This document shows, piece after piece, positions 1 to 64,000 of a DNA stretch of 64,000 nt. The notes under the pieces were generated by a model, which did no database searches, had not been told where the DNA came from, and worked only from the letters and a program-made list of their open reading frames with translations. The translations under genes were made by a program, and so were the position numbers. Positions within the stretch are counted from its first letter, which is position 1; every line of letters starts with the position of its first letter. Origin of the DNA: Reyranella sp. GTDB taxonomy: Bacteria; Pseudomonadota; Alphaproteobacteria; Reyranellales; Reyranellaceae. The stretch is taken from assembly GCA_029946105.1 (NCBI GenBank), contig JAQSDW010000202.1:8645-72644 (forward strand), written 5' to 3'.

Positions 1-584
1 CCCGCCTTGACGCCCATGGTGAAGACCTCGGCCAGCGCCAGGTTCATGGCGTAGCCGGCACAATTGTGCACCAGCTTGGCCACGGTCGCCTGGCCGATCG
101 GCCCGACATAGCGCGCCTGATCGCCCATCGCGCCCAGCACTGATTTGAACTTCTCGAACACGTCCTTGTCGCCGCCGACCCAAATCGCGAGCTTGCCGGT
201 CTTGGCGCCGCGCGGCCCGCCGCTCACCGGCGCGTCGAGCATATGCGCGCCCTTCTCGGCGAAGGCGGCGGCGATCTTGCGCACCGTGGCGCGCGAGTTG
301 GTCGACAGATCGAAATAAGCGCCGCCGCGCTTCATGCCGGCCAGGATGCCGTTGGGACCGAGCGCCACCGCCTCGACCTCGGGCGGGCCGGGCAGGGAGG
401 TGAAGACCACGTCCGAGTTCCGTGCGACCTCGGCGGGCGAGTCGGCCCAGATCGCGCCGGCTTCGATATGGCCGTCGGCCGCGGCGCGCCTGGCGTCGTG
501 AACCGTGACCTTGTGCTGGGCCTTCTGAAGATTGGCGGCGAGACTCGCCCCCATGATGCCGAGGCCGATGAATCCCACTCGCAT
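1..584 (-). CDS. NAD(P)-dependent oxidoreductase, 3-hydroxyisobutyrate/6-phosphogluconate dehydrogenase family (3' end outside window)
   Basis: Manual translation from ATG at 584: MRVGFIGLGIMGASLAANLQKAQHKV (Rossmann GxGxxG), later DAPVSGG; RBS GGAGG at 594-598 on the minus strand. Not in the ORF track because it is truncated. Confidence 0.9.
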   Translation of the reverse strand, partial: MRVGFIGLGIMGASLAANLQKAQHKVTVHDARRAAADGHIEAGAIWADSPAEVARNSDVVFTSLPGPPEVEAVALGPNGILAGMKRGGAYFDLSTNSRATVRKIAAAFAEKGAHMLDAPVSGGPRGAKTGKLAIWVGGDKDVFEKFKSVLGAMGDQARYVGPIGQATVAKLVHNCAGYAMNLALAEVFTMGVKA

Positions 585-648
585 GATCTGTCTCCTCCAA
601 TGATTTTTCTTTCCGTGATTTTTCTTTGATCGCCGCCGTCCGCAGCGC

Positions 649-1392
649 CTACCGCGCCACCCACGACGCGTAGTCGCGGGCCACTTCCTCGACGGCGGTG
701 TCGTAGAAGCGCTTGCCGTGCTCGGGCGTCGCCTGGCTCGGATCGGAGCCGATGCGGCCATCCGGGAAGGCGCGGCGATAATCCTCGGCATCGGCGAACG
801 AGCCGTTGGGCGCGATGCGCGGCTCGAGCTGCCGGCGGTCCATGGTCTCGGGATATTTGTACCAGGTGAGCGCCACTTCCGAGGCGGTGGCATGGCTGCC
901 TTCGCCGGTGGGATAGAGTTCCCGGCTCAGCTGCTTGATGCCGGCGCCGTCCCACCAGTTGCGCAGCGCACATTTGACCGACGGCTGGTTCGACATCCGC
1001 TCCATCGAGCGCTCGGCGTAGATTTCCGAGAACGCCGCCGTCACCGTGGCGATGTTGCCGCCGTGGCCATTCACAAAAAAGAAGCGGGTGAAACCGTGCC
1101 GCGCCAGCGAGACCACGGTGTCGCGCACCACGGCGATTAGCGTGGTCGGCTTCAGCGTGATCGAGCCGGCGAAGTCGAGATGGTGCTGCGCCATGCCGAC
1201 GGAGATGGTGGGCGCCACCAGCGCGCCGACCTTCTCGCCGGCGCCGCGGCCGATCATCTCGGCGGTGAGCGCGTCGGTCCCGATCAGGCCCGTGGGACCA
1301 TGCTGCTCGGTCGAACCGATCGGGATGATGATGCCGGTCTTGGTTTTTAGATAGTCCTCGACGAACTGCCAGGGTTTTAGCTGAAGCTGCAC
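649..1392 (-). CDS. Creatininase family protein
   Basis: Motifs PIGSTEQHG, TDA, NGHGGN, GSHA..SE typical of creatinine amidohydrolase family. Confidence 0.88.
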   Translation of the reverse strand: MQLQLKPWQFVEDYLKTKTGIIIPIGSTEQHGPTGLIGTDALTAEMIGRGAGEKVGALVAPTISVGMAQHHLDFAGSITLKPTTLIAVVRDTVVSLARHGFTRFFFVNGHGGNIATVTAAFSEIYAERSMERMSNQPSVKCALRNWWDGAGIKQLSRELYPTGEGSHATASEVALTWYKYPETMDRRQLEPRIAPNGSFADAEDYRRAFPDGRIGSDPSQATPEHGKRFYDTAVEEVARDYASWVAR

Positions 1393-1467
1393 GAAGCGAT
1401 TCTCCTTTGGATTCTCCGCAGGATGCGTCGCTTCATGCAGCGGGGCAAGGCAGGCCCGTAGAGCGGT

Positions 1468-2088
1468 TCAGCCAGCCGCCACCTTGGCGGCGAGGCGTTT
1501 GCGGTCGAGGTCGGCCAGCGCCTTGTCGCGGGCGTCGGTCAGCTGCTTGACCTCGATCGTGCAGATCTCGCGGTTGGTCGAACTGCACCGGCCCTGGATC
1601 AGTTTGATCTCGGCGGCGGCCCCTGCCCCGAGCCGGGTCTTGATGCCGGCGAAGTGCGCATCGCGCGTATCGTCGCTGGGGAAACTTGCCGGCGTCAGCA
1701 CGACCAGGACGCGGTCGGGATACTTGTTGTTGGCGCCCGAGGCCGCGTCGACGATGATGCCGACCATGCCGCCCATCAGGATGTTGCCCACGGTGGCGCC
1801 GGTGAAGCTCGACACCAGGACTTCGTTGGATTGCTCGTAGCCGTCGCGCGTGCAGCTCACGATCATCGTCTCCTTGGAGCGCGAGACGCTGACCCGGCCG
1901 GGCGTCGGATTGACCACGGCGACATTGGCACCCTGGCGATCGACCTTGCAGGTGGCGCCTGTCGGCTCCGATTCGATGAAGACTTCCTGTGTCGTGCCGC
2001 CGACCACCGTCGCGCAGGCCGAACATGTAAGCGCCAGGCCGACAAGCATCGCCAGGCGGCCATGAGCCGCCAATCCCAGGTCATTCAT
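1468..2088 (-). CDS. Hypothetical lipoprotein (PEGA-like N-terminal part)
   Basis: Signal peptide/lipobox (LTCSAC), C-A-T-V-V-G-G-T-T-Q start, GNILMGG.VG..VDAASGA glycine-zipper-like motif. Confidence 0.7.
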   Translation of the reverse strand: MNDLGLAAHGRLAMLVGLALTCSACATVVGGTTQEVFIESEPTGATCKVDRQGANVAVVNPTPGRVSVSRSKETMIVSCTRDGYEQSNEVLVSSFTGATVGNILMGGMVGIIVDAASGANNKYPDRVLVVLTPASFPSDDTRDAHFAGIKTRLGAGAAAEIKLIQGRCSSTNREICTIEVKQLTDARDKALADLDRKRLAAKVAAG

Positions 2089-2188
2089 TGTTTTATCTCC
2101 CCCCGCCGGAAGGTCCGGCGCGGGAAATCTACTATGACGTGCAGCATCCGGGGAAACGCAACTTCATGCAGCGTAGCTGCGAGATGCG

Positions 2189-3370
2189 TCAGGCCAGCGG
2201 TTCACCGAGATCGCCTTCGCTGTTGATCAGCAGCACGCGCGACGAGGCCCCAAGTCCCAGCGCCTTGAAGGCGGTCTGGTCGGCGCAGACCCGCATGAGT
2301 CCGGCCAGGCCGGCGCAACCCGAAGGGCCAGACGTGATCGCCGGATCGCTTTTCAGCGGCCCGGCGAACAGGCGACGTGTCGGCACGACCTGGTCTTCCG
2401 CGATGGTCATGAACCAGTCGGCGCCGAGGCCGATCACCGGCCAGGTGACGGGCGAGATCTCGCGGCACGCCAGTCCGCCCATCACCGTGTCGGCGTTGCC
2501 GCTGGCGAGCGCCGGCTTGCCCAAAAGATTGCTCTGGAACCAGCAGTCGGCGCTTTCGGGTTCGACGACGATGAAGACGGGGCGCGGCTCGTAGCGTGCC
2601 CACAGATAGCCGAAGACCGCGGCCGCGAGGCCGCCGACGCCCGCCTGGACGAAGACATGCGTCGGTCCCGGCGGCCATTGCTGGATGATCTCCTCGACCA
2701 GCACGGTGTAGCCGCGCATCACGCTGCGCGGGATCTGCTCGTAGCCCTCCCACGAGGTGTCGGAGATGATCGTCCAGCGATTGGCCTCGGCCTGGCGCCG
2801 GCATTCGGCGACGGCGGTGTCGTAATCGCCGTCGACGCGGATCACCTCGGCGCCACGGGCACGGATCGCCGCCTCTTTGTCGGCGGATGTGAACTTCGGC
2901 AGGAAGATCACACAGCGATTGCCGAACAGTTTGGCGCCGGCCGCGACCGAGCGGCCATGGTTGCCCGAGCTGGCGGTGGTGAAGACATAGCCGGACGTGA
3001 TCTCGGGATGCTCGCGCTTCATCAGGGCGGCGAAAGTCGTGCTGGAGTGATAGGCGTCGCCCACGGCGCTCGACAGCACGCTGTAGACGGCGAGCACGCC
3101 GCCCAGCGCCTTGAAGGCACCGAAGCCGAAGCGCTGGCTCTCGTCCTTGACCCGGATCTCGCCCACCCCCAGCCGCCCGGCCAGCGCCGGCAGCGCATGC
3201 AGCGGCGTCACTTTGTGGGCGGGGCACTGGCCCAGCTCCTCCAGGAGCTCGGGAACGCCGTTGGGATTGACCACGAACTGCTGGTCTCGGCCGAACGGGA
3301 GGTTGTGCCCACTGCTGGGGTGTCGCGCGCGCGGATTGGCCGCCAGCCACGGGAGGGAGGGGGTCGTCAT
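2189..3370 (-). CDS. Diaminopropionate ammonia-lyase (PLP)
   Basis: VKDESQRFGFGAFKALGG (PLP lysine), TASSGNHG, ISDTSWEGY, QAGVGG motifs; start moved to ATG 3370. Confidence 0.88.
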   Translation of the reverse strand: MTTPSLPWLAANPRARHPSSGHNLPFGRDQQFVVNPNGVPELLEELGQCPAHKVTPLHALPALAGRLGVGEIRVKDESQRFGFGAFKALGGVLAVYSVLSSAVGDAYHSSTTFAALMKREHPEITSGYVFTTASSGNHGRSVAAGAKLFGNRCVIFLPKFTSADKEAAIRARGAEVIRVDGDYDTAVAECRRQAEANRWTIISDTSWEGYEQIPRSVMRGYTVLVEEIIQQWPPGPTHVFVQAGVGGLAAAVFGYLWARYEPRPVFIVVEPESADCWFQSNLLGKPALASGNADTVMGGLACREISPVTWPVIGLGADWFMTIAEDQVVPTRRLFAGPLKSDPAITSGPSGCAGLAGLMRVCADQTAFKALGLGASSRVLLINSEGDLGEPLA

Positions 3371-3428
3371 AAGGGGGTCATAGCATGCTAAAGTCGGGGA
3401 AACGGAGAGCCCGCACGGAGAGCCCGCC

Positions 3429-3686
3429 ATGAAAGTGAACGTCGAAGTGACCTGCAGCCCCGAGGAAGCGCGCGCCTTCTTCGGCCTGCCCGACATCAAG
3501 CCGATGCAGGACCGCATCATGGGCGAGATCGAGGAGCGGCTGAAATCCAGCCTCAACTCTATGAACCCGGAGCAGGTGTTCAAGACCTGGCTGCCGGCCT
3601 CGATGCAGGGCGTCGAACAGATGCAGCAGATGCAGCAGGTGTTCTGGCAGCAGCTCGCCGGCATCGCTTCCGGCAAGAAGGGCTGA
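3429..3686 (+). CDS. Small conserved protein (DUF6489-like)
   Basis: MKVNVEVTCSPEEARAFFGLPD signature, Q/M-rich C-terminus. Confidence 0.65.
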   Translation: MKVNVEVTCSPEEARAFFGLPDIKPMQDRIMGEIEERLKSSLNSMNPEQVFKTWLPASMQGVEQMQQMQQVFWQQLAGIASGKKG

Positions 3687-3693
3687 GCGGGCG

Positions 3694-4071
3694 ATGAGCG
3701 ATCGCGAGAAATCGACAGATCCTGCGCCCTACTACGAGGCCCATGTCTTCTGCTGCACCAACCGCCGGCCGGCCGGCCATCCGCGCGGCTGCTGCGCCGA
3801 GCGCGGCGGCGAGGCGCTGCGCGACCACATGAAGAACAAGGCCAAGGAGCTCGGCCTCAAGAACGTGCGCATCAACAGCGCGGGCTGTCTCGATCGCTGC
3901 GAGCTCGGGCCGACGATGGTGATCTATCCCGAAGGCGTCTGGTATTCCGTGCCGACCCGGGAAGACATCGACGAGGTGCTGCAGACGCACCTGGTCAAGG
4001 GCGGGCGGGTCGAGCGGCTGCTGCTGCAGACGGCGGACAAGCTGCCGGCGGACCGCGCCCGAAACGCGTGA
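3694..4071 (+). CDS. Thioredoxin-like (2Fe-2S) ferredoxin
   Basis: HVFCCTN..RP.GHPRGCC, SAGCLDRCELGP.MVIYPEGVWY. Confidence 0.9.
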   Translation: MSDREKSTDPAPYYEAHVFCCTNRRPAGHPRGCCAERGGEALRDHMKNKAKELGLKNVRINSAGCLDRCELGPTMVIYPEGVWYSVPTREDIDEVLQTHLVKGGRVERLLLQTADKLPADRARNA

Positions 4072-4165
4072 GCTGAAGCTGTCGCCATGTTGGTCCGCTG
4101 CCCGGTTTGCGGCGCGGCGTTCACGCGCAGTCCCGAAAGCACGTACTGAAACGGAGCGACTTGGA

Positions 4166-5074
4166 ATGGATTCGACGAAGACCACCGGCACCACGGGCGC
4201 ATCGCCCGCCGCGATCCAGGCGCACTACGACGTCGGCAACGAGTTCTACCGGCTGTGGCTCGACGAGACGATGACCTACTCGTCGGCCTTGTGGCGCGAC
4301 GAGAACGACACGGCGTCGCTGGCCGAAGCCCAGCAGCGCAAGCTTGTCTGGCATCTAAAACATTCCGGCGCCGACCGGGCGACGTCGGTGCTCGATATCG
4401 GCTGCGGATGGGGTGCCATGCTGCGCGCCGCCGTTCGCACCAGGGCCGACGGCGCCGCGCCGCTGGCGCGTGGCGTCGGCCTGACGCTGAGCGAAGCCCA
4501 GGCCGCCCTGGCGCGCAGCCTGACGGCGAGCGACCAGACGATTCCCCCGGAATCGTCCCTCGAGTTCCGCCTCGAAAGCTGGGCCGATCACCAGCCGGCC
4601 AAGCCGTACGGCGCCATCATCTCGGTCGGCGCCTTCGAGCATTTCACCAAGCCGGCCGACGATGCGCCCGCCAAGATCGCGATCTACCGTGCGTTCTTCA
4701 CGAAGTGCCGCGACATGCTGGCGCCCGGGGGGCGCATGAGCCTGCAGACCATCGCCTACGGCGACCCTGAAGACGCGGTGCCCGCCGGACCGCTGGTCGA
4801 GGATATTTTCCCCGAGTCGGAACTGCCGCGGCTGCCGGAAATCATCCTCGCCGCCAACGGGCTTTTCGAGATCGAACTATATCGCAACGACCGGACGGAC
4901 TATGGCCGGACCTGCGAGATCTGGGCCGCCAACCTCAAGGCCCAGAAGGCCAGGGCGATCGAAATGGTCGGCAAGGAACAGACGCGGCGCTACGAGCGTT
5001 ATCTCAAGTTCGCCGCCTGGGGGTTCTTCTCCCACCGCCTGCATCTCTTGCGCTTCCGGATGAAGCGCCGCTAG
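4166..5074 (+). CDS. Cyclopropane-fatty-acyl/mycolic-acid synthase family SAM methyltransferase
   Basis: IQAHYDVGNEFYRLWLDETMTYSSA, VLDIGCGWG, ISVGAFEHF, DIFP. Confidence 0.85.
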   Translation: MDSTKTTGTTGASPAAIQAHYDVGNEFYRLWLDETMTYSSALWRDENDTASLAEAQQRKLVWHLKHSGADRATSVLDIGCGWGAMLRAAVRTRADGAAPLARGVGLTLSEAQAALARSLTASDQTIPPESSLEFRLESWADHQPAKPYGAIISVGAFEHFTKPADDAPAKIAIYRAFFTKCRDMLAPGGRMSLQTIAYGDPEDAVPAGPLVEDIFPESELPRLPEIILAANGLFEIELYRNDRTDYGRTCEIWAANLKAQKARAIEMVGKEQTRRYERYLKFAAWGFFSHRLHLLRFRMKRR

Positions 5075-5128
5075 GTTTGGCGTTACCACACGAGCGTTTC
5101 TTCAGAGCAATGGGGAATCACCCGCAAC

Positions 5129-5926
5129 ATGAAAGCAGATCAGTCGCACGGCGTCGGGCAAAAAGGCCGCTTCTATTTCACGAAGCATTTGTGGGTGCCC
5201 CAGGAGCCTCTTGAGAAGCTCAACCTCAAGATGTCGGACATGATCCTGCGCAGCATGCCCAAGCTGCCGTTGAGCGGCGACAAGGCGCTCGCGGCCTTTC
5301 CGGTCCTGGCCGAGCTCCAGAAAAGCCACGACAAGATCAAGGCGGATCTCCGCTATCTGCTCGCCCATCACGAGGAAATACCGGCGTTGCACGAAATCCA
5401 TCCGCGCGACCTCTTCGTGCCGGGGCGCGCCTGGCGCACCTTCATCCTCAAGATCTATGGCCACGAGATCGAGAAGAACACCGCCGCGGTCCCCGACACG
5501 ATCGCGGCCATCAACCGGATTCCCGGCGTGCACTCGGCGCTCTTCAGCATCCTCCAGGGCCGCGCCGAGATCGAGCCGCACCGGGGCTCGGCCGCTGGCG
5601 TGATCCGCTTTCACTATCCGCTGATCGTGCCGGACGAGCCGGAAAAATGCTGGATCGAGATCGGCGGCCATCACTTCCATTGGGAGGAAGGCGTCCCCCT
5701 GGTGTTCGACGACACGCGCGAGCACTGGGTCAAGAACCAGACCGACGAGACGCGCGTGGTGCTGATCATCGACTTCAACGCGGCCATGCCGTTTCCGGTG
5801 AACATCTACACCGGCCTGCGCTACGAGCTCGGGCGGCGCAGCGCCGAGGTCAAGGCGATCTACGAACGCGCCGCTATCGACGTGCCGGTACGTGCGACGG
5901 ATGTTGAAATGGCGCGCTCGACCTGA
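5129..5926 (+). CDS. Aspartyl/asparaginyl beta-hydroxylase domain protein (LpxO-like Fe/2OG dioxygenase)
   Basis: SALFSIL...IEPHRG, R.HYPLIVP, WEEG..LVFDDT.EH.V.N. Confidence 0.85.
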   Translation: MKADQSHGVGQKGRFYFTKHLWVPQEPLEKLNLKMSDMILRSMPKLPLSGDKALAAFPVLAELQKSHDKIKADLRYLLAHHEEIPALHEIHPRDLFVPGRAWRTFILKIYGHEIEKNTAAVPDTIAAINRIPGVHSALFSILQGRAEIEPHRGSAAGVIRFHYPLIVPDEPEKCWIEIGGHHFHWEEGVPLVFDDTREHWVKNQTDETRVVLIIDFNAAMPFPVNIYTGLRYELGRRSAEVKAIYERAAIDVPVRATDVEMARST

Positions 5927-5953
5927 CGACCTGCGCTCGCAGAGGAGGTTCAC

Positions 5954-6862
5954 TTGCTCGACCAGCCGCATGAAACCGTTACCCCCGTACTGACCCAGGG
6001 CGAGATCGACCGCCGCGTCTTCGAGCTCTACGACGAATACTGCCACGGCGGCATGGACCGCCGCACGTTCCTGCAGCGCGCCGCCGCGGTGACGGTGGGC
6101 GGCCTCGCCATGGCGCAGGCGCTGTTCCCGCGCTACGCCGACGCCCAGACGGTCTCCTTCACCGATCCCAGGATCAAGGCCAGGTACGTCACTTGGCCGT
6201 CGCCGGGTGGCACGTCCGGCACCATGCGCGGCTATCTGGTGCAGCCGACCGGCGCAGGCCCGTTCCCTTCGGTGCTCGTGGTCCATGAGAACCGCGGCCT
6301 CAATCCCTACATCGAGGACGTGGCCCGACGCGCAGCGCTTGAAGGCTTCCTCGCCCTGGCGCCCGATGGCCTGTTTCCGGTCGGCGGCTATCCCGGCAAC
6401 GACGACGATGGCCGCACGCTGCAGGCCGGCCTCGACGCGGCCAAGCTGCGCACCGATATGCTGAACAGCGCGCGCTGGCTGAAGACGAACGCGCTCTCGA
6501 CCGGCAAGCTCGGCGTCACTGGATTCTGCTGGGGCGGCGGCGCCACCAATTTCCTCGCAGCCACCCTCGGCGCCGACATGAACGCGGGCGTGCCGTTCTA
6601 TGGCGCCGCGCCCGAGACCGCCTCTGTACCGAACATCAAGGCCGCGCTGCTGGTCCAGTACGCCCAGGACGACGAGCGCATCAACGCCATGTGGCCCGCC
6701 TTCGAGGCGGCGCTGAAGGCCGGCGGCAAGTCCTACGAGATGTTCATCTATCCCGGCACCCAGCACGGCTTTCACAACAATTCGACGCCACGCTACAACG
6801 AGGCCCAGGCCAAAATCGCCTGGGACCGCACGATCGCCTTCTTCAGGAAGAACCTCGCCTGA
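5954..6862 (+). CDS. Dienelactone hydrolase family protein (YghX-like, Tat-type signal)
   Basis: YDEYCHGGMDRRTFL, VVHENRGLNPYIEDVARR, GFCWGGG, YPGTQHGFHN. Confidence 0.9.
   Translation: MLDQPHETVTPVLTQGEIDRRVFELYDEYCHGGMDRRTFLQRAAAVTVGGLAMAQALFPRYADAQTVSFTDPRIKARYVTWPSPGGTSGTMRGYLVQPTGAGPFPSVLVVHENRGLNPYIEDVARRAALEGFLALAPDGLFPVGGYPGNDDDGRTLQAGLDAAKLRTDMLNSARWLKTNALSTGKLGVTGFCWGGGATNFLAATLGADMNAGVPFYGAAPETASVPNIKAALLVQYAQDDERINAMWPAFEAALKAGGKSYEMFIYPGTQHGFHNNSTPRYNEAQAKIAWDRTIAFFRKNLA
6804..6859 (+). repeat. Copy A of a degenerate 56-bp direct repeat (3' end of the dienelactone hydrolase gene)
   Basis: Matches 11504-11559 ungapped at 48/56 positions (manual count). Confidence 0.8.
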
Positions 6863-6885
6863 GGGCGGAGCCCTGGATTCGGATT

Positions 6886-6925
6886 GAGACGTGGAGACGT
6901 GGAGACGGGGAGGCGGGGAGGCGGG
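6886..6925 (+). repeat. Five degenerate 8-bp tandem units (GAGACGTG x2, GAGACGGG, GAGGCGGG x2)
   Basis: Read directly from the sequence. Confidence 0.8.
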
Positions 6926-6994
6926 GACGGTCGGGAGTGAATTGATCGTTCTTCCGGAACTTCTGGCGGTCAGCGCCGTTGTCATTGCGGAGAC

Positions 6995-7852
6995 ATGCGG
7001 CATGGCAGGAAGGTCACTCCCCAGATGGATGCTATCGAGCGTAGCCGGCTGTGGGAGATTTTCGTCGACGGACTGCCCGATTTTGCGATGATTCTTCTCG
7101 ACGCGGACGGGAAGATCCTGAGCTGGAACACGGGCGCGGCAAAAATGCTGGGCTATGCGACCGACGGGATCATCGGCCGGAACTTCTCCTGCCTCTACAC
7201 GGACGAGGACAAAGCGGCAGGCAAGCCCGCGGTGTCGTTGAAGGACGCTGTCGCATACGGTCAGCATAGGGAGAATGGGCGCCGCGTCCGCCAGAATGGC
7301 ACGCAGCTTGAAGCACAAGGCACGTTGATCCCGCTCTACGACGCGCAGAAGAGCCTCCTCGGTTTCGGCAGCCTGACGCGGGATGCCCTGACGCGGGATG
7401 CCCTGACGCGGGATGCAATGAACCTGCCGCGGGCTGCGGTAGCTCTTGCGCAGTCTGCCCCGAGCAACGTGGTTTCCCTGGCCGGTCCGAAGAAAATCCT
7501 GATGGTCGACGACAATGCCGAGATCCTCGAGGCCCTCGGGCTTCAGCTCACGAGCCTCGGCTACCAGGTGATCGCGGCCGCCAATGGGGCGGAGGCCCTC
7601 GAAATCCTGGCCCGCGTCGCCGACATAGACCTCCTGTTCACCGACGTCGTCATGCCCGGTGGCATGAATGGCAGCCAGTTGGCCACGGAGGCCCGCTCCC
7701 TTCGGCCTGGCCTGAAGGTCCTGTTCACCTCCGGCTACTTCCAGGGAGCGTTGGTGCAGAACCGCACCATCGACGCGAATGTCCGGGTGCTAGCGAAGCC
7801 CTATCGCAAGCAGGAACTCGCCAAGCGTGTCGGCGAGGCGCTGTCGGGCTAG
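6995..7852 (+). CDS. PAS + receiver-domain protein with no kinase domains
   Basis: N-terminal PAS (ILSWNTGAAKMLGY...NFSCLYT), C-terminal REC (ILMVDDN, LLFTDVVMPGGMNG, LAKPY); 15-bp triplication at 7372-7416. Confidence 0.8.
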   Translation: MRHGRKVTPQMDAIERSRLWEIFVDGLPDFAMILLDADGKILSWNTGAAKMLGYATDGIIGRNFSCLYTDEDKAAGKPAVSLKDAVAYGQHRENGRRVRQNGTQLEAQGTLIPLYDAQKSLLGFGSLTRDALTRDALTRDAMNLPRAAVALAQSAPSNVVSLAGPKKILMVDDNAEILEALGLQLTSLGYQVIAAANGAEALEILARVADIDLLFTDVVMPGGMNGSQLATEARSLRPGLKVLFTSGYFQGALVQNRTIDANVRVLAKPYRKQELAKRVGEALSG

Positions 7853-7977
7853 CTGGGCGCACGTCGCGTACGGCGCGACAAGCGGCAGGCGCAGGGCGAC
7901 AGCGATTTCCCGCGGGGGCAGGGCTCGGAGGCCAGGATCGTCGATGCAATGGTAATCAACCCGTCCGCCGACAATCG

Positions 7978-10926
7978 GTGCAGTCCATGGCCTTGACCGG
8001 CGATCGGGGGACATGGCGCTCGACATGGGGCTCGGCATGGAGCCGATATGTTTCATTCGGCACCGGCATCGTGCTGATGCTGGCGGCTTATGGCCTCGTG
8101 AGCGCAGCCGTGGTCGCCGTCATCCTGCTGCAATTGCGGTCCGACACGATCGCCGCCAGCTACAACGTCCTGACCGCCTTTGCCCAGCTCAGCGACGAAC
8201 AGACCACGCGCACTTTCCAGAACGTCGAAGAGGCATTGGAGACGGTCGAGGCGGCTCTCGTTGCCATGCCGCATTCGGGCGTTGACGGCACGAACGACGT
8301 GCAGGACGACCTGCGCCGGCTGATCGCCAGCCGGCCGTTCCTGAGGTCGATCACGGTCCTCGACGCCCGGGGCCGCGCCGTCTTCAGCAGCGAGAGCGCC
8401 ATCCCCGGCATGGAGCTGTCCGATCGCGCGTACTTCGTCGAAAGCCGGGACAAGCCGCGCGCGCGGTTCCAGATCGGGGTGCCGATCCGCGCCCGCACGA
8501 CGCAGGAATGGATTCTCCCCGTGACGCTCGGCCTGCGCGGGGCCGGCGGTGAATTCGCCGGCGTCATCGTGGCGTCCGTCAATCCGCTCTTCTTCGATCG
8601 GGTGTGGACGGTGGAAAAGACGATCAAGGGTCAGGCCACGGCGCTGTGGACCGCCGGCGGCGCAATGGTCATGCGCAGCCCCTTCGTCGAGAAAGCCATG
8701 GGCGCCGCGACATTCAGCCCGGAACTCATGCGGCGAACGAACGCCGGGAGCATCGAAGGCACCTTCGCAATCGTCAGCAACGTCGATGGCGAGCGCCGTC
8801 TGCTCGCCTACCGCCGTCTCGCCGCCTTTCCCGGCTTCATCATTTCCGTCACCCAGGCGCTGGACCAGGCGCTCGCCCCGTGGCGGCACATTGCCCGGCT
8901 CGCCGCCGCCGGCTGGGCGGTTTCACTGGCGACCCTGGGCGCACTCGCGGTCTGGCTGGTCGTCGAATGGAATGCGCGCCACGCCGAACGGGATCGCTAT
9001 CAGACGTTGTTCGACGCCAACGCCTATCCGATGGCCGTGATCGACCGCGACACCCGCCGCTTCCTCGCCGTGAACGATGCGGCGCTTCAGCAGTACGGCT
9101 GGTCGCGGGCCGAGGCCCTGTCGATGCGCGCCGACGACCTCTACCTGCCGGAGGATGTCCATCATCAGCGGCCGGCCGTGCGGCCGGGCAGCGAAGTCGA
9201 TCGGGCCCGGTCCGTCAGCGGGCACAGGCACCATACGAAGGACGGCACGATCATCGACGTCGAGATGCAGGCGCGTCCGATCCGGTTCGGCGACGTCCGG
9301 GCGACGCTCGTCATCACCCGCAACGTGACCGAGCAGGTGCGGGCCGAGCGCGCGCGTCAGGTCGGCCTGGAGGAGTTGCGCCAGTCGCAGGAGCGTTATC
9401 GCACCCTGTTCGAAGCCGCCCCCTATGCCGTGATCGTCTCGGACCGCGACTCGCTTCGCCTGCTGGCGGTGAACGCAGCGGCTGTGAATCTCTATGGCGG
9501 CACGCGGGACCAGATGCTCGGCATGACGGCCGACGATTTCTACCTGCCGGAGGACCGCGCGGCGCTGCCCGCCCGCCGCGCCGGCTACTCGGCGGACGTC
9601 ACGCGCCACTTTACCGGCATACGGCACCGCAAGTGCGACGGCACGACCGTCTTCGTCGACATGGCGGTGCGCTTCATCGACTATCAGGGCAGATCGGCCG
9701 CGCTCACGATCGTCGCCGACATCAGCGAACGACTCCGCCTCGAGGAGGTGCGCGAGGCGACGGAGGACCAGCTGCGCCAGGCGCAGAAGATGGAGGTCGT
9801 CGGCCAGCTCACGGGCGGCATTGCACACGATTTCAACAACCTGCTGACCGTCATCCTCGCCAACGCCGACGAGGTTCAGGAGGAGGTGGGCCTCGAGCCC
9901 CGGGTGAAGGCCCGCCTCGAGCAGATCGCCAAGGCGGTGCTGAGGGCGTCCGAGCTGACGGGCCAGCTGCTGGCCTTCTCGCGCAAGCAGGCGCTCAATC
10001 CCAAGCCGACCGATCTCAACGAGCTGGTGGTGTCGACCGGCAAGCTGCTGCGCCGCACGCTGGGGGCGAATCTCGAACTGGTCGTCGACCTGGCCGACGA
10101 TCTGTGGATGGTCGACATCGACCGCGCCCAGCTCGAGACCGCCCTGATCAACCTCTGCGTCAACGCCCGCGACGCGACGCCCGACGGCGGCAAGCTGCTG
10201 ATCCGCTCCGAAAACGTCGCCTGGAATGCGCGCGCCCTCGCCAGAATCCCTGATGCCGAAGCGCGGGACTATGTAAGGCTGAGCGTCGCCGATACCGGCA
10301 CCGGCATGCCGCCGGACGTCCTGGCCAAGGTGTTCGAGCCGTTCTTCACCACCAAGGACGTGGGCAAGGGAAGCGGGCTCGGCCTCAGCATGGTCTACGG
10401 ATTCATCAGGCAATCCGGCGGCACCGTCGGGATCGACAGCGAAGTCGGCCGCGGTACCACCATCAGCCTGTACCTGCCCCGCAGCGATCGGCAGGCGGAG
10501 GTCGTGCAGGCTCTGCCGGCGCCCAAGATGCCGGGGGGGAGCGAGCGTCTCCTCCTCGTCGAGGATGAATTGCAGGTGCGCCTCCAGGTGGCGGAGCAAC
10601 TGGCGAGCCTGGGCTACGACGTCACCGAGGCGGCCGATGGCACCGCCGCCATCGCGGCTCTGGAAGCCGCAACCAGGCCCTTCGACCTGATGCTGACCGA
10701 CGTGGTCATGCCCGGGCCGCTGAACGGCAAGGCGCTGGCCGAAGCGGCGGCGCGCCGCTGGCCGGGGACCGCCGTCGCCTTGATGTCGGGCTACGCGGAG
10801 GGCACCGAGGCCGTCGGGACCCCGGATCACGTGGAACTGTTGGCCAAGCCCTTCCGCAAGCACGACCTGGCGCAATTCGTACGCCGGGTGCTCGACGCCG
10901 GGGTCCGCGGCCCCCGGGCACGCTAG
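7978..10926 (+). CDS. Hybrid sensor histidine kinase (TM-Cache-TM, 2 PAS, HisKA, HATPase, REC)
   Basis: H-box [12 protein letters not shown]-box [38 protein letters not shown]; start codon approximate. Confidence 0.92.
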
Positions 10927-11354
10927 GTCAAGACCTCGACAGTCCCGTCGGGCGTGCGCACCAGGATTTCGTCCATATCGACACCGAGACCCAGCCAGCC
11001 GTCGGCCTCCTTGACGTTGCGAAAGACATGGGTCTCGACCTGATGCTTGCTGGTGAGCGCCATGAACATGCGGCTGAGCCCGTAGGTCACGTCCGCCGAG
11101 GCGAGGAACGACCATTTGGTGTCGCCCCATTGGGCATCCGTCTGTCCGGCGTAGGTGGCGAGCTGGCGCAGCTCGACGGTGGTGAGGGGAGTGGTGCTGC
11201 CCCTGAAATCGACGATGAGGCTCAACCCCTCCTTGAACCCCTCCAGCCGCACGAGTTCGGTGAAGGCCGCTTCGAGCTCGACGACGTCCATGCTGTGCTT
11301 GGCGCGCAGCACGATGACGCCGAGGTCCTTGTTGAAGCGGATGGTATGAGGCAA
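10923..11354 (-). CDS. Small STAS/SpoIIAA-like hypothetical protein
   Basis: Probable TTG start at 11354; LIVDFRG, ..A..YGLSRMF.., FRNVKEADGWL pattern. Confidence 0.6.
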   Translation of the reverse strand: MPHTIRFNKDLGVIVLRAKHSMDVVELEAAFTELVRLEGFKEGLSLIVDFRGSTTPLTTVELRQLATYAGQTDAQWGDTKWSFLASADVTYGLSRMFMALTSKHQVETHVFRNVKEADGWLGLGVDMDEILVRTPDGTVEVLT

Positions 11355-11503
11355 AGCGCCCCCTCTCCGAGGGTGGCAGGGCAACCGACGCGGGCAGTGT
11401 AGGCCCAAGGCACGGCCGAGTCTCGTCTTCGATGAACGGCGCCGAAACGCGGTTTCAGCCGAAATCCGGAAACCCGCGGAGGTTGCAGGTCGTCGTGGCC
11501 GGC

Positions 11504-11559
11504 CCCCGGCCGGGATCGCCGGGGACCGCACCATCGCGTTCTTCAGGAAGAACCCCGCC
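11504..11559 (+). repeat. Copy B of the degenerate direct repeat (relic of the dienelactone hydrolase 3' end)
   Basis: GGGACCGCACCATCGCGTTCTTCAGGAAGAACC versus GGGACCGCACGATCGCCTTCTTCAGGAAGAACC at 6822; exactly 4700 bp offset. Confidence 0.8.
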
Positions 11560-11567
11560 CTCTTGCG

Positions 11568-12194
11568 TCAGAAGCTTCCGAGGTCCGCCAGGGCACCGAC
11601 GATCATCCGCGTGCCGATGGCCATCATCAGCACGTCGTTGTCGACGCGCACATACTGATAGCCTGACGGCGGCGGCGAGAGTTGCGTCAGCAGAACGCCG
11701 GGCAGCGGATAGAAGACGATGCCCGAGGCCAGCGGCTGGCCCATCGCCCACATCTTCTTGGCCTGGCCGGGCGGCAGGCAGCCATTGTTCTTCTTGGCGA
11801 GTCCCGGCGGACAATTGCCGCCCGCGTATTCGGTTCGATAGTAGCTCTGGACCGCGTTGCGATCGTGATCGGCGATGACGACGTTGCCCGGCGCCGCACC
11901 GCCCGGCTTCGGTCCGGCGGCCTGTGAGTTCCCCTGGCCCTGACCTTTACCCTCGCTTTGTCCCTGGCCCTGTCCCTGTCCTTGGCCCTGACTCTGGCCC
12001 TGACCCTGACCCTGTCCCTGAGCCTGGCCCTGACCTTTACCTTCGCTTTGTCCCTGGCCCTGGCTCTGGCCCTGACCCTGACCTTGTCCCTGACCTTGTC
12101 CCTGGCCTTGTCCTTTGCCGTGGCCCTGTCCGAGCGCGGGGCTCGCCAGCGCCGCGATGAGAGCGGCCGCAAGAATGGTCGATATCGTTTTCAT
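11568..12194 (-). CDS. Secreted RcnB-like protein with a long (GQ)n low-complexity tract
   Basis: Signal peptide, about 65-residue Gly-Gln tract, then CPPGLAKKNNGCLPPGQAKK and PPPSGYQYVRVDNDVLMM; start ATG 12194. Confidence 0.75.
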   Translation of the reverse strand: MKTISTILAAALIAALASPALGQGHGKGQGQGQGQGQGQGQGQSQGQGQSEGKGQGQAQGQGQGQGQSQGQGQGQGQGQSEGKGQGQGNSQAAGPKPGGAAPGNVVIADHDRNAVQSYYRTEYAGGNCPPGLAKKNNGCLPPGQAKKMWAMGQPLASGIVFYPLPGVLLTQLSPPPSGYQYVRVDNDVLMMAIGTRMIVGALADLGSF

Positions 12195-12370
12195 GAAAGG
12201 CCTCCTGCCTGTGCCCATCAGACGCCGGCATCATGGCGAAGCTGGGACAACTCGTAACGAAACGCCATTCGGTTAGTTGCGGCGACGCGGGCGATGAGAG
12301 TGACTTTCACCTGGAAACGCCGCGAACCCTTCGCAACGCCTGAGTCCCGTCGCGCCCTTCATCGCGCCTT

Positions 12371-12470
12371 TCACCGGGAAAGCATCTGCGCGAGCGCGAT
12401 GTAGAGCGGGATGCCGACCATCGGGTTGAAGGGGAAGGTGACCCCGAGCGACAGGGCGCTCGCGATCTGG
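12371..12470 (-). pseudogene. 3' remnant of an SbtA-type sodium-dependent bicarbonate permease gene
   Basis: Manual translation ...LSLGVTFPFNPMVGIPLYIALAQMLSR* resembles the SbtA/DUF897 C-terminus; no upstream body. Confidence 0.6.
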
Positions 12471-12587
12471 CCGAAGCCGAAGCCCGCAGCGCCGGACTCA
12501 AGGTCGTCACCGTGCACAAACGGACGCTCAAGCGCGCGGCGTAGGCCATGACGCGGAACGGAGGAGCGCCGCCGAGGCCGACAGCAC

Positions 12588-12806
12588 TCACTTCGACGCG
12601 GCGAGAAACTCCTCGACGGAAACGCCGGCCTGCTTCAGGACGCCCGCGAGAGTGCCGGTCTTCAGTTCCTTGTGATCGGGGACGACACAGCCGACCGATC
12701 CCCGCCGGAGAACGACGTGGCTGCCGCGCTGCCGCTTGACCACGAAGCCGAGCTTTTCCAGGGTACGAATGGCATCGCGCCCTGAAACGCGCGGCAGGTT
12801 AGGCAT
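12588..12806 (-). CDS. hicA: HicA family toxin
   Basis: 72 aa, LEKLGF...RQRGSHVVL, VPDHKELKTGTL..VLKQAG. Confidence 0.9.
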   Translation of the reverse strand: MPNLPRVSGRDAIRTLEKLGFVVKRQRGSHVVLRRGSVGCVVPDHKELKTGTLAGVLKQAGVSVEEFLAASK

Positions 12807-13008
12807 TCACGGCGACCTCGAAGGTCGTGATGAACGACCGGCCGGTGGCGGAGGGCAGGGGAAACTCTTCCAGGTAGAGCGCTGTGGCTTCCCGCAGGTT
12901 GGCCACGGCCTCCTCGATCGTCTCGCCTTGCGAGGTCGTGCCGGTCTCGGGATTGGCGGCGGTGTATCCGCCTTCCGGCGCCGGAATAAGGACGGCCGTC
13001 AGCAACAT
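12799..13008 (-). CDS. hicB: Short HicB family antitoxin (UPF0150, no DNA-binding domain)
   Basis: 69 aa from ATG 13008: EGGYTA.NPETGTTSQGETIEEAVANLREA..LYLE; overlaps the hicA start. Confidence 0.88.
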   Translation of the reverse strand: MLLTAVLIPAPEGGYTAANPETGTTSQGETIEEAVANLREATALYLEEFPLPSATGRSFITTFEVAVNA

Positions 13009-13188
13009 GATGAATTCTCCTCGGGGAAACGCATTATCGCTCGACCGGTCCTCGAATCCTAGCCATCTCTCGCGCGTCTGCGCCGGCTTGGGTGGGCCGA
13101 AGGCCGCGTCCGGCCCGGCATTGGTGCTTCCCGCCCGGTAACGCGCCACTCTAGTATCCCGCCTCACGATAGTGAGGGGGCAACGCAT

Positions 13189-13660
13189 GCTGAGCCGGAC
13201 CGACGCAGCGACATCCCGCTCACCAACTTTCGGGGAATCGAGCTGCGCAACTTCCCAGCCGAGATCGCACGCCTGGCACTCATCATCGCGGAGTATCAGT
13301 GCGACGTACTCTATCGCGGACAGAAGAACGCATTGGCTGAGTTCTTGCCACTGGACGCGCAGAATTGGATCACCTGCGGTAATGCGCTGCGGCTCGACTG
13401 GCTGAGCATCTGTCCACCCACCGGAACTGGCGTGAAGCACCAAGCTGAAGATTTATTTCACACGCCGCTCGATCAGGCGCAGATCGACTTCGAGAATGAG
13501 GGAGGGGAGACGTATATTTGCGGAAACCCACCGTATTTGGGCAGCAAGTGGCAAAAGGATGACCAGAAGGAAGATCTAAAAGCGATCTTCGATAGTCGAA
13601 CTCCAGCGTGGAAGTCTCTCGACTACGTCGCCGGTTGGTTCATGAAGGCAGCCGACTACG
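13189..13660 (+). pseudogene. Internal fragment of an MmeI/YeeA-like type IIG/IIL DNA methyltransferase
   Basis: Open frame TNFRGIELRNFPAEIARLALIIAEYQ...GNALRLDW...ICGNPPYLG (motif IV)...LDYVAGWFMKAADY; both N- and C-termini missing. Confidence 0.8.
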
Positions 13661-13762
13661 GTAGGCGTGCAGTCGCAGGCGATGTACGCTCAAGTGCAAG
13701 CAGTGCTGAAGTCTGCCGATCACAAGCCGAAGGTCGAGATCAGGCGAGATTGGTACTACTGA
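13661..13762 (+). pseudogene. 3' remnant of darT (DUF4433 DNA ADP-ribosyltransferase toxin)
   Basis: Manual translation VGVQSQAMYAQVQAVLKSADHKPKVEIRRDWYY*; WYY terminus typical of DarT, 9 bp upstream of darG. Confidence 0.7.
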
Positions 13763-13771
13763 GGGGATGGT

Positions 13772-14812
13772 GTGATCGAGTTCAAGACAGGCGACATTCT
13801 CGGCGAGGATGCCGAGGCCTTGGTCAACACCGTGAATTGCGTCGGCATCATGGGGCGCGGGATCGCTCTCCAATTCAAGAATGCCTTCCCGATGAACTTC
13901 AAGGCCTGCGAAGCAGCCTGCAACCGCGGCGAGGTGCAACCCGGCCATATGTTCGTCTTCGAGACGGGTGGACTGACCAACCCGAAATGGGTTGTGAACT
14001 TTCCCACCAAGCGGCATTGGCGCGGCAAGAGCCGCATGGAGGATATCGAAGCGGGCCTGAAGGCGCTTGTCCGCGAGATCGAGACTCGGAGAATCGGTTC
14101 GATCGCCATTCCACCGCTGGGTAGCGGTCTTGGTGGCCTGGACTGGTCCGACGTGCGGCGACGCATCGTCAAGGCGCTGGGCGACCTCGAGACAACGCGC
14201 GTTATCGTCTACGAGCCGAACGGCCGTCAGGAGAAGCGGCCGATGACCGTGTCGCTCGACGTGCCGGCCATGACCGGGGGACGCGCGGCGCTGGTCGGCT
14301 TGATGGGCCGCTATCTCGGCGGATTGATGGACCCGTTCGTGACGCTGCTGGAAGTTCACAAGTTGATTTATTTCATGCAGGAGGCGGGCGAGCCCCTGAA
14401 CCTGGGGTTCCAGAAGGCGACCTATGGGCCTTATGCCGAGAACCTTCGGCATGTCCTGCGGACCATCGAAGGGCATCTCGTGTCGGGCAATGCCGATGGC
14501 GGGGATGCCCCGGACAAGCAGCTCGAACTCGTGCCGGGAGCGACCGAGGACGCCGCTGCGTTCCTGAAAGCCCATCCCGACACGCAGGCGCGCTTCGAGC
14601 GGGTCGCCGGCACCGTTCGCGGCTTCGAGACGCCCTTCGGTCTCGAACTTCTCTCGACGGTTCATTGGGTCGTCCGCCACGGCGCCGGTCGCGCCAGGGA
14701 AGACGTGATTGCTGCGACCTACGCTTGGGGCGACCGCAAACGGCAGTTTTCCGCCGGGCAGATCGGGATCGCGCTCGACGCCCTCACGACCAGGGGATGG
14801 CTCGACGGCTGA
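13772..14812 (+). CDS. darG: DarG antitoxin (macrodomain ADP-ribosyl glycohydrolase plus C-terminal domain)
   Basis: GDIL...ALVNTVNCVGIMGRGIALQFK, NFPTKRHWR, AIPPLGSGLGGLDW, YGPYAENL, FGLELLSTVHW. Confidence 0.88.
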   Translation: MIEFKTGDILGEDAEALVNTVNCVGIMGRGIALQFKNAFPMNFKACEAACNRGEVQPGHMFVFETGGLTNPKWVVNFPTKRHWRGKSRMEDIEAGLKALVREIETRRIGSIAIPPLGSGLGGLDWSDVRRRIVKALGDLETTRVIVYEPNGRQEKRPMTVSLDVPAMTGGRAALVGLMGRYLGGLMDPFVTLLEVHKLIYFMQEAGEPLNLGFQKATYGPYAENLRHVLRTIEGHLVSGNADGGDAPDKQLELVPGATEDAAAFLKAHPDTQARFERVAGTVRGFETPFGLELLSTVHWVVRHGAGRAREDVIAATYAWGDRKRQFSAGQIGIALDALTTRGWLDG

Positions 14813-14920
14813 GCAGTGTCTTCTCCGCGGCCAAGAACACCCAAAGGCGCTCGGAGTTGCCGCAGCGTACCAATATTGGTACATTCGCAACAACTAATGA
14901 ACCACCCGAAGAAACTTTCC

Positions 14921-15205
14921 ATGAAAAAGAAGGGCCGCATCGGATCGTCCCTGGACGATTTCCTGAAGGAGGATGGCCTCTACGAGGCGGCGGCGGCGCG
15001 CGTCCTCAAGCGCGTGATCGCCCGCCAGCTCGATGCCTTGATGCGCGAGAAGCACCTCACCAAGACCATGCTGGCAAGACGCATGCAGACGAGCCGGGCC
15101 CAGCTCGATCGCGTGCTCGATCCGGACAACGAGTCGGTGACCCTGGGCACGCTCACCCGCGCCGCCCGCGCGGTGGGGCGGAAACTGCGGCTTGAGCTGG
15201 TGTGA
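14921..15205 (+). CDS. XRE/HigA-like HTH antitoxin-type regulator (orphan)
   Basis: IGSSLDDFLKEDG...LARRMQTSRAQLDRVLDP.N.SVTL.TL.RAA; no intact toxin gene upstream. Confidence 0.8.
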   Translation: MKKKGRIGSSLDDFLKEDGLYEAAAARVLKRVIARQLDALMREKHLTKTMLARRMQTSRAQLDRVLDPDNESVTLGTLTRAARAVGRKLRLELV

Positions 15206-15250
15206 CTCGCTGCCCTGCGCCTCCGTCCTGTCAGCCATGCGCATTTGAAG

Positions 15251-15606
15251 TTGCAGGTTCAGCAGGAAAATGCTAGGAATTTTGGTAGGCTGGCGCGGGG
15301 ACCGCGTCAGGCAAGTCCCAAGGCATGACCCGCCCGCGCACGCCGCGGGTACGACGCAATTGAGCGTGAGGGCGAAGCCCCCACAGGGAGCAGTCACGCT
15401 GCCCTGTGAAGTCCCAAACCGAGCCCGTCCCAACCGCGCGCCTGAAAACGACGCCGGAACAGACATTTAGAGACGCCCGAGTCACGGGCGCATCCGGGCT
15501 GTGACACGCAAGAAGAAGTGGAAGTCGAAAAAAGCCCGTGAAACCGGGCTCGGCGCGAAGTCTGTCACAACCGCGCGCACAACATTTGTCACACGTTGGT
15601 GTGCGC
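15251..15606 (+). repeat. Dispersed non-coding element, copy E1
   Basis: 5' motif TTGCAGGTTCAGCAGG...ATTTTG; 3' heptamers at 15563, 15575 (degenerate) and 15587, then an inverted degenerate copy at 15600. Confidence 0.7.
15528..15550 (-). terminator. Probable intrinsic terminator for the leftward HAD/lpoA transcript
   Basis: Hairpin AGCCCG-N6-CGGGCT followed by a T6 tract on the minus strand. Confidence 0.55.
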
Positions 15607-15657
15607 CTGTGCGGGCCGATCTGCCCACAAACATTGGCTTTCCGGCGTGCGGGAAGC

Positions 15658-16398
15658 TCAGGAAGACGTCGGGGGTTCCTCGACCAGTTCGCCCAGCCTT
15701 TTGATGATGCGCGTGGGCTGGGCGGTGGCATGTGCCGGCACGCCGGCGCCGAACGGGTCGTACCAGATGCCGCACATGCCGAGCTGCTGCGGGGCCACGA
15801 CCTCCCATTCGTAGTTGTCGCCCACCATCCAGGCCTCGCCGGGGCCCACGCCCAGCCGCTCGAGCGCGTGGCGGTAGACGGCGAGCTCGGGCTTGCCCTG
15901 GCCGAACTCGCCCTCGATCTGGATGTGGTGGAAGCGGTGCGCGAGCTCGAAGCGCTCGATCTTGGCGCGCTGGGTTTCCGAGGCGCCGTTGGTCACCAGC
16001 GCCAGGCGCACGCCGGCGTCGCGCAGCGCATCGACGGTGGCATGGGCGTCGGGATAGAGCCGGTATTCGTTGCGGCGCAGTTCGGTGAAGGCATCGGCGA
16101 TGCGGTCGGCCAGCGCGTCGTCGGGGCGGCCGAGCTTTTCCAGGCCGCGGCGGACGGCGAGCCGGCGGGCGCCGGGGATATCCAGCCGCCACTTGGCCGC
16201 TTCCGCGCGGTCGCTCCAGAAGGCGCGGGCTTCCTCCATCACCGTCGTGCGCACGCGCTCGATGGCCTGGACATCATGGGCGTCCAGGTGCGCTGCGAAG
16301 ACGTTGAGCAGGCGCGTCCATGCCTCTTCCGGCTGGGCGTAGGCGCGGATCAGCGTGTCGTCGAGATCGAACAGGATGGCCTTCGGGAGCGCCGCCAC
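15658..16398 (-). CDS. HAD family hydrolase
   Basis: FDLDDTL, LVTNG, GQGKPE, MVGDNYEWEV. Confidence 0.9.
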   Translation of the reverse strand: MAALPKAILFDLDDTLIRAYAQPEEAWTRLLNVFAAHLDAHDVQAIERVRTTVMEEARAFWSDRAEAAKWRLDIPGARRLAVRRGLEKLGRPDDALADRIADAFTELRRNEYRLYPDAHATVDALRDAGVRLALVTNGASETQRAKIERFELAHRFHHIQIEGEFGQGKPELAVYRHALERLGVGPGEAWMVGDNYEWEVVAPQQLGMCGIWYDPFGAGVPAHATAQPTRIIKRLGELVEEPPTSS

Positions 16399-17603
16399 TA
16401 GTTTACGGGGCTCGCCGTGAAAGTGCCGGGCGCGGGGCTGATCACCACGTTGCGGTCGCCCTGGACCTCGATGACGGCCAGCGCCCGTTCCGAGCGGCCG
16501 TCGGGCAGGAAGCGGAAGATGCCGTCGACGCCCGACCAGCCGTTGGGATTGGTGATCGCCTCGGCCGAGAAATCGCCGCCCGGCTTCAGGCGCGCCAGGT
16601 GGCCCGCCAGCGCCACGCCGTCGTAGGCGAGCGTGGCCAGGCGGTGCGGCGGGCGTCCGTAGGTCGACACGAACCGGCGCTCGAAGTCGGCGCGCCGGGC
16701 CGGATCGGGGGCGGCATACCAGGCGCCGCGTAGCATCGTGTCGGCGCCGATGCCGGGCACGTCCCAGACGCCGGTGCCGATGAATTGCACCGAGGCCGTG
16801 TCGAGGCCGGCCGCCGTGAGCGCGGAGAGGACGGACGACAGGCGCGGTGGCGCCACCGGCACCAGCACGGCGAGCTTGCCGTCGCCGCCACTCCCGGCCC
16901 TGGCCTGGGTCTCGCTGGCGAGCCGCTTGGCCGAGATCATGAGATCGTTGCTGTTGGCGTCGTAGAGTTCGGCCGCGACCACGGTGCCGCCGCGCACGGC
17001 GACATGGCTTTCCAGCGTGCGCGCCATCTGCTCGCCATAGGGGGTGCGCGGCGCGAAGGTGGCGAAGCGCTTGATGCCGGCGTCGATGGCGTGGTCGACG
17101 ACCCGGCGGACCTGCGGCGGGGCGGCGATGCCCATGACCCAGACGCCGCGCGAGGCGGCCGATTCATCGTTGGAGAAGGAGACGACATTGGCGCCGCCCC
17201 CCTGGTTCCCACCCTGCGCGACCAGCGGCGCGAGCGCGGTGGCCGACGTGCCGAACAGGGGACCGAGCACGAGCGCGACGCCGGCGGTGCGGGCCTGACG
17301 ATAAGCCTCGACCGCGGCTTCCGCTGTCGTGCCGCTATCGAAGGTCGAGAGGGCGAGCTCCTTGGCGCCGGTGTCGAACAGGGCCATTTCGGCCGCCTGC
17401 TGCAGGGACTGGCCGAGCGCGGCGTTCCCGCCGGACAGCGGCAGCAACAGCGCGATGCGGGTCTTGCCCGACGCCGTCACCGACGACGCGGCCTGCTTCG
17501 CCGGAGTCGTGGCGGGCTTGGCCGGCGTGCTAGTCTGGGGCGCATCGCTGCAGGCGCCCGCGAGGAAGAGGGTGGCCACGAGCGCGACATAGGACATGCG
17601 CAT
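16398..17603 (-). CDS. Penicillin-binding protein activator (LpoA/LppC-like lipoprotein)
   Basis: Lipobox LAGAC, IALLLPLSG, LGPLF, LAYDG..LA, GVDGIFRF; syntenic with rsmI-yraN. Confidence 0.85.
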   Translation of the reverse strand: MRMSYVALVATLFLAGACSDAPQTSTPAKPATTPAKQAASSVTASGKTRIALLLPLSGGNAALGQSLQQAAEMALFDTGAKELALSTFDSGTTAEAAVEAYRQARTAGVALVLGPLFGTSATALAPLVAQGGNQGGGANVVSFSNDESAASRGVWVMGIAAPPQVRRVVDHAIDAGIKRFATFAPRTPYGEQMARTLESHVAVRGGTVVAAELYDANSNDLMISAKRLASETQARAGSGGDGKLAVLVPVAPPRLSSVLSALTAAGLDTASVQFIGTGVWDVPGIGADTMLRGAWYAAPDPARRADFERRFVSTYGRPPHRLATLAYDGVALAGHLARLKPGGDFSAEAITNPNGWSGVDGIFRFLPDGRSERALAVIEVQGDRNVVISPAPGTFTASPVN

Positions 17604-17632
17604 CGGCGCGAAACTCCGGCAAACGGATCGAA

Positions 17633-18544
17633 ATGAGTGTGAGCGAGCAGTCACGGGATAGTGCGGGCCAAGCTAGCGGGGAGGACGGCCGGCGTAAACC
17701 ACCGCTGGCGCCCGGGCTGCACATTGTTGCCACACCCATCGGTAATCTTGGCGATATAACTTTGCGCGCCCTCGACGTGTTGCGTGGCGTCGATCTCGTT
17801 GCCTGTGAGGACACCCGCGTGTTCGCCAAGCTGGCCAGCCACTATGGCATTTCGGTCCCCACCGTCGCCTACAGCGACGCCACGCAGGACCTCTCCGAAC
17901 CGCGCATCGTGCGTGCCCTTGCCGCGGGCAAGCGGGTGGCCCTGGTGTCCGACGCCGGCATGCCCCTGATCTCCGATCCCGGCTATCGCCTCGTCCAGGC
18001 GGCAATTGCCGGCGGCCATGCCGTGACGTCGGCGCCCGGCCCCTCGGCGGTGCCGATGGCGCTGGCACTATCGGGCCTGCCGACCGACCGCTTTTATTTC
18101 GGCGGCTTCCTGCCGGCCAAGGAAGGCGATCGCCGCCGCGCCATCGGAGCGGCGGCCGGCATGCCGGCGACCCTGGTGTTCTTCGAGGCGCCGCACCGGC
18201 TCGCCGCCTCGCTCGTCGACCTTGCCGATCTTCTGGGCGACCGCGCCGCCGCCGTGGCGCGCGAACTCACCAAGCTCTTCGAGGAAGTCCGACGCGCGCC
18301 GCTTCCTGAGCTTGCGGCCTACTATGCGGCGCACCCCGATGTGAAGGGCGAGATCGTGATCGTGATCGCCCCGCCCGGCGAGGCCGGAGCGCCCGACGGC
18401 GCGGTGCTCGACGGGGCATTGCGTACGGCGATGGCGGGCGCGTCGATCAAGGATGCGGCCTCCGAAGTGGCGGCGCGTTTTGGCCTCAAGCGCCGCGATG
18501 TCTATGCCCGCGCCCTCGAACTGAAGCGCGAGGGCTCGTCTTGA
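17633..18544 (+). CDS. rsmI: 16S rRNA (C1402-2'-O) methyltransferase
   Basis: VATPIGNLGDIT.RA, ACEDTR, VSDAGMPLISDPG, FFEAPHR, VARELTKLFEE. Confidence 0.95.
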   Translation: MSVSEQSRDSAGQASGEDGRRKPPLAPGLHIVATPIGNLGDITLRALDVLRGVDLVACEDTRVFAKLASHYGISVPTVAYSDATQDLSEPRIVRALAAGKRVALVSDAGMPLISDPGYRLVQAAIAGGHAVTSAPGPSAVPMALALSGLPTDRFYFGGFLPAKEGDRRRAIGAAAGMPATLVFFEAPHRLAASLVDLADLLGDRAAAVARELTKLFEEVRRAPLPELAAYYAAHPDVKGEIVIVIAPPGEAGAPDGAVLDGALRTAMAGASIKDAASEVAARFGLKRRDVYARALELKREGSS

Positions 18545-18557
18545 CCGAGAGCTCGTC

Positions 18558-18938
18558 ATGACCATCGCGTCCCGGCAGAGGGCGCATCGCCTGGGTCATG
18601 CCGCCGAATGGCGCGCGGTCCTGCGCCTGCGCCTGGCCGGCTATTCGATTCTCGCCCGGCGCTACAAGACCAAGCTGGGCGAGATCGACATCGTGGCCCG
18701 GCGCGGCAACCTGCTGGCGTTCGTCGAGGTCAAGGCCCGTGCCAATGCCGCAACGGCGGCCGATGCGCTGGGCGGCCGCCAGTTCGGCCGCGTCTCGCGC
18801 GCCGCCAGCCTGTTCGTGGCGCGTCATCCGCACCATGCCGTCTGCTCGGTGCGCTTCGACGCGGTGCTGGTGAGCGGCTCCTTTTGGCGGCAAGTATGGC
18901 CAACGCACCTGGCCGATGTCTGGCGGGCCCCGGAGTAA
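18558..18938 (+). CDS. yraN: YraN family protein
   Basis: GEIDIVA, FVEVK, VRFD; follows rsmI. Confidence 0.9.
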   Translation: MTIASRQRAHRLGHAAEWRAVLRLRLAGYSILARRYKTKLGEIDIVARRGNLLAFVEVKARANAATAADALGGRQFGRVSRAASLFVARHPHHAVCSVRFDAVLVSGSFWRQVWPTHLADVWRAPE

Positions 18939-18943
18939 CGATC

Positions 18944-19789
18944 GTGTCGAGCGTCGAGTTGGAAACCAGCAAGCGGCTCGCCCGCCTGCGCGATCTTTGC
19001 GCCGGCAACGGGGAGCACCTCGATCTCCTGGAAGCGGCCCTGGCGTTGAGCGCGCTGCGCGGCGACGACAGCGTCGATCTGGCGCCTTATCGTCTGCATG
19101 TGGCGGCGATGTCCGCCGACCTGGCCGACCTGGTCCGCCGGCGCGGCGCCACGCCCGAATCGCTGGCCGAGGTGCTGGCCCAGTCCTACGCCTACCGCGG
19201 CGACAGCGAGACCTACGACGATCTGCAGAACGCCGATCTTGCGCGGGTGATCGAGCGGCGCCAGGGGCTGCCGGTCGCGCTCTCGATCCTCTATCTCCAT
19301 GTGGCCCGGGCGCAGGGCTGGACGGCCGAAGGCCTGGCGTTTCCCGGTCATTTCCTCATCCGCGTCGAAATCGACGGAGCCCGGCACGTCATCGATCCCT
19401 TCCATGACGGTTGCGTGCGCGATGCCGCCGACCTGCGCGATCTCCTGCGTCAGGTCCTGGGGCCGACGGCGGAGCTTCGCCCCGCGCATTTCGATCCGGT
19501 GACCGATCGCGAGGTTCTGCTGCGGCTCGAGAACAACGTTCGCCTCCGGCTCGCCAAGCGGGAGGAATGGACCGGCGCCGGGCAATCGCTCGACCGCATG
19601 CTGGCGATCGCGCCCGATCGGCCGGAACTGCTGTTCGAGGCCGGGCAGCTCAATATGCGGCTCGACAAGCGTCGGGCCGCGATTGCCGCCTTTCAGCGGT
19701 TTCTCGAGGTCGACGGCGGCCGGGGCGATGCCGAACTCCGCCAGCGTGCGTCAGCCCTGTTGCAGGAACTGCGCCGCGGGCTTAACTGA
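18944..19789 (+). CDS. SirB1/transglutaminase-like protein with C-terminal TPR
   Basis: [30 protein letters not shown]; GTG start 18944. Confidence 0.82.
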
Positions 19790-19832
19790 TCCCCGCTTCT
19801 TTCCACGTCATTTCTCAATTCCAGGACTTTCC

Positions 19833-20792
19833 ATGACCCTCAGCGTCGCCATCCAGATGGACCATGTGTCGAGCATCGACATCGACGGCGACTCGACGTT
19901 TGTCCTCGGCCTCGAGGCCGAACGGCGCGGCTATGCGCTGTGGCACTACACGCCGCCCGACCTGATCTTCCGCGACCGCAAGGTGCTGGCGCGGGCCCAG
20001 CCGATGAAGCTGCGGCGCGAGAAGGGCAACCACTTCACCCTGGGCGCGGCCGAGATGATCGACCTGTCCAAGATCGATGTCGTGCTGCTGCGCCAGGATC
20101 CGCCGTTCGACATGTCCTACATCACGACGACGCACGTGCTGGAGCACATCCATCCGAAGACGCTGGTGGTCAACGATCCGGCCAGCGTGCGCAACGCGCC
20201 GGAGAAGCTGTTCGTCACCCATTTCGACAATGTGATGCCGCCGACGCTGATCACCGCCGACGCGCGTGCGCTCAAGGCGTTCCGCGACGAGCACAAGGAC
20301 ATCATCCTGAAGCCGCTGTTCGGCAATGGCGGTGCCGGCGTGTTCCGGGTGCGGCCCGACGACGAGAACTTCAATTCGCTGCTGGAGATGTTCTCGCAGC
20401 GCAGCCGCGAACCGGTGATCGCCCAGCGCTATCTCCCCGAGGTGCGCCAGGGCGACAAGCGCATCATCCTGATCGACGGCAAGGCAGTGGGCGCGATCGA
20501 CCGCGTGCCGGCCGAGGGCGAGGCGCGCTCCAACATGCATGTCGGCGGCGTGGCGGTTAAGGCCAGCCTCACCAAGCGCGAGATCGAGCTGTGCGAGATC
20601 ATCGGGCCCGAACTCGCCCGGCGCGGCCTGATCTTCGTCGGTATCGACGTGATCGGCGGCTACCTCACGGAGATCAACGTCACCTCGCCGACAGGCCTGC
20701 AGCAGATCAACCGCTTCGACGGCGTGTCGCTGGAGGCCCAGATCTGGGACCGCATCGAGGTGCGTTACCAGGAAACACGCGGGCCCAAGTAG
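19833..20792 (+). CDS. gshB: Glutathione synthetase
   Basis: [40 protein letters not shown]. Confidence 0.96.
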
Positions 20793-21232
20793 TGGCCGCG
20801 GCCAAAGCCGCGCCGATCTGGGTTACGGGCGCGCTGACTCTCGATCCGGCGGAGATCGAGGAGAGTTTCGTGCGCGCCACCGGTCCCGGTGGCCAGCACG
20901 TCAACACGACGTCGACCGCGGTCCAGCTCCGCTTTGACGTCCGCCATTCGCCCTCGCTGACGGACGACGTGCGTCACAGGCTGGAGGGCCTTGCCGGGCG
21001 GCGGCTCACGCGCGACGGCGTTCTGGTGCTGATGGCCCAGGGACAGCGCAGCCAGAAGCGCAATCGTGAGGAGGCACTGGACCGGCTGGTCGCCCTGGTC
21101 CGGGAAGCCGCCCGGCCGCCCACGCCACGCAAGAAGACGCGGGTCAGCAAGGCCGCCAAGCGCCGCCGCGTCGACGACAAGAAGCACCACGGCGCGATCA
21201 AGTCTTTGCGCAGCAAGGGCGCGGTCGACTAG
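20792..21232 (+). CDS. arfB: Alternative ribosome rescue peptidyl-tRNA hydrolase
   Basis: GPGGQHVN (GGQ), RSQKRNREEAL, basic C-terminal tail. Confidence 0.93.
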   Translation: MAAAKAAPIWVTGALTLDPAEIEESFVRATGPGGQHVNTTSTAVQLRFDVRHSPSLTDDVRHRLEGLAGRRLTRDGVLVLMAQGQRSQKRNREEALDRLVALVREAARPPTPRKKTRVSKAAKRRRVDDKKHHGAIKSLRSKGAVD

Positions 21233-21277
21233 GCGCGGACGGCTGAAATTGAATCACAAGCGCGTATCCACACGCAT

Positions 21278-21350
21278 TGTCATCCCGAACGCAGTGAGGG
21301 ACCTTTTAGAAGCTGTCCGGCAAAGGTCCCTCACTGGGTTCGGGATGACA
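21278..21350. repeat. REP/RPE-like long palindrome
   Basis: 29-bp arms with one mismatch (TGTCATCCCGAAC...GGACCTTT / AAAGGTCC...GTTCGGGATGACA) and a 15-nt loop. Confidence 0.85.
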
Positions 21351-21442
21351 CCGTTTCCTGGGCAGTCGGGAGTGCGTTCATTTCAGCCGGAAAGACTCCA
21401 GGGCCGTGCTACTGTGCCGGCCTGTAACGGAAGAGGTGTCGC

Positions 21443-22846
21443 GTGGCAGACGTTCGCAAGGAAACCGACAGCCTGGGTGAGGTGAGCGTTCCCGCCGACA
21501 AGCTGTGGGGCGCCCAGACCCAGCGCTCGCTCGAACATTTCAGCATCGGCAAGGACCTGATCCCGCGCGAGATGGTCACCGGTTACGCCACGCTGAAGAA
21601 GGCGGCGGCCAACGCCAACCACGACGGCAAGCGACTCGACGATTTGGCGCACAAGTTGATCGTGCAGGTCTGCGACGAGATCCTGGCCGGCCAGCACCAC
21701 GACATGTTCCCGCTGCACGTCTGGATGACCGGCAGCGGCACCCAGTTCAACATGAACGTGAACGAAGTGATTTCGAACCGCTGCTGCCAGATCGCCGGCA
21801 CGCCGCTCGGCAGCAAGAAGCCGGTTCATCCCAACGACCACGTCAACATGTCCCAGTCGTCCAACGACACCTTCCCGTCGGTGATGTACATCGCCGCGGC
21901 GGTCAACGTGACCGGACGGCTGATCCCCTCGGTTCAGGCGCTGCATGATTCGATCGCGGCCAAGGCCAAGGAATGGGACGATATCGTCAAGATCGGCCGT
22001 ACCCACATGCAGGATGCGACGCCGATCACGCTCGGCCAGGAATGGTCGGGCTATGCCGGCATGCTGGCCGACGACCTCGAGCGGCTGCAGGATTGCCTGA
22101 AGGGCGTCTATCGCCTGGCGCTCGGCGGCACCGCGGTCGGCACCGGCATCAACGCCGCTCCCGGCTTCGATCTGGCGGCGGCGGCGGAGATCGCCAAGCT
22201 CACCGCGCTGCCGTTCGTGTCGGCGCCCAACAAGTTCACCGTGCAGGGTTCGCACGACGCGCTGGTCCAGCTCTCGGGCACGCTGCGGACGCTGGCCGTC
22301 TCGCTCTACAAGATCGCCAACGATATTCGCCTGATGTCGTGCGGCCCGCGCGCCGGCTTCGCCGAACTCGAAATCCCGGAGAACGAACCCGGGTCTTCGA
22401 TCATGCCGGGCAAGGTCAATCCGACGCAGTGCGAGGCGCTCACCATGCTGGCGGTGCAGGTGATGGCCAACGACGTGGCGGTCGGCATGGGCGGCGCCGG
22501 CGGCTATCTCGAGATGAACGTCTACAAGCCGCTGATGATCTACAACATCACGCACTCGATCACGCTGATGACCGACGGCTGCACCAACTTCCGCAAGTTC
22601 CTGGTCGAGGGCACCAAGCCCAACCTGAAGAAGATCAAGGAGTACGTCGACCGGTCGCTGATGCTGGTGACGGCGCTGGCGCCGGTGATCGGCTATGACA
22701 AGTCCTCGAAGATCGCCCACTACGCGATGGACAACGACCTCACCCTGAAGGCGGCGGCACTGAAGCTCGGCTTCGTGACCGAGGCCGAGTTCGACAAGGT
22801 CGTCGATCCGAAGAAGATGGTCCGGCCCTACGTCGCGACGGAGTAG
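21443..22846 (+). CDS. fumC: Class II fumarate hydratase
   Basis: [49 protein letters not shown]. Confidence 0.95.
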
Positions 22847-22865
22847 CGACCCTGGCTTTCGGCGC

Positions 22866-24362
22866 TCAAACCGTGTGCAGTCCCAGGACTTCCGCGGTGT
22901 CGCGGCGGACCCGTTCGGTGAGCGCGGCGTCGGTCTTGAGGTCGTGGCCGTAGGAGGGGATCATCTCCTTCAGCTTGGGCACCCAGTGGCCCACGAGCTG
23001 CTCGTGGAAGCAGTTCTCCAGCATGTGGACCATGATCCAGACCGCCGTGGAGGCGCCGGGCGACGCGCCGAGCAGGGCCACGATCGAGGAATCGGCCGAG
23101 TGCACGATCTCGGTGCCGAACTCGAGCTTGCCGGTGTGGGCCTGGTCCTTGCGGATGATCTGCACCCTTTGGCCTGCGACGTCGAATTCCCAGTCGGACG
23201 TTTTCACCGTCGGATAGAAGTCGCGCAGGGCCTTGAAGCGGTGGCTGTTGCTCTGCAGCACCTGGCCGACCAGGTATTCTTCCAGCGGGAAGTTGTCCCG
23301 TCCCACGGCCAGGAGCGGCAGGAGATTGTCGGGCCGCACCGACATCGGCAGGTCGAACAGCGAGCCGTGCTTGAGGAACTTGGTCGAGAAGCCGGCGTAG
23401 GGGCCGAACAGCAGCCAGCGCTTGCCGTCGATGATGCGCGTGTCGAGATGCGGGACCGACATCGGCGGCGAGCCTTGCGCCGCCATGCCATAGACCTTGG
23501 CGGTGTGGCGTTCGACCACTTCGGTCTTGCCGCAGCGCAACCAGATGCCGCTCACGGGGAAGCCGGCGAAGCCCTTGGCCTCGGGAATGCCGGACTTCTG
23601 CAGGAGCGGCAGGGCGCCGCCGCCGGCGCCGAGGAAGACGTACTTCGCGCCGATCGTCCGCTTCTCGCCCGTCTTCTTGTTTTTGACGTCGAGTGCCCAG
23701 CCGCCGCCCGGGCGACGGCGCAGGTCGGTCACGTTCTGCGAGAAGTGGACGGCAAAGCCGTCCATGCGCTTGAGATAGGCGAGCAGGTCGGAGGTGAGCG
23801 CGCCGTAGTTCACGTCGGCGCCGCTCACGATGCGGGTGGCGGCGACCGGCTGGCCGGGATCGCGCCCCTCCATGAGCAGCGGCGCCCATTCGGCGATCTT
23901 CTTGTGATCCTCGGAATATTCCATGCCGCGGTAGCAGTGATGGGCACTCATCGCGGCATGGCGCTTCTTGAGGAAGGCCTGGCGATCGGCGCCGATCACG
24001 AAGCTCATGTGCGGCACGGGATGGATGAAGTTGTCGGGCGAGGCGATGGCGCCCTTCTTGATCAGGTAGGACCAGAACTGGCGCGACATGTCGAATTCGA
24101 CATTGACCTCGAGCGCCTTGGCGATGTCGATGCTGCCGTCGGCGCGCATCGGCGTGTAGTTCAGCTCGCAATTGGCGGCGTGGCCGGTGCCGGCATTGTT
24201 CCAGGCGCCGGAGCTCTCCTGTGCCTCGCCCGGCAGGCGTTCGACGATCTCGATCTTGAGGTGGGGCTGCAGCTCCTTCAGGAACACGGCGAGGGTCGTG
24301 CTCATGATGCCGGCGCCCACCAGGACGACATCGGCATCGGTAACGACGTTGCTCTCGCTCAT
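22866..24362 (-). CDS. mqo: Malate:quinone oxidoreductase
   Basis: GAGIMSTTLA, WNNAGTGHA, PPMSVPHLDTR, AGQRVQII, GASPGAS. Confidence 0.95.
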   Translation of the reverse strand: MSESNVVTDADVVLVGAGIMSTTLAVFLKELQPHLKIEIVERLPGEAQESSGAWNNAGTGHAANCELNYTPMRADGSIDIAKALEVNVEFDMSRQFWSYLIKKGAIASPDNFIHPVPHMSFVIGADRQAFLKKRHAAMSAHHCYRGMEYSEDHKKIAEWAPLLMEGRDPGQPVAATRIVSGADVNYGALTSDLLAYLKRMDGFAVHFSQNVTDLRRRPGGGWALDVKNKKTGEKRTIGAKYVFLGAGGGALPLLQKSGIPEAKGFAGFPVSGIWLRCGKTEVVERHTAKVYGMAAQGSPPMSVPHLDTRIIDGKRWLLFGPYAGFSTKFLKHGSLFDLPMSVRPDNLLPLLAVGRDNFPLEEYLVGQVLQSNSHRFKALRDFYPTVKTSDWEFDVAGQRVQIIRKDQAHTGKLEFGTEIVHSADSSIVALLGASPGASTAVWIMVHMLENCFHEQLVGHWVPKLKEMIPSYGHDLKTDAALTERVRRDTAEVLGLHTV

Positions 24363-24380
24363 GCGATTTCCCTCGAAGGC

Positions 24381-24767
24381 TTAAGTGGTGCGCTTGAACG
24401 GTACGGGGTCGTCGTGTCCCAGGACGACATAGACGCGGCGCCACGGCTGGTCGTCGACCAGCTTCCAGGTGTGGCCGCCGCCGGCGGTGTCCTCGGCCAG
24501 CAGGATGTCACCAGGCTTCAGCGTGAAATGCTGTCCGCCGCGCGTCTGGAAATCGAGGGTTCCGCTCAAGGTGATGACGAGCTGGCGGACCGGGGCGGTA
24601 TGCCAGGCCAGCGTGCCGCCCGACGCGGTCTCCTGGAACGAGGCGTGCGACACCGCAAGCTTGCTGCTCAGGAGGTCACCGTGGGCGCCCGATTCCAGTG
24701 CGATCCAGCCCTCTTCGAAGTGCGAATTCTGGTCTTCGCCGGTCCAAATGCGCACGCACCGGATCAT
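24381..24767 (-). CDS. Cupin domain protein
   Basis: WHTAPVRQLVITLSG, GDILLAEDT.GGGH. Confidence 0.85.
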   Translation of the reverse strand: MIRCVRIWTGEDQNSHFEEGWIALESGAHGDLLSSKLAVSHASFQETASGGTLAWHTAPVRQLVITLSGTLDFQTRGGQHFTLKPGDILLAEDTAGGGHTWKLVDDQPWRRVYVVLGHDDPVPFKRTT

Positions 24768-24861
24768 TCGCCACTCCTCGCATCACCGACGATATCTAGT
24801 GCGGGCGACCGTAGTATGGGCCTGTTCGACTGGCAAGAAATCAGGGCGAAGCCGGCGGCGA

Positions 24862-26367
24862 TCAGGCGGTGTTGCGCGGCAGGACGATGACGACCGAGAG
24901 GCCGCGGCCGGTCCGGTTGGCAGCACTCACCTGGCCGCCCAGGGCCTCGACGTTGCGTCGCACGATCCAGAGGCCGAGTCCGGCATGTCCGGCAACCTCG
25001 GTGCTGCTTTCGGTGCCACCCGGCCGCGAGGAGAAGTAGCGCTCGAAGACATGGTCGATCGTGCCGGGCTCTATCCCCGGTCCCTCGTCGTCGATCTGCA
25101 GTTCGACGGTGTCGTCGCTGGCCGTCAGCGTCACCATGACTGAGCTGCCCGGCGGCGAGAAGCTGATGGCATTCTCCAGGACGTTTTGAACCACGAGCTC
25201 GAGCATGCCCCGGCCGGCGCGCACCATGACGCCCTCGTCGAGCCGGCGGATCAGATCGATGTCGCGATTTGCCAGAACTTCGCGCAGGTGATGAACCGCC
25301 TCGCCGATCGTCTGCCCGACGTCGGTCGGCACGCGCGGCGTTTCGAGCATTTCGGCGGTGCTGATGTCGTGGCTTTGCGCGGCGTTCACGAGGGCAAGCA
25401 GCCGCGCCAGCGAGGAATCGACGATCTCGATGGCGCGCCGCGCCCGCGCATCGTTACCCGGCACCGCGCGACGCACCGGCTCGAGCGCCGACCGGATGGC
25501 GGCGAGGGGAGTCTTGAAGGAATGCGCATTGTCCTCGGCGGACTGCCGGATCTGCTGTGAAACGCGCTGCAGGTCGTGCACCAGCTTGTCGAGATCGGCC
25601 GCCACGGGCGACAGTTCGGGCACGACGTTGCGGCGCGCGAAGGCATGATCGCCGATGCGGCCCTGGCTGATCTCGTTGGCCACCGTTCGGAACCGGTGAA
25701 GGCTCAGCCGGATGCTGACGGCCACCAGCAACGCCAACATGGCGACGACGAGATAGATGACGGCCGCGAGGCGGATCTCCCGTGTTTCCCAGTACGGCCG
25801 GCCGATCGACGTGTTGAGGAATTCCGATGTGGCGTGGGTCGAGGTCAACACCCAGCAGCCGCTGCGGGTGCGGATGGGAATGATCGAGGTCAGGAGCTCG
25901 ACGCTGCCGTCGGCCTGGCGATATCGGATCTCGTCGGTGGCATCCCAGATGCAGGCCTGGGAGAGGCGCTGCAGTATGCCGCGGTGGCCGAGCTCATCCA
26001 GTTCGGCCGTCATCGCGTCGGGGCGAACCTGCGGGGCGGAAGCCACGAAATAGAAGCGGCCGGCATCGCGGTCGGCGGCTGGCTGGAACATCAACTTCAG
26101 CACGGTGCCGTGGCTGCTGTATTTCGCCAGCTCTTCGTTCAGCGCAAGGGGCGACGCCGTATCGGCGTCCTTCAGCGCCGGTCTCAGGGCATCGGCAATC
26201 AGGCCGCTGCGATCCTGGATGGCGCGCGTCACCAGCTCGCGCATCTGCCGGTCGGCGCTCTCGAACTGAAAGTACAGCGCCACCGGCAGCGCCACGAAGA
26301 TGCCGATCAGGGCGACCAGCTTGAGCGTCAGCGATGCGGCAAGACGACGAAGCCGGTGGCCCCACAC
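24862..26367 (-). CDS. HAMP-type sensor histidine kinase (ChvG/ExoS-like)
   Basis: Two TM segments, AEDNAHSFKTPLAAI H-box, NVLENAISFSP, DDEGPG, GLGLWIV; GTG start 26367 inferred. Confidence 0.85.
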   Translation of the reverse strand: MWGHRLRRLAASLTLKLVALIGIFVALPVALYFQFESADRQMRELVTRAIQDRSGLIADALRPALKDADTASPLALNEELAKYSSHGTVLKLMFQPAADRDAGRFYFVASAPQVRPDAMTAELDELGHRGILQRLSQACIWDATDEIRYRQADGSVELLTSIIPIRTRSGCWVLTSTHATSEFLNTSIGRPYWETREIRLAAVIYLVVAMLALLVAVSIRLSLHRFRTVANEISQGRIGDHAFARRNVVPELSPVAADLDKLVHDLQRVSQQIRQSAEDNAHSFKTPLAAIRSALEPVRRAVPGNDARARRAIEIVDSSLARLLALVNAAQSHDISTAEMLETPRVPTDVGQTIGEAVHHLREVLANRDIDLIRRLDEGVMVRAGRGMLELVVQNVLENAISFSPPGSSVMVTLTASDDTVELQIDDEGPGIEPGTIDHVFERYFSSRPGGTESSTEVAGHAGLGLWIVRRNVEALGGQVSAANRTGRGLSVVIVLPRNTA

Positions 26368-26386
26368 GCCGCTCCACCTGCCGGGA

Positions 26387-27184
26387 CTACTCTTTGCCCC
26401 AGCGGTAGCCGAAGGACTGGTAGTTTTCGATTTCGGCGAAGTCCGGATCGATCGCACGGAATTTGTTTCGAATTCGTTTGATGCAGGAGCGGACGTTCGT
26501 TCGATAGCCATTTTCGCCGCTCCCAGCGATGAATCCAACATAGTGCATGCAGTCGTAGACGGCGCGGTACGTCACGTACTTTCCGACGCTGGACGCCAGA
26601 AGGTGGACGATCTTGAATTCGGTGATGGTGAGATTGATGTCCGAATCGTCCCAGAAAGCGCGGCTGACGCCCGGCTTCAGCATCAGGCGGCCGCGATGGA
26701 AGTTGCCCGCGAATTCCGGCTCGCTGGGCTTCTTGGCCGACCCGGCAATCAGACGCAGCCGCTGCACCAGGATCGGAACGCCGCGGGTCTTGTCGACGAA
26801 GTCCACCGCGCCGCGGTCGAAGGCGAGCTTCTCGTAGACCGGCTGCGAACGCCCGGTGAGGAAGACGACGGGCAGGGATACGCCGTTCCGGCGAAGCTTC
26901 GGCAACAGGTCTATCCCCGACATGCCGGGCAGGTTCCAGTCGAGCAGGATGATGTCGGCTTCGGCGCCGGCCGCGAGGGCTCCGAGAAGTGCCGGCCCGT
27001 CGCAGAAGCTTTCGACGGCGAAGCCGTGGTCGCCCAGTTCGCCCGTTACAGCTTCGCGATAGTCATCGTCGTCCTCGACGAAGGCGAGGCGAACGCGCCG
27101 CTCCCCGACGTTGCTTTCGTCGGGTCTGAAGCCGGGTTTGGAGCTGGGCCAGGCAGAGACGTTGTCCTTCATCGGTGTTGTCAT
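26387..27184 (-). CDS. OmpR-family response regulator (ChvI-like)
   Basis: REC (FVEDD, LLDWNLPGMSG, FLTG, DFVDK) plus winged helix (LT.TEF.I..LLA, NVRS.IKRIR.KF); true start may be slightly downstream. Confidence 0.88.
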   Translation of the reverse strand: MTTPMKDNVSAWPSSKPGFRPDESNVGERRVRLAFVEDDDDYREAVTGELGDHGFAVESFCDGPALLGALAAGAEADIILLDWNLPGMSGIDLLPKLRRNGVSLPVVFLTGRSQPVYEKLAFDRGAVDFVDKTRGVPILVQRLRLIAGSAKKPSEPEFAGNFHRGRLMLKPGVSRAFWDDSDINLTITEFKIVHLLASSVGKYVTYRAVYDCMHYVGFIAGSGENGYRTNVRSCIKRIRNKFRAIDPDFAEIENYQSFGYRWGKE

Positions 27185-27641
27185 CGCTCTTCACCTTGTA
27201 CGCTAGAGTGCCAAACTGCTTCGTCTGGACGTCCGGATAGAGCTGGACATCCAGCGTGCATCTTCCATCACGCCAAGACCAACGTTTTCCCGGGGGATGG
27301 TTCTCCTCCTGCGCAGGCGCGCCCAGCATCGCCCGAAGCTGGCCCTCGCTGGCGCCGACCAGTTCGATGGCGGGCGTGTCCCTTGGCGCGGTGCTGGCCT
27401 GCGAGGCGGCACCGCCGCCTGTGACCGAAGGTTCGGAGGGCGTGGACGACGACACCGGCTTGCCTCCCCCTTTGGGGCTCGCTTGAACCGGCGTTTGGGA
27501 CACCTTGCGCGCCTGCGCCGGTGCGGGTTGGGGCGATGTCAGCCGGGCGAAATCGTCACGCGCACTGCGAGCAACTTCGCATCCCGACAAGAGCAGCAGT
27601 CCCAGCCCCACGGTCTGCTTCATCAGGTCCCTGATCTTCAT
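27063..27641 (-). CDS. Hypothetical lipoprotein; 3' end overlaps the response regulator
   Basis: Lipobox LLLSGC, P/S/A-rich linker, LGAP...WSWRDGRCTLDVQLYPD. Confidence 0.7.
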   Translation of the reverse strand: MKIRDLMKQTVGLGLLLLSGCEVARSARDDFARLTSPQPAPAQARKVSQTPVQASPKGGGKPVSSSTPSEPSVTGGGAASQASTAPRDTPAIELVGASEGQLRAMLGAPAQEENHPPGKRWSWRDGRCTLDVQLYPDVQTKQFGTLAYKVKSDDNTDEGQRLCLAQLQTRLQTRRKQRRGAARSPRLRRGRR

Positions 27642-27808
27642 TCCGTTTCCGCAAGTGCGTTCCGAAAACGCTAGAGCCACTATGTGGCGGCTTTCGGGCC
27701 ACAGACTGACCACGAAAACGTCACAGCAAGGGTGCGGTTCCGCGCATTCTCACGTCTTGTTGCGTCTGCACGGCCGCCGCGCAAGCGGGACCGTCCGGCC
27801 CTCGGCGT

Positions 27809-27826
27809 GGTCACAGCCTGGTCACA
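27809..27826 (+). repeat. GGTCACA direct-repeat pair (11-bp period) upstream of the tRNA
   Basis: TGGTCACAGCCTGGTCACAG read directly. Confidence 0.5.
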
Positions 27827-27971
27827 GTTGCGCGCCGTCTCGGTGCTGTGATCGCCGGCATTCAAGTGGGCACTGGCGCATCCCATGAACAGACGCGAGC
27901 AAAGTCCCTTGCTCGGCTCACTTTCAAAGGGTGCAGACGTCATATGGATCGAATGCTATATCCGCCTCCAC

Positions 27972-28048
27972 GTCCCCGTAGCTCAGCCGGATAGAGCAGC
28001 GGTTTCCTAAACCGGAGGTCGGAGGTTCGAATCCTCTCGGGGACGCCA
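27972..28048 (+). tRNA. tRNA-Arg, anticodon CCT
   Basis: Cloverleaf: acceptor GTCCCCG/CGGGGAC, D-arm GCTC/GAGC, loop TTCCTAA, T-loop TTCGAAT, encoded CCA; 77 nt. Confidence 0.95.
28032..28048 (+). repeat. attL core (tRNA 3' end), TCCTCTCGGGGACGCCA
   Basis: Exact 17-bp match at 43101-43117. Confidence 0.9.
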
Positions 28049-28440
28049 CTCCTGGGCAAAGGAGAGAACTTCCGGCAAAGACTTTGACGGGCCGGTTTGT
28101 GTGAGTTTGCCCAGGATGACGGGCGGGCCTTCCAGGTGCACGGTGTGGTGGTCCACGGTCACGGAATCGAGGATCAACCGCATGTAGCTGACGCAGCGCA
28201 GGCGGCCCTTCGGCCAAGCACATCTGCATTGCCATCGAGAGCGCCCTCCGTTTGTCTGGGGGTGATCGTGGCCTGCCCTGTCTGGACGCTGAGCTGTAGA
28301 CGCTCAATATCCCGGTCTAACTCGGCCTTCTGCATCCGCAGCGCCACCAGGCGGTCACAAAGGGTCGGGTTGTCCGGCTGTATGGCTCCAGACTGAACCA
28401 GTGCCGGAAGCCGCCCAAGGGCTGCCTCCAAACCGCCACG
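28049..28440 (-). pseudogene. Frameshifted C-terminal remnant of a large serine recombinase
   Basis: Pieces in three frames: LGRL.ALVQSG...LCDRLVALRMQKAELDRDIERL / LAEGPPALRQ / YMRLILDSVTV...VLSFAQEWRP running into the tRNA complement. Confidence 0.7.
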
Positions 28441-28762
28441 AGCGTCACGGGCCTGCCAGAGCTTCGCTCGCGCCCCAAGCGCCGATCCGGTGCGGGCTTT
28501 GAGGACAGTGCTGGCAAAAGGCTAGAACAGTCATTGGCGAGGGCGAGCATTAATAGCAAAGAATTGCGCCATTGATTGCGCCACGTGTTGGTTGATACTG
28601 AAGAGCTGCGCGATGAGTTCGCCAAGAAACTCAGGTGAAAAGCGACTGCTCTTCAGGATAGCGACGCCTGCGGCACATCAACCAAATATTGGATGTTCCT
28701 TGGATCAATAGCCCTTTGCGTGCCTGCGGACACGACGAAGATTTGACGCCGTCTGCTGGGAT

Positions 28763-29971
28763 CTACCGTGGTGCAGGGATCGCCGTCGGCGGCTTCAAAC
28801 AAAGGATCGGCGCGAAGTGAAGCGCAAAGCCCAGGAATGCTGCGGACCAGGCAATGGCCGCAACGTACAGAAGCCCTTCGCTCCAGTCTGGCTCCAGCAC
28901 GGCGCAAATGCGAGCGAGCGCCGCGATTGCTGCCGATGCATAGACCGCCTGCAGGAGAGGCGAGGCGACAAGTGCTCGGCCAGCGTGGCCGAGGCTGGCT
29001 CGGCTCATGACAGCGAGCGTCATCAGGCCGATCGCGCCTGCTGCCCAGGCATGGATACCGGCACTAGGCGCCACGAGGCCGAAAGCGGACAGTCCGCCCA
29101 GCAAAAAGCCGAGCGGTACAAAGGCATAGCCAAGGTGCAGGACCAGCACGAGACGATCAGAGAAGGTGCGATAGCCTGCCCAACGACCGAGTCGCACGAA
29201 ATTGAGCGCGGCCGCCGCGGATAGTGCCACGCCTGTGAGAAGCCCTTCGGGTACGACGACCCAAAGCGCGAGGCCGGCACCACTCAGCGCCAGGCAGAAG
29301 AGATCGAAGTCGTCGAACGGCGTGGGCAGGCGACCGGATACGCGCCGCATCAGCCAGTTCCGCGTGAAGCTGGGAATGATACGGCCTCCGATCACCATGA
29401 TCAGCACCAAGACGGCGCCGATGCCTAACCGCGTCGAGTAGACAGCGAGACCTTCAAAATGTGCCTCGAGGTGGAAACCGAGGTTACCCGCGGCCAGCAA
29501 ACAGAGCAGTGCCACGATCTTGAGATTGCGCCAGTTCCGGCCGGCGACTATCTCACGAGCAACCGCGGCGGCCATGAGTACCAGGAAGGCGCAATCTACC
29601 AGGGCCGATCCGAGCCAGCCGATATTGGCGGACAGGGTGACGGCATAGCGGCCCGCGAGCCAGACCAGCACCAGGCCCGCCAACGGCAATCCCTGAAGTG
29701 GAAGGCGCCCGGTCCAGTTGGGGATAGCCGTCAGCAGGAAGCCCGCGACAATAGCCGGCACATAGCCGAACAGTAGCTCGTGGACATGCCAGTCGCGCGG
29801 CGCGAAGGCGGTAGCGACCGACAACTCGCCGTAGAACATCGGCAGCCACGCGAGAACCTCGATGCCGGCCCAGATCGAGCCCAGCAGAAAGAAGGGGCGG
29901 AAGCCGTAGGACAGCAGAATGGGACCGGCATAGGGTTTGAGACGGGGAATTGCGGCCATGGTCGGCATCAT
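28763..29971 (-). CDS. nnrS: NnrS family haem-copper membrane protein
   Basis: SYGFRPFFL, WHVHELLFGY, GFLLTA.PNWT, GGRIIPSFTRNW, SRASLGH.GR. Confidence 0.93.
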   Translation of the reverse strand: MMPTMAAIPRLKPYAGPILLSYGFRPFFLLGSIWAGIEVLAWLPMFYGELSVATAFAPRDWHVHELLFGYVPAIVAGFLLTAIPNWTGRLPLQGLPLAGLVLVWLAGRYAVTLSANIGWLGSALVDCAFLVLMAAAVAREIVAGRNWRNLKIVALLCLLAAGNLGFHLEAHFEGLAVYSTRLGIGAVLVLIMVIGGRIIPSFTRNWLMRRVSGRLPTPFDDFDLFCLALSGAGLALWVVVPEGLLTGVALSAAAALNFVRLGRWAGYRTFSDRLVLVLHLGYAFVPLGFLLGGLSAFGLVAPSAGIHAWAAGAIGLMTLAVMSRASLGHAGRALVASPLLQAVYASAAIAALARICAVLEPDWSEGLLYVAAIAWSAAFLGFALHFAPILCLKPPTAIPAPR

Positions 29972-29994
29972 TGCTGCGCAGACGATAGCCGGTC

Positions 29995-30008
29995 TTGATT
30001 TGGCACAA
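29995..30008. promoter_or_regulatory. FNR/NnrR-type box upstream of nnrS
   Basis: TTGAT-TTGG-CACAA versus consensus TTGAT-N4-ATCAA. Confidence 0.6.
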
Positions 30009-30024
30009 ACTGTCCTCGACTGCC

Positions 30025-30714
30025 CTAGGTGGCGCGCAAGGCGCGGGCACCTGCGAATTCACGCAGACGTGTCGGATCTACGATTGTCACCTGGCGGCTT
30101 CCACCACTAACGCCGAGAGGACGTAGCGCGGCGAAGGCGCGAGACAGGCTTTGGGGCGTGATGCCGAGCCGACCTGCAACAAGGCGCCGACCGCCGGGGA
30201 GGGTTACGCTGATGGGGCCGGTCTCGCGCGGCGCTAAAGCGAGGAGGAAGGCCGAAAGCCTCTCGATTGCCGAGAGCAGCTTCAGATCCTTGATCTGTCC
30301 AATTAGAGTACGCCAGTAGCCGGACAGCAGCAGCACCGCTCCGTATGCCAATGACCCCGTGGCCCGCACCTGGGCGCGGAACGCCGCGGCCGGCCACATC
30401 AAAATGCGCCCCTCGTCGAGCAATCGCGCGGTCAGCAAGTAGGGCGCATCCAGTACCACTGCCGGCACGATGAATGCGTCGCCAGGTCCAAAAAACTCCA
30501 CCAACGTCTCTTCTTGGCCGGCCGAACCGAACAATCCGACGCGACCAGACAGAACAATATGGAGGAACTCCGCTTTTTCACCCTGTCGGCAGAGGATTGC
30601 GCCCTCAGGCAATGTTTGGACGAAGCAAGCCGTCAGCATAGCCGCAAGGTCGGGCTCGCCAACTTGGGCGAACAATCGTGAGCGACGGATCAGCGGCATG
30701 TCGGTTGTGCGCAT
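30025..30714 (-). CDS. Crp/Fnr family regulator (NarR/NnrR/FtrB-like, no Fe-S cysteine cluster)
   Basis: cNMP-like domain (QGEKAEFLHIVLSG.V.L), HTH (VAGRLGITPQSLSRAF); divergent from narK. Confidence 0.88.
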   Translation of the reverse strand: MRTTDMPLIRRSRLFAQVGEPDLAAMLTACFVQTLPEGAILCRQGEKAEFLHIVLSGRVGLFGSAGQEETLVEFFGPGDAFIVPAVVLDAPYLLTARLLDEGRILMWPAAAFRAQVRATGSLAYGAVLLLSGYWRTLIGQIKDLKLLSAIERLSAFLLALAPRETGPISVTLPGGRRLVAGRLGITPQSLSRAFAALRPLGVSGGSRQVTIVDPTRLREFAGARALRAT

Positions 30715-30770
30715 AACTAGCTTTACCTTCTCGCTTCAAACATCGATGCGCCATTCAAAGGCAAAGCTCG

Positions 30771-30784
30771 TTGATATGGCGCAA
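30771..30784. promoter_or_regulatory. FNR-type box upstream of the Crp/Fnr gene
   Basis: TTGAT-ATGG-CGCAA. Confidence 0.55.
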
Positions 30785-30874
30785 TCGCGGATCCGCGAAA
30801 TCTTACCAAATGGTAACGGATACCATTCGCAAAAGAGAACAAACAGCCGAAGATTCTTGGTGCCGGCGTCGGGC

Positions 30875-30888
30875 TTGATTCACGTCAA
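30875..30888. promoter_or_regulatory. FNR box upstream of narK-narG
   Basis: TTGAT-TCAC-GTCAA, one mismatch to consensus, 67 bp before the narK ATG. Confidence 0.75.
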
Positions 30889-30955
30889 GTAATCCGATGC
30901 GGGCTGCTCCGATGTTCCATCTGTGCCAGCGAGCGGCACAACGAGGGAGCGTCCG

Positions 30956-33703
30956 ATGCAGCGACCGACGATTGTCCAAGAGAGGACTCCAGAAGGACGG
31001 AGCATAGCGCTCGGCATGAGCACCCTCGCATTCACGGTCTGCTTTGCCGTGTGGACGATCTTTTCCATCATCGGCATCCAGATCAAGAAGGACCTCGGAC
31101 TCACCGACACGCAGTTCGGTCTGCTGGTGGGAACGCCGATCCTGACCGGCTCACTGATCCGCCTCATTCTCGGCATATGGGCCGACCAGTACGGCGGCCG
31201 CGTCGTCTACGTCGGCGTGATGATCGCCGCGGCAGTGGCGACCTGGCTGCTCACTTTCGCCTACGACTATCCGACGTTCCTCCTGGCCGCGCTCGGCGTC
31301 GGCATCGCCGGCGGCTCGTTCGCGGTCGGCATCTCCTATGTTTCCCGCTGGTACGGGCCGGGCAAGCAGGGCACGGCGCTTGGCATCTTCGGCGCCGGCA
31401 ACGTCGGGGCCGCAGTGACCAAGTTCGTGGCGCCCTTCGTCATGGTGGCCTACGGCTGGAAAGCTGTTGCCGATGTGTGGGCTTTGGCGCTGGTCGCCAT
31501 CGCGGTGCTGTTCTGGTTCACCACCAAGGACGACCCCGAGCTCGCGGCGCGGCGCAAGTCGGGCGCCAAGCCCGAACCGATGTCGGCCATGCTCGAGCCG
31601 CTGCGCAACATCCAGGTGTGGCGCTTCGCCCTCTACTATTTCTTCGTCTTCGGCGGTTTCGTGGCGCTGGCACTGTGGCTGCCGCGTTATCTGATCGGCG
31701 TCTACGGTCTGGACATCACGACAGCGGGCATGATCGGTGCCGCCTACTCGGTGCCGGCCAGCCTGTTTCGCATCTACGGCGGCATCCTGTCGGACAAGGT
31801 CGGTGCCCGGCGTGTGATGTATTGGACGTTCGGCGTCTCGGTCGCAGCCTGCTTCGTGATGTCCTATCCGCCGACGCAGTATGTCGTGAAGGGCATCACC
31901 GGACCGATCGCCTTCACGCTGGAGATGGGACTGGTTCCCTTCACCGTCGTGGCCTTCGTGCTCGGCTTCTTCATGAGCTTGGGCAAGGCCGCGGTCTACA
32001 AGCACATCCCGGTCTACTACCCCAAGCATGTCGGCGCCGTGGGCGGCGTCGTCGGCCTGGTCGGTGGGTTGGGCGGCTTCGTGCTGCCGATTGCCTTCGG
32101 CGCCCTGAACGACCTGACCGGTATCTGGACGAGCTGCTTCATGCTCATGTTCCTCGTCGCCGCCATCTCGCTGGTGTGGATGCATGTGTCGATCCGCACC
32201 ATGGAGCGCAACGTGGCCGGAGAGGCGTTGGCCAGGCTACCCGAACTGCCCGAAATGCAGGAAATCCACGGGCCGGAGCATGTCGGCAAGCTCTCCGGCA
32301 AGGTCCTCGAGGATTGGCGCCCGGAAGACAAGACGTTCTGGGAGCAGACGGGCCGCAAGATCGCCGCGCGCAATCTCGCGATCTCCATTCCGGCCCTGCT
32401 GCTCTCGTTCGCCGTCTGGATGGTGTGGTCGGTCGTGGTCGCCAAGCTGCCCTCGATCGGCTTCCGCTATACGACCGACCAGCTCTTCTGGCTGGCATCG
32501 TTGCCGGGCGTTACCGGTGCCACGCTGCGGATCTTCTACTCCTTCACCGTGCCCATCTTCGGCGGACGGTTGTGGACGACGCTGGCGACCTGGTCGCTGA
32601 TGATCCCGGCGGTTGGCATCGGCTACGCGGTGCAGAACCCCGCGACGCCCTACTGGATCTTCCTGTTCCTGGCGCTGCTGTGCGGCTTCGGCGGCGGCAA
32701 CTTCGCCTCGTCGATGTCCAACATCTCCTTCTTCTTCCCCAAGGCGGAGAAGGGCAATGCCCTGGCGCTGAACGCCGGCCTCGGGAATCTCGGTGTTAGT
32801 GTCGTGCAGTTCGTCGTGCCGATGGTCATCACCGCCGGGGTGTTCGGCTGGCTGGGGGGCGATCCGCAGGTCGTGAAGGATGCCGGCGGCGGCAAGATGT
32901 GGCTGCAGAATGCGGGCTTCATCTGGGTGCCGTTCATCGCGATCTCGGCTTTCGCCGCCTGGTTCGGCATGAACGACATCGCCTCGGCCAAGGCCTCGTT
33001 CGCCGAGCAGTCAGTGATCTTCCAGCGCCGGCACAATTGGATCATGTGCTGGCTCTACACCGGCACCTTCGGGTCCTTCATCGGCTACTCGGCGGGCTTC
33101 CCGCTACTCGCCAAGACGCAGTTTCCCGAGATCAATGCGCTCCAGTACGCGTTCCTGGGGCCGTTGCTCGGTGCCTTGTCGCGTTCCCTCACCGGCTGGA
33201 TTGCCGATCGCTGGGGCGGCGGCCGCGTCACCTTCTGGGTGTTCGTCGTCATGGCTTTGGGCGCCCTGGGTGTCGTGCACTTCCTGGAAGAGAAGAACTT
33301 CGCCGGCTTCTTCGCGATGTTCCTGCTGCTGTTCCTGGCCAGCGGTGTGGGCAACGCTTCGACCTTCCAGATGATCCCCGCGATCATGCGCAAGGACATG
33401 GACCGGCTGATGCCCGGGGCATCGGCGGACACGAGGCGCATGCAGTCCGACAAGGAGTCGGCGGCGATCATCGGCTTCACGTCGGCCATCGCGGCCTATG
33501 GCGCGTTCTTCATTCCCAAGAGTTTCGGCTCCTCGATCGCCATGACTGGTGGCGCATCGCTCGCGCTCTACGGGTTCCTCGCTTTCTACCTGAGCTGCAT
33601 CGCCATCACCTGGTTCTTCTACACCCGCAGGGGTGGCCTGCTGTTCGACATCGAACGCGGCCGTGCGTCTGTCTCCGCACCATCAATCAGTCCTGCTCGC
33701 TGA
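30956..33703 (+). CDS. narK: Fused double-MFS nitrate/nitrite transporter (NarK1-NarK2 type)
   Basis: 915 aa, two MFS units with nitrate signatures (GIAGGSFAVG; CGFGGGNFASSMSNISFFFP). Confidence 0.92.
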   Translation: MQRPTIVQERTPEGRSIALGMSTLAFTVCFAVWTIFSIIGIQIKKDLGLTDTQFGLLVGTPILTGSLIRLILGIWADQYGGRVVYVGVMIAAAVATWLLTFAYDYPTFLLAALGVGIAGGSFAVGISYVSRWYGPGKQGTALGIFGAGNVGAAVTKFVAPFVMVAYGWKAVADVWALALVAIAVLFWFTTKDDPELAARRKSGAKPEPMSAMLEPLRNIQVWRFALYYFFVFGGFVALALWLPRYLIGVYGLDITTAGMIGAAYSVPASLFRIYGGILSDKVGARRVMYWTFGVSVAACFVMSYPPTQYVVKGITGPIAFTLEMGLVPFTVVAFVLGFFMSLGKAAVYKHIPVYYPKHVGAVGGVVGLVGGLGGFVLPIAFGALNDLTGIWTSCFMLMFLVAAISLVWMHVSIRTMERNVAGEALARLPELPEMQEIHGPEHVGKLSGKVLEDWRPEDKTFWEQTGRKIAARNLAISIPALLLSFAVWMVWSVVVAKLPSIGFRYTTDQLFWLASLPGVTGATLRIFYSFTVPIFGGRLWTTLATWSLMIPAVGIGYAVQNPATPYWIFLFLALLCGFGGGNFASSMSNISFFFPKAEKGNALALNAGLGNLGVSVVQFVVPMVITAGVFGWLGGDPQVVKDAGGGKMWLQNAGFIWVPFIAISAFAAWFGMNDIASAKASFAEQSVIFQRRHNWIMCWLYTGTFGSFIGYSAGFPLLAKTQFPEINALQYAFLGPLLGALSRSLTGWIADRWGGGRVTFWVFVVMALGALGVVHFLEEKNFAGFFAMFLLLFLASGVGNASTFQMIPAIMRKDMDRLMPGASADTRRMQSDKESAAIIGFTSAIAAYGAFFIPKSFGSSIAMTGGASLALYGFLAFYLSCIAITWFFYTRRGGLLFDIERGRASVSAPSISPAR

Positions 33704-33714
33704 AGGATACCATC

Positions 33715-36700
33715 ATGTCGCATTTCCTCGATCGGTTGACGTTCTTCAAGAAGGTCAGGGAGCCGTTCGCCGACGGCCACGGCATCACCACTGAGGAGAG
33801 CCGCGGTTGGGAGGACGCCTACCGGAAGCGCTGGCAGCACGACAAGATCGTGCGCTCGACGCACGGTGCCAACTGTACGGGCTCGTGCTCGTGGAAGATC
33901 TACGTCAAGGGCGGGATCGTCACCTGGGAGACCCAGCAGACCGACTATCCGCGGACGCGTCCCGAGCTGCCGAACCATGAGCCGCGCGGCTGCTCGCGCG
34001 GCGCGAGCTACAGCTGGTACCTTTATTCCGGCAATCGCGTGAAGTATCCGCTTGCCCGCTCGCGCCTGCTGCGGCTGTGGCGCGAGGCGCGCACCACCCT
34101 GACGCCGGTCGCCGCCTGGGCGTCGATCGTCGAGAACCCGGAGAAGCGCAAGGCCTACACCAGCAAGCGCGGGCACGGCGGCTTCGTCCGTGTCGGTTGG
34201 GACGAGGCGACCGAGATCGTGGCGGCGGCCAACGCATATACCGCAAAGACGCATGGGCCTGACCGGATCTTCGGCTTCTCGCCGATTCCCGCCATGTCGA
34301 TGGTCTCCTACGCCGCGGGCTCGCGCTATCTGTCGCTGATCGGCGGCGTCTGCATGTCGTTCTACGACTGGTATTGCGACCTGCCGCCGGCCTCGCCGCA
34401 GACCTGGGGTGAGCAGACCGACGTTCCTGAGTCGGCCGACTGGTATAACGCCGGCTTCGTGATCCTGTGGGGCTCGAATGTGCCGCAAACGCGCACGCCC
34501 GACGCCCACTTTTACACCGAGGCCCGCTATCGCGGCATGAAGAGCGCCGTGATCTGCCCCGACTATTCGGAGGCGTCGAAGTTCGGCGACATCTGGCTGT
34601 CGGTGAAGCAGGGCACCGACTCGGCGCTGGCCATGGCGATGGGCCACGTCATCCTGAAGGAATATCACGTCGATCGGCAGGCCAAGTACTTCCGTGATTA
34701 TGTGCGCCAGTACACCGACATGCCGATGCTGGTGAGGCTCGCCAAGCGCGACGGCATGTACGTGCCGGACCGCTTCGTCCGCGCGTCGGACTTCGACGCG
34801 TCGCTGGGCGAATCGAACAATCCCGAGTGGAAGACCGTTGCCTTCGACGAAATCTCGGGCGACGTCGTGGCGCCGCGCGGCTCGATCGGCTTCCGCTGGG
34901 GCGAGAGCGGCAAGTGGAATCTCGAGAACAAGGAGTCCTCGGGCAAGGACGTCGCGCTGCGGCTCTCTCTCGCCGATGTCCGGGACGAGGTGGTCGAGGT
35001 CGGCTTCCCCTATTTCGGCAACATCAAGCACGAGCATTTCGTCTCGACCGATCATGACGGCGTGCTCAAGCGGCGCGTGCCGGTGAAGTCGCTGAAACTC
35101 GTCGACGGCGAGACCTTCGTCGCCTCGGTCCATGACCTGTTCGTCGCCAACTATGGCGTCGATGCCGGGTTGGGCGGGCCCAATGTGGCCAAGTCGCTCG
35201 ACGATGACGTCCCCTATACGCCGGCGTGGGCCGAGAAGATCACCGGCGTCTCCAGGGACAAGATCATCCAGGTGGCGCGCGAGTTCGCGACCAACGCCGA
35301 GAAGACCAACGGCCGGTCGATGATCATCATCGGCGCGGCGATGAACCATTGGTACCACGCCGACATGAACTATCGCGGCGTGATCAACATGCTGGCGATG
35401 TGCGGCTGCGTCGGCCAGTCCGGCGGCGGCTGGGCGCACTACGTGGGCCAGGAGAAGCTCCGGCCGCAGTCGGGTTGGTTGCCGCTCGCCTTTGCCCTCG
35501 ATTGGGGCCGTCCGCCGCGGCAGCAGAACTCGACGTCGTCGTTCTACGCGCACAGCGACCAATGGCGCTACGAAACGATCAACGTCGGCGACATCGTCTC
35601 GCCGACCGCGCCTCCGGGAAAATGGGACGGCGCGATCATCGACTACAACATCCGGGCCGAGCGCATGGGCTGGTTGCCGTCCGCGCCGCAGCTCGAGACC
35701 AACCCGCTGCAGGTGGCGCGCGATGCCGCCGGCGCCGGCATGGAGGCCAAGGACTACGTCGTGCAGAAGCTCAAGAGCGGTGAGCTTAAGCTCTCCTGCG
35801 AGGATCCCGACGATCCGAAGAACTGGCCGCGCAACATGTTCGTGTGGCGCTCCAATCTTCTCGGCTCCTCGGGTAAAGGGCACGAATATCTTCTGAAGCA
35901 CCTGCTCGGCACGACGCATGGCGTCATGGGCAAGGACCTCGGGCAGGAGGGCAAGGCGAAACCGGCGGAGGCCGTGTGGCACGAGGAGGCACCGCAGGGA
36001 AAGCTCGACCTGCTGGTGACGCTCGACTTCCGCATGTCCACGACCTGTGTCTACTCCGACATCGTCCTTCCGACCGCCACTTGGTACGAGAAGAACGATC
36101 TCAACACCTCCGACATGCACCCTTTCATCCATCCGCTGACGGCCGCGGTGGATCCTGTCTGGGAATCGCGCAGCGATTGGGAGATCTACAAGTCGATCGC
36201 CAAGGCGTTTTCGCGCGTCGCACCCGAAGTCCTGGGCGTCGAGAAGGATGTCGTGCTGACGCCGATCATGCACGACAGCCCGGGCGAGATGGCGCAGCCA
36301 TTCGACGTCAAGGACTGGAAGCGTGGCGAGGTCGAACCGATCCCCGGCAAGACCATGCCGGCCATTACTGTCGTCGAACGCGACTATCCCAACGTCTACA
36401 AGCGTTTCACGTCGCTCGGACCGTTGATGGAGAGGATCGGCAACGGCGTCAAAGGCATCGCCTGGCCCACAGGGCATGAGGTCGAGCTTCTGAAGAAGCT
36501 GAACGGCGTCGTCACGGCCGAGGGGCCGACCAAGGGGCTAGCGAGGATCGAGAGCGACATCGATGCCGCCGAAACCCTGTTGATGCTGGCGCCCGAGACC
36601 AACGGCGAGGTCGCCGTGCGGTCGTGGGCGGCGCTGTCCAAGATGACCGGCCTCGACCACACCCATCTCGCGCTGCCCAAGGAAGACGAGAAGATCCGCT

Positions 36701-37461
36701 TCCGCGATGTCGTGGCGCAACCGCGCAAGATCATCTCCGCGCCGACCTGGTCGGGGCTGGAGAGCGACAAGGTCTGCTACAACGCGGGCTACACCAATGT
36801 CCACGAACTGATCCCGTGGCGCACCCTGACCGGGCGCCAGCAGCTCTACCAGGATCACCTCTGGATGCTGGCGTTCGGCGAGGGCCTGTGTGTCTACCGT
36901 CCGCCGCTCGATCTTCGCGCCATCAAGCCGGTGATCGACAGCCGGCCAAACGGCGAGAAGCAGATCGTGCTGAACTTCATCACGCCGCATCAGAAGTGGG
37001 GCATTCACTCCACCTACACCGACAACCTGATGATGCTGACCCTGTCGCGCGGCGGTCCCATTGTCTGGCTGAGCGAGGTCGACGCAGCAAAAGTAGGCAT
37101 CGTCGATAACGACTGGGTCGAGGCCTACAACGTGAACGGCGCGCTGGTCGCACGCGCCGTCGTCTCCCAGCGCATGAAAGAGGGCACGCTCTTCATGTAT
37201 CACGCGCAGGAGAAGATCGTGAACGTGCCCGGGTCGGAAATGACCGGCAACCGCGGTGGCATCCACAACTCGGTCACGCGCGTGGTGATGAAGCCCACGC
37301 ACATGATCGGCGGCTATGCCCAGCTTGCCTACGGTTTCAACTACTACGGCACTATCGGCACCAACCGCGACGAGTTCGTGGTGCTGCGCAAGCTCGCCAA
37401 GGTCGACTGGCTCGAACGCCCGCACAAGGACGCTGTTCCCGTCCTGCGCGCCGCCGAGTGA
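33715..37461 (+). CDS. narG: Respiratory nitrate reductase alpha subunit
   Basis: MSHFLDRL, HGANCTGSCSW, PRGCSRGASYSWY, FYDWYCDLPP, TPHQKWGIHSTY; start ATG 33715. Confidence 0.97.
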   Translation: MSHFLDRLTFFKKVREPFADGHGITTEESRGWEDAYRKRWQHDKIVRSTHGANCTGSCSWKIYVKGGIVTWETQQTDYPRTRPELPNHEPRGCSRGASYSWYLYSGNRVKYPLARSRLLRLWREARTTLTPVAAWASIVENPEKRKAYTSKRGHGGFVRVGWDEATEIVAAANAYTAKTHGPDRIFGFSPIPAMSMVSYAAGSRYLSLIGGVCMSFYDWYCDLPPASPQTWGEQTDVPESADWYNAGFVILWGSNVPQTRTPDAHFYTEARYRGMKSAVICPDYSEASKFGDIWLSVKQGTDSALAMAMGHVILKEYHVDRQAKYFRDYVRQYTDMPMLVRLAKRDGMYVPDRFVRASDFDASLGESNNPEWKTVAFDEISGDVVAPRGSIGFRWGESGKWNLENKESSGKDVALRLSLADVRDEVVEVGFPYFGNIKHEHFVSTDHDGVLKRRVPVKSLKLVDGETFVASVHDLFVANYGVDAGLGGPNVAKSLDDDVPYTPAWAEKITGVSRDKIIQVAREFATNAEKTNGRSMIIIGAAMNHWYHADMNYRGVINMLAMCGCVGQSGGGWAHYVGQEKLRPQSGWLPLAFALDWGRPPRQQNSTSSFYAHSDQWRYETINVGDIVSPTAPPGKWDGAIIDYNIRAERMGWLPSAPQLETNPLQVARDAAGAGMEAKDYVVQKLKSGELKLSCEDPDDPKNWPRNMFVWRSNLLGSSGKGHEYLLKHLLGTTHGVMGKDLGQEGKAKPAEAVWHEEAPQGKLDLLVTLDFRMSTTCVYSDIVLPTATWYEKNDLNTSDMHPFIHPLTAAVDPVWESRSDWEIYKSIAKAFSRVAPEVLGVEKDVVLTPIMHDSPGEMAQPFDVKDWKRGEVEPIPGKTMPAITVVERDYPNVYKRFTSLGPLMERIGNGVKGIAWPTGHEVELLKKLNGVVTAEGPTKGLARIESDIDAAETLLMLAPETNGEVAVRSWAALSKMTGLDHTHLALPKEDEKIRFRDVVAQPRKIISAPTWSGLESDKVCYNAGYTNVHELIPWRTLTGRQQLYQDHLWMLAFGEGLCVYRPPLDLRAIKPVIDSRPNGEKQIVLNFITPHQKWGIHSTYTDNLMMLTLSRGGPIVWLSEVDAAKVGIVDNDWVEAYNVNGALVARAVVSQRMKEGTLFMYHAQEKIVNVPGSEMTGNRGGIHNSVTRVVMKPTHMIGGYAQLAYGFNYYGTIGTNRDEFVVLRKLAKVDWLERPHKDAVPVLRAAE

Positions 37462-37475
37462 AGGGGAGAAGTATC

Positions 37476-38995
<1,520 letters not shown>

Positions 38996-38999
<4 letters not shown>

Positions 39000-39766
39000 T
39001 GAAGACTCTCAGGGCCTTGGCCGCACTGCTTTCCTACCCGACCGCCGACCTCATCGCGGCGGCCGGCGAAATCCGCCAGGTCATCGACGGTGACTCGGTC
39101 CTGCCGGCCGCCGAACGCGGCCAACTGCACCGGCTGATCGACGACTTCGCCGGCGGTGATCTCTACGACCTGCAGGAGCGCTACGGTCTGCTGTTCGACC
39201 GCACGCGGTCGCTGTCGCTGCATCTCTTCGAGCATGTCCATGGCGAGAGCCGTGACCGCGGTCAGGCCATGGTCGATCTGCTCAAGCTTTATGAGGAAAG
39301 CGGCTATACGCCGACGGCGACCGAACTGCCGGATTTCCTGCCGCTGTTCCTGGAGTATGCGTCGACGCGCCCGCCTCAGGCGGCGATCGAGCTGATCGGC
39401 CAGCCGGCCAACGTGATCGCGGCCCTGAAGGAGCGTCTGGTCAAGCGGAGTTCGCTCTACGCCGCCGTGATGTCGGCGCTGCTGGCCCTCTCGAAAGCCA
39501 AGCTCGACGAGAAGGCCCTCGCGGTGCTGCGCGCCGAGCCCGATCCCGAACCCGACGATCTCGAGGCGCTGGATGCGGCCTGGGAAGAGGAGGAAGTGAC
39601 CTTCGGCCCCGGTTCGGCCGACGCCAAGGGCGCCTGTGGCGTCGAGGGGCTTTCCACCCGACTGCGCGCCGCCATGCGGCCGGCCGACGGCGTTGCGCCG
39701 CCGCTCGCGCACGGACGATCAGCCGGGCACCGCCCCATGCCGTCCAACCCGGGAGCCTCGTCATGA
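38996..39766 (+). CDS. narJ: Nitrate reductase molybdenum cofactor assembly chaperone
   Basis: LLFDRTRSLSLHLFEHVHGESRDRGQAMVDL, ELPDFLPLFLE. Confidence 0.95.
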
Positions 39767-40476
39767 AGGACTATGTCTTCCATCTCCTGTTCGTCTGGTA
39801 TCCCTACATCTGCCTGGCGATCTTCCTGCTCGGCAGCCTGGTCCGCTTCGATCGCGAGCAATACACCTGGCGCGCCAGCTCCAGCCAGCTCCTGCGCAAG
39901 CGCCAGCTTCGCTGGGGTTCCAACCTGTTTCATGTCGGCATCCTGTTCCTGCTGCTGGGCCACACCGTCGGTCTGCTGACGCCGACCTGGCTCTACACGC
40001 TCGTCATCACCGTCGAGCAGAAGCAGCTGATCGCGGTTGCTGCCGGCGGCATCGCGGGCGTCATCTGCTTCGTCGGCCTCACGATGTTGCTGCACCGCCG
40101 ACTGTTCGATGTCCGCATCCGCGCCAACAGCTCGGTGATGGACATCGCGATCCTGGCGATCCTCTGGCTTCAGCTCTGCCTCGGCCTCGCCACGCTGCCG
40201 TTCTCCTTCGCCCATTCGGATGGGTCGGTGATGCTGATTCTGTCGCATTGGGCGCAGGGCATCGTGATCCTGCATCCGGTCGATCCGAAGACTCTGCAAG
40301 GCCTCGCCTGGCCTTACCTCACGCACCTCGTACTGGGCATGACCTTGTTCGTGGTCTTCCCGTTCAGCCGCCTGGTGCACATCTGGTCGGCGCCGGTCTG
40401 GTACCTGGGTCGTCGCGGCTACCAGGTCGTGCGCCGCCGCCGGCCGTTGCCGGCCTCTCGTCAGCCGGCGGAGTGA
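39763..40476 (+). CDS. narI: Respiratory nitrate reductase gamma subunit (cytochrome b)
   Basis: YTWRASSSQ, NLFHVGIL, GH.VGLLTP, FPFSRLVHIWS. Confidence 0.95.
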   Translation: MKDYVFHLLFVWYPYICLAIFLLGSLVRFDREQYTWRASSSQLLRKRQLRWGSNLFHVGILFLLLGHTVGLLTPTWLYTLVITVEQKQLIAVAAGGIAGVICFVGLTMLLHRRLFDVRIRANSSVMDIAILAILWLQLCLGLATLPFSFAHSDGSVMLILSHWAQGIVILHPVDPKTLQGLAWPYLTHLVLGMTLFVVFPFSRLVHIWSAPVWYLGRRGYQVVRRRRPLPASRQPAE

Positions 40477-40481
40477 ACGCC

Positions 40482-41333
40482 ATGAGCACCCCTCAGCCTG
40501 CCACCGCGCCGCGCCCGGCCCGCCGTCGCTTTACCCGGCCCGAACCGGTCAGCGTCAACGGCGTGGTCATCCCGAGTGCGGAAATCTCGCGCGAGACCCA
40601 GCATCACCAGGCCACCGATCCCGACCAGGCCTGGATGCTGGCGGCACGGGCGCTGGCGATCCGCGAACTGCTGTCGCAGGAAGTCGAGCGACTGGCGATC
40701 GAGGCGGAGCCGCTCGACGACGGCGAGGGACGCCGCGAGACACCTCAGGAAGCGCGATTGCGTGCCCTGATCGAGCGCGAAGTCGCGGTGCCCAGCGCCG
40801 ACGAAGACGCGTGCCGTCGCTACTACGACGCCAATATCCGCCGCTTCCGCTCGCCCGACCTGTTCGAAGCCGCCCACATCCTGTTCGTGGCAGCACCAGA
40901 CGACATGGAGGCCCGCGACAGGGCCCGCGCGGAGGCAACGGCGCTGATCGTCGAACTGACGCAGGACCCGGCGGGCTTCGCGGCCGCGGCCGCCGCCCAC
41001 TCGACCTGCACCTCTGCCCGGCAGGGCGGCAATCTCGGCCAGGTCAGCACCGGCCAGACCGTTCCCGAGTTCGAGACGGCCTTGCGCGCTATGGTTCCGG
41101 GTTCCGTGCATCCCGAGCCCGTTGAAACCCGCTATGGCCTGCACGTCGTGCGGCTCGACCGCCGTGTCGACGGCGAGCGACTGCCGTTCGATCTCGTCCG
41201 GGATCGCATTGCCGACTACCTCGACGAAGCGGTCCGCCGTCGCGCCCAGCAACAGTACGTGTCGATCCTGGCCGGCCGCGCCCAGGTGACCGGTATCGAC
41301 CTTGCCGCCGCGCGCGGTCCGCTCGTCCAGTAG
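40482..41333 (+). CDS. PpiC-type peptidylprolyl isomerase associated with nar operons
   Basis: AAHILF, HSTCTSARQGGNLGQ, TVPEFE, VETRYGLHVV. Confidence 0.88.
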   Translation: MSTPQPATAPRPARRRFTRPEPVSVNGVVIPSAEISRETQHHQATDPDQAWMLAARALAIRELLSQEVERLAIEAEPLDDGEGRRETPQEARLRALIEREVAVPSADEDACRRYYDANIRRFRSPDLFEAAHILFVAAPDDMEARDRARAEATALIVELTQDPAGFAAAAAAHSTCTSARQGGNLGQVSTGQTVPEFETALRAMVPGSVHPEPVETRYGLHVVRLDRRVDGERLPFDLVRDRIADYLDEAVRRRAQQQYVSILAGRAQVTGIDLAAARGPLVQ

Positions 41334-41339
41334 GAGGCG

Positions 41340-41672
41340 GTGATGGTGCTGGGTCAGGTTCTCGAACGTCTGGGCGACGAGGCATTTGCCGCCGAGACGT
41401 TGGTCGCACTCGAAGATCTCAATCTGATGGTCGAGGTCGAGAAGGCCGGCCGGCCGTTTGGAGAAGGTATCGGGGAATACGCCGCCGGAGCCTCGCGTCG
41501 CTTCGCGCAACTCGCCTCGGATGAAGATTGGCTCGCCCTCATGACGGCGCTCGAGCGTGCCGACGATGCCGGCACGGCCTGCCTGAAACACATGCTCGAA
41601 TGGTCGCTGCGCCACGATGCCGAAGGCACGGACGAGGGTTGCGGCGGCCAATGCACCTGCAAGGGGAGTTGA
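41340..41672 (+). CDS. Small hypothetical protein of the nar operon
   Basis: RBS GGAGG, tight coupling to neighbours, Cys-rich tail GCGGQCTC. Confidence 0.7.
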   Translation: MMVLGQVLERLGDEAFAAETLVALEDLNLMVEVEKAGRPFGEGIGEYAAGASRRFAQLASDEDWLALMTALERADDAGTACLKHMLEWSLRHDAEGTDEGCGGQCTCKGS

Positions 41673-41675
41673 ACC

Positions 41676-42248
41676 ATGTCCGATATTCTCATCGCTGCAC
41701 TGGTCTATGCCGACGGCATCTATCCCGATCGCGCGATTGCCCGGGCCATCGAGCCGTTGCGCGAGCGTGGCGTTGCCCTGGCGGGCGCGCTGCAGCTCGA
41801 GTCGACCGATCTGCCGGGTCGGCATCCCTGTGACATGATCCTGCAGGATCTCTCGAGCGGCGAAGTCACGGCCATTGCCGAGCATCGCGGCAGCGAGGCC
41901 CGCGGCTGCCGGCTCGACGTCAGTCTCCTGACCGACTTGGCCGAGGCCGTCGCCTTCAGCCTCTACAGCGAGGAGCCGCGGCTCCTGGTGGTCAACAAGT
42001 TCGGCAAGATCGAAGCTGACGGCGGCGGCCTGCGCGGCGCGATCGCCGAAGCCGTCGACCTCGGCATTCCGGTCCTGGTCGGCGTTCCGGCACGCAATCT
42101 CGATCGCTGGCGTGCTTTCGCCGGCCCGCTCGCGGTCGAACTGCCGGCCGAACCGGCGGCGATCGCTGCGTGGCTCGAGGCGCGGGGCCTGCCGGCGACG
42201 TCTGGTGCGCGAGATGCCGCAAGCGCGGACGTATCGCGCCGCGCCTAG
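41676..42248 (+). CDS. DUF2478-like protein (P-loop related)
   Basis: GCRLD, LVVNKFGKIEA.GGGLR, GIPVLVGV. Confidence 0.8.
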   Translation: MSDILIAALVYADGIYPDRAIARAIEPLRERGVALAGALQLESTDLPGRHPCDMILQDLSSGEVTAIAEHRGSEARGCRLDVSLLTDLAEAVAFSLYSEEPRLLVVNKFGKIEADGGGLRGAIAEAVDLGIPVLVGVPARNLDRWRAFAGPLAVELPAEPAAIAAWLEARGLPATSGARDAASADVSRRA

Positions 42249-42268
42249 GCGTAGCGGGACGGCATGAG

Positions 42269-42742
42269 ATGGACGATCTCACCATGGCGCGGGCGATACA
42301 TGTCCTGGCGGTGATCCACTGGATCGGCGGCGTGGCCTTCGTCTCGGCGGTGATCCTGCCGGCTATCGCGGCCTTCGAGGTGCCGTCGCGCCGCGTGGCG
42401 CTTTTCGAGGCGATCGAACATCGCTTTTCCACCCAGGTGAAGATCTCGGTGCCCGTCGCGGGCCTCAGCGGCGCCTACATGGCGTGGCGCCTGGACGCCT
42501 GGAACCGGTTCATCGAGCCAGCAGGCTGGTGGCTGGCGGCCATGGCGCTCGTCTGGCTGCTGTTCATGACGATCCTTTTCATTGTCGAGCCGCTGCTGCT
42601 GCGCGGCTGGTTCCAACGCCGCGCGGCGGCCGATCCGGTGGGCACTCTTCGGCACCTTCAACGGGCCCACGTGCTTCTGTTGCTGGTGGGCACGACGGTC
42701 GCGGCGGCCGGCGTGCTCGGCGCCCACGGTCTACTGAGCTGA
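42269..42742 (+). CDS. Membrane protein (CopD/DUF2269-like)
   Basis: ARAIHVLAVIHWIGGVAF, several TM helices, terminal GAHG. Confidence 0.7.
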   Translation: MDDLTMARAIHVLAVIHWIGGVAFVSAVILPAIAAFEVPSRRVALFEAIEHRFSTQVKISVPVAGLSGAYMAWRLDAWNRFIEPAGWWLAAMALVWLLFMTILFIVEPLLLRGWFQRRAAADPVGTLRHLQRAHVLLLLVGTTVAAAGVLGAHGLLS

Positions 42743-42761
42743 GGCCGCAAAGGAGCGTGAA

Positions 42762-43085
42762 ATGTCCCCGGTTGTTTGTCCGGCATTGCGGCTCGCGGCC
42801 ACAGCTGCGCTCGTCATAGGTGCGGCAGCCTGTACATCGGCACCTCCCGCGTCACCGCAGTTGATGGCGCGCTGCGTGCAGCTCCAAATGCTTTGGGTGC
42901 GCTACGAGCCAGTCTTGACCCTCATTCACACTGGCCAGAAGGCGCAAGTCGAGCTGGCGATGATGGATTGCCAGAACGGCCGGTACGAGGAGGGCATTCA
43001 GGCGCTGGAGAGGATTCTGCGGCGCGGCCGGATGACGGTTCCACGAGCCCAGACTGAGGGAGTCATGGGCTCCCGAGGGGGTTAA
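42762..43085 (+). CDS. Small hypothetical lipoprotein
   Basis: Lipobox GAAAC; last gene before attR. Confidence 0.55.
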   Translation: MSPVVCPALRLAATAALVIGAAACTSAPPASPQLMARCVQLQMLWVRYEPVLTLIHTGQKAQVELAMMDCQNGRYEEGIQALERILRRGRMTVPRAQTEGVMGSRGG

Positions 43086-43100
43086 TGGGGACTTATGGGT

Positions 43101-43117
43101 TCCTCTCGGGGACGCCA
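43101..43117 (+). repeat. attR core (duplicate of the tRNA-Arg 3' end)
   Basis: TCCTCTCGGGGACGCCA identical to 28032-28048. Confidence 0.9.
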
Positions 43118-43123
43118 TTCCTG

Positions 43124-44413
43124 CTAGAGATCCGTCCTCAGCGACGAGCCCCCAAGGCCCTGGAAGTCGGCGATGTTGGCCCGGCGGCGATCCTCGGCTT
43201 CGGCGAAGCAATGCTCCACGCTGCGCGCCAGAAGTTCGAGTTCGCGTTCAAGGGCTGCCGCGCGCTGCTGCGGCAAACGATCGACCAGGTGTTCGAGCAT
43301 CGCCCGCAGCCGGCGCGCGACCTGGGTGCTGGAGGCGCCGTACTGGCGTACCTCCGTCACCGCGAGGGCCACGATGTCAGCCCAATCGGGAGTCGGAAAC
43401 ACCAGGCGAAGATTGCCGGCCAGATCGCGGACGTGGCCGCCGCCCAGGGCCTTGTTGCCGGCATAGCGCAACAGCCGATGAATCTGGTCGATCGCCACGA
43501 CCGCCGTCGTCGGATCGTTGACGGCCGGCGACAGCGCGCGGGAGGCTATATCCACCATGATGCGGAAGCCGAACATCGGATCCTGGCGCATCGTGCGTTC
43601 CGGACCGAAGACCACGAGCGCGTTTATCGCCGCTTCGTCGATGGCGGCATCCGGCGGGTAGATGCGCGCCAGCGCATCGTCGCTCGAGACGAAGTCGCCA
43701 ACCTGCGGGATCAGCTCGATGATGCAGCCCGTCTTCGTCGCCAGTGCCGCCAGGTCCCGGCTGCCGAAGGCGAGGAAGGTGCCCGACAGTCCGACGCGGT
43801 GCACGACGCGACTTTCCCTGCCGGCGAGTTCGTCGACTTCGTTCGCTTCCGGTCGGGTCGGATCGAAGGCGCCCACGTAGACGCTGTCCATCGCATCTTT
43901 CGCTTCGCTGAAGATGTGCTGCAGCACGGCGATGGGGCGGAGGCCGAGGCCGACCTCCTGGACGAACCAGAAGAAGATCGGGATGGAGGCAACGTTGCCG
44001 GCAACCGCCAGCACGATGATCAGGGCGTGGCGAGACTCGTCGTTCGTGTTGGCCAGGGCCACCAACGTGATGCCGAAGGCGAAAACGAAGGCGCTGGTGG
44101 CGAACTTCATCTGCCAGCGACCAAAGGTGAGGCGGATGAGGCGCGGCGTGGTCTGTCCGCTGGCGAGCTGCACGGCGAGCAACAGGGCCGAGACCGCATA
44201 GACGATGAAGGTGAGCATCGACGAGGAGAAGAGCCCCATCAGCGCCCGCAGGCCATCGATGTCGCTCAGGTCGTAACGCGGCCAGTCGGGGTCGGGCACG
44301 TACCAAAGGATCAGCTTGCCGAAGAACCACGCCAGCAGGATGGCAAAGGAGGGATAGAACCAGAACGAGGAGCGCAGGAACTCCCACAGGCGGTATCGTA
44401 GGTGCCAGCTCAT
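43124..44413 (-). CDS. DUF2254 family membrane protein
   Basis: LAVQLASGQ.TPR, FGPERTMRQDPMFG.R.MVDIA.RALSPAVNDPTTA; start ATG 44413. Confidence 0.85.
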   Translation of the reverse strand: MSWHLRYRLWEFLRSSFWFYPSFAILLAWFFGKLILWYVPDPDWPRYDLSDIDGLRALMGLFSSSMLTFIVYAVSALLLAVQLASGQTTPRLIRLTFGRWQMKFATSAFVFAFGITLVALANTNDESRHALIIVLAVAGNVASIPIFFWFVQEVGLGLRPIAVLQHIFSEAKDAMDSVYVGAFDPTRPEANEVDELAGRESRVVHRVGLSGTFLAFGSRDLAALATKTGCIIELIPQVGDFVSSDDALARIYPPDAAIDEAAINALVVFGPERTMRQDPMFGFRIMVDIASRALSPAVNDPTTAVVAIDQIHRLLRYAGNKALGGGHVRDLAGNLRLVFPTPDWADIVALAVTEVRQYGASSTQVARRLRAMLEHLVDRLPQQRAAALERELELLARSVEHCFAEAEDRRRANIADFQGLGGSSLRTDL

Positions 44414-44478
44414 CACTCTCCCTCGTCCCCGCCACTCTTGCGGGGCACCCTTCGCTAGCAAGCACGGGAGCCGCCACG

Positions 44479-44492
44479 TTGACAAGAATCAA
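44479..44492. promoter_or_regulatory. FNR/FixK-type box between the divergent DUF2254 and ppk2 genes
   Basis: TTGAC-AAGA-ATCAA, one mismatch. Confidence 0.65.
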
Positions 44493-44573
44493 GCACTGCC
44501 GCTCGAAAAAATGGATATTCTCCCCAAAGGCGTCTGCGGCGGCGCGGCAGCGCGATGGAAACAGGAGGCCGAA

Positions 44574-45368
44574 ATGGCCGCGGACAAGGGGAAGCTCGAG
44601 CGCAAGCCCTACGAGAAGGAGCTGAAGAAGCTCCAGACCGAGCTGTGCTACCTGCAGGACTGGCTGAAGGCCACCGGCGAACGCGTCATCGTCGTTCTGG
44701 AAGGACGCGATGCGGCGGGCAAGGGCGGTACCATCAAGGCGATCACCGCGCGCGTCAGTCCGCGCGTCTTTCGTGTCGTGGCGCTGCCGGCGCCATCGGA
44801 TCGCCAAAAGAGCGAAATGTACATGCAGCGTTACGTCGAGCATTTCCCGGCGGGTGGCGAAATGGTGATCTTCGATCGCAGCTGGTACAATCGGGCCGGC
44901 GTCGAGCATGTCATGGGCTTCTGTACGCCCGAGCAGCACGAGAATTTTCTCAAGCTCTGCCCGCCGGTCGAAAAGTTCGTCGTCGATGGCGGCATACGCC
45001 TGATCAAGATCTGGCTCGAGGTCGGGCAGGAAGAGCAGGAGAAGCGCTTCCAGGCTCGCATCGAGGATCCATTGCGGCAATGGAAACTGAGCCCGATGGA
45101 TGTCGAATCCTACAAGCGCTGGTATGCCTTTTCCAAGGCGCGCGATCTCATGCTGGAGCGCACCGACAGCGAGCACGCGCCGTGGCACATCGTCGATTCC
45201 AACGACAAGAAGCGCGCGCGTCTCAACATCATTACCCACATCCTCTCGCGGCTTCCGTACAAGAAGATCAAACGGGAGAAGGTGAAGCTGCCGGCCCGCA
45301 AGGAAGGCAAAAAGTACGACGACCACGCCTCCCTGCAGGGGCGGCGCTTCGTCGAGCAGAAGTACTGA
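44574..45368 (+). CDS. ppk2: Polyphosphate kinase 2
   Basis: EGRDAAGKGG, FDRSWYNRAGVE.VMGF, RQWKLSPMD, DKKRARLN. Confidence 0.95.
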   Translation: MAADKGKLERKPYEKELKKLQTELCYLQDWLKATGERVIVVLEGRDAAGKGGTIKAITARVSPRVFRVVALPAPSDRQKSEMYMQRYVEHFPAGGEMVIFDRSWYNRAGVEHVMGFCTPEQHENFLKLCPPVEKFVVDGGIRLIKIWLEVGQEEQEKRFQARIEDPLRQWKLSPMDVESYKRWYAFSKARDLMLERTDSEHAPWHIVDSNDKKRARLNIITHILSRLPYKKIKREKVKLPARKEGKKYDDHASLQGRRFVEQKY

Positions 45369-45397
45369 AACCGATCAGGGACGAACGGAGAAGCGAC

Positions 45398-45835
45398 ATG
45401 GCAAAGCTGCCGAGTGCGAAAGATCTGCAGATGAAGATCGCCGAGATCGAGGGCGCCAAGGCGTCCGCGGCGGCTCGCATCCATGCGGCCGCGGAGGCGG
45501 AGAAGGAGGCGCTGCTGGCGAAGCTCCTCAGTCCCTCAGGCCTCTCCGATGACGAGGTTGTCGAGAAGGCCGGGTTCATCGTTGCCCGCGCTGTCGAGGA
45601 CGGCCGCACCTCGGTGCAGGTCATGCGCTTTCCCAACCATCTGTGCTCGGACAGCGGCCGCGCCATCAACCAGGCCGAAGCCGGCTGGGAAAAGACGCTT
45701 ACCGGCCGTCCGAAGGAACTCTACGCGTTCTGGGAGCGCCGGCTGAAGCCGCTGGGCTATCATCTCCGCTACGAGATCGTGGACTATCCGGGCGGCATGC
45801 CGGGCGATGTCGGCGTGACCTTGAGCTGGAGCTGA
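45398..45835 (+). CDS. Conserved hypothetical protein downstream of ppk2
   Basis: RBS, FPNHLCSDSGRAINQ, W..TL.G.P, YPGGMPGDVG..LSW. Confidence 0.75.
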   Translation: MAKLPSAKDLQMKIAEIEGAKASAAARIHAAAEAEKEALLAKLLSPSGLSDDEVVEKAGFIVARAVEDGRTSVQVMRFPNHLCSDSGRAINQAEAGWEKTLTGRPKELYAFWERRLKPLGYHLRYEIVDYPGGMPGDVGVTLSWS

Positions 45836-45860
45836 ACTGGCCCGGTGGGCCTTCCAGGCC

Positions 45861-46247
45861 TCAGGCTTTCTTGAAGCTCACCGCGACGTTGTAGGTCGTG
45901 CCACGCGTGTAGGTGCCGGTCAGTTGGTCGCCCGTGCGCTGAAGCGCATATTTGCCGCCCAGCGCCGCGTCGATGGTGAGGGTGGAGCCGGTAATCAATC
46001 CGTAGTTGGTGTTCTTGCCTGTATCGGCCCTGTCTCCGAACGCGGAAACGAACGATTGCAGGGCGAATTCCATTCTTCCGTCGACCTGACCGGTCTGGCG
46101 CACGCCCGTGATGATCAGGCGAGCGCCGCCGACGCCGGGCACGTCGCCCTGCCATTCTCCGACGAACCCGGCGCCGGCTTGCTGGGCCTGGCCGGCCAGC
46201 GGGAGCAACAGGACCGAGGCGGCAATGAAGGACCTTCGTGAATTCAT
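45861..46247 (-). CDS. Small secreted hypothetical protein
   Basis: RR-containing signal-like N-terminus MNSRRSFIAAS, beta-rich body (GEWQG). Confidence 0.65.
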   Translation of the reverse strand: MNSRRSFIAASVLLLPLAGQAQQAGAGFVGEWQGDVPGVGGARLIITGVRQTGQVDGRMEFALQSFVSAFGDRADTGKNTNYGLITGSTLTIDAALGGKYALQRTGDQLTGTYTRGTTYNVAVSFKKA

Positions 46248-46249
46248 GC

Positions 46250-46531
46250 TCAGTTCAACCTCTGCGACTTGAAGGCCCGCCTCAGCCAGACCGTGGCTGC
46301 TCCCAGGACGAGGATACCGACCGGCACCGAGATGCCAAGAACGAAGAGCTTGAAATACGTCCATGTCGCGAACGCGCCCAAATGGGCGAACCACCCATCG
46401 GGCCTGGCCCCGCACATCAGCGTTCCATTGGGCAAGGAATGACAGGTGAGGTGGATGAAGAATGCCCAGCCCATCAGCCATGCGGCAGTTCCGATGAGCC
46501 AGAGCTGAAGCAGGCCGTTTCGCCAGGTCAC
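46250..46531 (-). CDS. Small two-TM hypothetical protein
   Basis: GTG start 46531; two hydrophobic segments; ends 2 bp before the next gene. Confidence 0.55.
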   Translation of the reverse strand: MTWRNGLLQLWLIGTAAWLMGWAFFIHLTCHSLPNGTLMCGARPDGWFAHLGAFATWTYFKLFVLGISVPVGILVLGAATVWLRRAFKSQRLN

Positions 46532-46630
46532 GTATCGCCCTCCTGTGGTTGGATTTTGGACCGGGATGGCCGGGGACGCACGCTCCTCGCGATGCAGGCA
46601 TTGCAAGCATCTAAAAGCCTGTAGAAAAAG

Positions 46631-47067
46631 TTGCAGACTCCGCAGGATATGTGCTATATTTCTGCTATTGTCGCCACGACGTGCATCTACTGCAGGGCCG
46701 CCCGGTTCAGAGACCCGGAGCGGCCTTTTTGGCGACCAAACCATAGCCAGCGCTTTCCGGGGACCCGGTCTGCGCTGGCCCGAACCTTAGACCATGCCCC
46801 GGCCGGCGCATTCGCCGGCTACACTCCAATCGAGGAGGAGGGGCCGTCCCGCGGTCATGTGCCGTGCGTAGCAACGAATGGCTGCCCTCGCTGGAGACCG
46901 TCCAGTGGCAGGGTGGACCGAAGGCGCGAGAAAACGTGTCCCAATAGGGGTTTAGACGGTCTGCTGCGCCCCCAAGACTGTCAGGGCGGACCGCAGGTCG
47001 ATGTTCCGATGTCACACGCCCCTGTCACAGAAAATGTCACAACTTGGTGTGACACTCCGGTGTGACA
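46631..47067 (+). repeat. Dispersed non-coding element, copy E2
   Basis: 5' motif TTGCAGACTCCGCAGG...TATTTCTG; TGTCACA at 47010, 47023, 47035; inverted TGTGACA at 47048, 47061. Confidence 0.7.
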
Positions 47068-47085
47068 CCGGGCGGGCGGCGGTCG

Positions 47086-48294
47086 CTAGCGAGCGCCGGC
47101 CGTGACCGGCCGCAGCCCCGGCGGGACCTTGTGCCAGGCGCGGCCGTCCTTGCCTTCCTGGAAGCCGTAGGCGTAGAGCGCCCGCATATAACTCTGGTCG
47201 AACTCGCCGGCCTTGGGGGCGCTGAAGTCGGCGCCGATATAGGCGAGGTTGTAGTCGACGCCGTCGCGCTGGGTGACGAAGTAGGTCCGCAACACGTCGT
47301 TCTGGCCGCTTGCCGCCAGCATGGTGTTGATGGCGCGCCCTGCGATCGAGATGGTCCGCCGCTCGCTCGCGGCATAGTCGGGATCGAGCCGCGCATTGCG
47401 GATGATGTAGGCGTGTCGCTCGCGGCGGATGGCAGCCGTGCCGATGTTGAGCGATGGCGGGTAGAGGAAGAGCTGGGCGATCGCGCCGCCGTCGACATGC
47501 ATCTCCTGGTACTTCTTGCCGTCGACCTCGACGTCGAACAGGACCGGCTGGAAGAGGCCGGGGATCGCGGCCGACGCGCGCAGGATCTTGCGGAACAGGT
47601 CGAGCGCGCCCGGATGGCCGCTGGCGGCGATGGCGCCGATGTTCCAGATGACCGGCCGCTGGGCGTCGAGATGGGTGGTGCCGATCAGCAGCAGGCGGCC
47701 CTGCTGGTATTCGCGCGCGATGGCGTCGAGCATCTTCTGGTCGGCATAGGTCGAAATCACCTGGGAAAGCGGGCCGGTGTCGGCCATGGCGTCGTCGAAC
47801 AGCGCCGCGGCGAGGCCGCGCGCCCGGAAGACCTTGTCGGGCGTCATGTTCGTGTAGACGTCGCGCAGGGCGTCGTCGTAGTCGGGCCCGAGGAAGGCGA
47901 AGGGCGCGATCAGCGCGCCGGTGCTGACGCCCGTCACCATCTTGAATTCCGGCCGCGTGCCGAGCGCGGTCCAGCCGGGCATCAGGCCGGCGCCGAAGGC
48001 ACCGTTATCGCCGCCGCCGGAGACAGCCAGGTAATAGACGGGCGGCAGGCGCGTCGTCGATTTGCCCTCGGCGCGCAACGTCGCCAGCTCGCGCTCGAAG
48101 GCGCGCGTGCCTTCCTCGATCATGGCGCCCGGATCGCCATCGGCGAAGAAGCGGGCGTTGGCAATGCCGAGCGGCAGGGCGCGGGCCGTGTCGGCTTGCG
48201 GCACGCCGGGGCCGCGCTCCGGAATCGAGCAGGCGCCAAGAAGGAGGACGCCGAATGACAGCGCCGCGAAAATCAGGACCTTGCGCAATTTCAC
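47086..48294 (-). CDS. Patatin-like phospholipase lipoprotein
   Basis: Lipobox LLGAC, SGGGDNGAFGAG, GVSTG, HVDGG; GTG start 48294. Confidence 0.9.
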   Translation of the reverse strand: MKLRKVLIFAALSFGVLLLGACSIPERGPGVPQADTARALPLGIANARFFADGDPGAMIEEGTRAFERELATLRAEGKSTTRLPPVYYLAVSGGGDNGAFGAGLMPGWTALGTRPEFKMVTGVSTGALIAPFAFLGPDYDDALRDVYTNMTPDKVFRARGLAAALFDDAMADTGPLSQVISTYADQKMLDAIAREYQQGRLLLIGTTHLDAQRPVIWNIGAIAASGHPGALDLFRKILRASAAIPGLFQPVLFDVEVDGKKYQEMHVDGGAIAQLFLYPPSLNIGTAAIRRERHAYIIRNARLDPDYAASERRTISIAGRAINTMLAASGQNDVLRTYFVTQRDGVDYNLAYIGADFSAPKAGEFDQSYMRALYAYGFQEGKDGRAWHKVPPGLRPVTAGAR

Positions 48295-48308
48295 GTACTC
48301 TCCGGCGA

Positions 48309-51300
48309 TCACTGAGAAGCTGGGGCGACCTCGGCCGGCGGGGCCTTGGGGGCGGCGGCCGGCGTCCCGCGTTCCTCGAAGCGCTGCAGCAGCGTGAAGA
48401 ACGACGGCACGAACAGCACGGCGAGGCAGGTCGAGGCGATCATGCCGCTGAACACGCAGAGGCCAAGGGAGATGCGCGAATTGGCACCCGCGCCCGTCGC
48501 CGTCACCAGCGGCACGACGCCCAGGATGAAGGCGAAGGAGGTCATCAGGATGGGGCGGAAGCGGGTACGGGCCGCCTCGATGGCCGCCTCGACGATCTCC
48601 TTGCCTTCGACATTGCGGGCATCGCGCGCGACTTCGACGATCAGGATGGCGTTCTTGGCGCCGAGCGCGATCAGCAGCATCAGGCCGATCTGGGTGTAGA
48701 TGTTGTTGGCGAGACCGACAGCGGACAGCGCGATGGCCGGGCCGCTCAGCGCCAGCGGCACGGCCAGGATCACGGCAAGCGGGGCGATCCAGCTCTCGTA
48801 CTGGCCGGCGAGGCAGAGATAGACAAGCAGGATGGCCAGGGCGAACACGTAGAGAAGCTGGTTGCCGACGACGTTCTCCTGGTAGGCCATGGCGGTCCAT
48901 TCGTAGCCCGTCCCAGGCGGCAGGATCGCGTTGGCGACCTCGTCCATCAGCGAGATGCCCTCGCCCGAACTGAAGCCGGTTGCAGGCGACCCCACGATCG
49001 CGGCCGACGGATAGAGATTGTAGAGGCTGATCAGCGGCGAACCCCGGGCCTCACGCAGCTCGGCGATGGCGCCGATCGGCACCATCTGCCCGTCGAGGTT
49101 CTTCACCTGGAGCCTCAGGATATCCTCGGGCCGCGTGCGGTACTGCGAATCGGCCTGGATGTAGACCTGCAGGCTGAGGCCGAACTTGTTGAAGCGGTTC
49201 ACGTAGCCCGAGCCCATGTAGGACGAGAGCGTCGTGAATACCTCGCCGACCGGGACCTTGAGCGACTCCGCCTTGACGCGATCGACCTCGACGCGGATGT
49301 GCGGTGCGGTGGCCCGGAACGAGGTCACGAGGTTGGTGAGCGCGGACTGTGTCCCGGCCTGCTCGATCACGGCATCGGTTACGCGCTGCAACTTGCCGTA
49401 GTCGAAGCTGCCGTCCCTCTGCTCGACCTGCATCTGGAAGCCGCCGGCGTTGCCGATACCCTGGATGGCGGGCGGGACGATGACGAAGGCCCGGCCGTCC
49501 TGCAGGACCTGCAACTCTTTCATGAGGCCGACCACGATCGATCGAAGATCCTGGCCCTCGGCCTTCAAGCGCACGTTCCAGTCCTTCAGGATGACGTAGG
49601 AGACGGCAGCGTTCGCCAGCGCCGAATTGCTGTCGAGCACCGACATGCCGCCGAGCGCCACCACGTTCTCGACGCCCGGCATGGCCATGGCGATCTTGCT
49701 CACCTGGTCGAGCGTCGCGCCGGTGCGCTCGAGCGAGGCGCCGTCCGGCAGTTGCACGCCGATCATCAGATAGCCCTGGTCCTCGTTGGGAATGAAGGCC
49801 GTGGGGAGACGGGCGACGCCCCAGCCGCCGATGACGGCCAGCACCAGGGCGAGGCAGACCATCAGGCCGCTGCGCCGGACCATGGCGCCGATCACGCCGG
49901 CGTAGGCGTCCTCGAGCTTGTTGTAGACCTTGTTGAAGCCGCGGAAGAAGACGTTGCGCTTTTCCGGCGGCACCGACGGCCGCAGCCAGAGTGCGCACTG
50001 GGTCGGCTTCAGCGTGGCGGCGTTTATGGCGCTGATCAGCGCCGTCGCGGCAATGACCAGGGCGAACTGGGCGAACATCTTGCCGGTCAGGCCCGGCACG
50101 AAGGCGGCCGGAATGAACACCGACATGAGCACCAGCGTGATGCCGATGACCGGGCCGAACAGCTCGTTCATCGCCTTGATCGCGGCGTCGTGGCTCGACA
50201 TGCCGCGCTCGATGTGGCGGGCGACGCCTTCCACGATCACGATGGCGTCGTCGACGACGATGCCGATCGCCAGCACGATGCCGAACATCGTCGTCGTGTT
50301 GATGGTGAAGCCGAGTGCAGCCATGGCGGCGAAGGCGCCGATGATCGTCACCGGGATCGTCGTTGCCGGCACCAGCATCGCGCGCCAATCCTGCAGGAAG
50401 ATCACGATCACGATCAGGACCAGGATGCCGGCCTCGATCAAGGTCCTGAAGACCTCGTTGATCGACGCCTTGACGAAGCGGGTGGTGTCGAACGGTACGT
50501 CGTAGACGAGGCCCGGCGGGAAATCCTTGGCCAGTTGCACCATCTTGGCCTTGACCGAGTTGGCGACGTCGAGGGCGTTGGCATCGGGCAGCTGGTAGAT
50601 GGCGATACCGGAGTTGGGCTTGCCGTTGATCTGGGAGGTCTGCGCGTAGGTCTGGGCGCCCAGCTCGACGCGACCGATGTCCTTTATCCGGACGATCCGC
50701 CCGCCGTTGCCTTGGGCGGCCTTGACGATGATGTTGCCGAACTCCTCGGGTGTGCTCAGCCGGCCGAGGACGTCGATCGTGTACTGGAAGTCCAGTCCCT
50801 TGGGCGCCGGTGGCATGCCGACCTGGCCGGCGCTCACATCCTGGCTTTGCTGCTGGATGACGCGGCTGACATCGGAGGGCGTGAGGCCGAATGTGTAGAG
50901 CTTCTCCGGGTCGAGCCATACACGCATTGAGTACTGGCCGACGCCGAGCACATTGACGTTGCCGACGCCCGGCAGCCGCGACAGCTCGTTGACCAGATTG
51001 ATGGTGGCGTAGTTGCTCAGGAAGAGACTGTCGTAGCGTTCGTCCGGCGACGTCAGCGATATGATCTGCAGGATCGACGTCGATTTCTTCTCGACGATCA
51101 GGCCCTGTGCCTGGACCGACGCGGGCAGCGACGCCAGCGCGGCACTCACCTTGTTCTGCACCAGCACCTGGGCGAAGTTGAGATCGGTGCCGATCTCGAA
51201 CGTCACCGTCAGCGTGTAGGTGCCGGCGTCCGTGCTGTAGGACTGCATGTAGATCATCTTCTCGACGCCGTTGACCTGCAGTTCGACCGGCAGGGCGACG

Positions 51301-51482
51301 TTGTCGACGACAACCTGGGCGCTGGCGCCGGGGTAGGTCGTGGTGACCTGCACCGTCGGCGGCACGATGTTGGGATATTGCGAGACCGGCAGAGTAAACA
51401 GCGCAACGCCGCCGATCAGCACGATGACGATGGCAAGGACGTTGGCCAGAACCGGCCGATTGATGAAGAATTCCGAAATCAT
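48309..51482 (-). CDS. RND efflux permease (AcrB family)
   Basis: FFINRPVLANV, GIVVDDAIVIVE, KNAILIVE, RFRPILMTS. Confidence 0.95.
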   Translation of the reverse strand: MISEFFINRPVLANVLAIVIVLIGGVALFTLPVSQYPNIVPPTVQVTTTYPGASAQVVVDNVALPVELQVNGVEKMIYMQSYSTDAGTYTLTVTFEIGTDLNFAQVLVQNKVSAALASLPASVQAQGLIVEKKSTSILQIISLTSPDERYDSLFLSNYATINLVNELSRLPGVGNVNVLGVGQYSMRVWLDPEKLYTFGLTPSDVSRVIQQQSQDVSAGQVGMPPAPKGLDFQYTIDVLGRLSTPEEFGNIIVKAAQGNGGRIVRIKDIGRVELGAQTYAQTSQINGKPNSGIAIYQLPDANALDVANSVKAKMVQLAKDFPPGLVYDVPFDTTRFVKASINEVFRTLIEAGILVLIVIVIFLQDWRAMLVPATTIPVTIIGAFAAMAALGFTINTTTMFGIVLAIGIVVDDAIVIVEGVARHIERGMSSHDAAIKAMNELFGPVIGITLVLMSVFIPAAFVPGLTGKMFAQFALVIAATALISAINAATLKPTQCALWLRPSVPPEKRNVFFRGFNKVYNKLEDAYAGVIGAMVRRSGLMVCLALVLAVIGGWGVARLPTAFIPNEDQGYLMIGVQLPDGASLERTGATLDQVSKIAMAMPGVENVVALGGMSVLDSNSALANAAVSYVILKDWNVRLKAEGQDLRSIVVGLMKELQVLQDGRAFVIVPPAIQGIGNAGGFQMQVEQRDGSFDYGKLQRVTDAVIEQAGTQSALTNLVTSFRATAPHIRVEVDRVKAESLKVPVGEVFTTLSSYMGSGYVNRFNKFGLSLQVYIQADSQYRTRPEDILRLQVKNLDGQMVPIGAIAELREARGSPLISLYNLYPSAAIVGSPATGFSSGEGISLMDEVANAILPPGTGYEWTAMAYQENVVGNQLLYVFALAILLVYLCLAGQYESWIAPLAVILAVPLALSGPAIALSAVGLANNIYTQIGLMLLIALGAKNAILIVEVARDARNVEGKEIVEAAIEAARTRFRPILMTSFAFILGVVPLVTATGAGANSRISLGLCVFSGMIASTCLAVLFVPSFFTLLQRFEERGTPAAAPKAPPAEVAPASQ

Positions 51483-51501
51483 CGCTGCGCTTCCGGCCCG
51501 G

Positions 51502-52668
51502 TTACTTGGTCGAACCGTCGGCGGCGGGCACGGGGATCGTGGTCAGCTTGGGCACCACCTTGCCGCCCGGGATGGCGCGGCTGTTGGTGCTGAGCACGAC
51601 CTGGTCGTCGGCCTTGAGGCCGGTCGCGATTACCCGCAGGCCGCCGACAAGCAGCTGGCCCGTGGTTACGCGCACCTGCTCGACGACGTTGTTCTTGTTG
51701 ACGATCAGCAGGTACTTGCCGGCCTGGTCCTCCGAGATCACCCGGTTGGGCACCACCAGGGAGGCCGCGGGACCGAGGCCCTTCGGCACCTTCACGCGCA
51801 CGAAGAAGCCGGGGATCAGGGCCCGTGTCGGGTTGGCGAACAGGCCGCGTACCAGGATCGTGCCTGTCGTGGCGTCGATTTCCGGCGAGACGTAGTTGAG
51901 AAAGCCGTCGTGGGGGAAGCCATCCTCGTTCATCAGGCCGATGCTGAGCGGGATCTTGCTGAGTTCCTCGACGTCGAGGCGGCGCTGCTTGAGGTTCTCG
52001 CGGATCTGCAGCACGTCCTGTTCGCTCATGTTGAATTCGACGTACATCGGATCGAGCTGCACGATGGTTGCCAGCTTGGTGGCGACGCCGTTGCCGACCA
52101 GCTCGCCGATCGTGATCAGATGCTTGGAAACAATGCCGTCGAACGGCGCCAGCACCGTCGTGTAGCCCAGGTTGGTCTGGGCGACGGTGAGGTTGCCTTC
52201 GTTGCTCTCGACGTTGGCGCGGGCGCTGTCCCGCTTGGCCTTGGCGGTGTCGTAGGTCGCCTGTGACGACACGTTCTGCCGCAGCAGCGTCTCCTGGCGG
52301 GTGAATTCGGCTTCCGCCTGCACCAGCAACGCCTTGGCCGAGGCGACGCCGGCTTCGGCCTCCTTGACCTTGGCCTTGTACATCGTCTGCTCGATCACGA
52401 ACAAAGTGTCGCCCTTCTTCACCACGGCGCCATCGACGTATTTGATCTCGGTGAGGAAGCCCTCGACGCGGGCGACGAGGTCGACGGTCGCGAACGCCAC
52501 CGTGTTGCCGGTCAGAACCTCGAACGGCGCCACCTCACGCTGCAGCGGCACGGCGACGCTGATCTCGGCCGGCGGCGGCGGCATGAACTTGTTTTCGGGC
52601 TTGCACGCGGACAGGGACACCGCCAGCAATGGCAGCGCGATCCAGCCCCTAAGGCTGAGACTCAACAT
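51502..52668 (-). CDS. RND periplasmic adaptor (membrane fusion protein)
   Basis: Lipobox LSAC, ARVEGFL, APFDG, DATTGTI..R. Confidence 0.93.
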   Translation of the reverse strand: MLSLSLRGWIALPLLAVSLSACKPENKFMPPPPAEISVAVPLQREVAPFEVLTGNTVAFATVDLVARVEGFLTEIKYVDGAVVKKGDTLFVIEQTMYKAKVKEAEAGVASAKALLVQAEAEFTRQETLLRQNVSSQATYDTAKAKRDSARANVESNEGNLTVAQTNLGYTTVLAPFDGIVSKHLITIGELVGNGVATKLATIVQLDPMYVEFNMSEQDVLQIRENLKQRRLDVEELSKIPLSIGLMNEDGFPHDGFLNYVSPEIDATTGTILVRGLFANPTRALIPGFFVRVKVPKGLGPAASLVVPNRVISEDQAGKYLLIVNKNNVVEQVRVTTGQLLVGGLRVIATGLKADDQVVLSTNSRAIPGGKVVPKLTTIPVPAADGSTK

Positions 52669-52773
52669 GGTTCCGACAACGCTCCCCGGGGTTCTGGTCG
52701 AGGCACAGGAGGGGTCCAGTCCGACGCCGTCAGGGTTACCGCATCCCCCGGGGGAATGCCACCTTGGAGGCCC

Positions 52774-53367
52774 TCACGTCCGTTTGAACAGCAGCGACAG
52801 ATTGTTGGCCGGCATATCGACGATCTCTGGCGGATCGAAGCCCTTGGCCGTGGCGAGTGCGGTCACGGTCTCGAGGTCGCGCACGCCCCAGGCCGGATTG
52901 CGCCGCCGCAGGTCGGCGTCGAATGCCTCATTGCTGGGCGCCGTGTGCCGGCCGTTCCGACGGTAGGGGCCGTAAAGATAGAGCGTTCCGCCCTCGCTCA
53001 GCAGGCGCGCCGCGCCGGAAATCAGCCCGACTGCTGCCTCCCACGGTGCAATATGGATCATGTTGCAGCAGAGCACGGCGTCCGCCCGCTCGATCGGCCA
53101 GACGTCGCCCGCGGCATCGAGGGCCAGCGCCGCCCGGACATTGCCGAGACCTTCCGTCTGTATCCAGTCGTCGATGCTGGCGCGCGCCTCGGCGCCGGGA
53201 TCGCTCGGCTGGAAGATAAGCCCGGGCAACGCTTCGGCAAAGTGGACGATGTGCTCGCCCGAGCCGCTCGCGACCTCGAGCACGATGCCTTTGTCCGGCA
53301 AGCGTGGGCGCAGGACGTCGAGGATGGGTTGGCGGTTGCGGGCCGTCGCCGGGGCATGGCGCTTCAT
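52774..53367 (-). CDS. DUF938 family SAM-dependent methyltransferase
   Basis: APATARNRQPIL, VLEVASGSGEH, NMIHIAPW, YGPY, MPANN. Confidence 0.9.
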   Translation of the reverse strand: MKRHAPATARNRQPILDVLRPRLPDKGIVLEVASGSGEHIVHFAEALPGLIFQPSDPGAEARASIDDWIQTEGLGNVRAALALDAAGDVWPIERADAVLCCNMIHIAPWEAAVGLISGAARLLSEGGTLYLYGPYRRNGRHTAPSNEAFDADLRRRNPAWGVRDLETVTALATAKGFDPPEIVDMPANNLSLLFKRT

Positions 53368-55664
53368 CGGACGGACTGCATCGCTTGCCAGATGTGCGCC
53401 GGACTGGCCGGCCCGTCGAAGTCGGTGACGCCAAGCGGCGCCAGCGCATCGAGGATCGCGTTGGCGATGGCGGGAAAGGCCGCGATGGCGCCGGCTTCGC
53501 CGCAGCCTTTGACGCCCAGCGGATTGGTCGTGCAGGGCGAGGCGTTGAAGCCGAGATCGAACGACGGCAGGTCGTCGGCGCGCGGCAGGGCGTAGTCCAT
53601 GAACGATCCGGCGACCATCTGCCCGGAGTGCGGATCGTAGGTCGCGTGCTCGAGCAGGGCCTGGCCCACGCCCTGCGCCATCGCGCCATGCGCCTGGCCG
53701 GTGGCGATCATGGGATTGACCAGGACGCCGTAGTCGTCGACCGCGGTGTAGCGCGCCAGGCTCGTGCGTCCGGTGTCGCGGTCGATCTCGACCTCGACGA
53801 CGTGCGCGCCGTTGGGAAAGGTCATGTGCTCGCGGGTCCAGGCATGGAACGTATCGAGCGGCGTGCCTTTGGCGCGGCCAAGAGCTGCGACCTCGAGCAG
53901 GCCGATGGCGCGGTCGGTGCCGGAGACCACGAAGCGGCCGTCCTCGAAGCGGATGTCGGCTTCCGAGGCTTCCAGCGCGTCGGCGGCGAGCGCCGTGCCC
54001 TTGGCGATGATCTCGTCCGAGGCCCGCCACATCGCCGTGCCGCCCATGTAGGTGGCGCGCGAACTGCCGTGGCCGCCGCCGGCGGCAATCAGGTCGGTGT
54101 CGCCCTGGCAGAGCCGGATGCGTTCGTTGGGCACGCCGAGGCGCGTGCTGAGGATCTGCGGGAAGGTCGTCTCGTGGCCCTGGCCGATGTGTTGCGTGCC
54201 GGTGATCAGCGACACCGTGCCGTCGGCCTCGAAACGTATGTCGACATTCTCGTCCGGCGAGCCGCCCGTGCCCTTGATGTGATAGGCGAAGCCCAGGCCG
54301 CGCAGCCGCCCGGCCGCCTCGCTCTGCCGCCGCCGCTCGGCGAAGCCGCCCGTATCGGCGCGGGCGAGCGCATGATCGAGCGTCTCGGCGAAAGTGCCGC
54401 TGTCGACCTGGAAGCCGAAGGCGTTGGTCATCGGCATCGCCTCGGCCGGCACCATGTTGAGGCGACGAAGCCCGGCCCGGTCAAAACCGCCCTGGCGCGC
54501 CGCCGCGTCGATCAGCCGTTCCAGGATGTTCACGGTTTCGGCGAAGCCCGGCCCACGCGTGACGCCGATGGGCGCCGTGTTGGTAAGCACGGCCACGATG
54601 TGCAGCGAGATTGCGGGCAGGCGATACACCGTGCCCTGCAGATGGACATACTGATAAGTCGGCACGCCGCCGCCGGCGCCCGCCATATAAGCGCCGAGAT
54701 TGGCGACGCTCGAGACTTTCAGCCCCAGGAATTTTCCTGCGGCGTCGAGGGCGAGTGCGGCCTCGGCCCACATGTCGCGCGCGGCATGGTCCGACAGGAA
54801 CACCTCGCTGCGGCTCGCGATCCATTTCACCGGCCGGCCCGTCCGCTTCGCCGCCCACAGGATCAGCGCGTGTTCGGCATAGGCGAAGTTCTTGGCGCCG
54901 AAGCCGCCGCCGACATCGGGCGCTACGAAGCGGACGTCCTTGGCCTCGACGCCGAGCGCGCGGGCGACATGATTGCGGTTGTTGTGGATGTTCTGGCTCG
55001 AGACATGGAGCGTGTAGCGGCCGGTCGCCGGGTCGAACGCCCCGACGCCGCCACGCGGCTCCATCGGATTCATGACGATGCGATGGTTGTCGAGCTGAAG
55101 CCGAACGACGTGCGCGGCCTGCTGGAAGGCCTTGTCGGCGCCGGCGGCATCGCCGGTCCGCCAGTCGAGGCAGACGTTGCCCGGCACTTCCTGCGAAAGA
55201 ATCGGCGCGCCGGGCGCACGGGCGGCTGTTGCCGTCGTCACGGCGGCCAGGGCCGCGTACTCGACCGCCACCAGCTCGGCGGCGTCGAGCGCCTGGGCGT
55301 GCGTTTCCGCAACGATCAGCGCCACCGGTTCGCCGGCGAAACGGACCGTGCCGGCGGCAAGCAGCGGCTGTGGCGCGAAGGCGAACGGCTCGCCGGTCTG
55401 GAGGTTGGCCTCGACGTAGGGGCGGAGCGGCTTCAGCCCGTCGGCGTCGGCGTCTGCCGCGGTCAGGACGGCGAGCACGCCAGGGGCGCCCGCTGCCGCG
55501 GTCGTGTCGATGGATGTGATCAGCGCATGGGCATGCGGCGTGCGCAGGACGACGGCATGCGCCAGGCGATCGACCCGCAGGTCGTCGAGATAGGCGCCGC
55601 CGCCGGTGACGAAGCGCGCGTCCTCGCGTCGCCTGGGTGAATCGCCGATCGTCGACATGGTCAT
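53364..55664 (-). CDS. Xanthine dehydrogenase/CoxL-family molybdopterin-binding large subunit
   Basis: RREDARFVTG.G.Y.DD, DVGGGFGAK, GQGHET, GVKGCGEAG. Confidence 0.9.
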   Translation of the reverse strand: MTMSTIGDSPRRREDARFVTGGGAYLDDLRVDRLAHAVVLRTPHAHALITSIDTTAAAGAPGVLAVLTAADADADGLKPLRPYVEANLQTGEPFAFAPQPLLAAGTVRFAGEPVALIVAETHAQALDAAELVAVEYAALAAVTTATAARAPGAPILSQEVPGNVCLDWRTGDAAGADKAFQQAAHVVRLQLDNHRIVMNPMEPRGGVGAFDPATGRYTLHVSSQNIHNNRNHVARALGVEAKDVRFVAPDVGGGFGAKNFAYAEHALILWAAKRTGRPVKWIASRSEVFLSDHAARDMWAEAALALDAAGKFLGLKVSSVANLGAYMAGAGGGVPTYQYVHLQGTVYRLPAISLHIVAVLTNTAPIGVTRGPGFAETVNILERLIDAAARQGGFDRAGLRRLNMVPAEAMPMTNAFGFQVDSGTFAETLDHALARADTGGFAERRRQSEAAGRLRGLGFAYHIKGTGGSPDENVDIRFEADGTVSLITGTQHIGQGHETTFPQILSTRLGVPNERIRLCQGDTDLIAAGGGHGSSRATYMGGTAMWRASDEIIAKGTALAADALEASEADIRFEDGRFVVSGTDRAIGLLEVAALGRAKGTPLDTFHAWTREHMTFPNGAHVVEVEIDRDTGRTSLARYTAVDDYGVLVNPMIATGQAHGAMAQGVGQALLEHATYDPHSGQMVAGSFMDYALPRADDLPSFDLGFNASPCTTNPLGVKGCGEAGAIAAFPAIANAILDALAPLGVTDFDGPASPAHIWQAMQSVR

Positions 55665-56974
55665 GTCCGCAATGTCTCCGCGTTCTTCGCCTGCCGTTTC
55701 TCGTCCCACCAGTCGTGCGCCTGAAGGCTCCAGTAGGCGAGCTGGGTGGCGGTCCGTCCGAACGGCCCGCCGGCCCAGCTTGTGCCGAACGGGGCGAACA
55801 GGCGCCAGAGCGAGTCGTCGCCCAGGATACCGGCGGCGACAGCATCGGCACCCGCCGCGGTCTGGGCAAGTCCGTGGCCGCCGAAAGCCGAACATACCCA
55901 GAGACCGGGTTCGATCTCGCCGACCTGGGGCATCTTGTGCGGCGCATAGCCCATGATGCCGGGCCAGGCGTACTCGATCCGGATGTCGCCGAGCTGCGGA
56001 TAGACGGAAAGAATATCGCCGCGCATCATGTCGCGCAGGCGGGGCGGCTCGCGCGTGTCGGTGGTGATGCGACCGCCCCACAGCAGCCGGTCGCCGTCGA
56101 TCACGCGGTAATAATCGCCGGCGCGGCGTGTGTCGGAGATCGCACCGGACCAGCGAATGGCTTCAGCCAGTCGCGGTCCGATATTCTCGGTGACAGTCAC
56201 GTAGGTGGCGACGGGCAGAACGGCGCGTGCAATCCGCGGCTGCACTGGGCCGAGATCGGCATTGCCTGCCAGCACGACATGAGGGGCTGCGATCTCGCCG
56301 CGCGACGTCTGCAGTCGCCAAGTGCCGCCTTCACGGGACAGTCCGGTCGCTTCCGTTGCTTCGTGGATCGCGCCGCCGCAGGCTTCGATGTCGGCGGCCA
56401 ATGCCAGCGCGAAGTTCAGGGGATGGATGTGAAACGACAGCGGATCGTGGATCGCCTGATGGTAGCGCTGCGTATCGAGCAGGGTGCGCACGCGGGCCGT
56501 CTCCCACGGCTCGAACGCTGCGCCCAGCCTGTCGGCCAGGGCGCGCGTGCGATCGGCGAAGCCCGCGCCCTGGTCGGTGCGCGAGAGGCTGAGCTTGCCG
56601 GCTCCCATGCGAATCTCGGGTCGGCCCAACGCGTCGATAGCTTCGCGCACGATAGCGACGCCGCGCTGCGATTGGGCATAAAGTCGCCGTGTATGGTCGA
56701 GGCCGAGCCGGTCGATCAGCGCGCCTGACCGTTCGGCGAAACCCGCTCCGACGAAGCCGCCGTTGCGGCCCGATGCGCCCCAGCCGATGCGGTGGCGTTC
56801 GACGAGCGCCACGCGCTTGCCTTGCAGGGCGAGCAGCCGCGCGCTGTGCAGGCCGGCGAAGCCGCCGCCCACGATCGCGACATCGGCCTCGATCCGCGCG
56901 GCGAGTGGCGGACGGTCGGCGCTCACGTCTCGCGTGGCGGCATACCAGCTTGCCGGGTAGGCGCTATCGCCCAT
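55661..56974 (-). CDS. FAD-dependent oxidoreductase (DadA/PuuB-like)
   Basis: VGGGFAGL, GASGRNGG, HPLNF, AFGGHG. Confidence 0.9.
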   Translation of the reverse strand: MGDSAYPASWYAATRDVSADRPPLAARIEADVAIVGGGFAGLHSARLLALQGKRVALVERHRIGWGASGRNGGFVGAGFAERSGALIDRLGLDHTRRLYAQSQRGVAIVREAIDALGRPEIRMGAGKLSLSRTDQGAGFADRTRALADRLGAAFEPWETARVRTLLDTQRYHQAIHDPLSFHIHPLNFALALAADIEACGGAIHEATEATGLSREGGTWRLQTSRGEIAAPHVVLAGNADLGPVQPRIARAVLPVATYVTVTENIGPRLAEAIRWSGAISDTRRAGDYYRVIDGDRLLWGGRITTDTREPPRLRDMMRGDILSVYPQLGDIRIEYAWPGIMGYAPHKMPQVGEIEPGLWVCSAFGGHGLAQTAAGADAVAAGILGDDSLWRLFAPFGTSWAGGPFGRTATQLAYWSLQAHDWWDEKRQAKNAETLRT

Positions 56975-57102
56975 CGTTCGCGTTCCTCTCCTCAATTCCT
57001 GTCTGGAACAGGTGGCACAGGAAGGCTTGCGCGGTCACGCCCTCTGTCGCAGTAAGTTTGCTCAGGGGATTGCCACGGGTTCATGTTGTTGCCGGAGGGC
57101 GT

Positions 57103-58707
57103 ATGTCGACCGATTTCGATGCAGTGATCATCGGCGCGGGCTTTGGCGGCATGTATATGCTGCATCGCCTGCGCCTCAAGGGTTTTACCGCACGCGTGAT
57201 CGAGGCCGGCAAGGGTGTCGGCGGCACCTGGTACTGGAACCGCTATCCCGGCGCGCGCTGCGACGTCGAGAGCGTGCAGTACTCCTACCAGTTCTCGGCC
57301 GAGCTGGAGCAGGAATGGGAATGGACCGAGCGCTACGCTACCCAGCCCGAGATCTTGCGCTATGCCAACCATGTCGCCGACCGCTTCGACCTCAGGCGCG
57401 ATATCCGCTTCGAGACGCGGGTCACAGCCGCGGTGTTCGACGAAGCGGCAAACGTCTGGCGCGTCGAGACTGAGAATGTCGGGACCAAGGAGGGAGACAA
57501 AGTGGCGGCGCGCTTCGTCATCACCGCCATGGGCTGCCTGTCCTCGCCCAACACGCCCCGGATCGAGGGCCTCGCGGATTTCAAGGGCCCGACCTATCAC
57601 ACCGGCAACTGGCCGCACGAGGGCGTCGACTTCACCGGCAAGACCGTGGGCGTGATCGGCACCGGCTCCTCCGCCATCCAGTCAATCCCCATCATGGCGC
57701 AGCAGGCCAAGCACCTGACGGTGTTCCAGCGCACCGCCAACTACACCGTGCCGGCGCACAACAAGCCGCTCGACCCGGCCTATGTCGCCAAGGTCAAGGC
57801 GCACTACCCCGAGATGCGCAAGCGCGCCAAGACCAAGCCGGCCGGCATCGATTTCGTGATCAACATGGCGTCGGCAATCGAGACGCCCGAAGCCGAGCGC
57901 CGCCGCCTGTTCGAGGAACGCTGGGCCTATGGCGGCCTGGGCTTCATGGCCTCGTTCTCCGACCTTCTGCTGAACGACGAGTCGAACAAGACCGCGGCCG
58001 ATTTCGTCCGCTCCAAGATCCGTGAAGTGGTGAAGGACCCGAAGACCGCCGAGGCGCTTACGCCCAGGAACATCATCGGCTGCAAGCGGCTGTGCGTCGA
58101 CACTGGCTACTGGGAGACCTTCAACCGTTCCAACGTCACGCTGGTCGACATCAGCGACGCGCCGATCGAGCGCGTCACGGCAGCTGGCCTGCGGGCCAAG
58201 GGCCAAGACTACAGCTTCGACTGCCTGGTGCTGGCCACCGGCTTCGACGCCATGACCGGCGCGTTGCTCAAGGTCGATATCCGCGGCCGTGGCGGTGTTG
58301 CTCTCAAGGACAAATGGAGCGAGGGGCCCAAGTCCTATCTCGGGCTCACGGTCGTAGGCTTTCCCAACTTCTTCACCATCACCGGGCCGGGTAGCCCGTC
58401 GGTGTTGACCAACATGCTTCCCTCGATCGAGCAGCATGTCGATTTCATTGCCGATTGCCTGGAGGCGTTGCGTGCCAAGGGCGTGGCTGTGATCGAGCCG
58501 GTCGAGCAGGCCCAGGAAGCCTGGGTGGGCCAGGTCGGTGACGCGGCCAACATCACGCTGCGCTCGACCTGCAGCTCCTGGTACGTGGGCGCCAACATTC
58601 CCGGCAAGCCGCGCGTGTTCATGCCCTATATCGGTGGCCTGCCAGCGTACATCGCCGCCTGCGAGACGATCGTGAAGAACGACTACGAGGGCTTCGCGGT
58701 CTCCTAA
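57103..58707 (+). CDS. Baeyer-Villiger monooxygenase (cyclohexanone monooxygenase family)
   Basis: GAGFGG, GGTWYWNRYPGARCD, BVMO fingerprint FKGPTYHTGNWP, IGTGSSAIQ, ATGFD. Confidence 0.93.
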   Translation: MSTDFDAVIIGAGFGGMYMLHRLRLKGFTARVIEAGKGVGGTWYWNRYPGARCDVESVQYSYQFSAELEQEWEWTERYATQPEILRYANHVADRFDLRRDIRFETRVTAAVFDEAANVWRVETENVGTKEGDKVAARFVITAMGCLSSPNTPRIEGLADFKGPTYHTGNWPHEGVDFTGKTVGVIGTGSSAIQSIPIMAQQAKHLTVFQRTANYTVPAHNKPLDPAYVAKVKAHYPEMRKRAKTKPAGIDFVINMASAIETPEAERRRLFEERWAYGGLGFMASFSDLLLNDESNKTAADFVRSKIREVVKDPKTAEALTPRNIIGCKRLCVDTGYWETFNRSNVTLVDISDAPIERVTAAGLRAKGQDYSFDCLVLATGFDAMTGALLKVDIRGRGGVALKDKWSEGPKSYLGLTVVGFPNFFTITGPGSPSVLTNMLPSIEQHVDFIADCLEALRAKGVAVIEPVEQAQEAWVGQVGDAANITLRSTCSSWYVGANIPGKPRVFMPYIGGLPAYIAACETIVKNDYEGFAVS

Positions 58708-60311
58708 TACCCGATCGCGGCGCCGTCGCTGCGCGGGTCGGCGCCGCCGATGCGCAGGCCGCTTGCGGCATCGACCGTGATGCCGTGAGCGTGGCCCGCC
58801 AGTTCGTTCCACGGGCCCCAGCGGTTGAGCAGGTGGCCGCGCCGTTCCAGTTCGGCCACGGTCTCGGGGGCAAAGCGCCCCTCGATGTGCAGCGTGTCGC
58901 GCGGCTCGCCGATGGCAAAGCGGCCGGACAGGAAGCGCGGCGTTTCCAGCGCCTCCTGAATGTCGCGACCATGGTCGATCATGGCGAGATAGGTCTGCAG
59001 GTGGATCTGCGGTTGGCCGTCGGCCCCCATACAACCGACCACGGCCCATAACTTGTCGTCGCGAAACGCCATGGACGCGATCAGCGTGTGCAGCGGGGTC
59101 TTGCCCGGTTCGACGCGGTTGGGACTCGCGGGATCGAGCGAGAAATAGGCCGACCGATTCTGCAGCACGACGCCGGTGCGGCCTGCCACGACCGCCGCAC
59201 CGAAGCCGCCATAGAGCGAGTGGATCAGCGAGACCGCGTTGCCGTCCGAGTCGATCACGGCGATGTAGACCGTGTCGCCGGCCAGGCTGCCGTAGGAGGG
59301 GATGCGGTCCCACGGGACGGCCCGGGCCGGATCCATCAACGCGCGCCGCTCGTCGGCGTATTCCTTCGAGATCAGGCGCGCCATCGGCACATCGGCAAAA
59401 CGTGGATCGGCAAGATGGCGGTCGCGGTCGTGATAGGCGAGCTGCTTGGCCTGCACCATGTAGTGCACGTAGTCGGGGCCGAGGAACGGCTTTCTATGCA
59501 TCTCCAGCGGTTCGAGCAGGTTCAGCATTTCCAGCACGGCGAAGCCCTGCGTCGGTGCGGGCGTTTCGTAGATCGTGACGCCACGATAGCTGCCCTTCAG
59601 CGGTTCACCCCGGCACGCGACCTGTGCCTTGAGGTCATCAGGCGTGAAGAAGCCGTCATTGGCCGCCGACCAGCGCACCAGCTCGCGCGCCACTTCGCCG
59701 TCGTAGAAGCCGTGCCAGCCGTCGCTGGCGATCGCTTCGAGCGTCCGCGCGAGATCAGGGTTGGTGAGGAGGGCGCCTTCCTTCAGGAAGATCGCCGCGG
59801 CCTCCGGACTCTTGGCCAGTTCGTCCTTGGCGAGTTCACGCCAGTAGGCGAGCCGCGCCGTCACCGGAAAGCCGTTGCGGGCGTAACCGATGGCGCTTTC
59901 GAGACAGCGCTTTAACGGCAGACGTCCATAGGCGGCATGGGCTTCGCCCCAGCTTGCGACGGCGCCGGGCACGGTTAGTGTTCCCGGTAGCACGCCCTTA
60001 TACGGCACTTCGGTGAGGCCGCGCCGCGTGAAGGCCTCGATCGTGCCGCCTGAAGTGGCGCGACCGCCGCCGTCGATGTAGTGCACGGCGCCGGTCTTGG
60101 CCTCGTGGATCAGCCAGAAGGCATCGCCGCCCACGCCCGTCATGTGCGGATAAAGCACCGAGAGGGCAGCGCTCGTGGCGACGGCGGCGTCGACGGCCGA
60201 ACCGCCGGCGCGCAGCACGTCGACTCCGGCCTGCGAGGCCAGCGAATGAGGGGAAGTCACCATGCCGTTCGGCGCGAGGGTGGCCGGACGGCCGGTGCGT
60301 ATGTCTACCAT
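58704..60311 (-). CDS. Gamma-glutamyltransferase family protein
   Basis: GGSAVDAA, GVGGDAF, GDTVY (catalytic Thr), PLHTL, GADGQPQ, GADPRSDG. Confidence 0.92.
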   Translation of the reverse strand: MVDIRTGRPATLAPNGMVTSPHSLASQAGVDVLRAGGSAVDAAVATSAALSVLYPHMTGVGGDAFWLIHEAKTGAVHYIDGGGRATSGGTIEAFTRRGLTEVPYKGVLPGTLTVPGAVASWGEAHAAYGRLPLKRCLESAIGYARNGFPVTARLAYWRELAKDELAKSPEAAAIFLKEGALLTNPDLARTLEAIASDGWHGFYDGEVARELVRWSAANDGFFTPDDLKAQVACRGEPLKGSYRGVTIYETPAPTQGFAVLEMLNLLEPLEMHRKPFLGPDYVHYMVQAKQLAYHDRDRHLADPRFADVPMARLISKEYADERRALMDPARAVPWDRIPSYGSLAGDTVYIAVIDSDGNAVSLIHSLYGGFGAAVVAGRTGVVLQNRSAYFSLDPASPNRVEPGKTPLHTLIASMAFRDDKLWAVVGCMGADGQPQIHLQTYLAMIDHGRDIQEALETPRFLSGRFAIGEPRDTLHIEGRFAPETVAELERRGHLLNRWGPWNELAGHAHGITVDAASGLRIGGADPRSDGAAIGY

Positions 60312-60340
60312 GAGGATTTCTTAGGTCGTTTTGCGGGCGG

Positions 60341-60391
60341 TTGACAGGGCGCCGCGAAGTTTCTAACACTTAACTCAAGAGTTAAGTGTTA
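60341..60391 (+). promoter_or_regulatory. Sigma70-like promoter overlapped by a perfect 28-bp operator palindrome
   Basis: TTGACA at 60341, N17, then TAACACTTAACTC-AA-GAGTTAAGTGTTA (60364-60391). Confidence 0.8.
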
Positions 60392-60407
60392 TCGGAAAGG
60401 CCGGACG

Positions 60408-60956
60408 ATGCTCAAAACGCTCGCCTACATCGCTGTTGCCGTCGCGATCGTCGTTGTCGGCATCCTGATCTATGCCGCGACCCGGCCCGACACTTTCCGT
60501 GTCCAGCGCAGCACGACCATCAAGGCGGCGCCCGAGAAGATCTTCGCCCTGATCAACGATCTTCACGCCTGGGCCGCCTGGTCACCGTACGAGAAGAAGG
60601 ATCCGGGCATGAAGCGGACTTTTGGCGGCGCGCCCAGCGGCAAGGACGCCGTCTACGAGTGGGACGGCGACAAGAATGTCGGCAAGGGACGGATGGAGAT
60701 CACCGATACGACGTCGCCGTCGAAGATCGTCATCAAGCTCGACTTCTTCAAGCCGTTCGAGGGCCATAACACCGCCGAATTCACCATGGAACCGGCCAAG
60801 GGTCCTGGGGGTGACAGCACGGTTGTCACTTGGGCGATGTATGGACCCGCCGCCTTCATGATGAAGGTGATGGGCATTTTCATGAACATGGACAACATGA
60901 TCGGCAACGACTTCGCCGCGGGCCTCGCCAACCTGAAGGCCGTCGCTGAAAAATAA
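60408..60956 (+). CDS. SRPBCC family protein (polyketide cyclase-like)
   Basis: VQRS.TI.A.PEKIF, WSPYEKKDP, VGKGRMEI, LANLK. Confidence 0.88.
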   Translation: MLKTLAYIAVAVAIVVVGILIYAATRPDTFRVQRSTTIKAAPEKIFALINDLHAWAAWSPYEKKDPGMKRTFGGAPSGKDAVYEWDGDKNVGKGRMEITDTTSPSKIVIKLDFFKPFEGHNTAEFTMEPAKGPGGDSTVVTWAMYGPAAFMMKVMGIFMNMDNMIGNDFAAGLANLKAVAEK

Positions 60957-60977
60957 GTACCGCTTTCGGAGTACGCC

Positions 60978-61631
60978 ATGAAGATCGCAATTCCCTCGAT
61001 CGCGCGCGTCCTTTTGCTGGGCATTGCCCTGTCGCAGATTCCGGCCATGGGTGGCCTGGCGCAGGGCACTTGCCCGCCCGGCATGCCGCCCGGTGTGTTC
61101 TGTGGCGAGCGCAACATTGCGCACGCCACCGCCGGAACCTACGCGCTCGATCCCGATCATTCGGCGGTCCTGGCGCGCGTCTCGCACATTGGTTACTCCT
61201 ACAGCATCTTCCGCTTCGATCGCGTGAGCGGCACGCTGGTGTGGAATCCCGATGCCATCGCGCGGTCGACGCTGTCGGCCAAGGTGGTGACCGAATCGAT
61301 CACTTCGAACGTCAAAGGCTTCGCCAGCCAGCTTGCCGGCGACCAGTTCCTGAACGCGCCTCGTTTTCCCGAAGTGACTTTCGTCTCGACCGCCTTTCGT
61401 CCGTCCGATGCCACCAGCGGCAAGGTCGATGGCAATCTCACGCTGATGGGCAAGACCGCGCCCGTCACGTTCGATGTGACGCTGGTCGGTGCCGGCAAGG
61501 GCTTCAGCGGGCAGCCGCGCCTCGGTGTTCATGCCAGCACCTGGATCAAGCCGCAGGACTTCGGCCTGCCGGCGATGTTTTCCGAAGCCATCGAAATCGT
61601 CGTCGACGCCGAGTTCGCGCGGAACCCATGA
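60978..61631 (+). CDS. YceI family protein
   Basis: YALDPDHS.V...VSHIG, G.LTL.GKT.PV.FDV. Confidence 0.88.
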   Translation: MKIAIPSIARVLLLGIALSQIPAMGGLAQGTCPPGMPPGVFCGERNIAHATAGTYALDPDHSAVLARVSHIGYSYSIFRFDRVSGTLVWNPDAIARSTLSAKVVTESITSNVKGFASQLAGDQFLNAPRFPEVTFVSTAFRPSDATSGKVDGNLTLMGKTAPVTFDVTLVGAGKGFSGQPRLGVHASTWIKPQDFGLPAMFSEAIEIVVDAEFARNP

Positions 61632-62089
61632 ACGTCATGGTGAAACCGGCTGGATCGGAACTCGTCCTCACGCGCGAGCTCAAGGCGCCGCGTGAGCGCG
61701 TGTTCGCGGCCTGGATCGACGTCAAGCAGGCATCCCTCTGGTGGGCGCCGCGGGATTTCACGCCACTGTCGTGCGAGATGGACGTGCGGCCGGGCGGCAT
61801 CTGGCGCCGCCGCATGCGTTCGCCCAGCGGCGACGTGATCCTGAAGCACGGTGTCTATCGCGAGGTCGCCGCTCCCGAGCGCCTGGTCTTCACCTACATC
61901 ACCGAGAATGCCGCGGGCATCATCGATCCGGAGACGCTGGTGTCGATCAACTTCACCGATCTCGGCGGCGGCCGGACCCGGCTCACGCTGTGCCACGCTG
62001 CCTTCGAAACGGAAACGTCTCGCGACGACCATCGCGGCGGCTGGTCCGGCGGCCTCGAACGGTTCGCGGACTTCATTGAAGAAACCTGA
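61628..62089 (+). CDS. SRPBCC/AHSA1-like protein
   Basis: LTRELKAPRERVFAAW, DVRPGG.W, G.YREV..PERLVFT, HRGGW. Confidence 0.88.
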   Translation: MNVMVKPAGSELVLTRELKAPRERVFAAWIDVKQASLWWAPRDFTPLSCEMDVRPGGIWRRRMRSPSGDVILKHGVYREVAAPERLVFTYITENAAGIIDPETLVSINFTDLGGGRTRLTLCHAAFETETSRDDHRGGWSGGLERFADFIEET

Positions 62090-62109
62090 GCAGCACAAGG
62101 AGAACGACG

Positions 62110-62523
62110 ATGAACATTCAGCCCTATCTGTCTTTTGAAGGAAAAGCCCAGGAGGCCATCGACTTCTACAAGAGCGCCGTCGGCGCCGAAGTGAAGGTCG
62201 TCATGCACTTCAAGGACGCGCCGCCCGAGGCGCAGGCCCAGATGGCGCCCGGTATGGGCGAGAAGGTCATGCATTCCTGCATCAAGATCGGCGATTCAGA
62301 CGTGTTCCTGTCGGACGGTCGCTGCGGCGGCAACGCGAGCTTCTCGGGCGTCACGCTCACGATCAACGCCACCAACGATGGCGAGGCAGATAAGCTCTTC
62401 GCCGCGCTCGGCAAGGGTGGTCAGGCGACCATGCCGATGGCCGAAACCTTCTTCGCCACGCGCTTCGGCATGCTGACCGACAAGTTCGGCGTCAACTGGA
62501 TGGTGCTGAACCCGAAGACCTAG
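62110..62523 (+). CDS. VOC/PhnB-like protein
   Basis: QPYLSF.G...A..FY, VMHS, MP..ETFFA..FGM..DKFGVNWM. Confidence 0.9.
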   Translation: MNIQPYLSFEGKAQEAIDFYKSAVGAEVKVVMHFKDAPPEAQAQMAPGMGEKVMHSCIKIGDSDVFLSDGRCGGNASFSGVTLTINATNDGEADKLFAALGKGGQATMPMAETFFATRFGMLTDKFGVNWMVLNPKT

Positions 62524-62572
62524 GCCGGCCGCGGCACTTCGAAGCCATCGACGACTAACCAAGGAGAGAGCG

Positions 62573-62986
62573 ATGCAGATCCAACCCTACTTGTTCTTCG
62601 ACGGTCGTTGCGAGGAGGCGCTGGATTTCTATAAGGCCGCGGCCGGCGCCAAGGTCGAGATGCTGATGCGCTTCAAGGAGAATCCCGACCGCGGCAAGGG
62701 CGGCATGGAACCGCCGGGCGCGGACGACAAGGTGATGCATGCCGCCTTCAAGATCGGCGACACCATGATCCTGGCGTCGGACGGCAATTGCACGGGCAAG
62801 CCCAAGTTCGACGGCTTCTCGCTGGCGGTGAGCGTCAAGGACGAGGCCGAGGCCGACAAGACCTTCGCCGGGCTGGGCGAGGGCGGCGAGGTCAACATGC
62901 CGCTCGCCAAGACGTTCTTCTCGCCCAAATTCGGCATGGTCCGCGACAAGTTCGGCGTCAATTGGATGGTGATGGTCGGGACCTGA
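62573..62986 (+). CDS. VOC/PhnB-like protein (tandem paralogue)
   Basis: QPYLFFDGRCEEA..FY, KVMHA, MPLAKTFFS..FGMV.DKFGVNWM. Confidence 0.9.
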   Translation: MQIQPYLFFDGRCEEALDFYKAAAGAKVEMLMRFKENPDRGKGGMEPPGADDKVMHAAFKIGDTMILASDGNCTGKPKFDGFSLAVSVKDEAEADKTFAGLGEGGEVNMPLAKTFFSPKFGMVRDKFGVNWMVMVGT

Positions 62987-62991
62987 GAGGT

Positions 62992-63239
62992 TTGCAGGTT
63001 CAGCAGGTTTATGCTGGTATTTCTGTCATGATGGGAGACGCCCGCGGGAGAGATCCGGCGGGCGTTTTTCGTGGTCCATGGGTGCCCATTTCGACTGCCG
63101 TCGCCGGACACTCATGATCGAATGTCGCCGTTCTGGATGGCACACCCGGTCATCCGCCGATTGTTCCGTGCGATCAACGACTTGACCAGGGTCCGTGGCA
63201 CAACGAGTGGCACACATCGTGGCACAACGAGGTGTGCCA
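62992..63239 (+). repeat. Dispersed non-coding element, copy E3
   Basis: 5' motif TTGCAGGTTCAGCAGG...TATTTCTG; TGGCACA at 63196, 63208, 63220; inverted TGTGCCA at 63233. Confidence 0.7.
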
Positions 63240-63261
63240 AAAAGCAGCCCTTGCGTGTGCG

Positions 63262-64000
63262 TTAGCCCTTGTCGACGTTGGCGCTGCGCAGGGGGACGCC
63301 GAACTCGCGTCGGCAGACCTCGGCCAGCACCGCGACGCCCTGCTTGATCGTCTCGGGCTCGGGGTTGGCGAAGCAGAGCCGCAGCCGGTTCTTGGCGTAG
63401 GCCTTGTTGGTCGACCATTCCGGCCCGGGATTGAGCGACACGCCGGCGGCGAGTGCGGCCTGCGCGAGCTTCTGCGTGTCGACGACATCGGGCAGCTTGA
63501 TCCAGAGATAGATGCCGCCCGGCGGATCGCCGAATTCGGCGGCGGTGCCGAACTGTTCGGCCAGCGCCTCGCGCAGCACCTGCAGCTTGGCATGCAGCGT
63601 CTTGTTGAGCTTGGGCACATGGGTGGCGAAATGCTGGGTGCAGAACTCGGCCAGGATCATCTGCTCGAGCGCGCCGGAACCCGCGTCCTGCTTCAGCCCG
63701 AGGATGCGACCGATGATGTCCCACTTGGCGACGAGATAGCCGACGCGAAGCGCCGGTGCGATCGACTTGGAGAAGGAGCCGACGAAGATCACGCCTTCGC
63801 CGTTGGCCATCGAATAGATCGAGCGCGGACGCTCGCCGCTCCAGATCAAGTCGGAGTAGCACTCGTCCTCGAAGATCATGACGCCATATTCGGCCGCGAG
63901 CTTGATGAGCTCGGCGCGGCGCTTCTCGCCCATGATGGCGCCGGTCGGATTCTGTATCGTCGGGATGGTGTAGATGTACTTGGGCTTGATGCCCTTGCCC
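63262..64000 (-). CDS. PLP-dependent aminotransferase, class I/II (MocR-like AAT domain; 5' end outside window)
   Basis: YTIPTIQNPTG, FEDECY, GSFSKSIAPALRVGY, LRLCF. Confidence 0.9.
   Translation of the reverse strand, partial: GKGIKPKYIYTIPTIQNPTGAIMGEKRRAELIKLAAEYGVMIFEDECYSDLIWSGERPRSIYSMANGEGVIFVGSFSKSIAPALRVGYLVAKWDIIGRILGLKQDAGSGALEQMILAEFCTQHFATHVPKLNKTLHAKLQVLREALAEQFGTAAEFGDPPGGIYLWIKLPDVVDTQKLAQAALAAGVSLNPGPEWSTNKAYAKNRLRLCFANPEPETIKQGVAVLAEVCRREFGVPLRSANVDKG

Follow-up and report, generated by a model that had tools for sequence, protein, structure and literature searches.

Short dispersed elements in a Reyranella genome as candidate gene-less members of a phage-derived terS-cassette family

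The window analyzed here is a stretch of 64,000 nucleotides from the draft genome of a Reyranella sp. (G000; 5.62 Mb, 242 contigs, 65.7% G+C), located at positions 8645-72644 of contig C202. Three elements in the window, designated E1, E2 and E3, are true members of a repeat family carried by a few Reyranella genomes; its elements are short (250-440 bp), non-coding and present in many copies. Longer copies with the same ends carry genes for proteins resembling the small terminase subunit (TerS) of phages. On balance, and with moderate confidence, we read E1-E3 from their sequences as gene-less, MITE-like members of a Reyranella family of phage-derived terS cassettes, in which the heptamer arrays at the 3' ends would be pac-like TerS sites.

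All three elements are present as described in an earlier sequence-only reading of this DNA. When the sequences were re-read directly, the 5' motifs of E1 and E3 were identical at 27 of 34 positions, with the first 16 bp the same. Exact matches to the degenerate 16-mer TTGCAGNYTCMGCAGG number three in the window, every one on the + strand, and at ≤2 mismatches there are five, against 0.61 expected; the two loose matches, at window positions 1407 and 49499, are not elements. Genome-wide, the 5' motif is found at 38 sites in G000 at ≤1 mismatch and at about 50 sites at ≤3 mismatches when a -10-like box is required, while TGKCACA-type heptamers form 18 clusters. We defined the core site as a heptamer, six nucleotides ending in GG, and an inverted heptamer. 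Nearly every core site in G000 has a 5' motif on the same strand 214-700 bp upstream, amounting to about 25 co-occurrences of the two ends genome-wide, and this co-occurrence establishes that the family is real. Most cores lacking the 5' motif are found at the ends of contigs, suggesting that assembly was interrupted within repeated copies. The reading's prediction of many copies per genome is borne out by a family size of about 45-50 in G000 and about 59 in G004, an uncultured Reyranella metagenome-assembled genome (MAG) that is a congener of G000.

The distribution of the family is patchy. The 16-mer is counted 26 times in G000, 59 times in G004 and 0-1 times in other genomes, and control patterns likewise give 0-1 matches per genome. 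Among 18 other Reyranella species scanned, the 16-mer was found only in G004 and was absent from 17, and neither E2-like sequence nor the TGKCACA core was found in any of the 18. BLAST searches with E2 against 30 relatives returned matches only in G000 itself, and searches with E1 and E2 against 72,556 plasmids returned no match. Most matches in a 16-mer scan of genome and viral contigs are chance matches at that database size, and the same scan revealed copies in other Reyranella MAGs, which have the same element architecture. Within G004, near-identical copies (L015, L017, L023) occupy different sites. The features of the three window elements are given in Table 1.

Table 1. Features of E1, E2 and E3, in window coordinates
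Element	Feature	Start	End	Strand	Details
E1	Upstream conserved motif TCAGCCATGCGCATTTGAAG	15231	15250	+	Read directly
E1	Promoter-like 5' motif	15251	15280	+	TTGCAGG, 14 nt, GCTAGGAA
E1	5' hairpin	15287	15312	+	AGGCTGGCGC...GCGTCAGGC; from alignment and consensus fold
E1	Body	15313	15562	+	Conserved non-coding blocks and stems (CCCGCG..CGCGGG, CGCCGGAACAGACA)
E1	Heptamer array	15563	15614	+	TGTCACA 15563; GCGCACA 15575; TGTCACA 15587; spacer CGTTGG; TGTGCGC 15600; TGTGCGG 15608
E1	3' tail	15615	15658	+	Small hairpin GGGCCGATCTGCCC; terminal hairpin GGCTTTCCGGCGTGCGGGAAGCT (15636-15658)
E2	Upstream conserved motif TGCAGGCATTGCAAGCAT	46594	46611	+	Class TGCAGGCAGTGCCTGCAT, found 5' of other copies
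E2	Promoter-like 5' motif	46631	46664	+	TTGCAGA, 14 nt, GCTATATT
E2	Leader	46665	46782	+	Nested hairpins to GGCCGCCCGG..CCGGAGCGGCC with T5 (terminator-like, about 46696-46733), then stem CCAGCGC/GCGCTGG
E2	3' module body	46783	47005	+	Starts with AACCTTAGACCATGCC
E2	Heptamer array	47006	47073	+	TGTCACA 47010, 47023, 47035; spacer ACTTGG; TGTGACA 47048, 47061
E3	Promoter-like 5' motif	62992	63025	+	Begins 5 nt past the stop codon of the upstream PhnB/VOC-like gene
E3	Leader	63026	63080	+	GATGGGAG; hairpin ACGCCCGCGGGA/TCCGGCGGGCGT with T5 (terminator-like); collinear with the terS-like cassette leader
E3	Cassette 3' remnant	63081	63195	+	ORF-end relic GGACACTCATGATCG; solitary TGGCACA (63138); motif GATCAACGACTTGACC (63172-63187)
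E3	Heptamer array	63196	63245	+	TGGCACA 63196, 63208, 63220; spacer ACGAGG; TGTGCCA 63233; A-run

E1 belongs to a type of copy with constant length, 399-435 bp from TTGCAG to the terminal hairpin GGCTYTCCGGCGTGCGGRGAGCC, of which G000 has 17. Since copies of this type end in the terminal hairpin, which is family-wide, the end of E1 is placed at 15658; the end proposed earlier, 15606, falls about 50 bp short and leaves out two more conserved hairpins. At its true end E1 touches the stop codon of a convergent gene (ORF 15658..16398, - strand). The body of E1 has 67-75% full-length homology to at least eight copies by BLAST and in alignments. Its 5' hairpin lacks a T-run, and many sister copies have a terminator-like hairpin with a T-run. 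The middle and inverted heptamers of E1 do differ from TGTCACA, as had been noted, but they are not degenerate: they form a second class in which, as in sister copies, the first heptamer (GCGCACA, 15575) is complementary to the inverted one (TGTGCGC, 15600). The possibility that the E1 body is a terS remnant, or a relic of the region that follows TerL in longer copies, was considered and rejected, as the match to the post-TerL region is limited to about 58 bp at the array end.

E2 is modular: a 5' module of about 150 bp, comprising promoter and terminator-like leader, precedes a 3' module of about 290 bp. The 5' module also occurs at C54, C142, C155, C196, C225 and C235 (C-numbers denote contigs or copies of G000). 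The 3' module is 89-95% identical to six other copies and elsewhere follows different heads, a gp14-like ORF (C58) or a truncated terS (C34). The contig with the gp14-like ORF was considered as a prophage and rejected, its neighbors being ordinary host genes.

The origin of E3 can be followed more closely. An alignment set E3 and its sister copies C138, L020 and L052 against three ORF-bearing cassettes, C129, C16 and L280. For about 110 bp on the 5' side (promoter, GATGGG and terminator-like hairpin) and about 150 bp on the 3' side (ORF-end relic, the lone TGGCACA, TCAAGGACTTGG motif, array), the E3-type copies are collinear with the cassettes, the E3 motif GATCAACGACTTGACC corresponding to TCAAGGACTTGG in ORF-bearing copies. 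An ORF of about 470 bp is missing from all four. By its alignment, E3 is shown to be an ORF-less deletion derivative of a terS-like cassette. E1 and E2 would likewise be derivatives, judging from shared ends and hybrid copies; their bodies are not recognizable terS remnants.

In the ORF-bearing copies the same promoter and leader are followed by a gene for an HTH protein of 127-180 aa and then by a heptamer array. The ORF encodes 162 aa in C129 and 127 aa in C16, each followed by TCAAGGACTTGG and a TGGCACA array, and 150 aa in C218, which has CCGGACA-TCTGGACA-TCTGGACA..GTCCGG at its 3' end. The metagenome loci L280 and L281 have an HTH ORF and array behind the same promoter and leader. Phased repeats in or beside a terS-like gene were seen in C129, C16, C218, L280, L281, L306, L308 and L311. 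The proteins match PHROG 4044, annotated as terminase small subunit, with E-values of 1.8e-28 and 3.3e-25. Their homologues, almost all from Reyranella, carry Pfam domain PF20901, and direct Pfam scans of the long-copy proteins give weak matches (E 0.016-0.09). In seven of seven IMG/VR phage contigs inspected, relatives of the gene are immediately followed by a TerL-sized ORF, which they usually overlap, and three of the five downstream ORFs scanned match Pfam families of the terminase large subunit. An AlphaFold model of the TerS-like protein has a pLDDT of 81.5; in a fold search the PDB matches of best probability are the Sf6 gp1 small terminase (probability 0.92, TM 0.33-0.46), but not significantly so, the best E-value being 0.15 and none reaching ≤0.001.

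Some long copies extend beyond terS. In G004 the promoter heads terS-terL pairs at L336, L337 and L339, and the TerL of L336 matches phrog_2 with an E-value of 7e-44. One G004 copy of 6.8 kb adds portal-like and gp14-like genes and has ATTTCTGGACA arrays at its end, just before a convergent gene. The regions following TerL in L339 and C71 contain an E1-type array. G000 has about 17-18 TerS-like paralogues. Scanned with a profile of the family, G000 yields 18 matches, G004 15, G010 one and 28 other relatives none; only the two element-bearing genomes have many matches. The TerL type of these loci is more widespread than the TerS-like family, and only one orphan TerL was found in G000. A heptamer array lies near terS in only 1 of 21 phage and metagenome relatives (L323), so the pac analogy rests on the Reyranella cassettes themselves. 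The long copies that the sequence-only reading proposed to look for do exist, but they enclose TerS-like HTH genes and terS-terL(-portal) operons instead of a recombinase, Rep or HUH gene. Its suggestion of a satellite-origin relic came closest among the options it offered, and its interpretation is partly supported, in that the elements look like non-autonomous relics of phage or satellite origin but not like recombinase or Rep elements.

Filled and empty sites were compared, as had been proposed for these elements. E3 sits between a PhnB/VOC-like gene and an aminotransferase gene. In the closest relative, whose aminotransferase is 90% identical, the site is empty and the two stop codons overlap (GCCTAG), leaving no spacer; the element is absent from 10 relatives. 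In five further pairs, filled in G004 and empty in G000, the copies lie in 20-60-bp spacers between convergent genes, and in the cleanest pair the copy begins exactly at TTGCAG (..GGCCTGAG|TTGCAGG). With a crude gene caller, the downstream gene converges on the element in 38 of 45 callable copies. These sites show the copies, by comparison between genomes, to be insertions between convergent genes. No target-site duplication is visible in the five pairs, whose flanks are only about 80% identical between species, and no terminal inverted repeats join the 5' head and 3' end in E1-E3. The description of the elements as non-autonomous, with asymmetric ends and no terminal inverted repeat, agrees with these findings. 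Bridge-RNA elements of the IS110/IS1111 type were considered and rejected since their transposase genes do not co-distribute with the family: IS110 (PF01548) genes are present in 11 of 20 relatives regardless of whether these carry the elements, and none adjoins a copy. A connection with the PF13366 nuclease was also rejected, as G000 has no match to that family.

The 5' head has the appearance of a promoter. Many copies, E1 and E2 included, have one of three conserved motifs within 20-45 bp upstream of TTGCAG; the class found upstream of E1, AGCCATGCG, lies 5' of the -35 box in other copies, including those in G004 and other Reyranella MAGs. The head directly precedes a hairpin, often with a T-run. 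A simple sigma-70 scan with an E. coli-type consensus called no promoter in E1, E2 or E3, and TTGCAG matches TTGACA at only three of six positions. The arrangement TTGCAGG-N14-GCTAnnAW does fit the alphaproteobacterial housekeeping pattern, TTGACGS-N10-14-GCTANAWC. Because the motif stands in the long copies at the position where a promoter is required, we treat it as probably a promoter. A candidate hairpin within the promoter spacer, AGCNN..NNGCT, was dropped as too weak, with complementarity of 3.47 against 3.36 for shuffled partners.

Signs of a transcribed RNA are seen at the ends of the elements. In a consensus-fold test of 22 related sequences the + strand gave -34.0 kcal/mol and the - strand -20.3 kcal/mol. 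In an alignment of 16 E1-type sequences, the 5' and 3' terminal hairpins have many one-sided G-U changes on the + strand as well as compensatory changes, a signature of RNA read from the + strand. No known family accounts for it: in an Rfam scan of the window only a tRNA-Arg reaches the gathering threshold, and for E1 and E2 nothing falls below an E-value of 0.5, with no family match even at E up to 10.

The heptamer array behaves differently. Its helix GCACA:TGTGC covaries with GGACA:TGTCC, GCCCA:TGGGC, AGACA:TGTCT and TCACA:TGTGA. Across the five array pairs in the same 16-sequence alignment there are no one-sided changes, and double changes occur in 3, 6, 2, 0 and 0 sequences. The direct heptamers, which do not take part in the pairing, change in step with the helix. 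The lack of one-sided or G-U changes, together with the co-changing direct copies, points to double-stranded DNA sites read by one protein and not to an RNA stem; in this alignment the array is shown to evolve like protein-read DNA. The comparison of the heptamers with protein-binding sites is upheld by this pattern, and their comparison with replication iterons found no support. A strand test based on G-T against A-C mismatches in automatically found arrays was abandoned, being swamped by false arrays in GC-rich DNA. G000 also has a CCGAACA/TGTTCGG heptamer class, and other Reyranella have the classes GGACA/TGTCC, GGGCCCA, GGGCACA and GCGGCACA. ORF-less copies with TGGCACA arrays are found alongside the cassettes of that class, C16 and C129, and GGACA-type ORF-less copies alongside C218 and C139; no TerS-bearing copy with a TGTCACA or CCGAACA array, the E1 and E2 classes, was found in the draft assembly.

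The explanation that we favor is as follows. A complete cassette would begin with a promoter of housekeeping type, continue with a leader hairpin or terminator and a gene for a TerS-like HTH protein, sometimes with terL, portal and further genes, and close with a 3' array of phased heptamers, 2-3 direct and 1-2 inverted. Internal deletion or replacement of the cargo would have left the short copies, in which little more than the two ends survives. The array, by analogy with P1, SPP1 and lambda, would most likely be a pac-like or operator-like site, recognized as double-stranded DNA by the cognate TerS-like protein, and each heptamer class (TGGCACA, GGACA, TGTCACA, CCGAACA and others) would presumably have a paralogue of its own to read it. 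The promoter is probably still active, which in E2 and E3 would produce a short terminated leader RNA and in E1 a structured RNA about 370 nt long. Insertion brought the copies into the short spacers of convergent genes. A TerS-like protein cannot cut and paste DNA, so the spread to about 50 sites is not accounted for by TerS alone.

A different account makes the elements transposable or integrative but non-autonomous: a recombinase or transposase that reads the heptamer core would mobilize them in trans, and the terS-like genes would be cargo only. In its 7-6-7 inverted repeat and accessory direct repeats the core is similar to that of tyrosine recombinases or to integron attI, the asymmetric spacer ending in GG is conserved, and variable cargo lies between constant ends; near-identical copies at different sites in G004, filled and empty sites, the patchy occurrence within the genus and the contigs that break inside copies also count in its favor. 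We nevertheless judge this account unlikely. No recombinase or transposase lies in or beside any long copy examined, IS110 genes do not co-vary with the family, and there are neither terminal inverted repeats nor a visible target duplication. Moreover, the core is intact inside integrated copies and not split into attL and attR, and the many heptamer classes in one genome would require many enzymes.

Somewhat more doubtful still is the proposal that the elements are paralogous genes for small or medium non-coding RNAs, regulatory or protein-sequestering, under one regulated promoter and with the heptamers as part of the RNA. It draws on the promoter-like head with its immediate hairpin and T-run leader, the constant length of about 400 nt in E1-type copies, the more structured + strand, and the G-U-tolerant, compensatory hairpins at both ends. 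Against it stand the missing Rfam match even at E up to 10 and the array itself, as an RNA hairpin cannot explain a heptamer helix that has no G-U changes and direct copies that change with it. The same ends also flank protein-coding cassettes, E3 is a deletion product and not a designed RNA gene, and close species do not have the elements. Chance likeness, or ordinary regulatory sites of no common origin, might be argued from the negative promoter scan and from the abundance of short GC-rich repeats in G000. This last reading is refuted by the co-occurrence of the two ends, with their strict mutual orientation and spacing, and by full-length homology across many copies; the excess of motif matches in the window over expectation and the 0-1 matches per genome of control patterns leave it very improbable on other grounds as well.

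Returning to the terS-cassette reading, one extension of it deserves mention, although we hold it to be improbable. These Reyranella lineages may have a distributed pac-site system, domesticated or selfish, in which about 15-18 TerS-like specificity subunits, orphan terS-terL operons and dozens of promoter-headed arrays between convergent genes direct terminase packaging or cutting at defined chromosomal addresses, with the ORF-less elements as the cis sites. Were this true, it would be an addressable platform for gene transfer, GTA-like or lateral-transduction-like. Small terminases are known from phages, gene transfer agents and satellites, and are not known as a chromosomal family of 15-18 paralogues in 0.75-kb cassettes with private arrays, nor as parents of a gene-less MITE-like swarm. 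A literature search for a chromosome-wide TerS-like radiation with private arrays and gene-less offspring found nothing relevant, and such a radiation seems to be undescribed. If the arrays are TerS sites, they would provide natural matched pairs of protein and site for learning how DNA is recognized by small terminases, which has long been a weak spot in the study of packaging, and the genome or a parasite might set the start points of packaging or transduction. Otherwise the family remains a clear instance of a proliferating bacterial repeat, with a strong preference for convergent spacers that can be studied through filled and empty sites.

Several known systems share parts of this design. 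Phage packaging sites include the pac of P1, with 4+3 hexamers inside pacA, the pacL and pacR boxes of SPP1 at gene 1, and the R-sites of lambda cosB beside Nu1. As in the Reyranella cassettes, these are short phased repeats, direct and inverted, in or right beside a terS gene, and the protein encoded here is from a family that holds the terS position in phages. Unlike phage pac sites, most copies here have no terS, about 50 are scattered around the chromosome, each has its own promoter, and binding and cleavage are putative. Satellites of the SaPI/PICI type have their own TerS and pac site and are 5-15 kb in length. They resemble the present family in having a phage-derived terS and a cognate recognition site, here a presumed one, apart from a full phage genome. 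The Reyranella elements differ from them in size (0.25-0.8 kb, up to 6.8 kb), in numbering dozens per genome, and in that no integrase, replication or repressor genes were seen.

MITEs, like the elements described here, are short, non-coding, multi-copy and insertion-polymorphic, and arise by internal deletion of a longer coding element with the ends kept. The elements here have no terminal inverted repeats or visible target duplication, unlike MITEs, and their long copies, unlike MITE parents, encode TerS-like HTH, TerL, portal-like and gp14-like proteins and no transposase. Integron attI, or a tyrosine-recombinase core, has the same geometry of two inverted 7-bp sites, a short spacer and two upstream direct copies, whereas the Reyranella arrays have no associated integrase or cassette arrays and their sequence is unrelated to GTTRRRY. 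REP/BIME and REPIN-RAYT sequences are likewise intergenic, multi-copy and often placed between convergent genes; in contrast to these, the Reyranella elements are not simple palindromic units, and they possess a promoter head.

One type of TerL is present in five copies in the congeneric Reyranella MAG G004, and four of these loci (L336, L337, L338 and L339, on G004 contigs C25, C101 and C50) were inspected. An E-type promoter and a gene resembling the small terminase subunit (terS-like) lie upstream of TerL in all four. Most have no head and tail genes downstream and are thus orphan terS-terL pairs. The window's own genome, G000, contains a single TerL, located at a contig end without terS upstream. 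Among the phage relatives, only the IMG/VR contig L323 has an array near terS: its terS homologue is preceded, at a distance of roughly 500 bp, by four or five TGAAACA/TGTTTCA heptamers.

Two long copies of the family in G000, on contigs C16 and C129, each enclose a terS-like gene. The terS-like ORF on contig C16 encodes 127 aa and is missing about 35 codons, internally and in-frame, relative to those of C129 and L280; it may represent an intermediate toward the copies with no ORF. Immediately 3' of the C129 cassette is a sequence resembling a TPP (THI-box) riboswitch, CTGAGA...ACCCTTTGAACCTGATCCGGGTCATGCCGGCGAAGGGA, and at least five metagenome loci (L303, L304, L305, L307 and L309) show the same neighborhood of cassette and riboswitch-like sequence. 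Because of this recurrence, the C129 copy looks old and vertically inherited.

Additional family members were observed in G000. Of two on the window's contig, C202, one is a class-C head; the second, an E2-like 3' module, carries a terminal hairpin and ends at C202:124945. A further type of array, CCAGACAA CT CCAGACAC ... TGTCAGG AGT TGTCGGG, adjoins the upstream side of an E2-type 3' module on contig C218, forming two tandem arrays; a promoter head was not found within 800 bp of them.

Coordinates of the features described
Feature	Location	Remark
TerL	G000 C138:28856-30220	
terS-like ORF	G000 C16:24644-25027	
TPP riboswitch-like sequence	G000 C129:18950-19150	outside window
Heptamers	L323:3436-3525	
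Family member	C202:106517	outside window
Family member	C202:124546	outside window
Further array type	G000 C218:27400-27480	
N run	G000 C41:13840-13950	
PhnB/VOC-like pair	window 62110-62986	upstream of E3

On contig C41 of G000, a run of Ns, standing for withheld or masked sequence, coincides exactly with the position of an element of E3 type in G004, which makes the filled/empty comparison of the two genomes unreadable at that site. Upstream of E3 itself is a tandem pair of PhnB/VOC-like paralogues (137 aa each, approximately 51% identical); relatives mostly have a single copy ahead of the aminotransferase. In the relatives G003, G006 and G007 (loci L027, L029 and L033), the orthologous counterpart of the E3 spacer contains unrelated REP-like hairpins, GTCATCCCGAGC...GCTCGGGATGAC. 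Since these occupy the same convergent-gene spacer in other Reyranella species, the spacer is a site where different repeats recurrently land or are retained.

Follow-up and report, generated by a model that had tools for sequence, protein, structure and literature searches.

A nitrate-respiration module enclosed by tRNA-Arg(CCT) repeats in Reyranella: possible remains of two stacked islands

How did the genes for nitrate respiration come to lie between an intact tRNA gene and a displaced copy of that gene's 3′ end? The question is raised by a 64,000-nucleotide stretch of the genome of Reyranella sp. (the window), whose 5.62 Mb assembly is labelled G000 here and was compared with 114 genomes of the genus. 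The single tRNA found in the window by ARAGORN is tRNA-Arg(CCT), and a 12-gene module of nnrS, a Crp/Fnr regulator, narK-narGHJI, a peptidyl-prolyl isomerase (PPIase) gene and accessory genes occupies the interval between the two copies of its end (Table 1).

The gene content given for this interval by a first-pass annotation was borne out by Pfam and NCBIfam searches, which find NarG, NarH, NarJ and NarI all intact and in operon order. NarG scores 2179 bits against the TIGR01580 equivalog model (cut-off 1084), and the fused NarK matches the NarK family model TIGR00886 in two stretches with 527 bits; an exact-sequence look-up of NarH returned no match. The Crp/Fnr regulator has FtrB as its best NCBIfam match, under the cut-off, and lacks the N-terminal cysteine cluster of oxygen-sensing FNR. 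A PPIase gene lies 3′ of narI in most proteobacterial relatives, and the accessory genes are collinear in five genomes of the genus (G019, G018, G010, G011 and G017). As had been noted, there are no nir or nor genes between the repeats; nirK is absent from the whole G000 genome (best score 30 bits against a cut-off of 296) and nirS has no convincing match there, so that nitrite, as had also been proposed, would be the expected end product of nitrate respiration in G000, a prediction made from its genes.

Table 1. Features of the tRNA-Arg(CCT) locus, in positions of the window.
Feature	Position	Strand	Basis or remark
Malate:quinone oxidoreductase (Mqo), conserved left-flank anchor of the tRNA-Arg locus	22866..24380	-	
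tRNA-Arg(CCT), intact	27972-28048	+	ARAGORN
Large serine recombinase (LSR) relic	28010..28476	-	tblastn against intact G130 LSR
Proximal repeat copy	28032..28054	+	17-base tRNA end + CTCCTG
Junction DNA	28477..28762	.	no homologue in any relative (alignments, BLAST)
nnrS, haem/copper membrane protein of NO-responsive regulons	28763..29971	-	Pfam NnrS, E = 4.5e-107
Crp/Fnr-family regulator, FtrB-like	30025..30714	-	Pfam cNMP_binding + HTH_Crp_2
Fused two-domain NarK nitrate/nitrite transporter	30923..33703	+	MFS_1, three stretches (Pfam)
narG, respiratory nitrate reductase catalytic subunit	33730..37461, start codon approximate	+	TIGR01580
narH	37458..38999	+	Fer4_11 + Nitr_red_bet_C (Pfam)
narJ, chaperone	38996..39766	+	Nitrate_red_del (Pfam)
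narI	39763..40476	+	Nitrate_red_gam, E = 1.8e-75 (Pfam)
PpiC/NifM-like peptidyl-prolyl isomerase	40500..41333, start approximate	+	Rotamase (Pfam), NifM-like (NCBIfam)
Accessory genes (block of four)	41340..43085	+	Pfam
h1	41340-41672	+	no match
DUF2478	41676-42248	+	Pfam
CopD-like gene	42170-42742	+	Pfam
h2	42762-43085	+	no match
attR	43092..43123	+	element arm CTTATGGGT + displaced 17-base tRNA end + ancestral trailer TTCCTG
DUF2254 membrane protein, just outside repeat	43124..44485	-	Pfam

The 17-mer TCCTCTCGGGGACGCCA comprises the last 17 bases of tRNA-Arg(CCT) and is present in direct orientation at 28032-28048 and 43101-43117. These are exactly the two copies in the whole 5.62 Mb assembly, confirming the tRNA 3′-end duplication first reported from the window. 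The match between them stretches to 23 bases with one mismatch (CTCCTG versus TTCCTG), and no 23-base match arose in 100 shuffles of the window. The repeat begins exactly at the T-loop/T-stem junction of the tRNA, the usual place of crossover for tRNA-targeting integrases. A chance match and no island has nothing in its favour except that the repeat is short; its two copies in 5.6 Mb, the failure of shuffled sequence to reproduce it, its exact T-loop boundary and a distal junction with 30 bases in common with that of a relative (G062, below) together make chance extremely improbable. Derivation of the distal copy by deletion from a second full tRNA was also rejected, because the T-loop marks its exact boundary and the 9 bases next to it match an element arm. 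The locus thus has the anatomy of an island, with an intact tRNA-Arg(CCT) at one end and a displaced, directly oriented 3′ fragment at the other. The tRNA sequence is 100% identical throughout the genus, several relatives contain partial copies 17-55 bases long, and tRNA-Arg(CCT) is an integration hot spot in the genus.

Inspection of the distal junction reveals the kind of element that would have left it. Thirty bases at 43092-43121 (CTTATGGGT, the 17-mer and TTCC) recur without change at the far junction of an island in G062 that occupies the same tRNA and is of the tyrosine-integrase type; there a 451-aa Phage_integrase gene follows tRNA-Arg(CCT), and the distal 17-mer copy is on another contig. 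The junction 26-mer occurs in just 3 of the 114 genomes, and in G019 and G009 the tRNA end together with its trailer reads the same as the distal 23-mer. The homology between the two far junctions covers only about 10 bases of element arm, and it is solely from this junction in common with G062 that we infer a tyrosine integrase as the probable agent at the distal end of G000. Stacking of islands at this tRNA is seen elsewhere in the genus: in G053 a distal copy 7.7 kb downstream of the tRNA is followed by the remnant of a large serine recombinase (LSR) tail, an arrangement that shows tandem stacking, and G003 is stacked in the same way.

The proximal end bears the mark of a different recombinase. 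The relic that adjoins and overlaps the tRNA corresponds to the last 156 codons of an LSR, aligning in three reading frames with two frameshifts to residues 427-582 of the intact 582-aa enzyme of G130 (79-87% amino acid identity by tblastn; 83.8% DNA identity over 27968-28464), and its final 14 codons are antisense to tRNA-Arg(CCT). Its HMMER matches are to proteins with Resolvase, Recombinase and Zn_ribbon domains; these three domains, present in the intact homologues of G130 and G024, are all deleted in the window. A Pfam search of the relic pieces and a tblastn search of the relic against plasmids gave no match, no further copy of this recombinase family was found in the G000 genome, and no tyrosine integrase lies between the repeats, so the LSR tail is all that the locus retains in place of an integrase gene. 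The recombinase reported by the first-pass annotation is therefore real and, as stated there, decayed, its catalytic part being deleted and no working recombinase of the family being left.

The relic is nevertheless not the maker of the repeat, as comparison with intact LSR islands indicates. LSRs of 542-582 aa reside at tRNA-Arg(CCT) in G130, G105 and G089, and a second LSR family, with about 42% amino acid identity to the G130 enzyme, resides there in G024 and G006; a second 17-mer is absent from all five genomes. Since intact islands of this type occupy the same tRNA without the 17-base repeat, the relic did not generate the duplication, and the same observation disposes of the distal copy as an LSR attR, considered since an antisense LSR frame there would stop six codons past the core. 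The sequence following the tRNA was at one point suspected to be an old chromosomal flank, as it is also found 3′ of the tRNA in G008 and G023, which lack nar. That reading was ruled out by a coding LSR 3′ end in which PEVLSF is kept through synonymous changes, and by the intact genes of relatives. The intact LSR islands of the genus carry cargo other than nar.

Together, these comparisons suggest that tRNA-Arg(CCT) probably serves two LSR families as chromosomal attachment site, with a recombinase frame that overlaps the tRNA gene by 42 antisense bases and has its stop in the anticodon loop. Such islands would leave no tRNA-derived repeat and hence be invisible to repeat-based finders, and the nar locus of G000 would be one such island in decay, stacked on another of the tyrosine-integrase type. 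According to a 2015 island database paper, no serine recombinase was known to target a tRNA gene (PMC4383910). If confirmed, LSR islands at a tRNA end would widen the known target range of serine recombinases and represent a class of island that repeat-based finders miss, which may matter more than the nar finding itself. A general caution also follows: a recombinase relic that adjoins a tRNA repeat need not have made it.

These data bear directly on the model of the first-pass annotation, in which one element carrying both the relic recombinase and nar integrated and produced the 17-base duplication. Such an element would account for an LSR tail at attL and a 17-mer at the other end, and LSR-driven islands with repeats of 15-20 bases do exist, SCCmec being one. 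The ssrA islands of Dehalococcoides are another (PMC3146451). We nonetheless consider the single element improbable, given five genomes whose intact LSR islands at this tRNA lack a second 17-mer, an arm beside the distal copy that matches the tyrosine-integrase island of G062, and the need for two deletions flush with the nar block where two islands require one.

Whether nar arrived with an island depends in part on its history in the genus. NarG is encoded in 46 of the 114 genomes, in three lineages, and the flanks of the module differ in every species examined. In the narG tree G000 and G019 group together with support of 100/100; in the species tree, which is based on the single gene rpoB, G019 falls within a clade in which it alone has nar, and a pairing of G000 with G019 is rejected (AU p = 1e-33). 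The check proposed at the outset, of NarG against the species phylogeny, thus yields a conflict, and the VirB9 and VirB10 genes of a type IV secretion system adjoin the module in G019. The NarG clade of the genus is nested among Hyphomicrobiales sequences, and NarG of the sister family is only 72-74% identical. These results show the nar module to be a compact, conserved cassette that is horizontally exchanged within the genus. Any acquisition is an old one, since the segment is ordinary in composition and nar has diverged about as far as core genes have. Of the earlier statement that nar was acquired as one cassette, the compact, horizontally moved module stands; acquisition at this tRNA site does not follow, as these att sites are absent from every other nar locus. 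Around seven further loci whose NarG is close (95-97% identical), neither a tRNA nor an att core lies within about 10 kb. Homologues of the VirB9/VirB10 genes of G019 were not found in the G000 genome, nor was one of a TolC-like gene of G019 that had been a candidate ancestral neighbour.

The position of nar in certain relatives instead invites the view that it is an old resident of the Mqo/tRNA-Arg neighbourhood, enclosed between leftover att sites of transient islands by rearrangement, deletion or homologous exchange. The module lies beside the same tRNA but on its opposite, 5′ side in G062 (NarG 97%; 88 bases away) and G053 (NarG 96%; 2.4 kb away), with no tRNA fragments found left of nar in either, and about 47 kb downstream of the tRNA in G010, provided that C31, the contig with the tRNA, is followed by contig C23. 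The G010 region was also considered as an intact nar-bearing conjugative element and rejected, because the genes of the intervening 47 kb, from the tRNA fragment to nar, are ordinary metabolic ones and others for giant repeat proteins. Mqo is a common left anchor, having 87% amino acid identity to the Pfam Mqo gene beside the nar block of G062 and being syntenic with G019 and G010; the sequence on both sides of tRNA-Arg(CCT) varies between species. Ordinary composition, core-gene-like divergence and block ends that both abut DNA without homologue fit a long residence as well. However, integration at the tRNA would shift downstream residents beyond attR and not inside, so that a resident nar between the att sites needs extra illegitimate events. 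The module also fills the whole attL-attR interval, and its mobility is evident from the narG/rpoB conflict and from its type IV secretion neighbours in G019. On balance, residence seems to us unlikely, yet it is the most serious competitor to an island origin.

An empty site was predicted to join the tRNA directly to the DUF2254 gene, which is full length, with a C-terminus that matches its orthologues and a stop codon 6 bases from the repeat. That prediction was not borne out: none of 22 DUF2254 orthologues in the 114 genomes has a tRNA within 1.5 kb. The test is a weak one, because DUF2254 has itself moved and sits at a different place in G055.

Our preferred reading, to which we assign a probability of roughly 0.5, is that 28049-43123 represents the remains of two integrative islands that landed successively at tRNA-Arg(CCT), with the nar module as their sole surviving cargo. 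A tyrosine-integrase island would first have crossed over in the T-loop, leaving as its right junction the attR of Table 1, made up of the arm CTTATGGGT, the 17 displaced tRNA bases and the former trailer. An LSR island would later have inserted at the extreme end of the tRNA, and the last 156 codons of its recombinase would survive. Finally, a deletion may have removed everything between the LSR tail and nnrS; the junction DNA that now joins them is probably its scar. Only the 12-gene module would remain, now immobile at this site. By this reconstruction nar would have arrived as cargo of one or the other island, and the order of landings is likewise our reading of the junctions. Against two islands stand the lack of a second example of nar inside either island type, the 5′-side module of G062 and G053, which islands do not explain, the short arm homology to G062, the missing empty site and the ordinary composition. 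The locus illustrates how carriage by tRNA hot-spot islands that later lose their recombinases, or entrapment in them, can turn a full anaerobic respiration module into a fixed chromosomal trait. Placement of nar between island ends is an ordinary kind of gene acquisition, and the tRNA is a busy landing site, also for an unusual class of recombinase.

Known systems offer partial parallels. The Mesorhizobium symbiosis island is tRNA-integrated with a 17-bp repeat of the phe-tRNA end, and the nitrate respiration conjugative element of Thermus thermophilus makes nitrate respiration a transferable module; the G019 module lies beside VirB9/VirB10, of which the G000 genome has no homologue, and the element type is unrelated. 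The locus resembles Islander-type tRNA islands of tyrosine integrases in its intact tRNA at one end and displaced direct 3′ fragment at the other, T-loop crossover, metabolic cargo and stacking of several islands at one tRNA, but differs in lacking such an integrase and a known empty site and in its fully ameliorated composition (PMC4383910). The Dehalococcoides ssrA islands likewise place a respiratory module in tandem islands at a small-RNA gene, have a reverse-strand serine recombinase gene adjoining attL and include decayed, fixed members; there, however, the cargo is reductive dehalogenases and not nitrate reductase, the target is tmRNA and not tRNA, and the serine recombinase family is tied to a 20-bp repeat that the LSR islands here lack (PMC3146451). 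The order Crp/Fnr, narK, narGHJI, PPIase, often followed by h1 and DUF2478, is that of proteobacterial narK-narGHJI clusters and recurs in Bosea, Afipia, Bradyrhizobium, Pseudolabrys, Brucella and many others; the module described here is set apart from these by its genus-specific nnrS at one end, its CopD-like gene and h2 at the other, and its location between att sites.

The tRNA-Arg(CCT) gene is the sole tRNA found by ARAGORN in the window, and its 3'-terminal 17 bases, TCCTCTCGGGGACGCCA, recur exactly and in direct orientation at the far side of the nar module, as the first-pass annotation had reported. The repeat starts at the T-loop/T-stem junction, occurs twice in the 5.62-Mb assembly of this genome (G000), both times within the window, and can be extended to 23 bases with one mismatch. 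Shuffling the window 100 times produced no match of this kind; a chance repeat can in practice be discounted. The 5' 39–51 bases of the tRNA gene are separately copied in several other genomes of the genus (table), which may point to another type of integrase, one crossing over near the anticodon loop and placing islands on the 5' side.

The gene content proposed for the interval between the repeats was borne out. Pfam and NCBIfam identify nnrS, a Crp/Fnr regulator, a fused NarK, narH, narJ, narI, and a PpiC/NifM-like isomerase; narG matches an NCBIfam equivalog model (2179 bits), and two of the four small genes are DUF2478 and CopD-like (Pfam). The regulator is FtrB-like and is devoid of the N-terminal cysteine cluster of oxygen-sensing FNR. 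The composition of the block is ordinary (GC 0.647 vs 0.657 ± 0.011; tetranucleotide distance at the 78th percentile). Across the G000 genome (98% complete assembly), nirK is absent and nirS has no convincing match, although the module carries nnrS, which typically belongs to NO-responsive regulons; nitrate reduction thus probably stops at nitrite, as previously proposed for the island alone.

No Pfam match was obtained for the segments separating the tRNA from nnrS. When 1.8 billion proteins were searched with the 115-aa open frame found there, 41 relatives emerged, the longer of which contain Resolvase, Recombinase, and zinc-ribbon domains. Whole-genome searches located intact large serine recombinase (LSR) genes, encoding 542–582 aa, directly at tRNA-Arg(CCT) in genomes G130, G105, and G089; G024 and G006 have, at this tRNA, members of a second family with ∼42% identity to the G130 protein. 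The intact frames reach 42 bases into the tRNA gene on the opposite strand. The relic aligns, in three frames and with 79–87% identity, only to residues 427–582 of the G130 LSR; thus, 426 codons including the catalytic domain have been lost, and no further copy was found in the G000 genome. The recombinase relic noticed earlier is therefore real and can now be identified as an LSR tail, and the view that the integrase has decayed holds. Tail remnants of the G130-type gene also occur in G008, G088, G111, G023, and G009. In G088, such a relic adjoins tRNA-Glu(TTC), the 3' end of which resembles that of tRNA-Arg(CCT), so more than one tRNA may serve this LSR family as a target. Among the cargo of the G130 LSR island are IS elements and an OmpA-family gene, and among that of the G024 island AAA/SMC-like and DUF2726 genes. 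An orphan piece in G010, composed of 24 bases of tRNA end and 18 bases of LSR tail, has a degenerate tRNA-like 5' end in front of it and lies ∼1.2 kb from a distant serine recombinase homologue.

Coordinates of features in the window and in other genomes of the genus (C, contig; L, locus handle)
Feature	Location	Remark
Mqo gene	22866-24380
Histidine kinase/response regulator pair and an unassigned frame	24862-27713	5' side of tRNA
tRNA-Arg(CCT)	27972-28048
LSR relic	28010-28476 (-)
nar module, nnrS to h2	28763-43085	12 genes
Second 17-mer copy	43101-43117
DUF2254 and neighbour	43124-45844	neighbour 44555-45835, no family match
DUF2254 pair, G055	C34, L257-L259	region contiguous on G000 contig C235
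Intact LSR, first family	G130 L232:10543-12291; G105 L230; G089 L234
Intact LSR, second family	G024 L235:1563-3248; G006 L237
LSR tail at tRNA-Glu(TTC)	G088 L239:10819-11340
Orphan tRNA/LSR piece	G010 C3, L087:15790-15910
5' tRNA copies	G004:C33:53695-53745; G001:C49; G005:C15:202576-202614; G022:C514; G016:C32
nar flanks, G019	C94, L062:136-4130	19.7-kb contig
NarG, ∼70% class	L200, L201
Giant repeat-rich frames	G008 L078:7412-18526; G010 L079:24-12133	>3700, 2571, and 1734 aa

In each of the five genomes where the LSR island is intact, the 17-mer occurs only once. The repeat instead accompanies a tyrosine-integrase island: in G062, a 451-aa Phage_integrase gene follows tRNA-Arg(CCT), the distal 17-mer copy is on another contig, and the distal sites of the window and G062 share 30 identical bases (CTTATGGGT, the 17-mer, and TTCC). 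Both observations disfavor the initial model, in which one island integrated at the tRNA accounts for the relic, the nar genes, and the repeat, and which we now regard as improbable. A 26-mer of the distal site is present in 3 of 114 genomes. In our reading, CTTATG left of the core and CATAAG right of it in the tRNA-side junction (attL) of G062 make up an inverted repeat, the arrangement that core binding sites should have. In G053, the distal copy (one mismatch) lies 7.7 kb downstream of the tRNA and is followed by an LSR-tail remnant, showing that islands stack at this gene; they are likewise stacked in G003, where the repeat measures 48 bases. In G019 and G009, the tRNA end together with its trailer reads the same as the distal 23-mer, which hence looks like the original tRNA end pushed away by integration. 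Our preferred reading of the region is a stack of two decayed islands, of which the nar module is the surviving content (probability about 0.5).

Relatives had been expected to show an empty site with the tRNA joined to the DUF2254 gene, which is full length and lies just outside the repeat, its stop codon 6 bases away. This expectation failed, as no tRNA lies within 1.5 kb of any of its 22 orthologues in the genus. The closest (G055, 81%) sits with its neighbor gene within a stretch that G000 has uninterrupted at another place; the DNA right of the repeat has thus itself moved, which weakens the test.

The 12-gene order is kept in G019, G018, G010, G011, and G017, nnrS being absent from some, and the core order Crp/Fnr, narK, narGHJI, PPIase is common across Proteobacteria. 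The flanks differ in every species, with no shared sequence past the nnrS and h2 ends. NarG is carried by 46 of the 114 genomes in three classes, with 92–98% (about 20 genomes, the window's own class), 87–90% (about 18), and about 70% identity to the window NarG (G003, G006, G064, G088, G093, and G100). The last groups with Burkholderiales sequences and looks like a second, independent acquisition. The other two form one clade nested among Hyphomicrobiales (nearest Bosea, 85%), with the sister family, 72–74% identical, placed across the tree; RpoB identity, by contrast, is 82–83% for the sister family and 63–76% for other families of the class. Within the genus, narG pairs G000 with G019 (support 100/100), whereas rpoB places G019 inside a clade of nar-less genomes (G013, G014, G015, and G020) and rejects that pairing (AU p = 1e-33), in agreement with the prediction of non-vertical NarG inheritance. 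The G019 module adjoins VirB9 and VirB10 genes that have no homologues in G000. VirB9/CagX-like, VirB10/TrbI-like, and LysR genes flank it on its contig, and it probably lies in a conjugative element or plasmid.

The main rival to stacked islands holds that nar is an old neighbor of tRNA-Arg(CCT) that was enclosed by island traffic. In G062 (NarG 97%), the module lies 88 bases upstream of this tRNA, between it and an Mqo gene orthologous to that of the window (87% identity), and in G053 (NarG 96%) it lies 2.4 kb upstream, its left-hand neighbors there being a reverse transcriptase and a tyrosine integrase; these positions do not follow from the island model and favor the rival. The narG/rpoB conflict and the VirB neighbors in G019 show that the module moves, and we consider an old neighborhood less likely than stacked islands. 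No tRNA fragments were found left of nar in G062 or G053. In G010, ordinary genes surround the module, which lies ∼47 kb downstream of a tRNA that is probably this one, and no tRNA is near any of seven further close nar loci. The association of module and tRNA, on either side of the latter, is therefore genuine, and its source may be a plastic zone that gathers accessory DNA on both sides. The 5' side is variable too, since the regulatory pair and unassigned frame there in G000 have no counterpart 5' of the tRNA in G019, G010, or G062. Giant repeat-rich open frames lie downstream of the tRNA in G008 and G010.

The more unusual by-product of this finding is a pair of serine recombinase families whose target appears to be a tRNA gene. 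According to the literature of 2015, tRNA genes were unknown as a target class of serine recombinases (PMC4383910), and the nearest precedent is provided by the Dehalococcoides islands in the tmRNA gene (PMC3146451).
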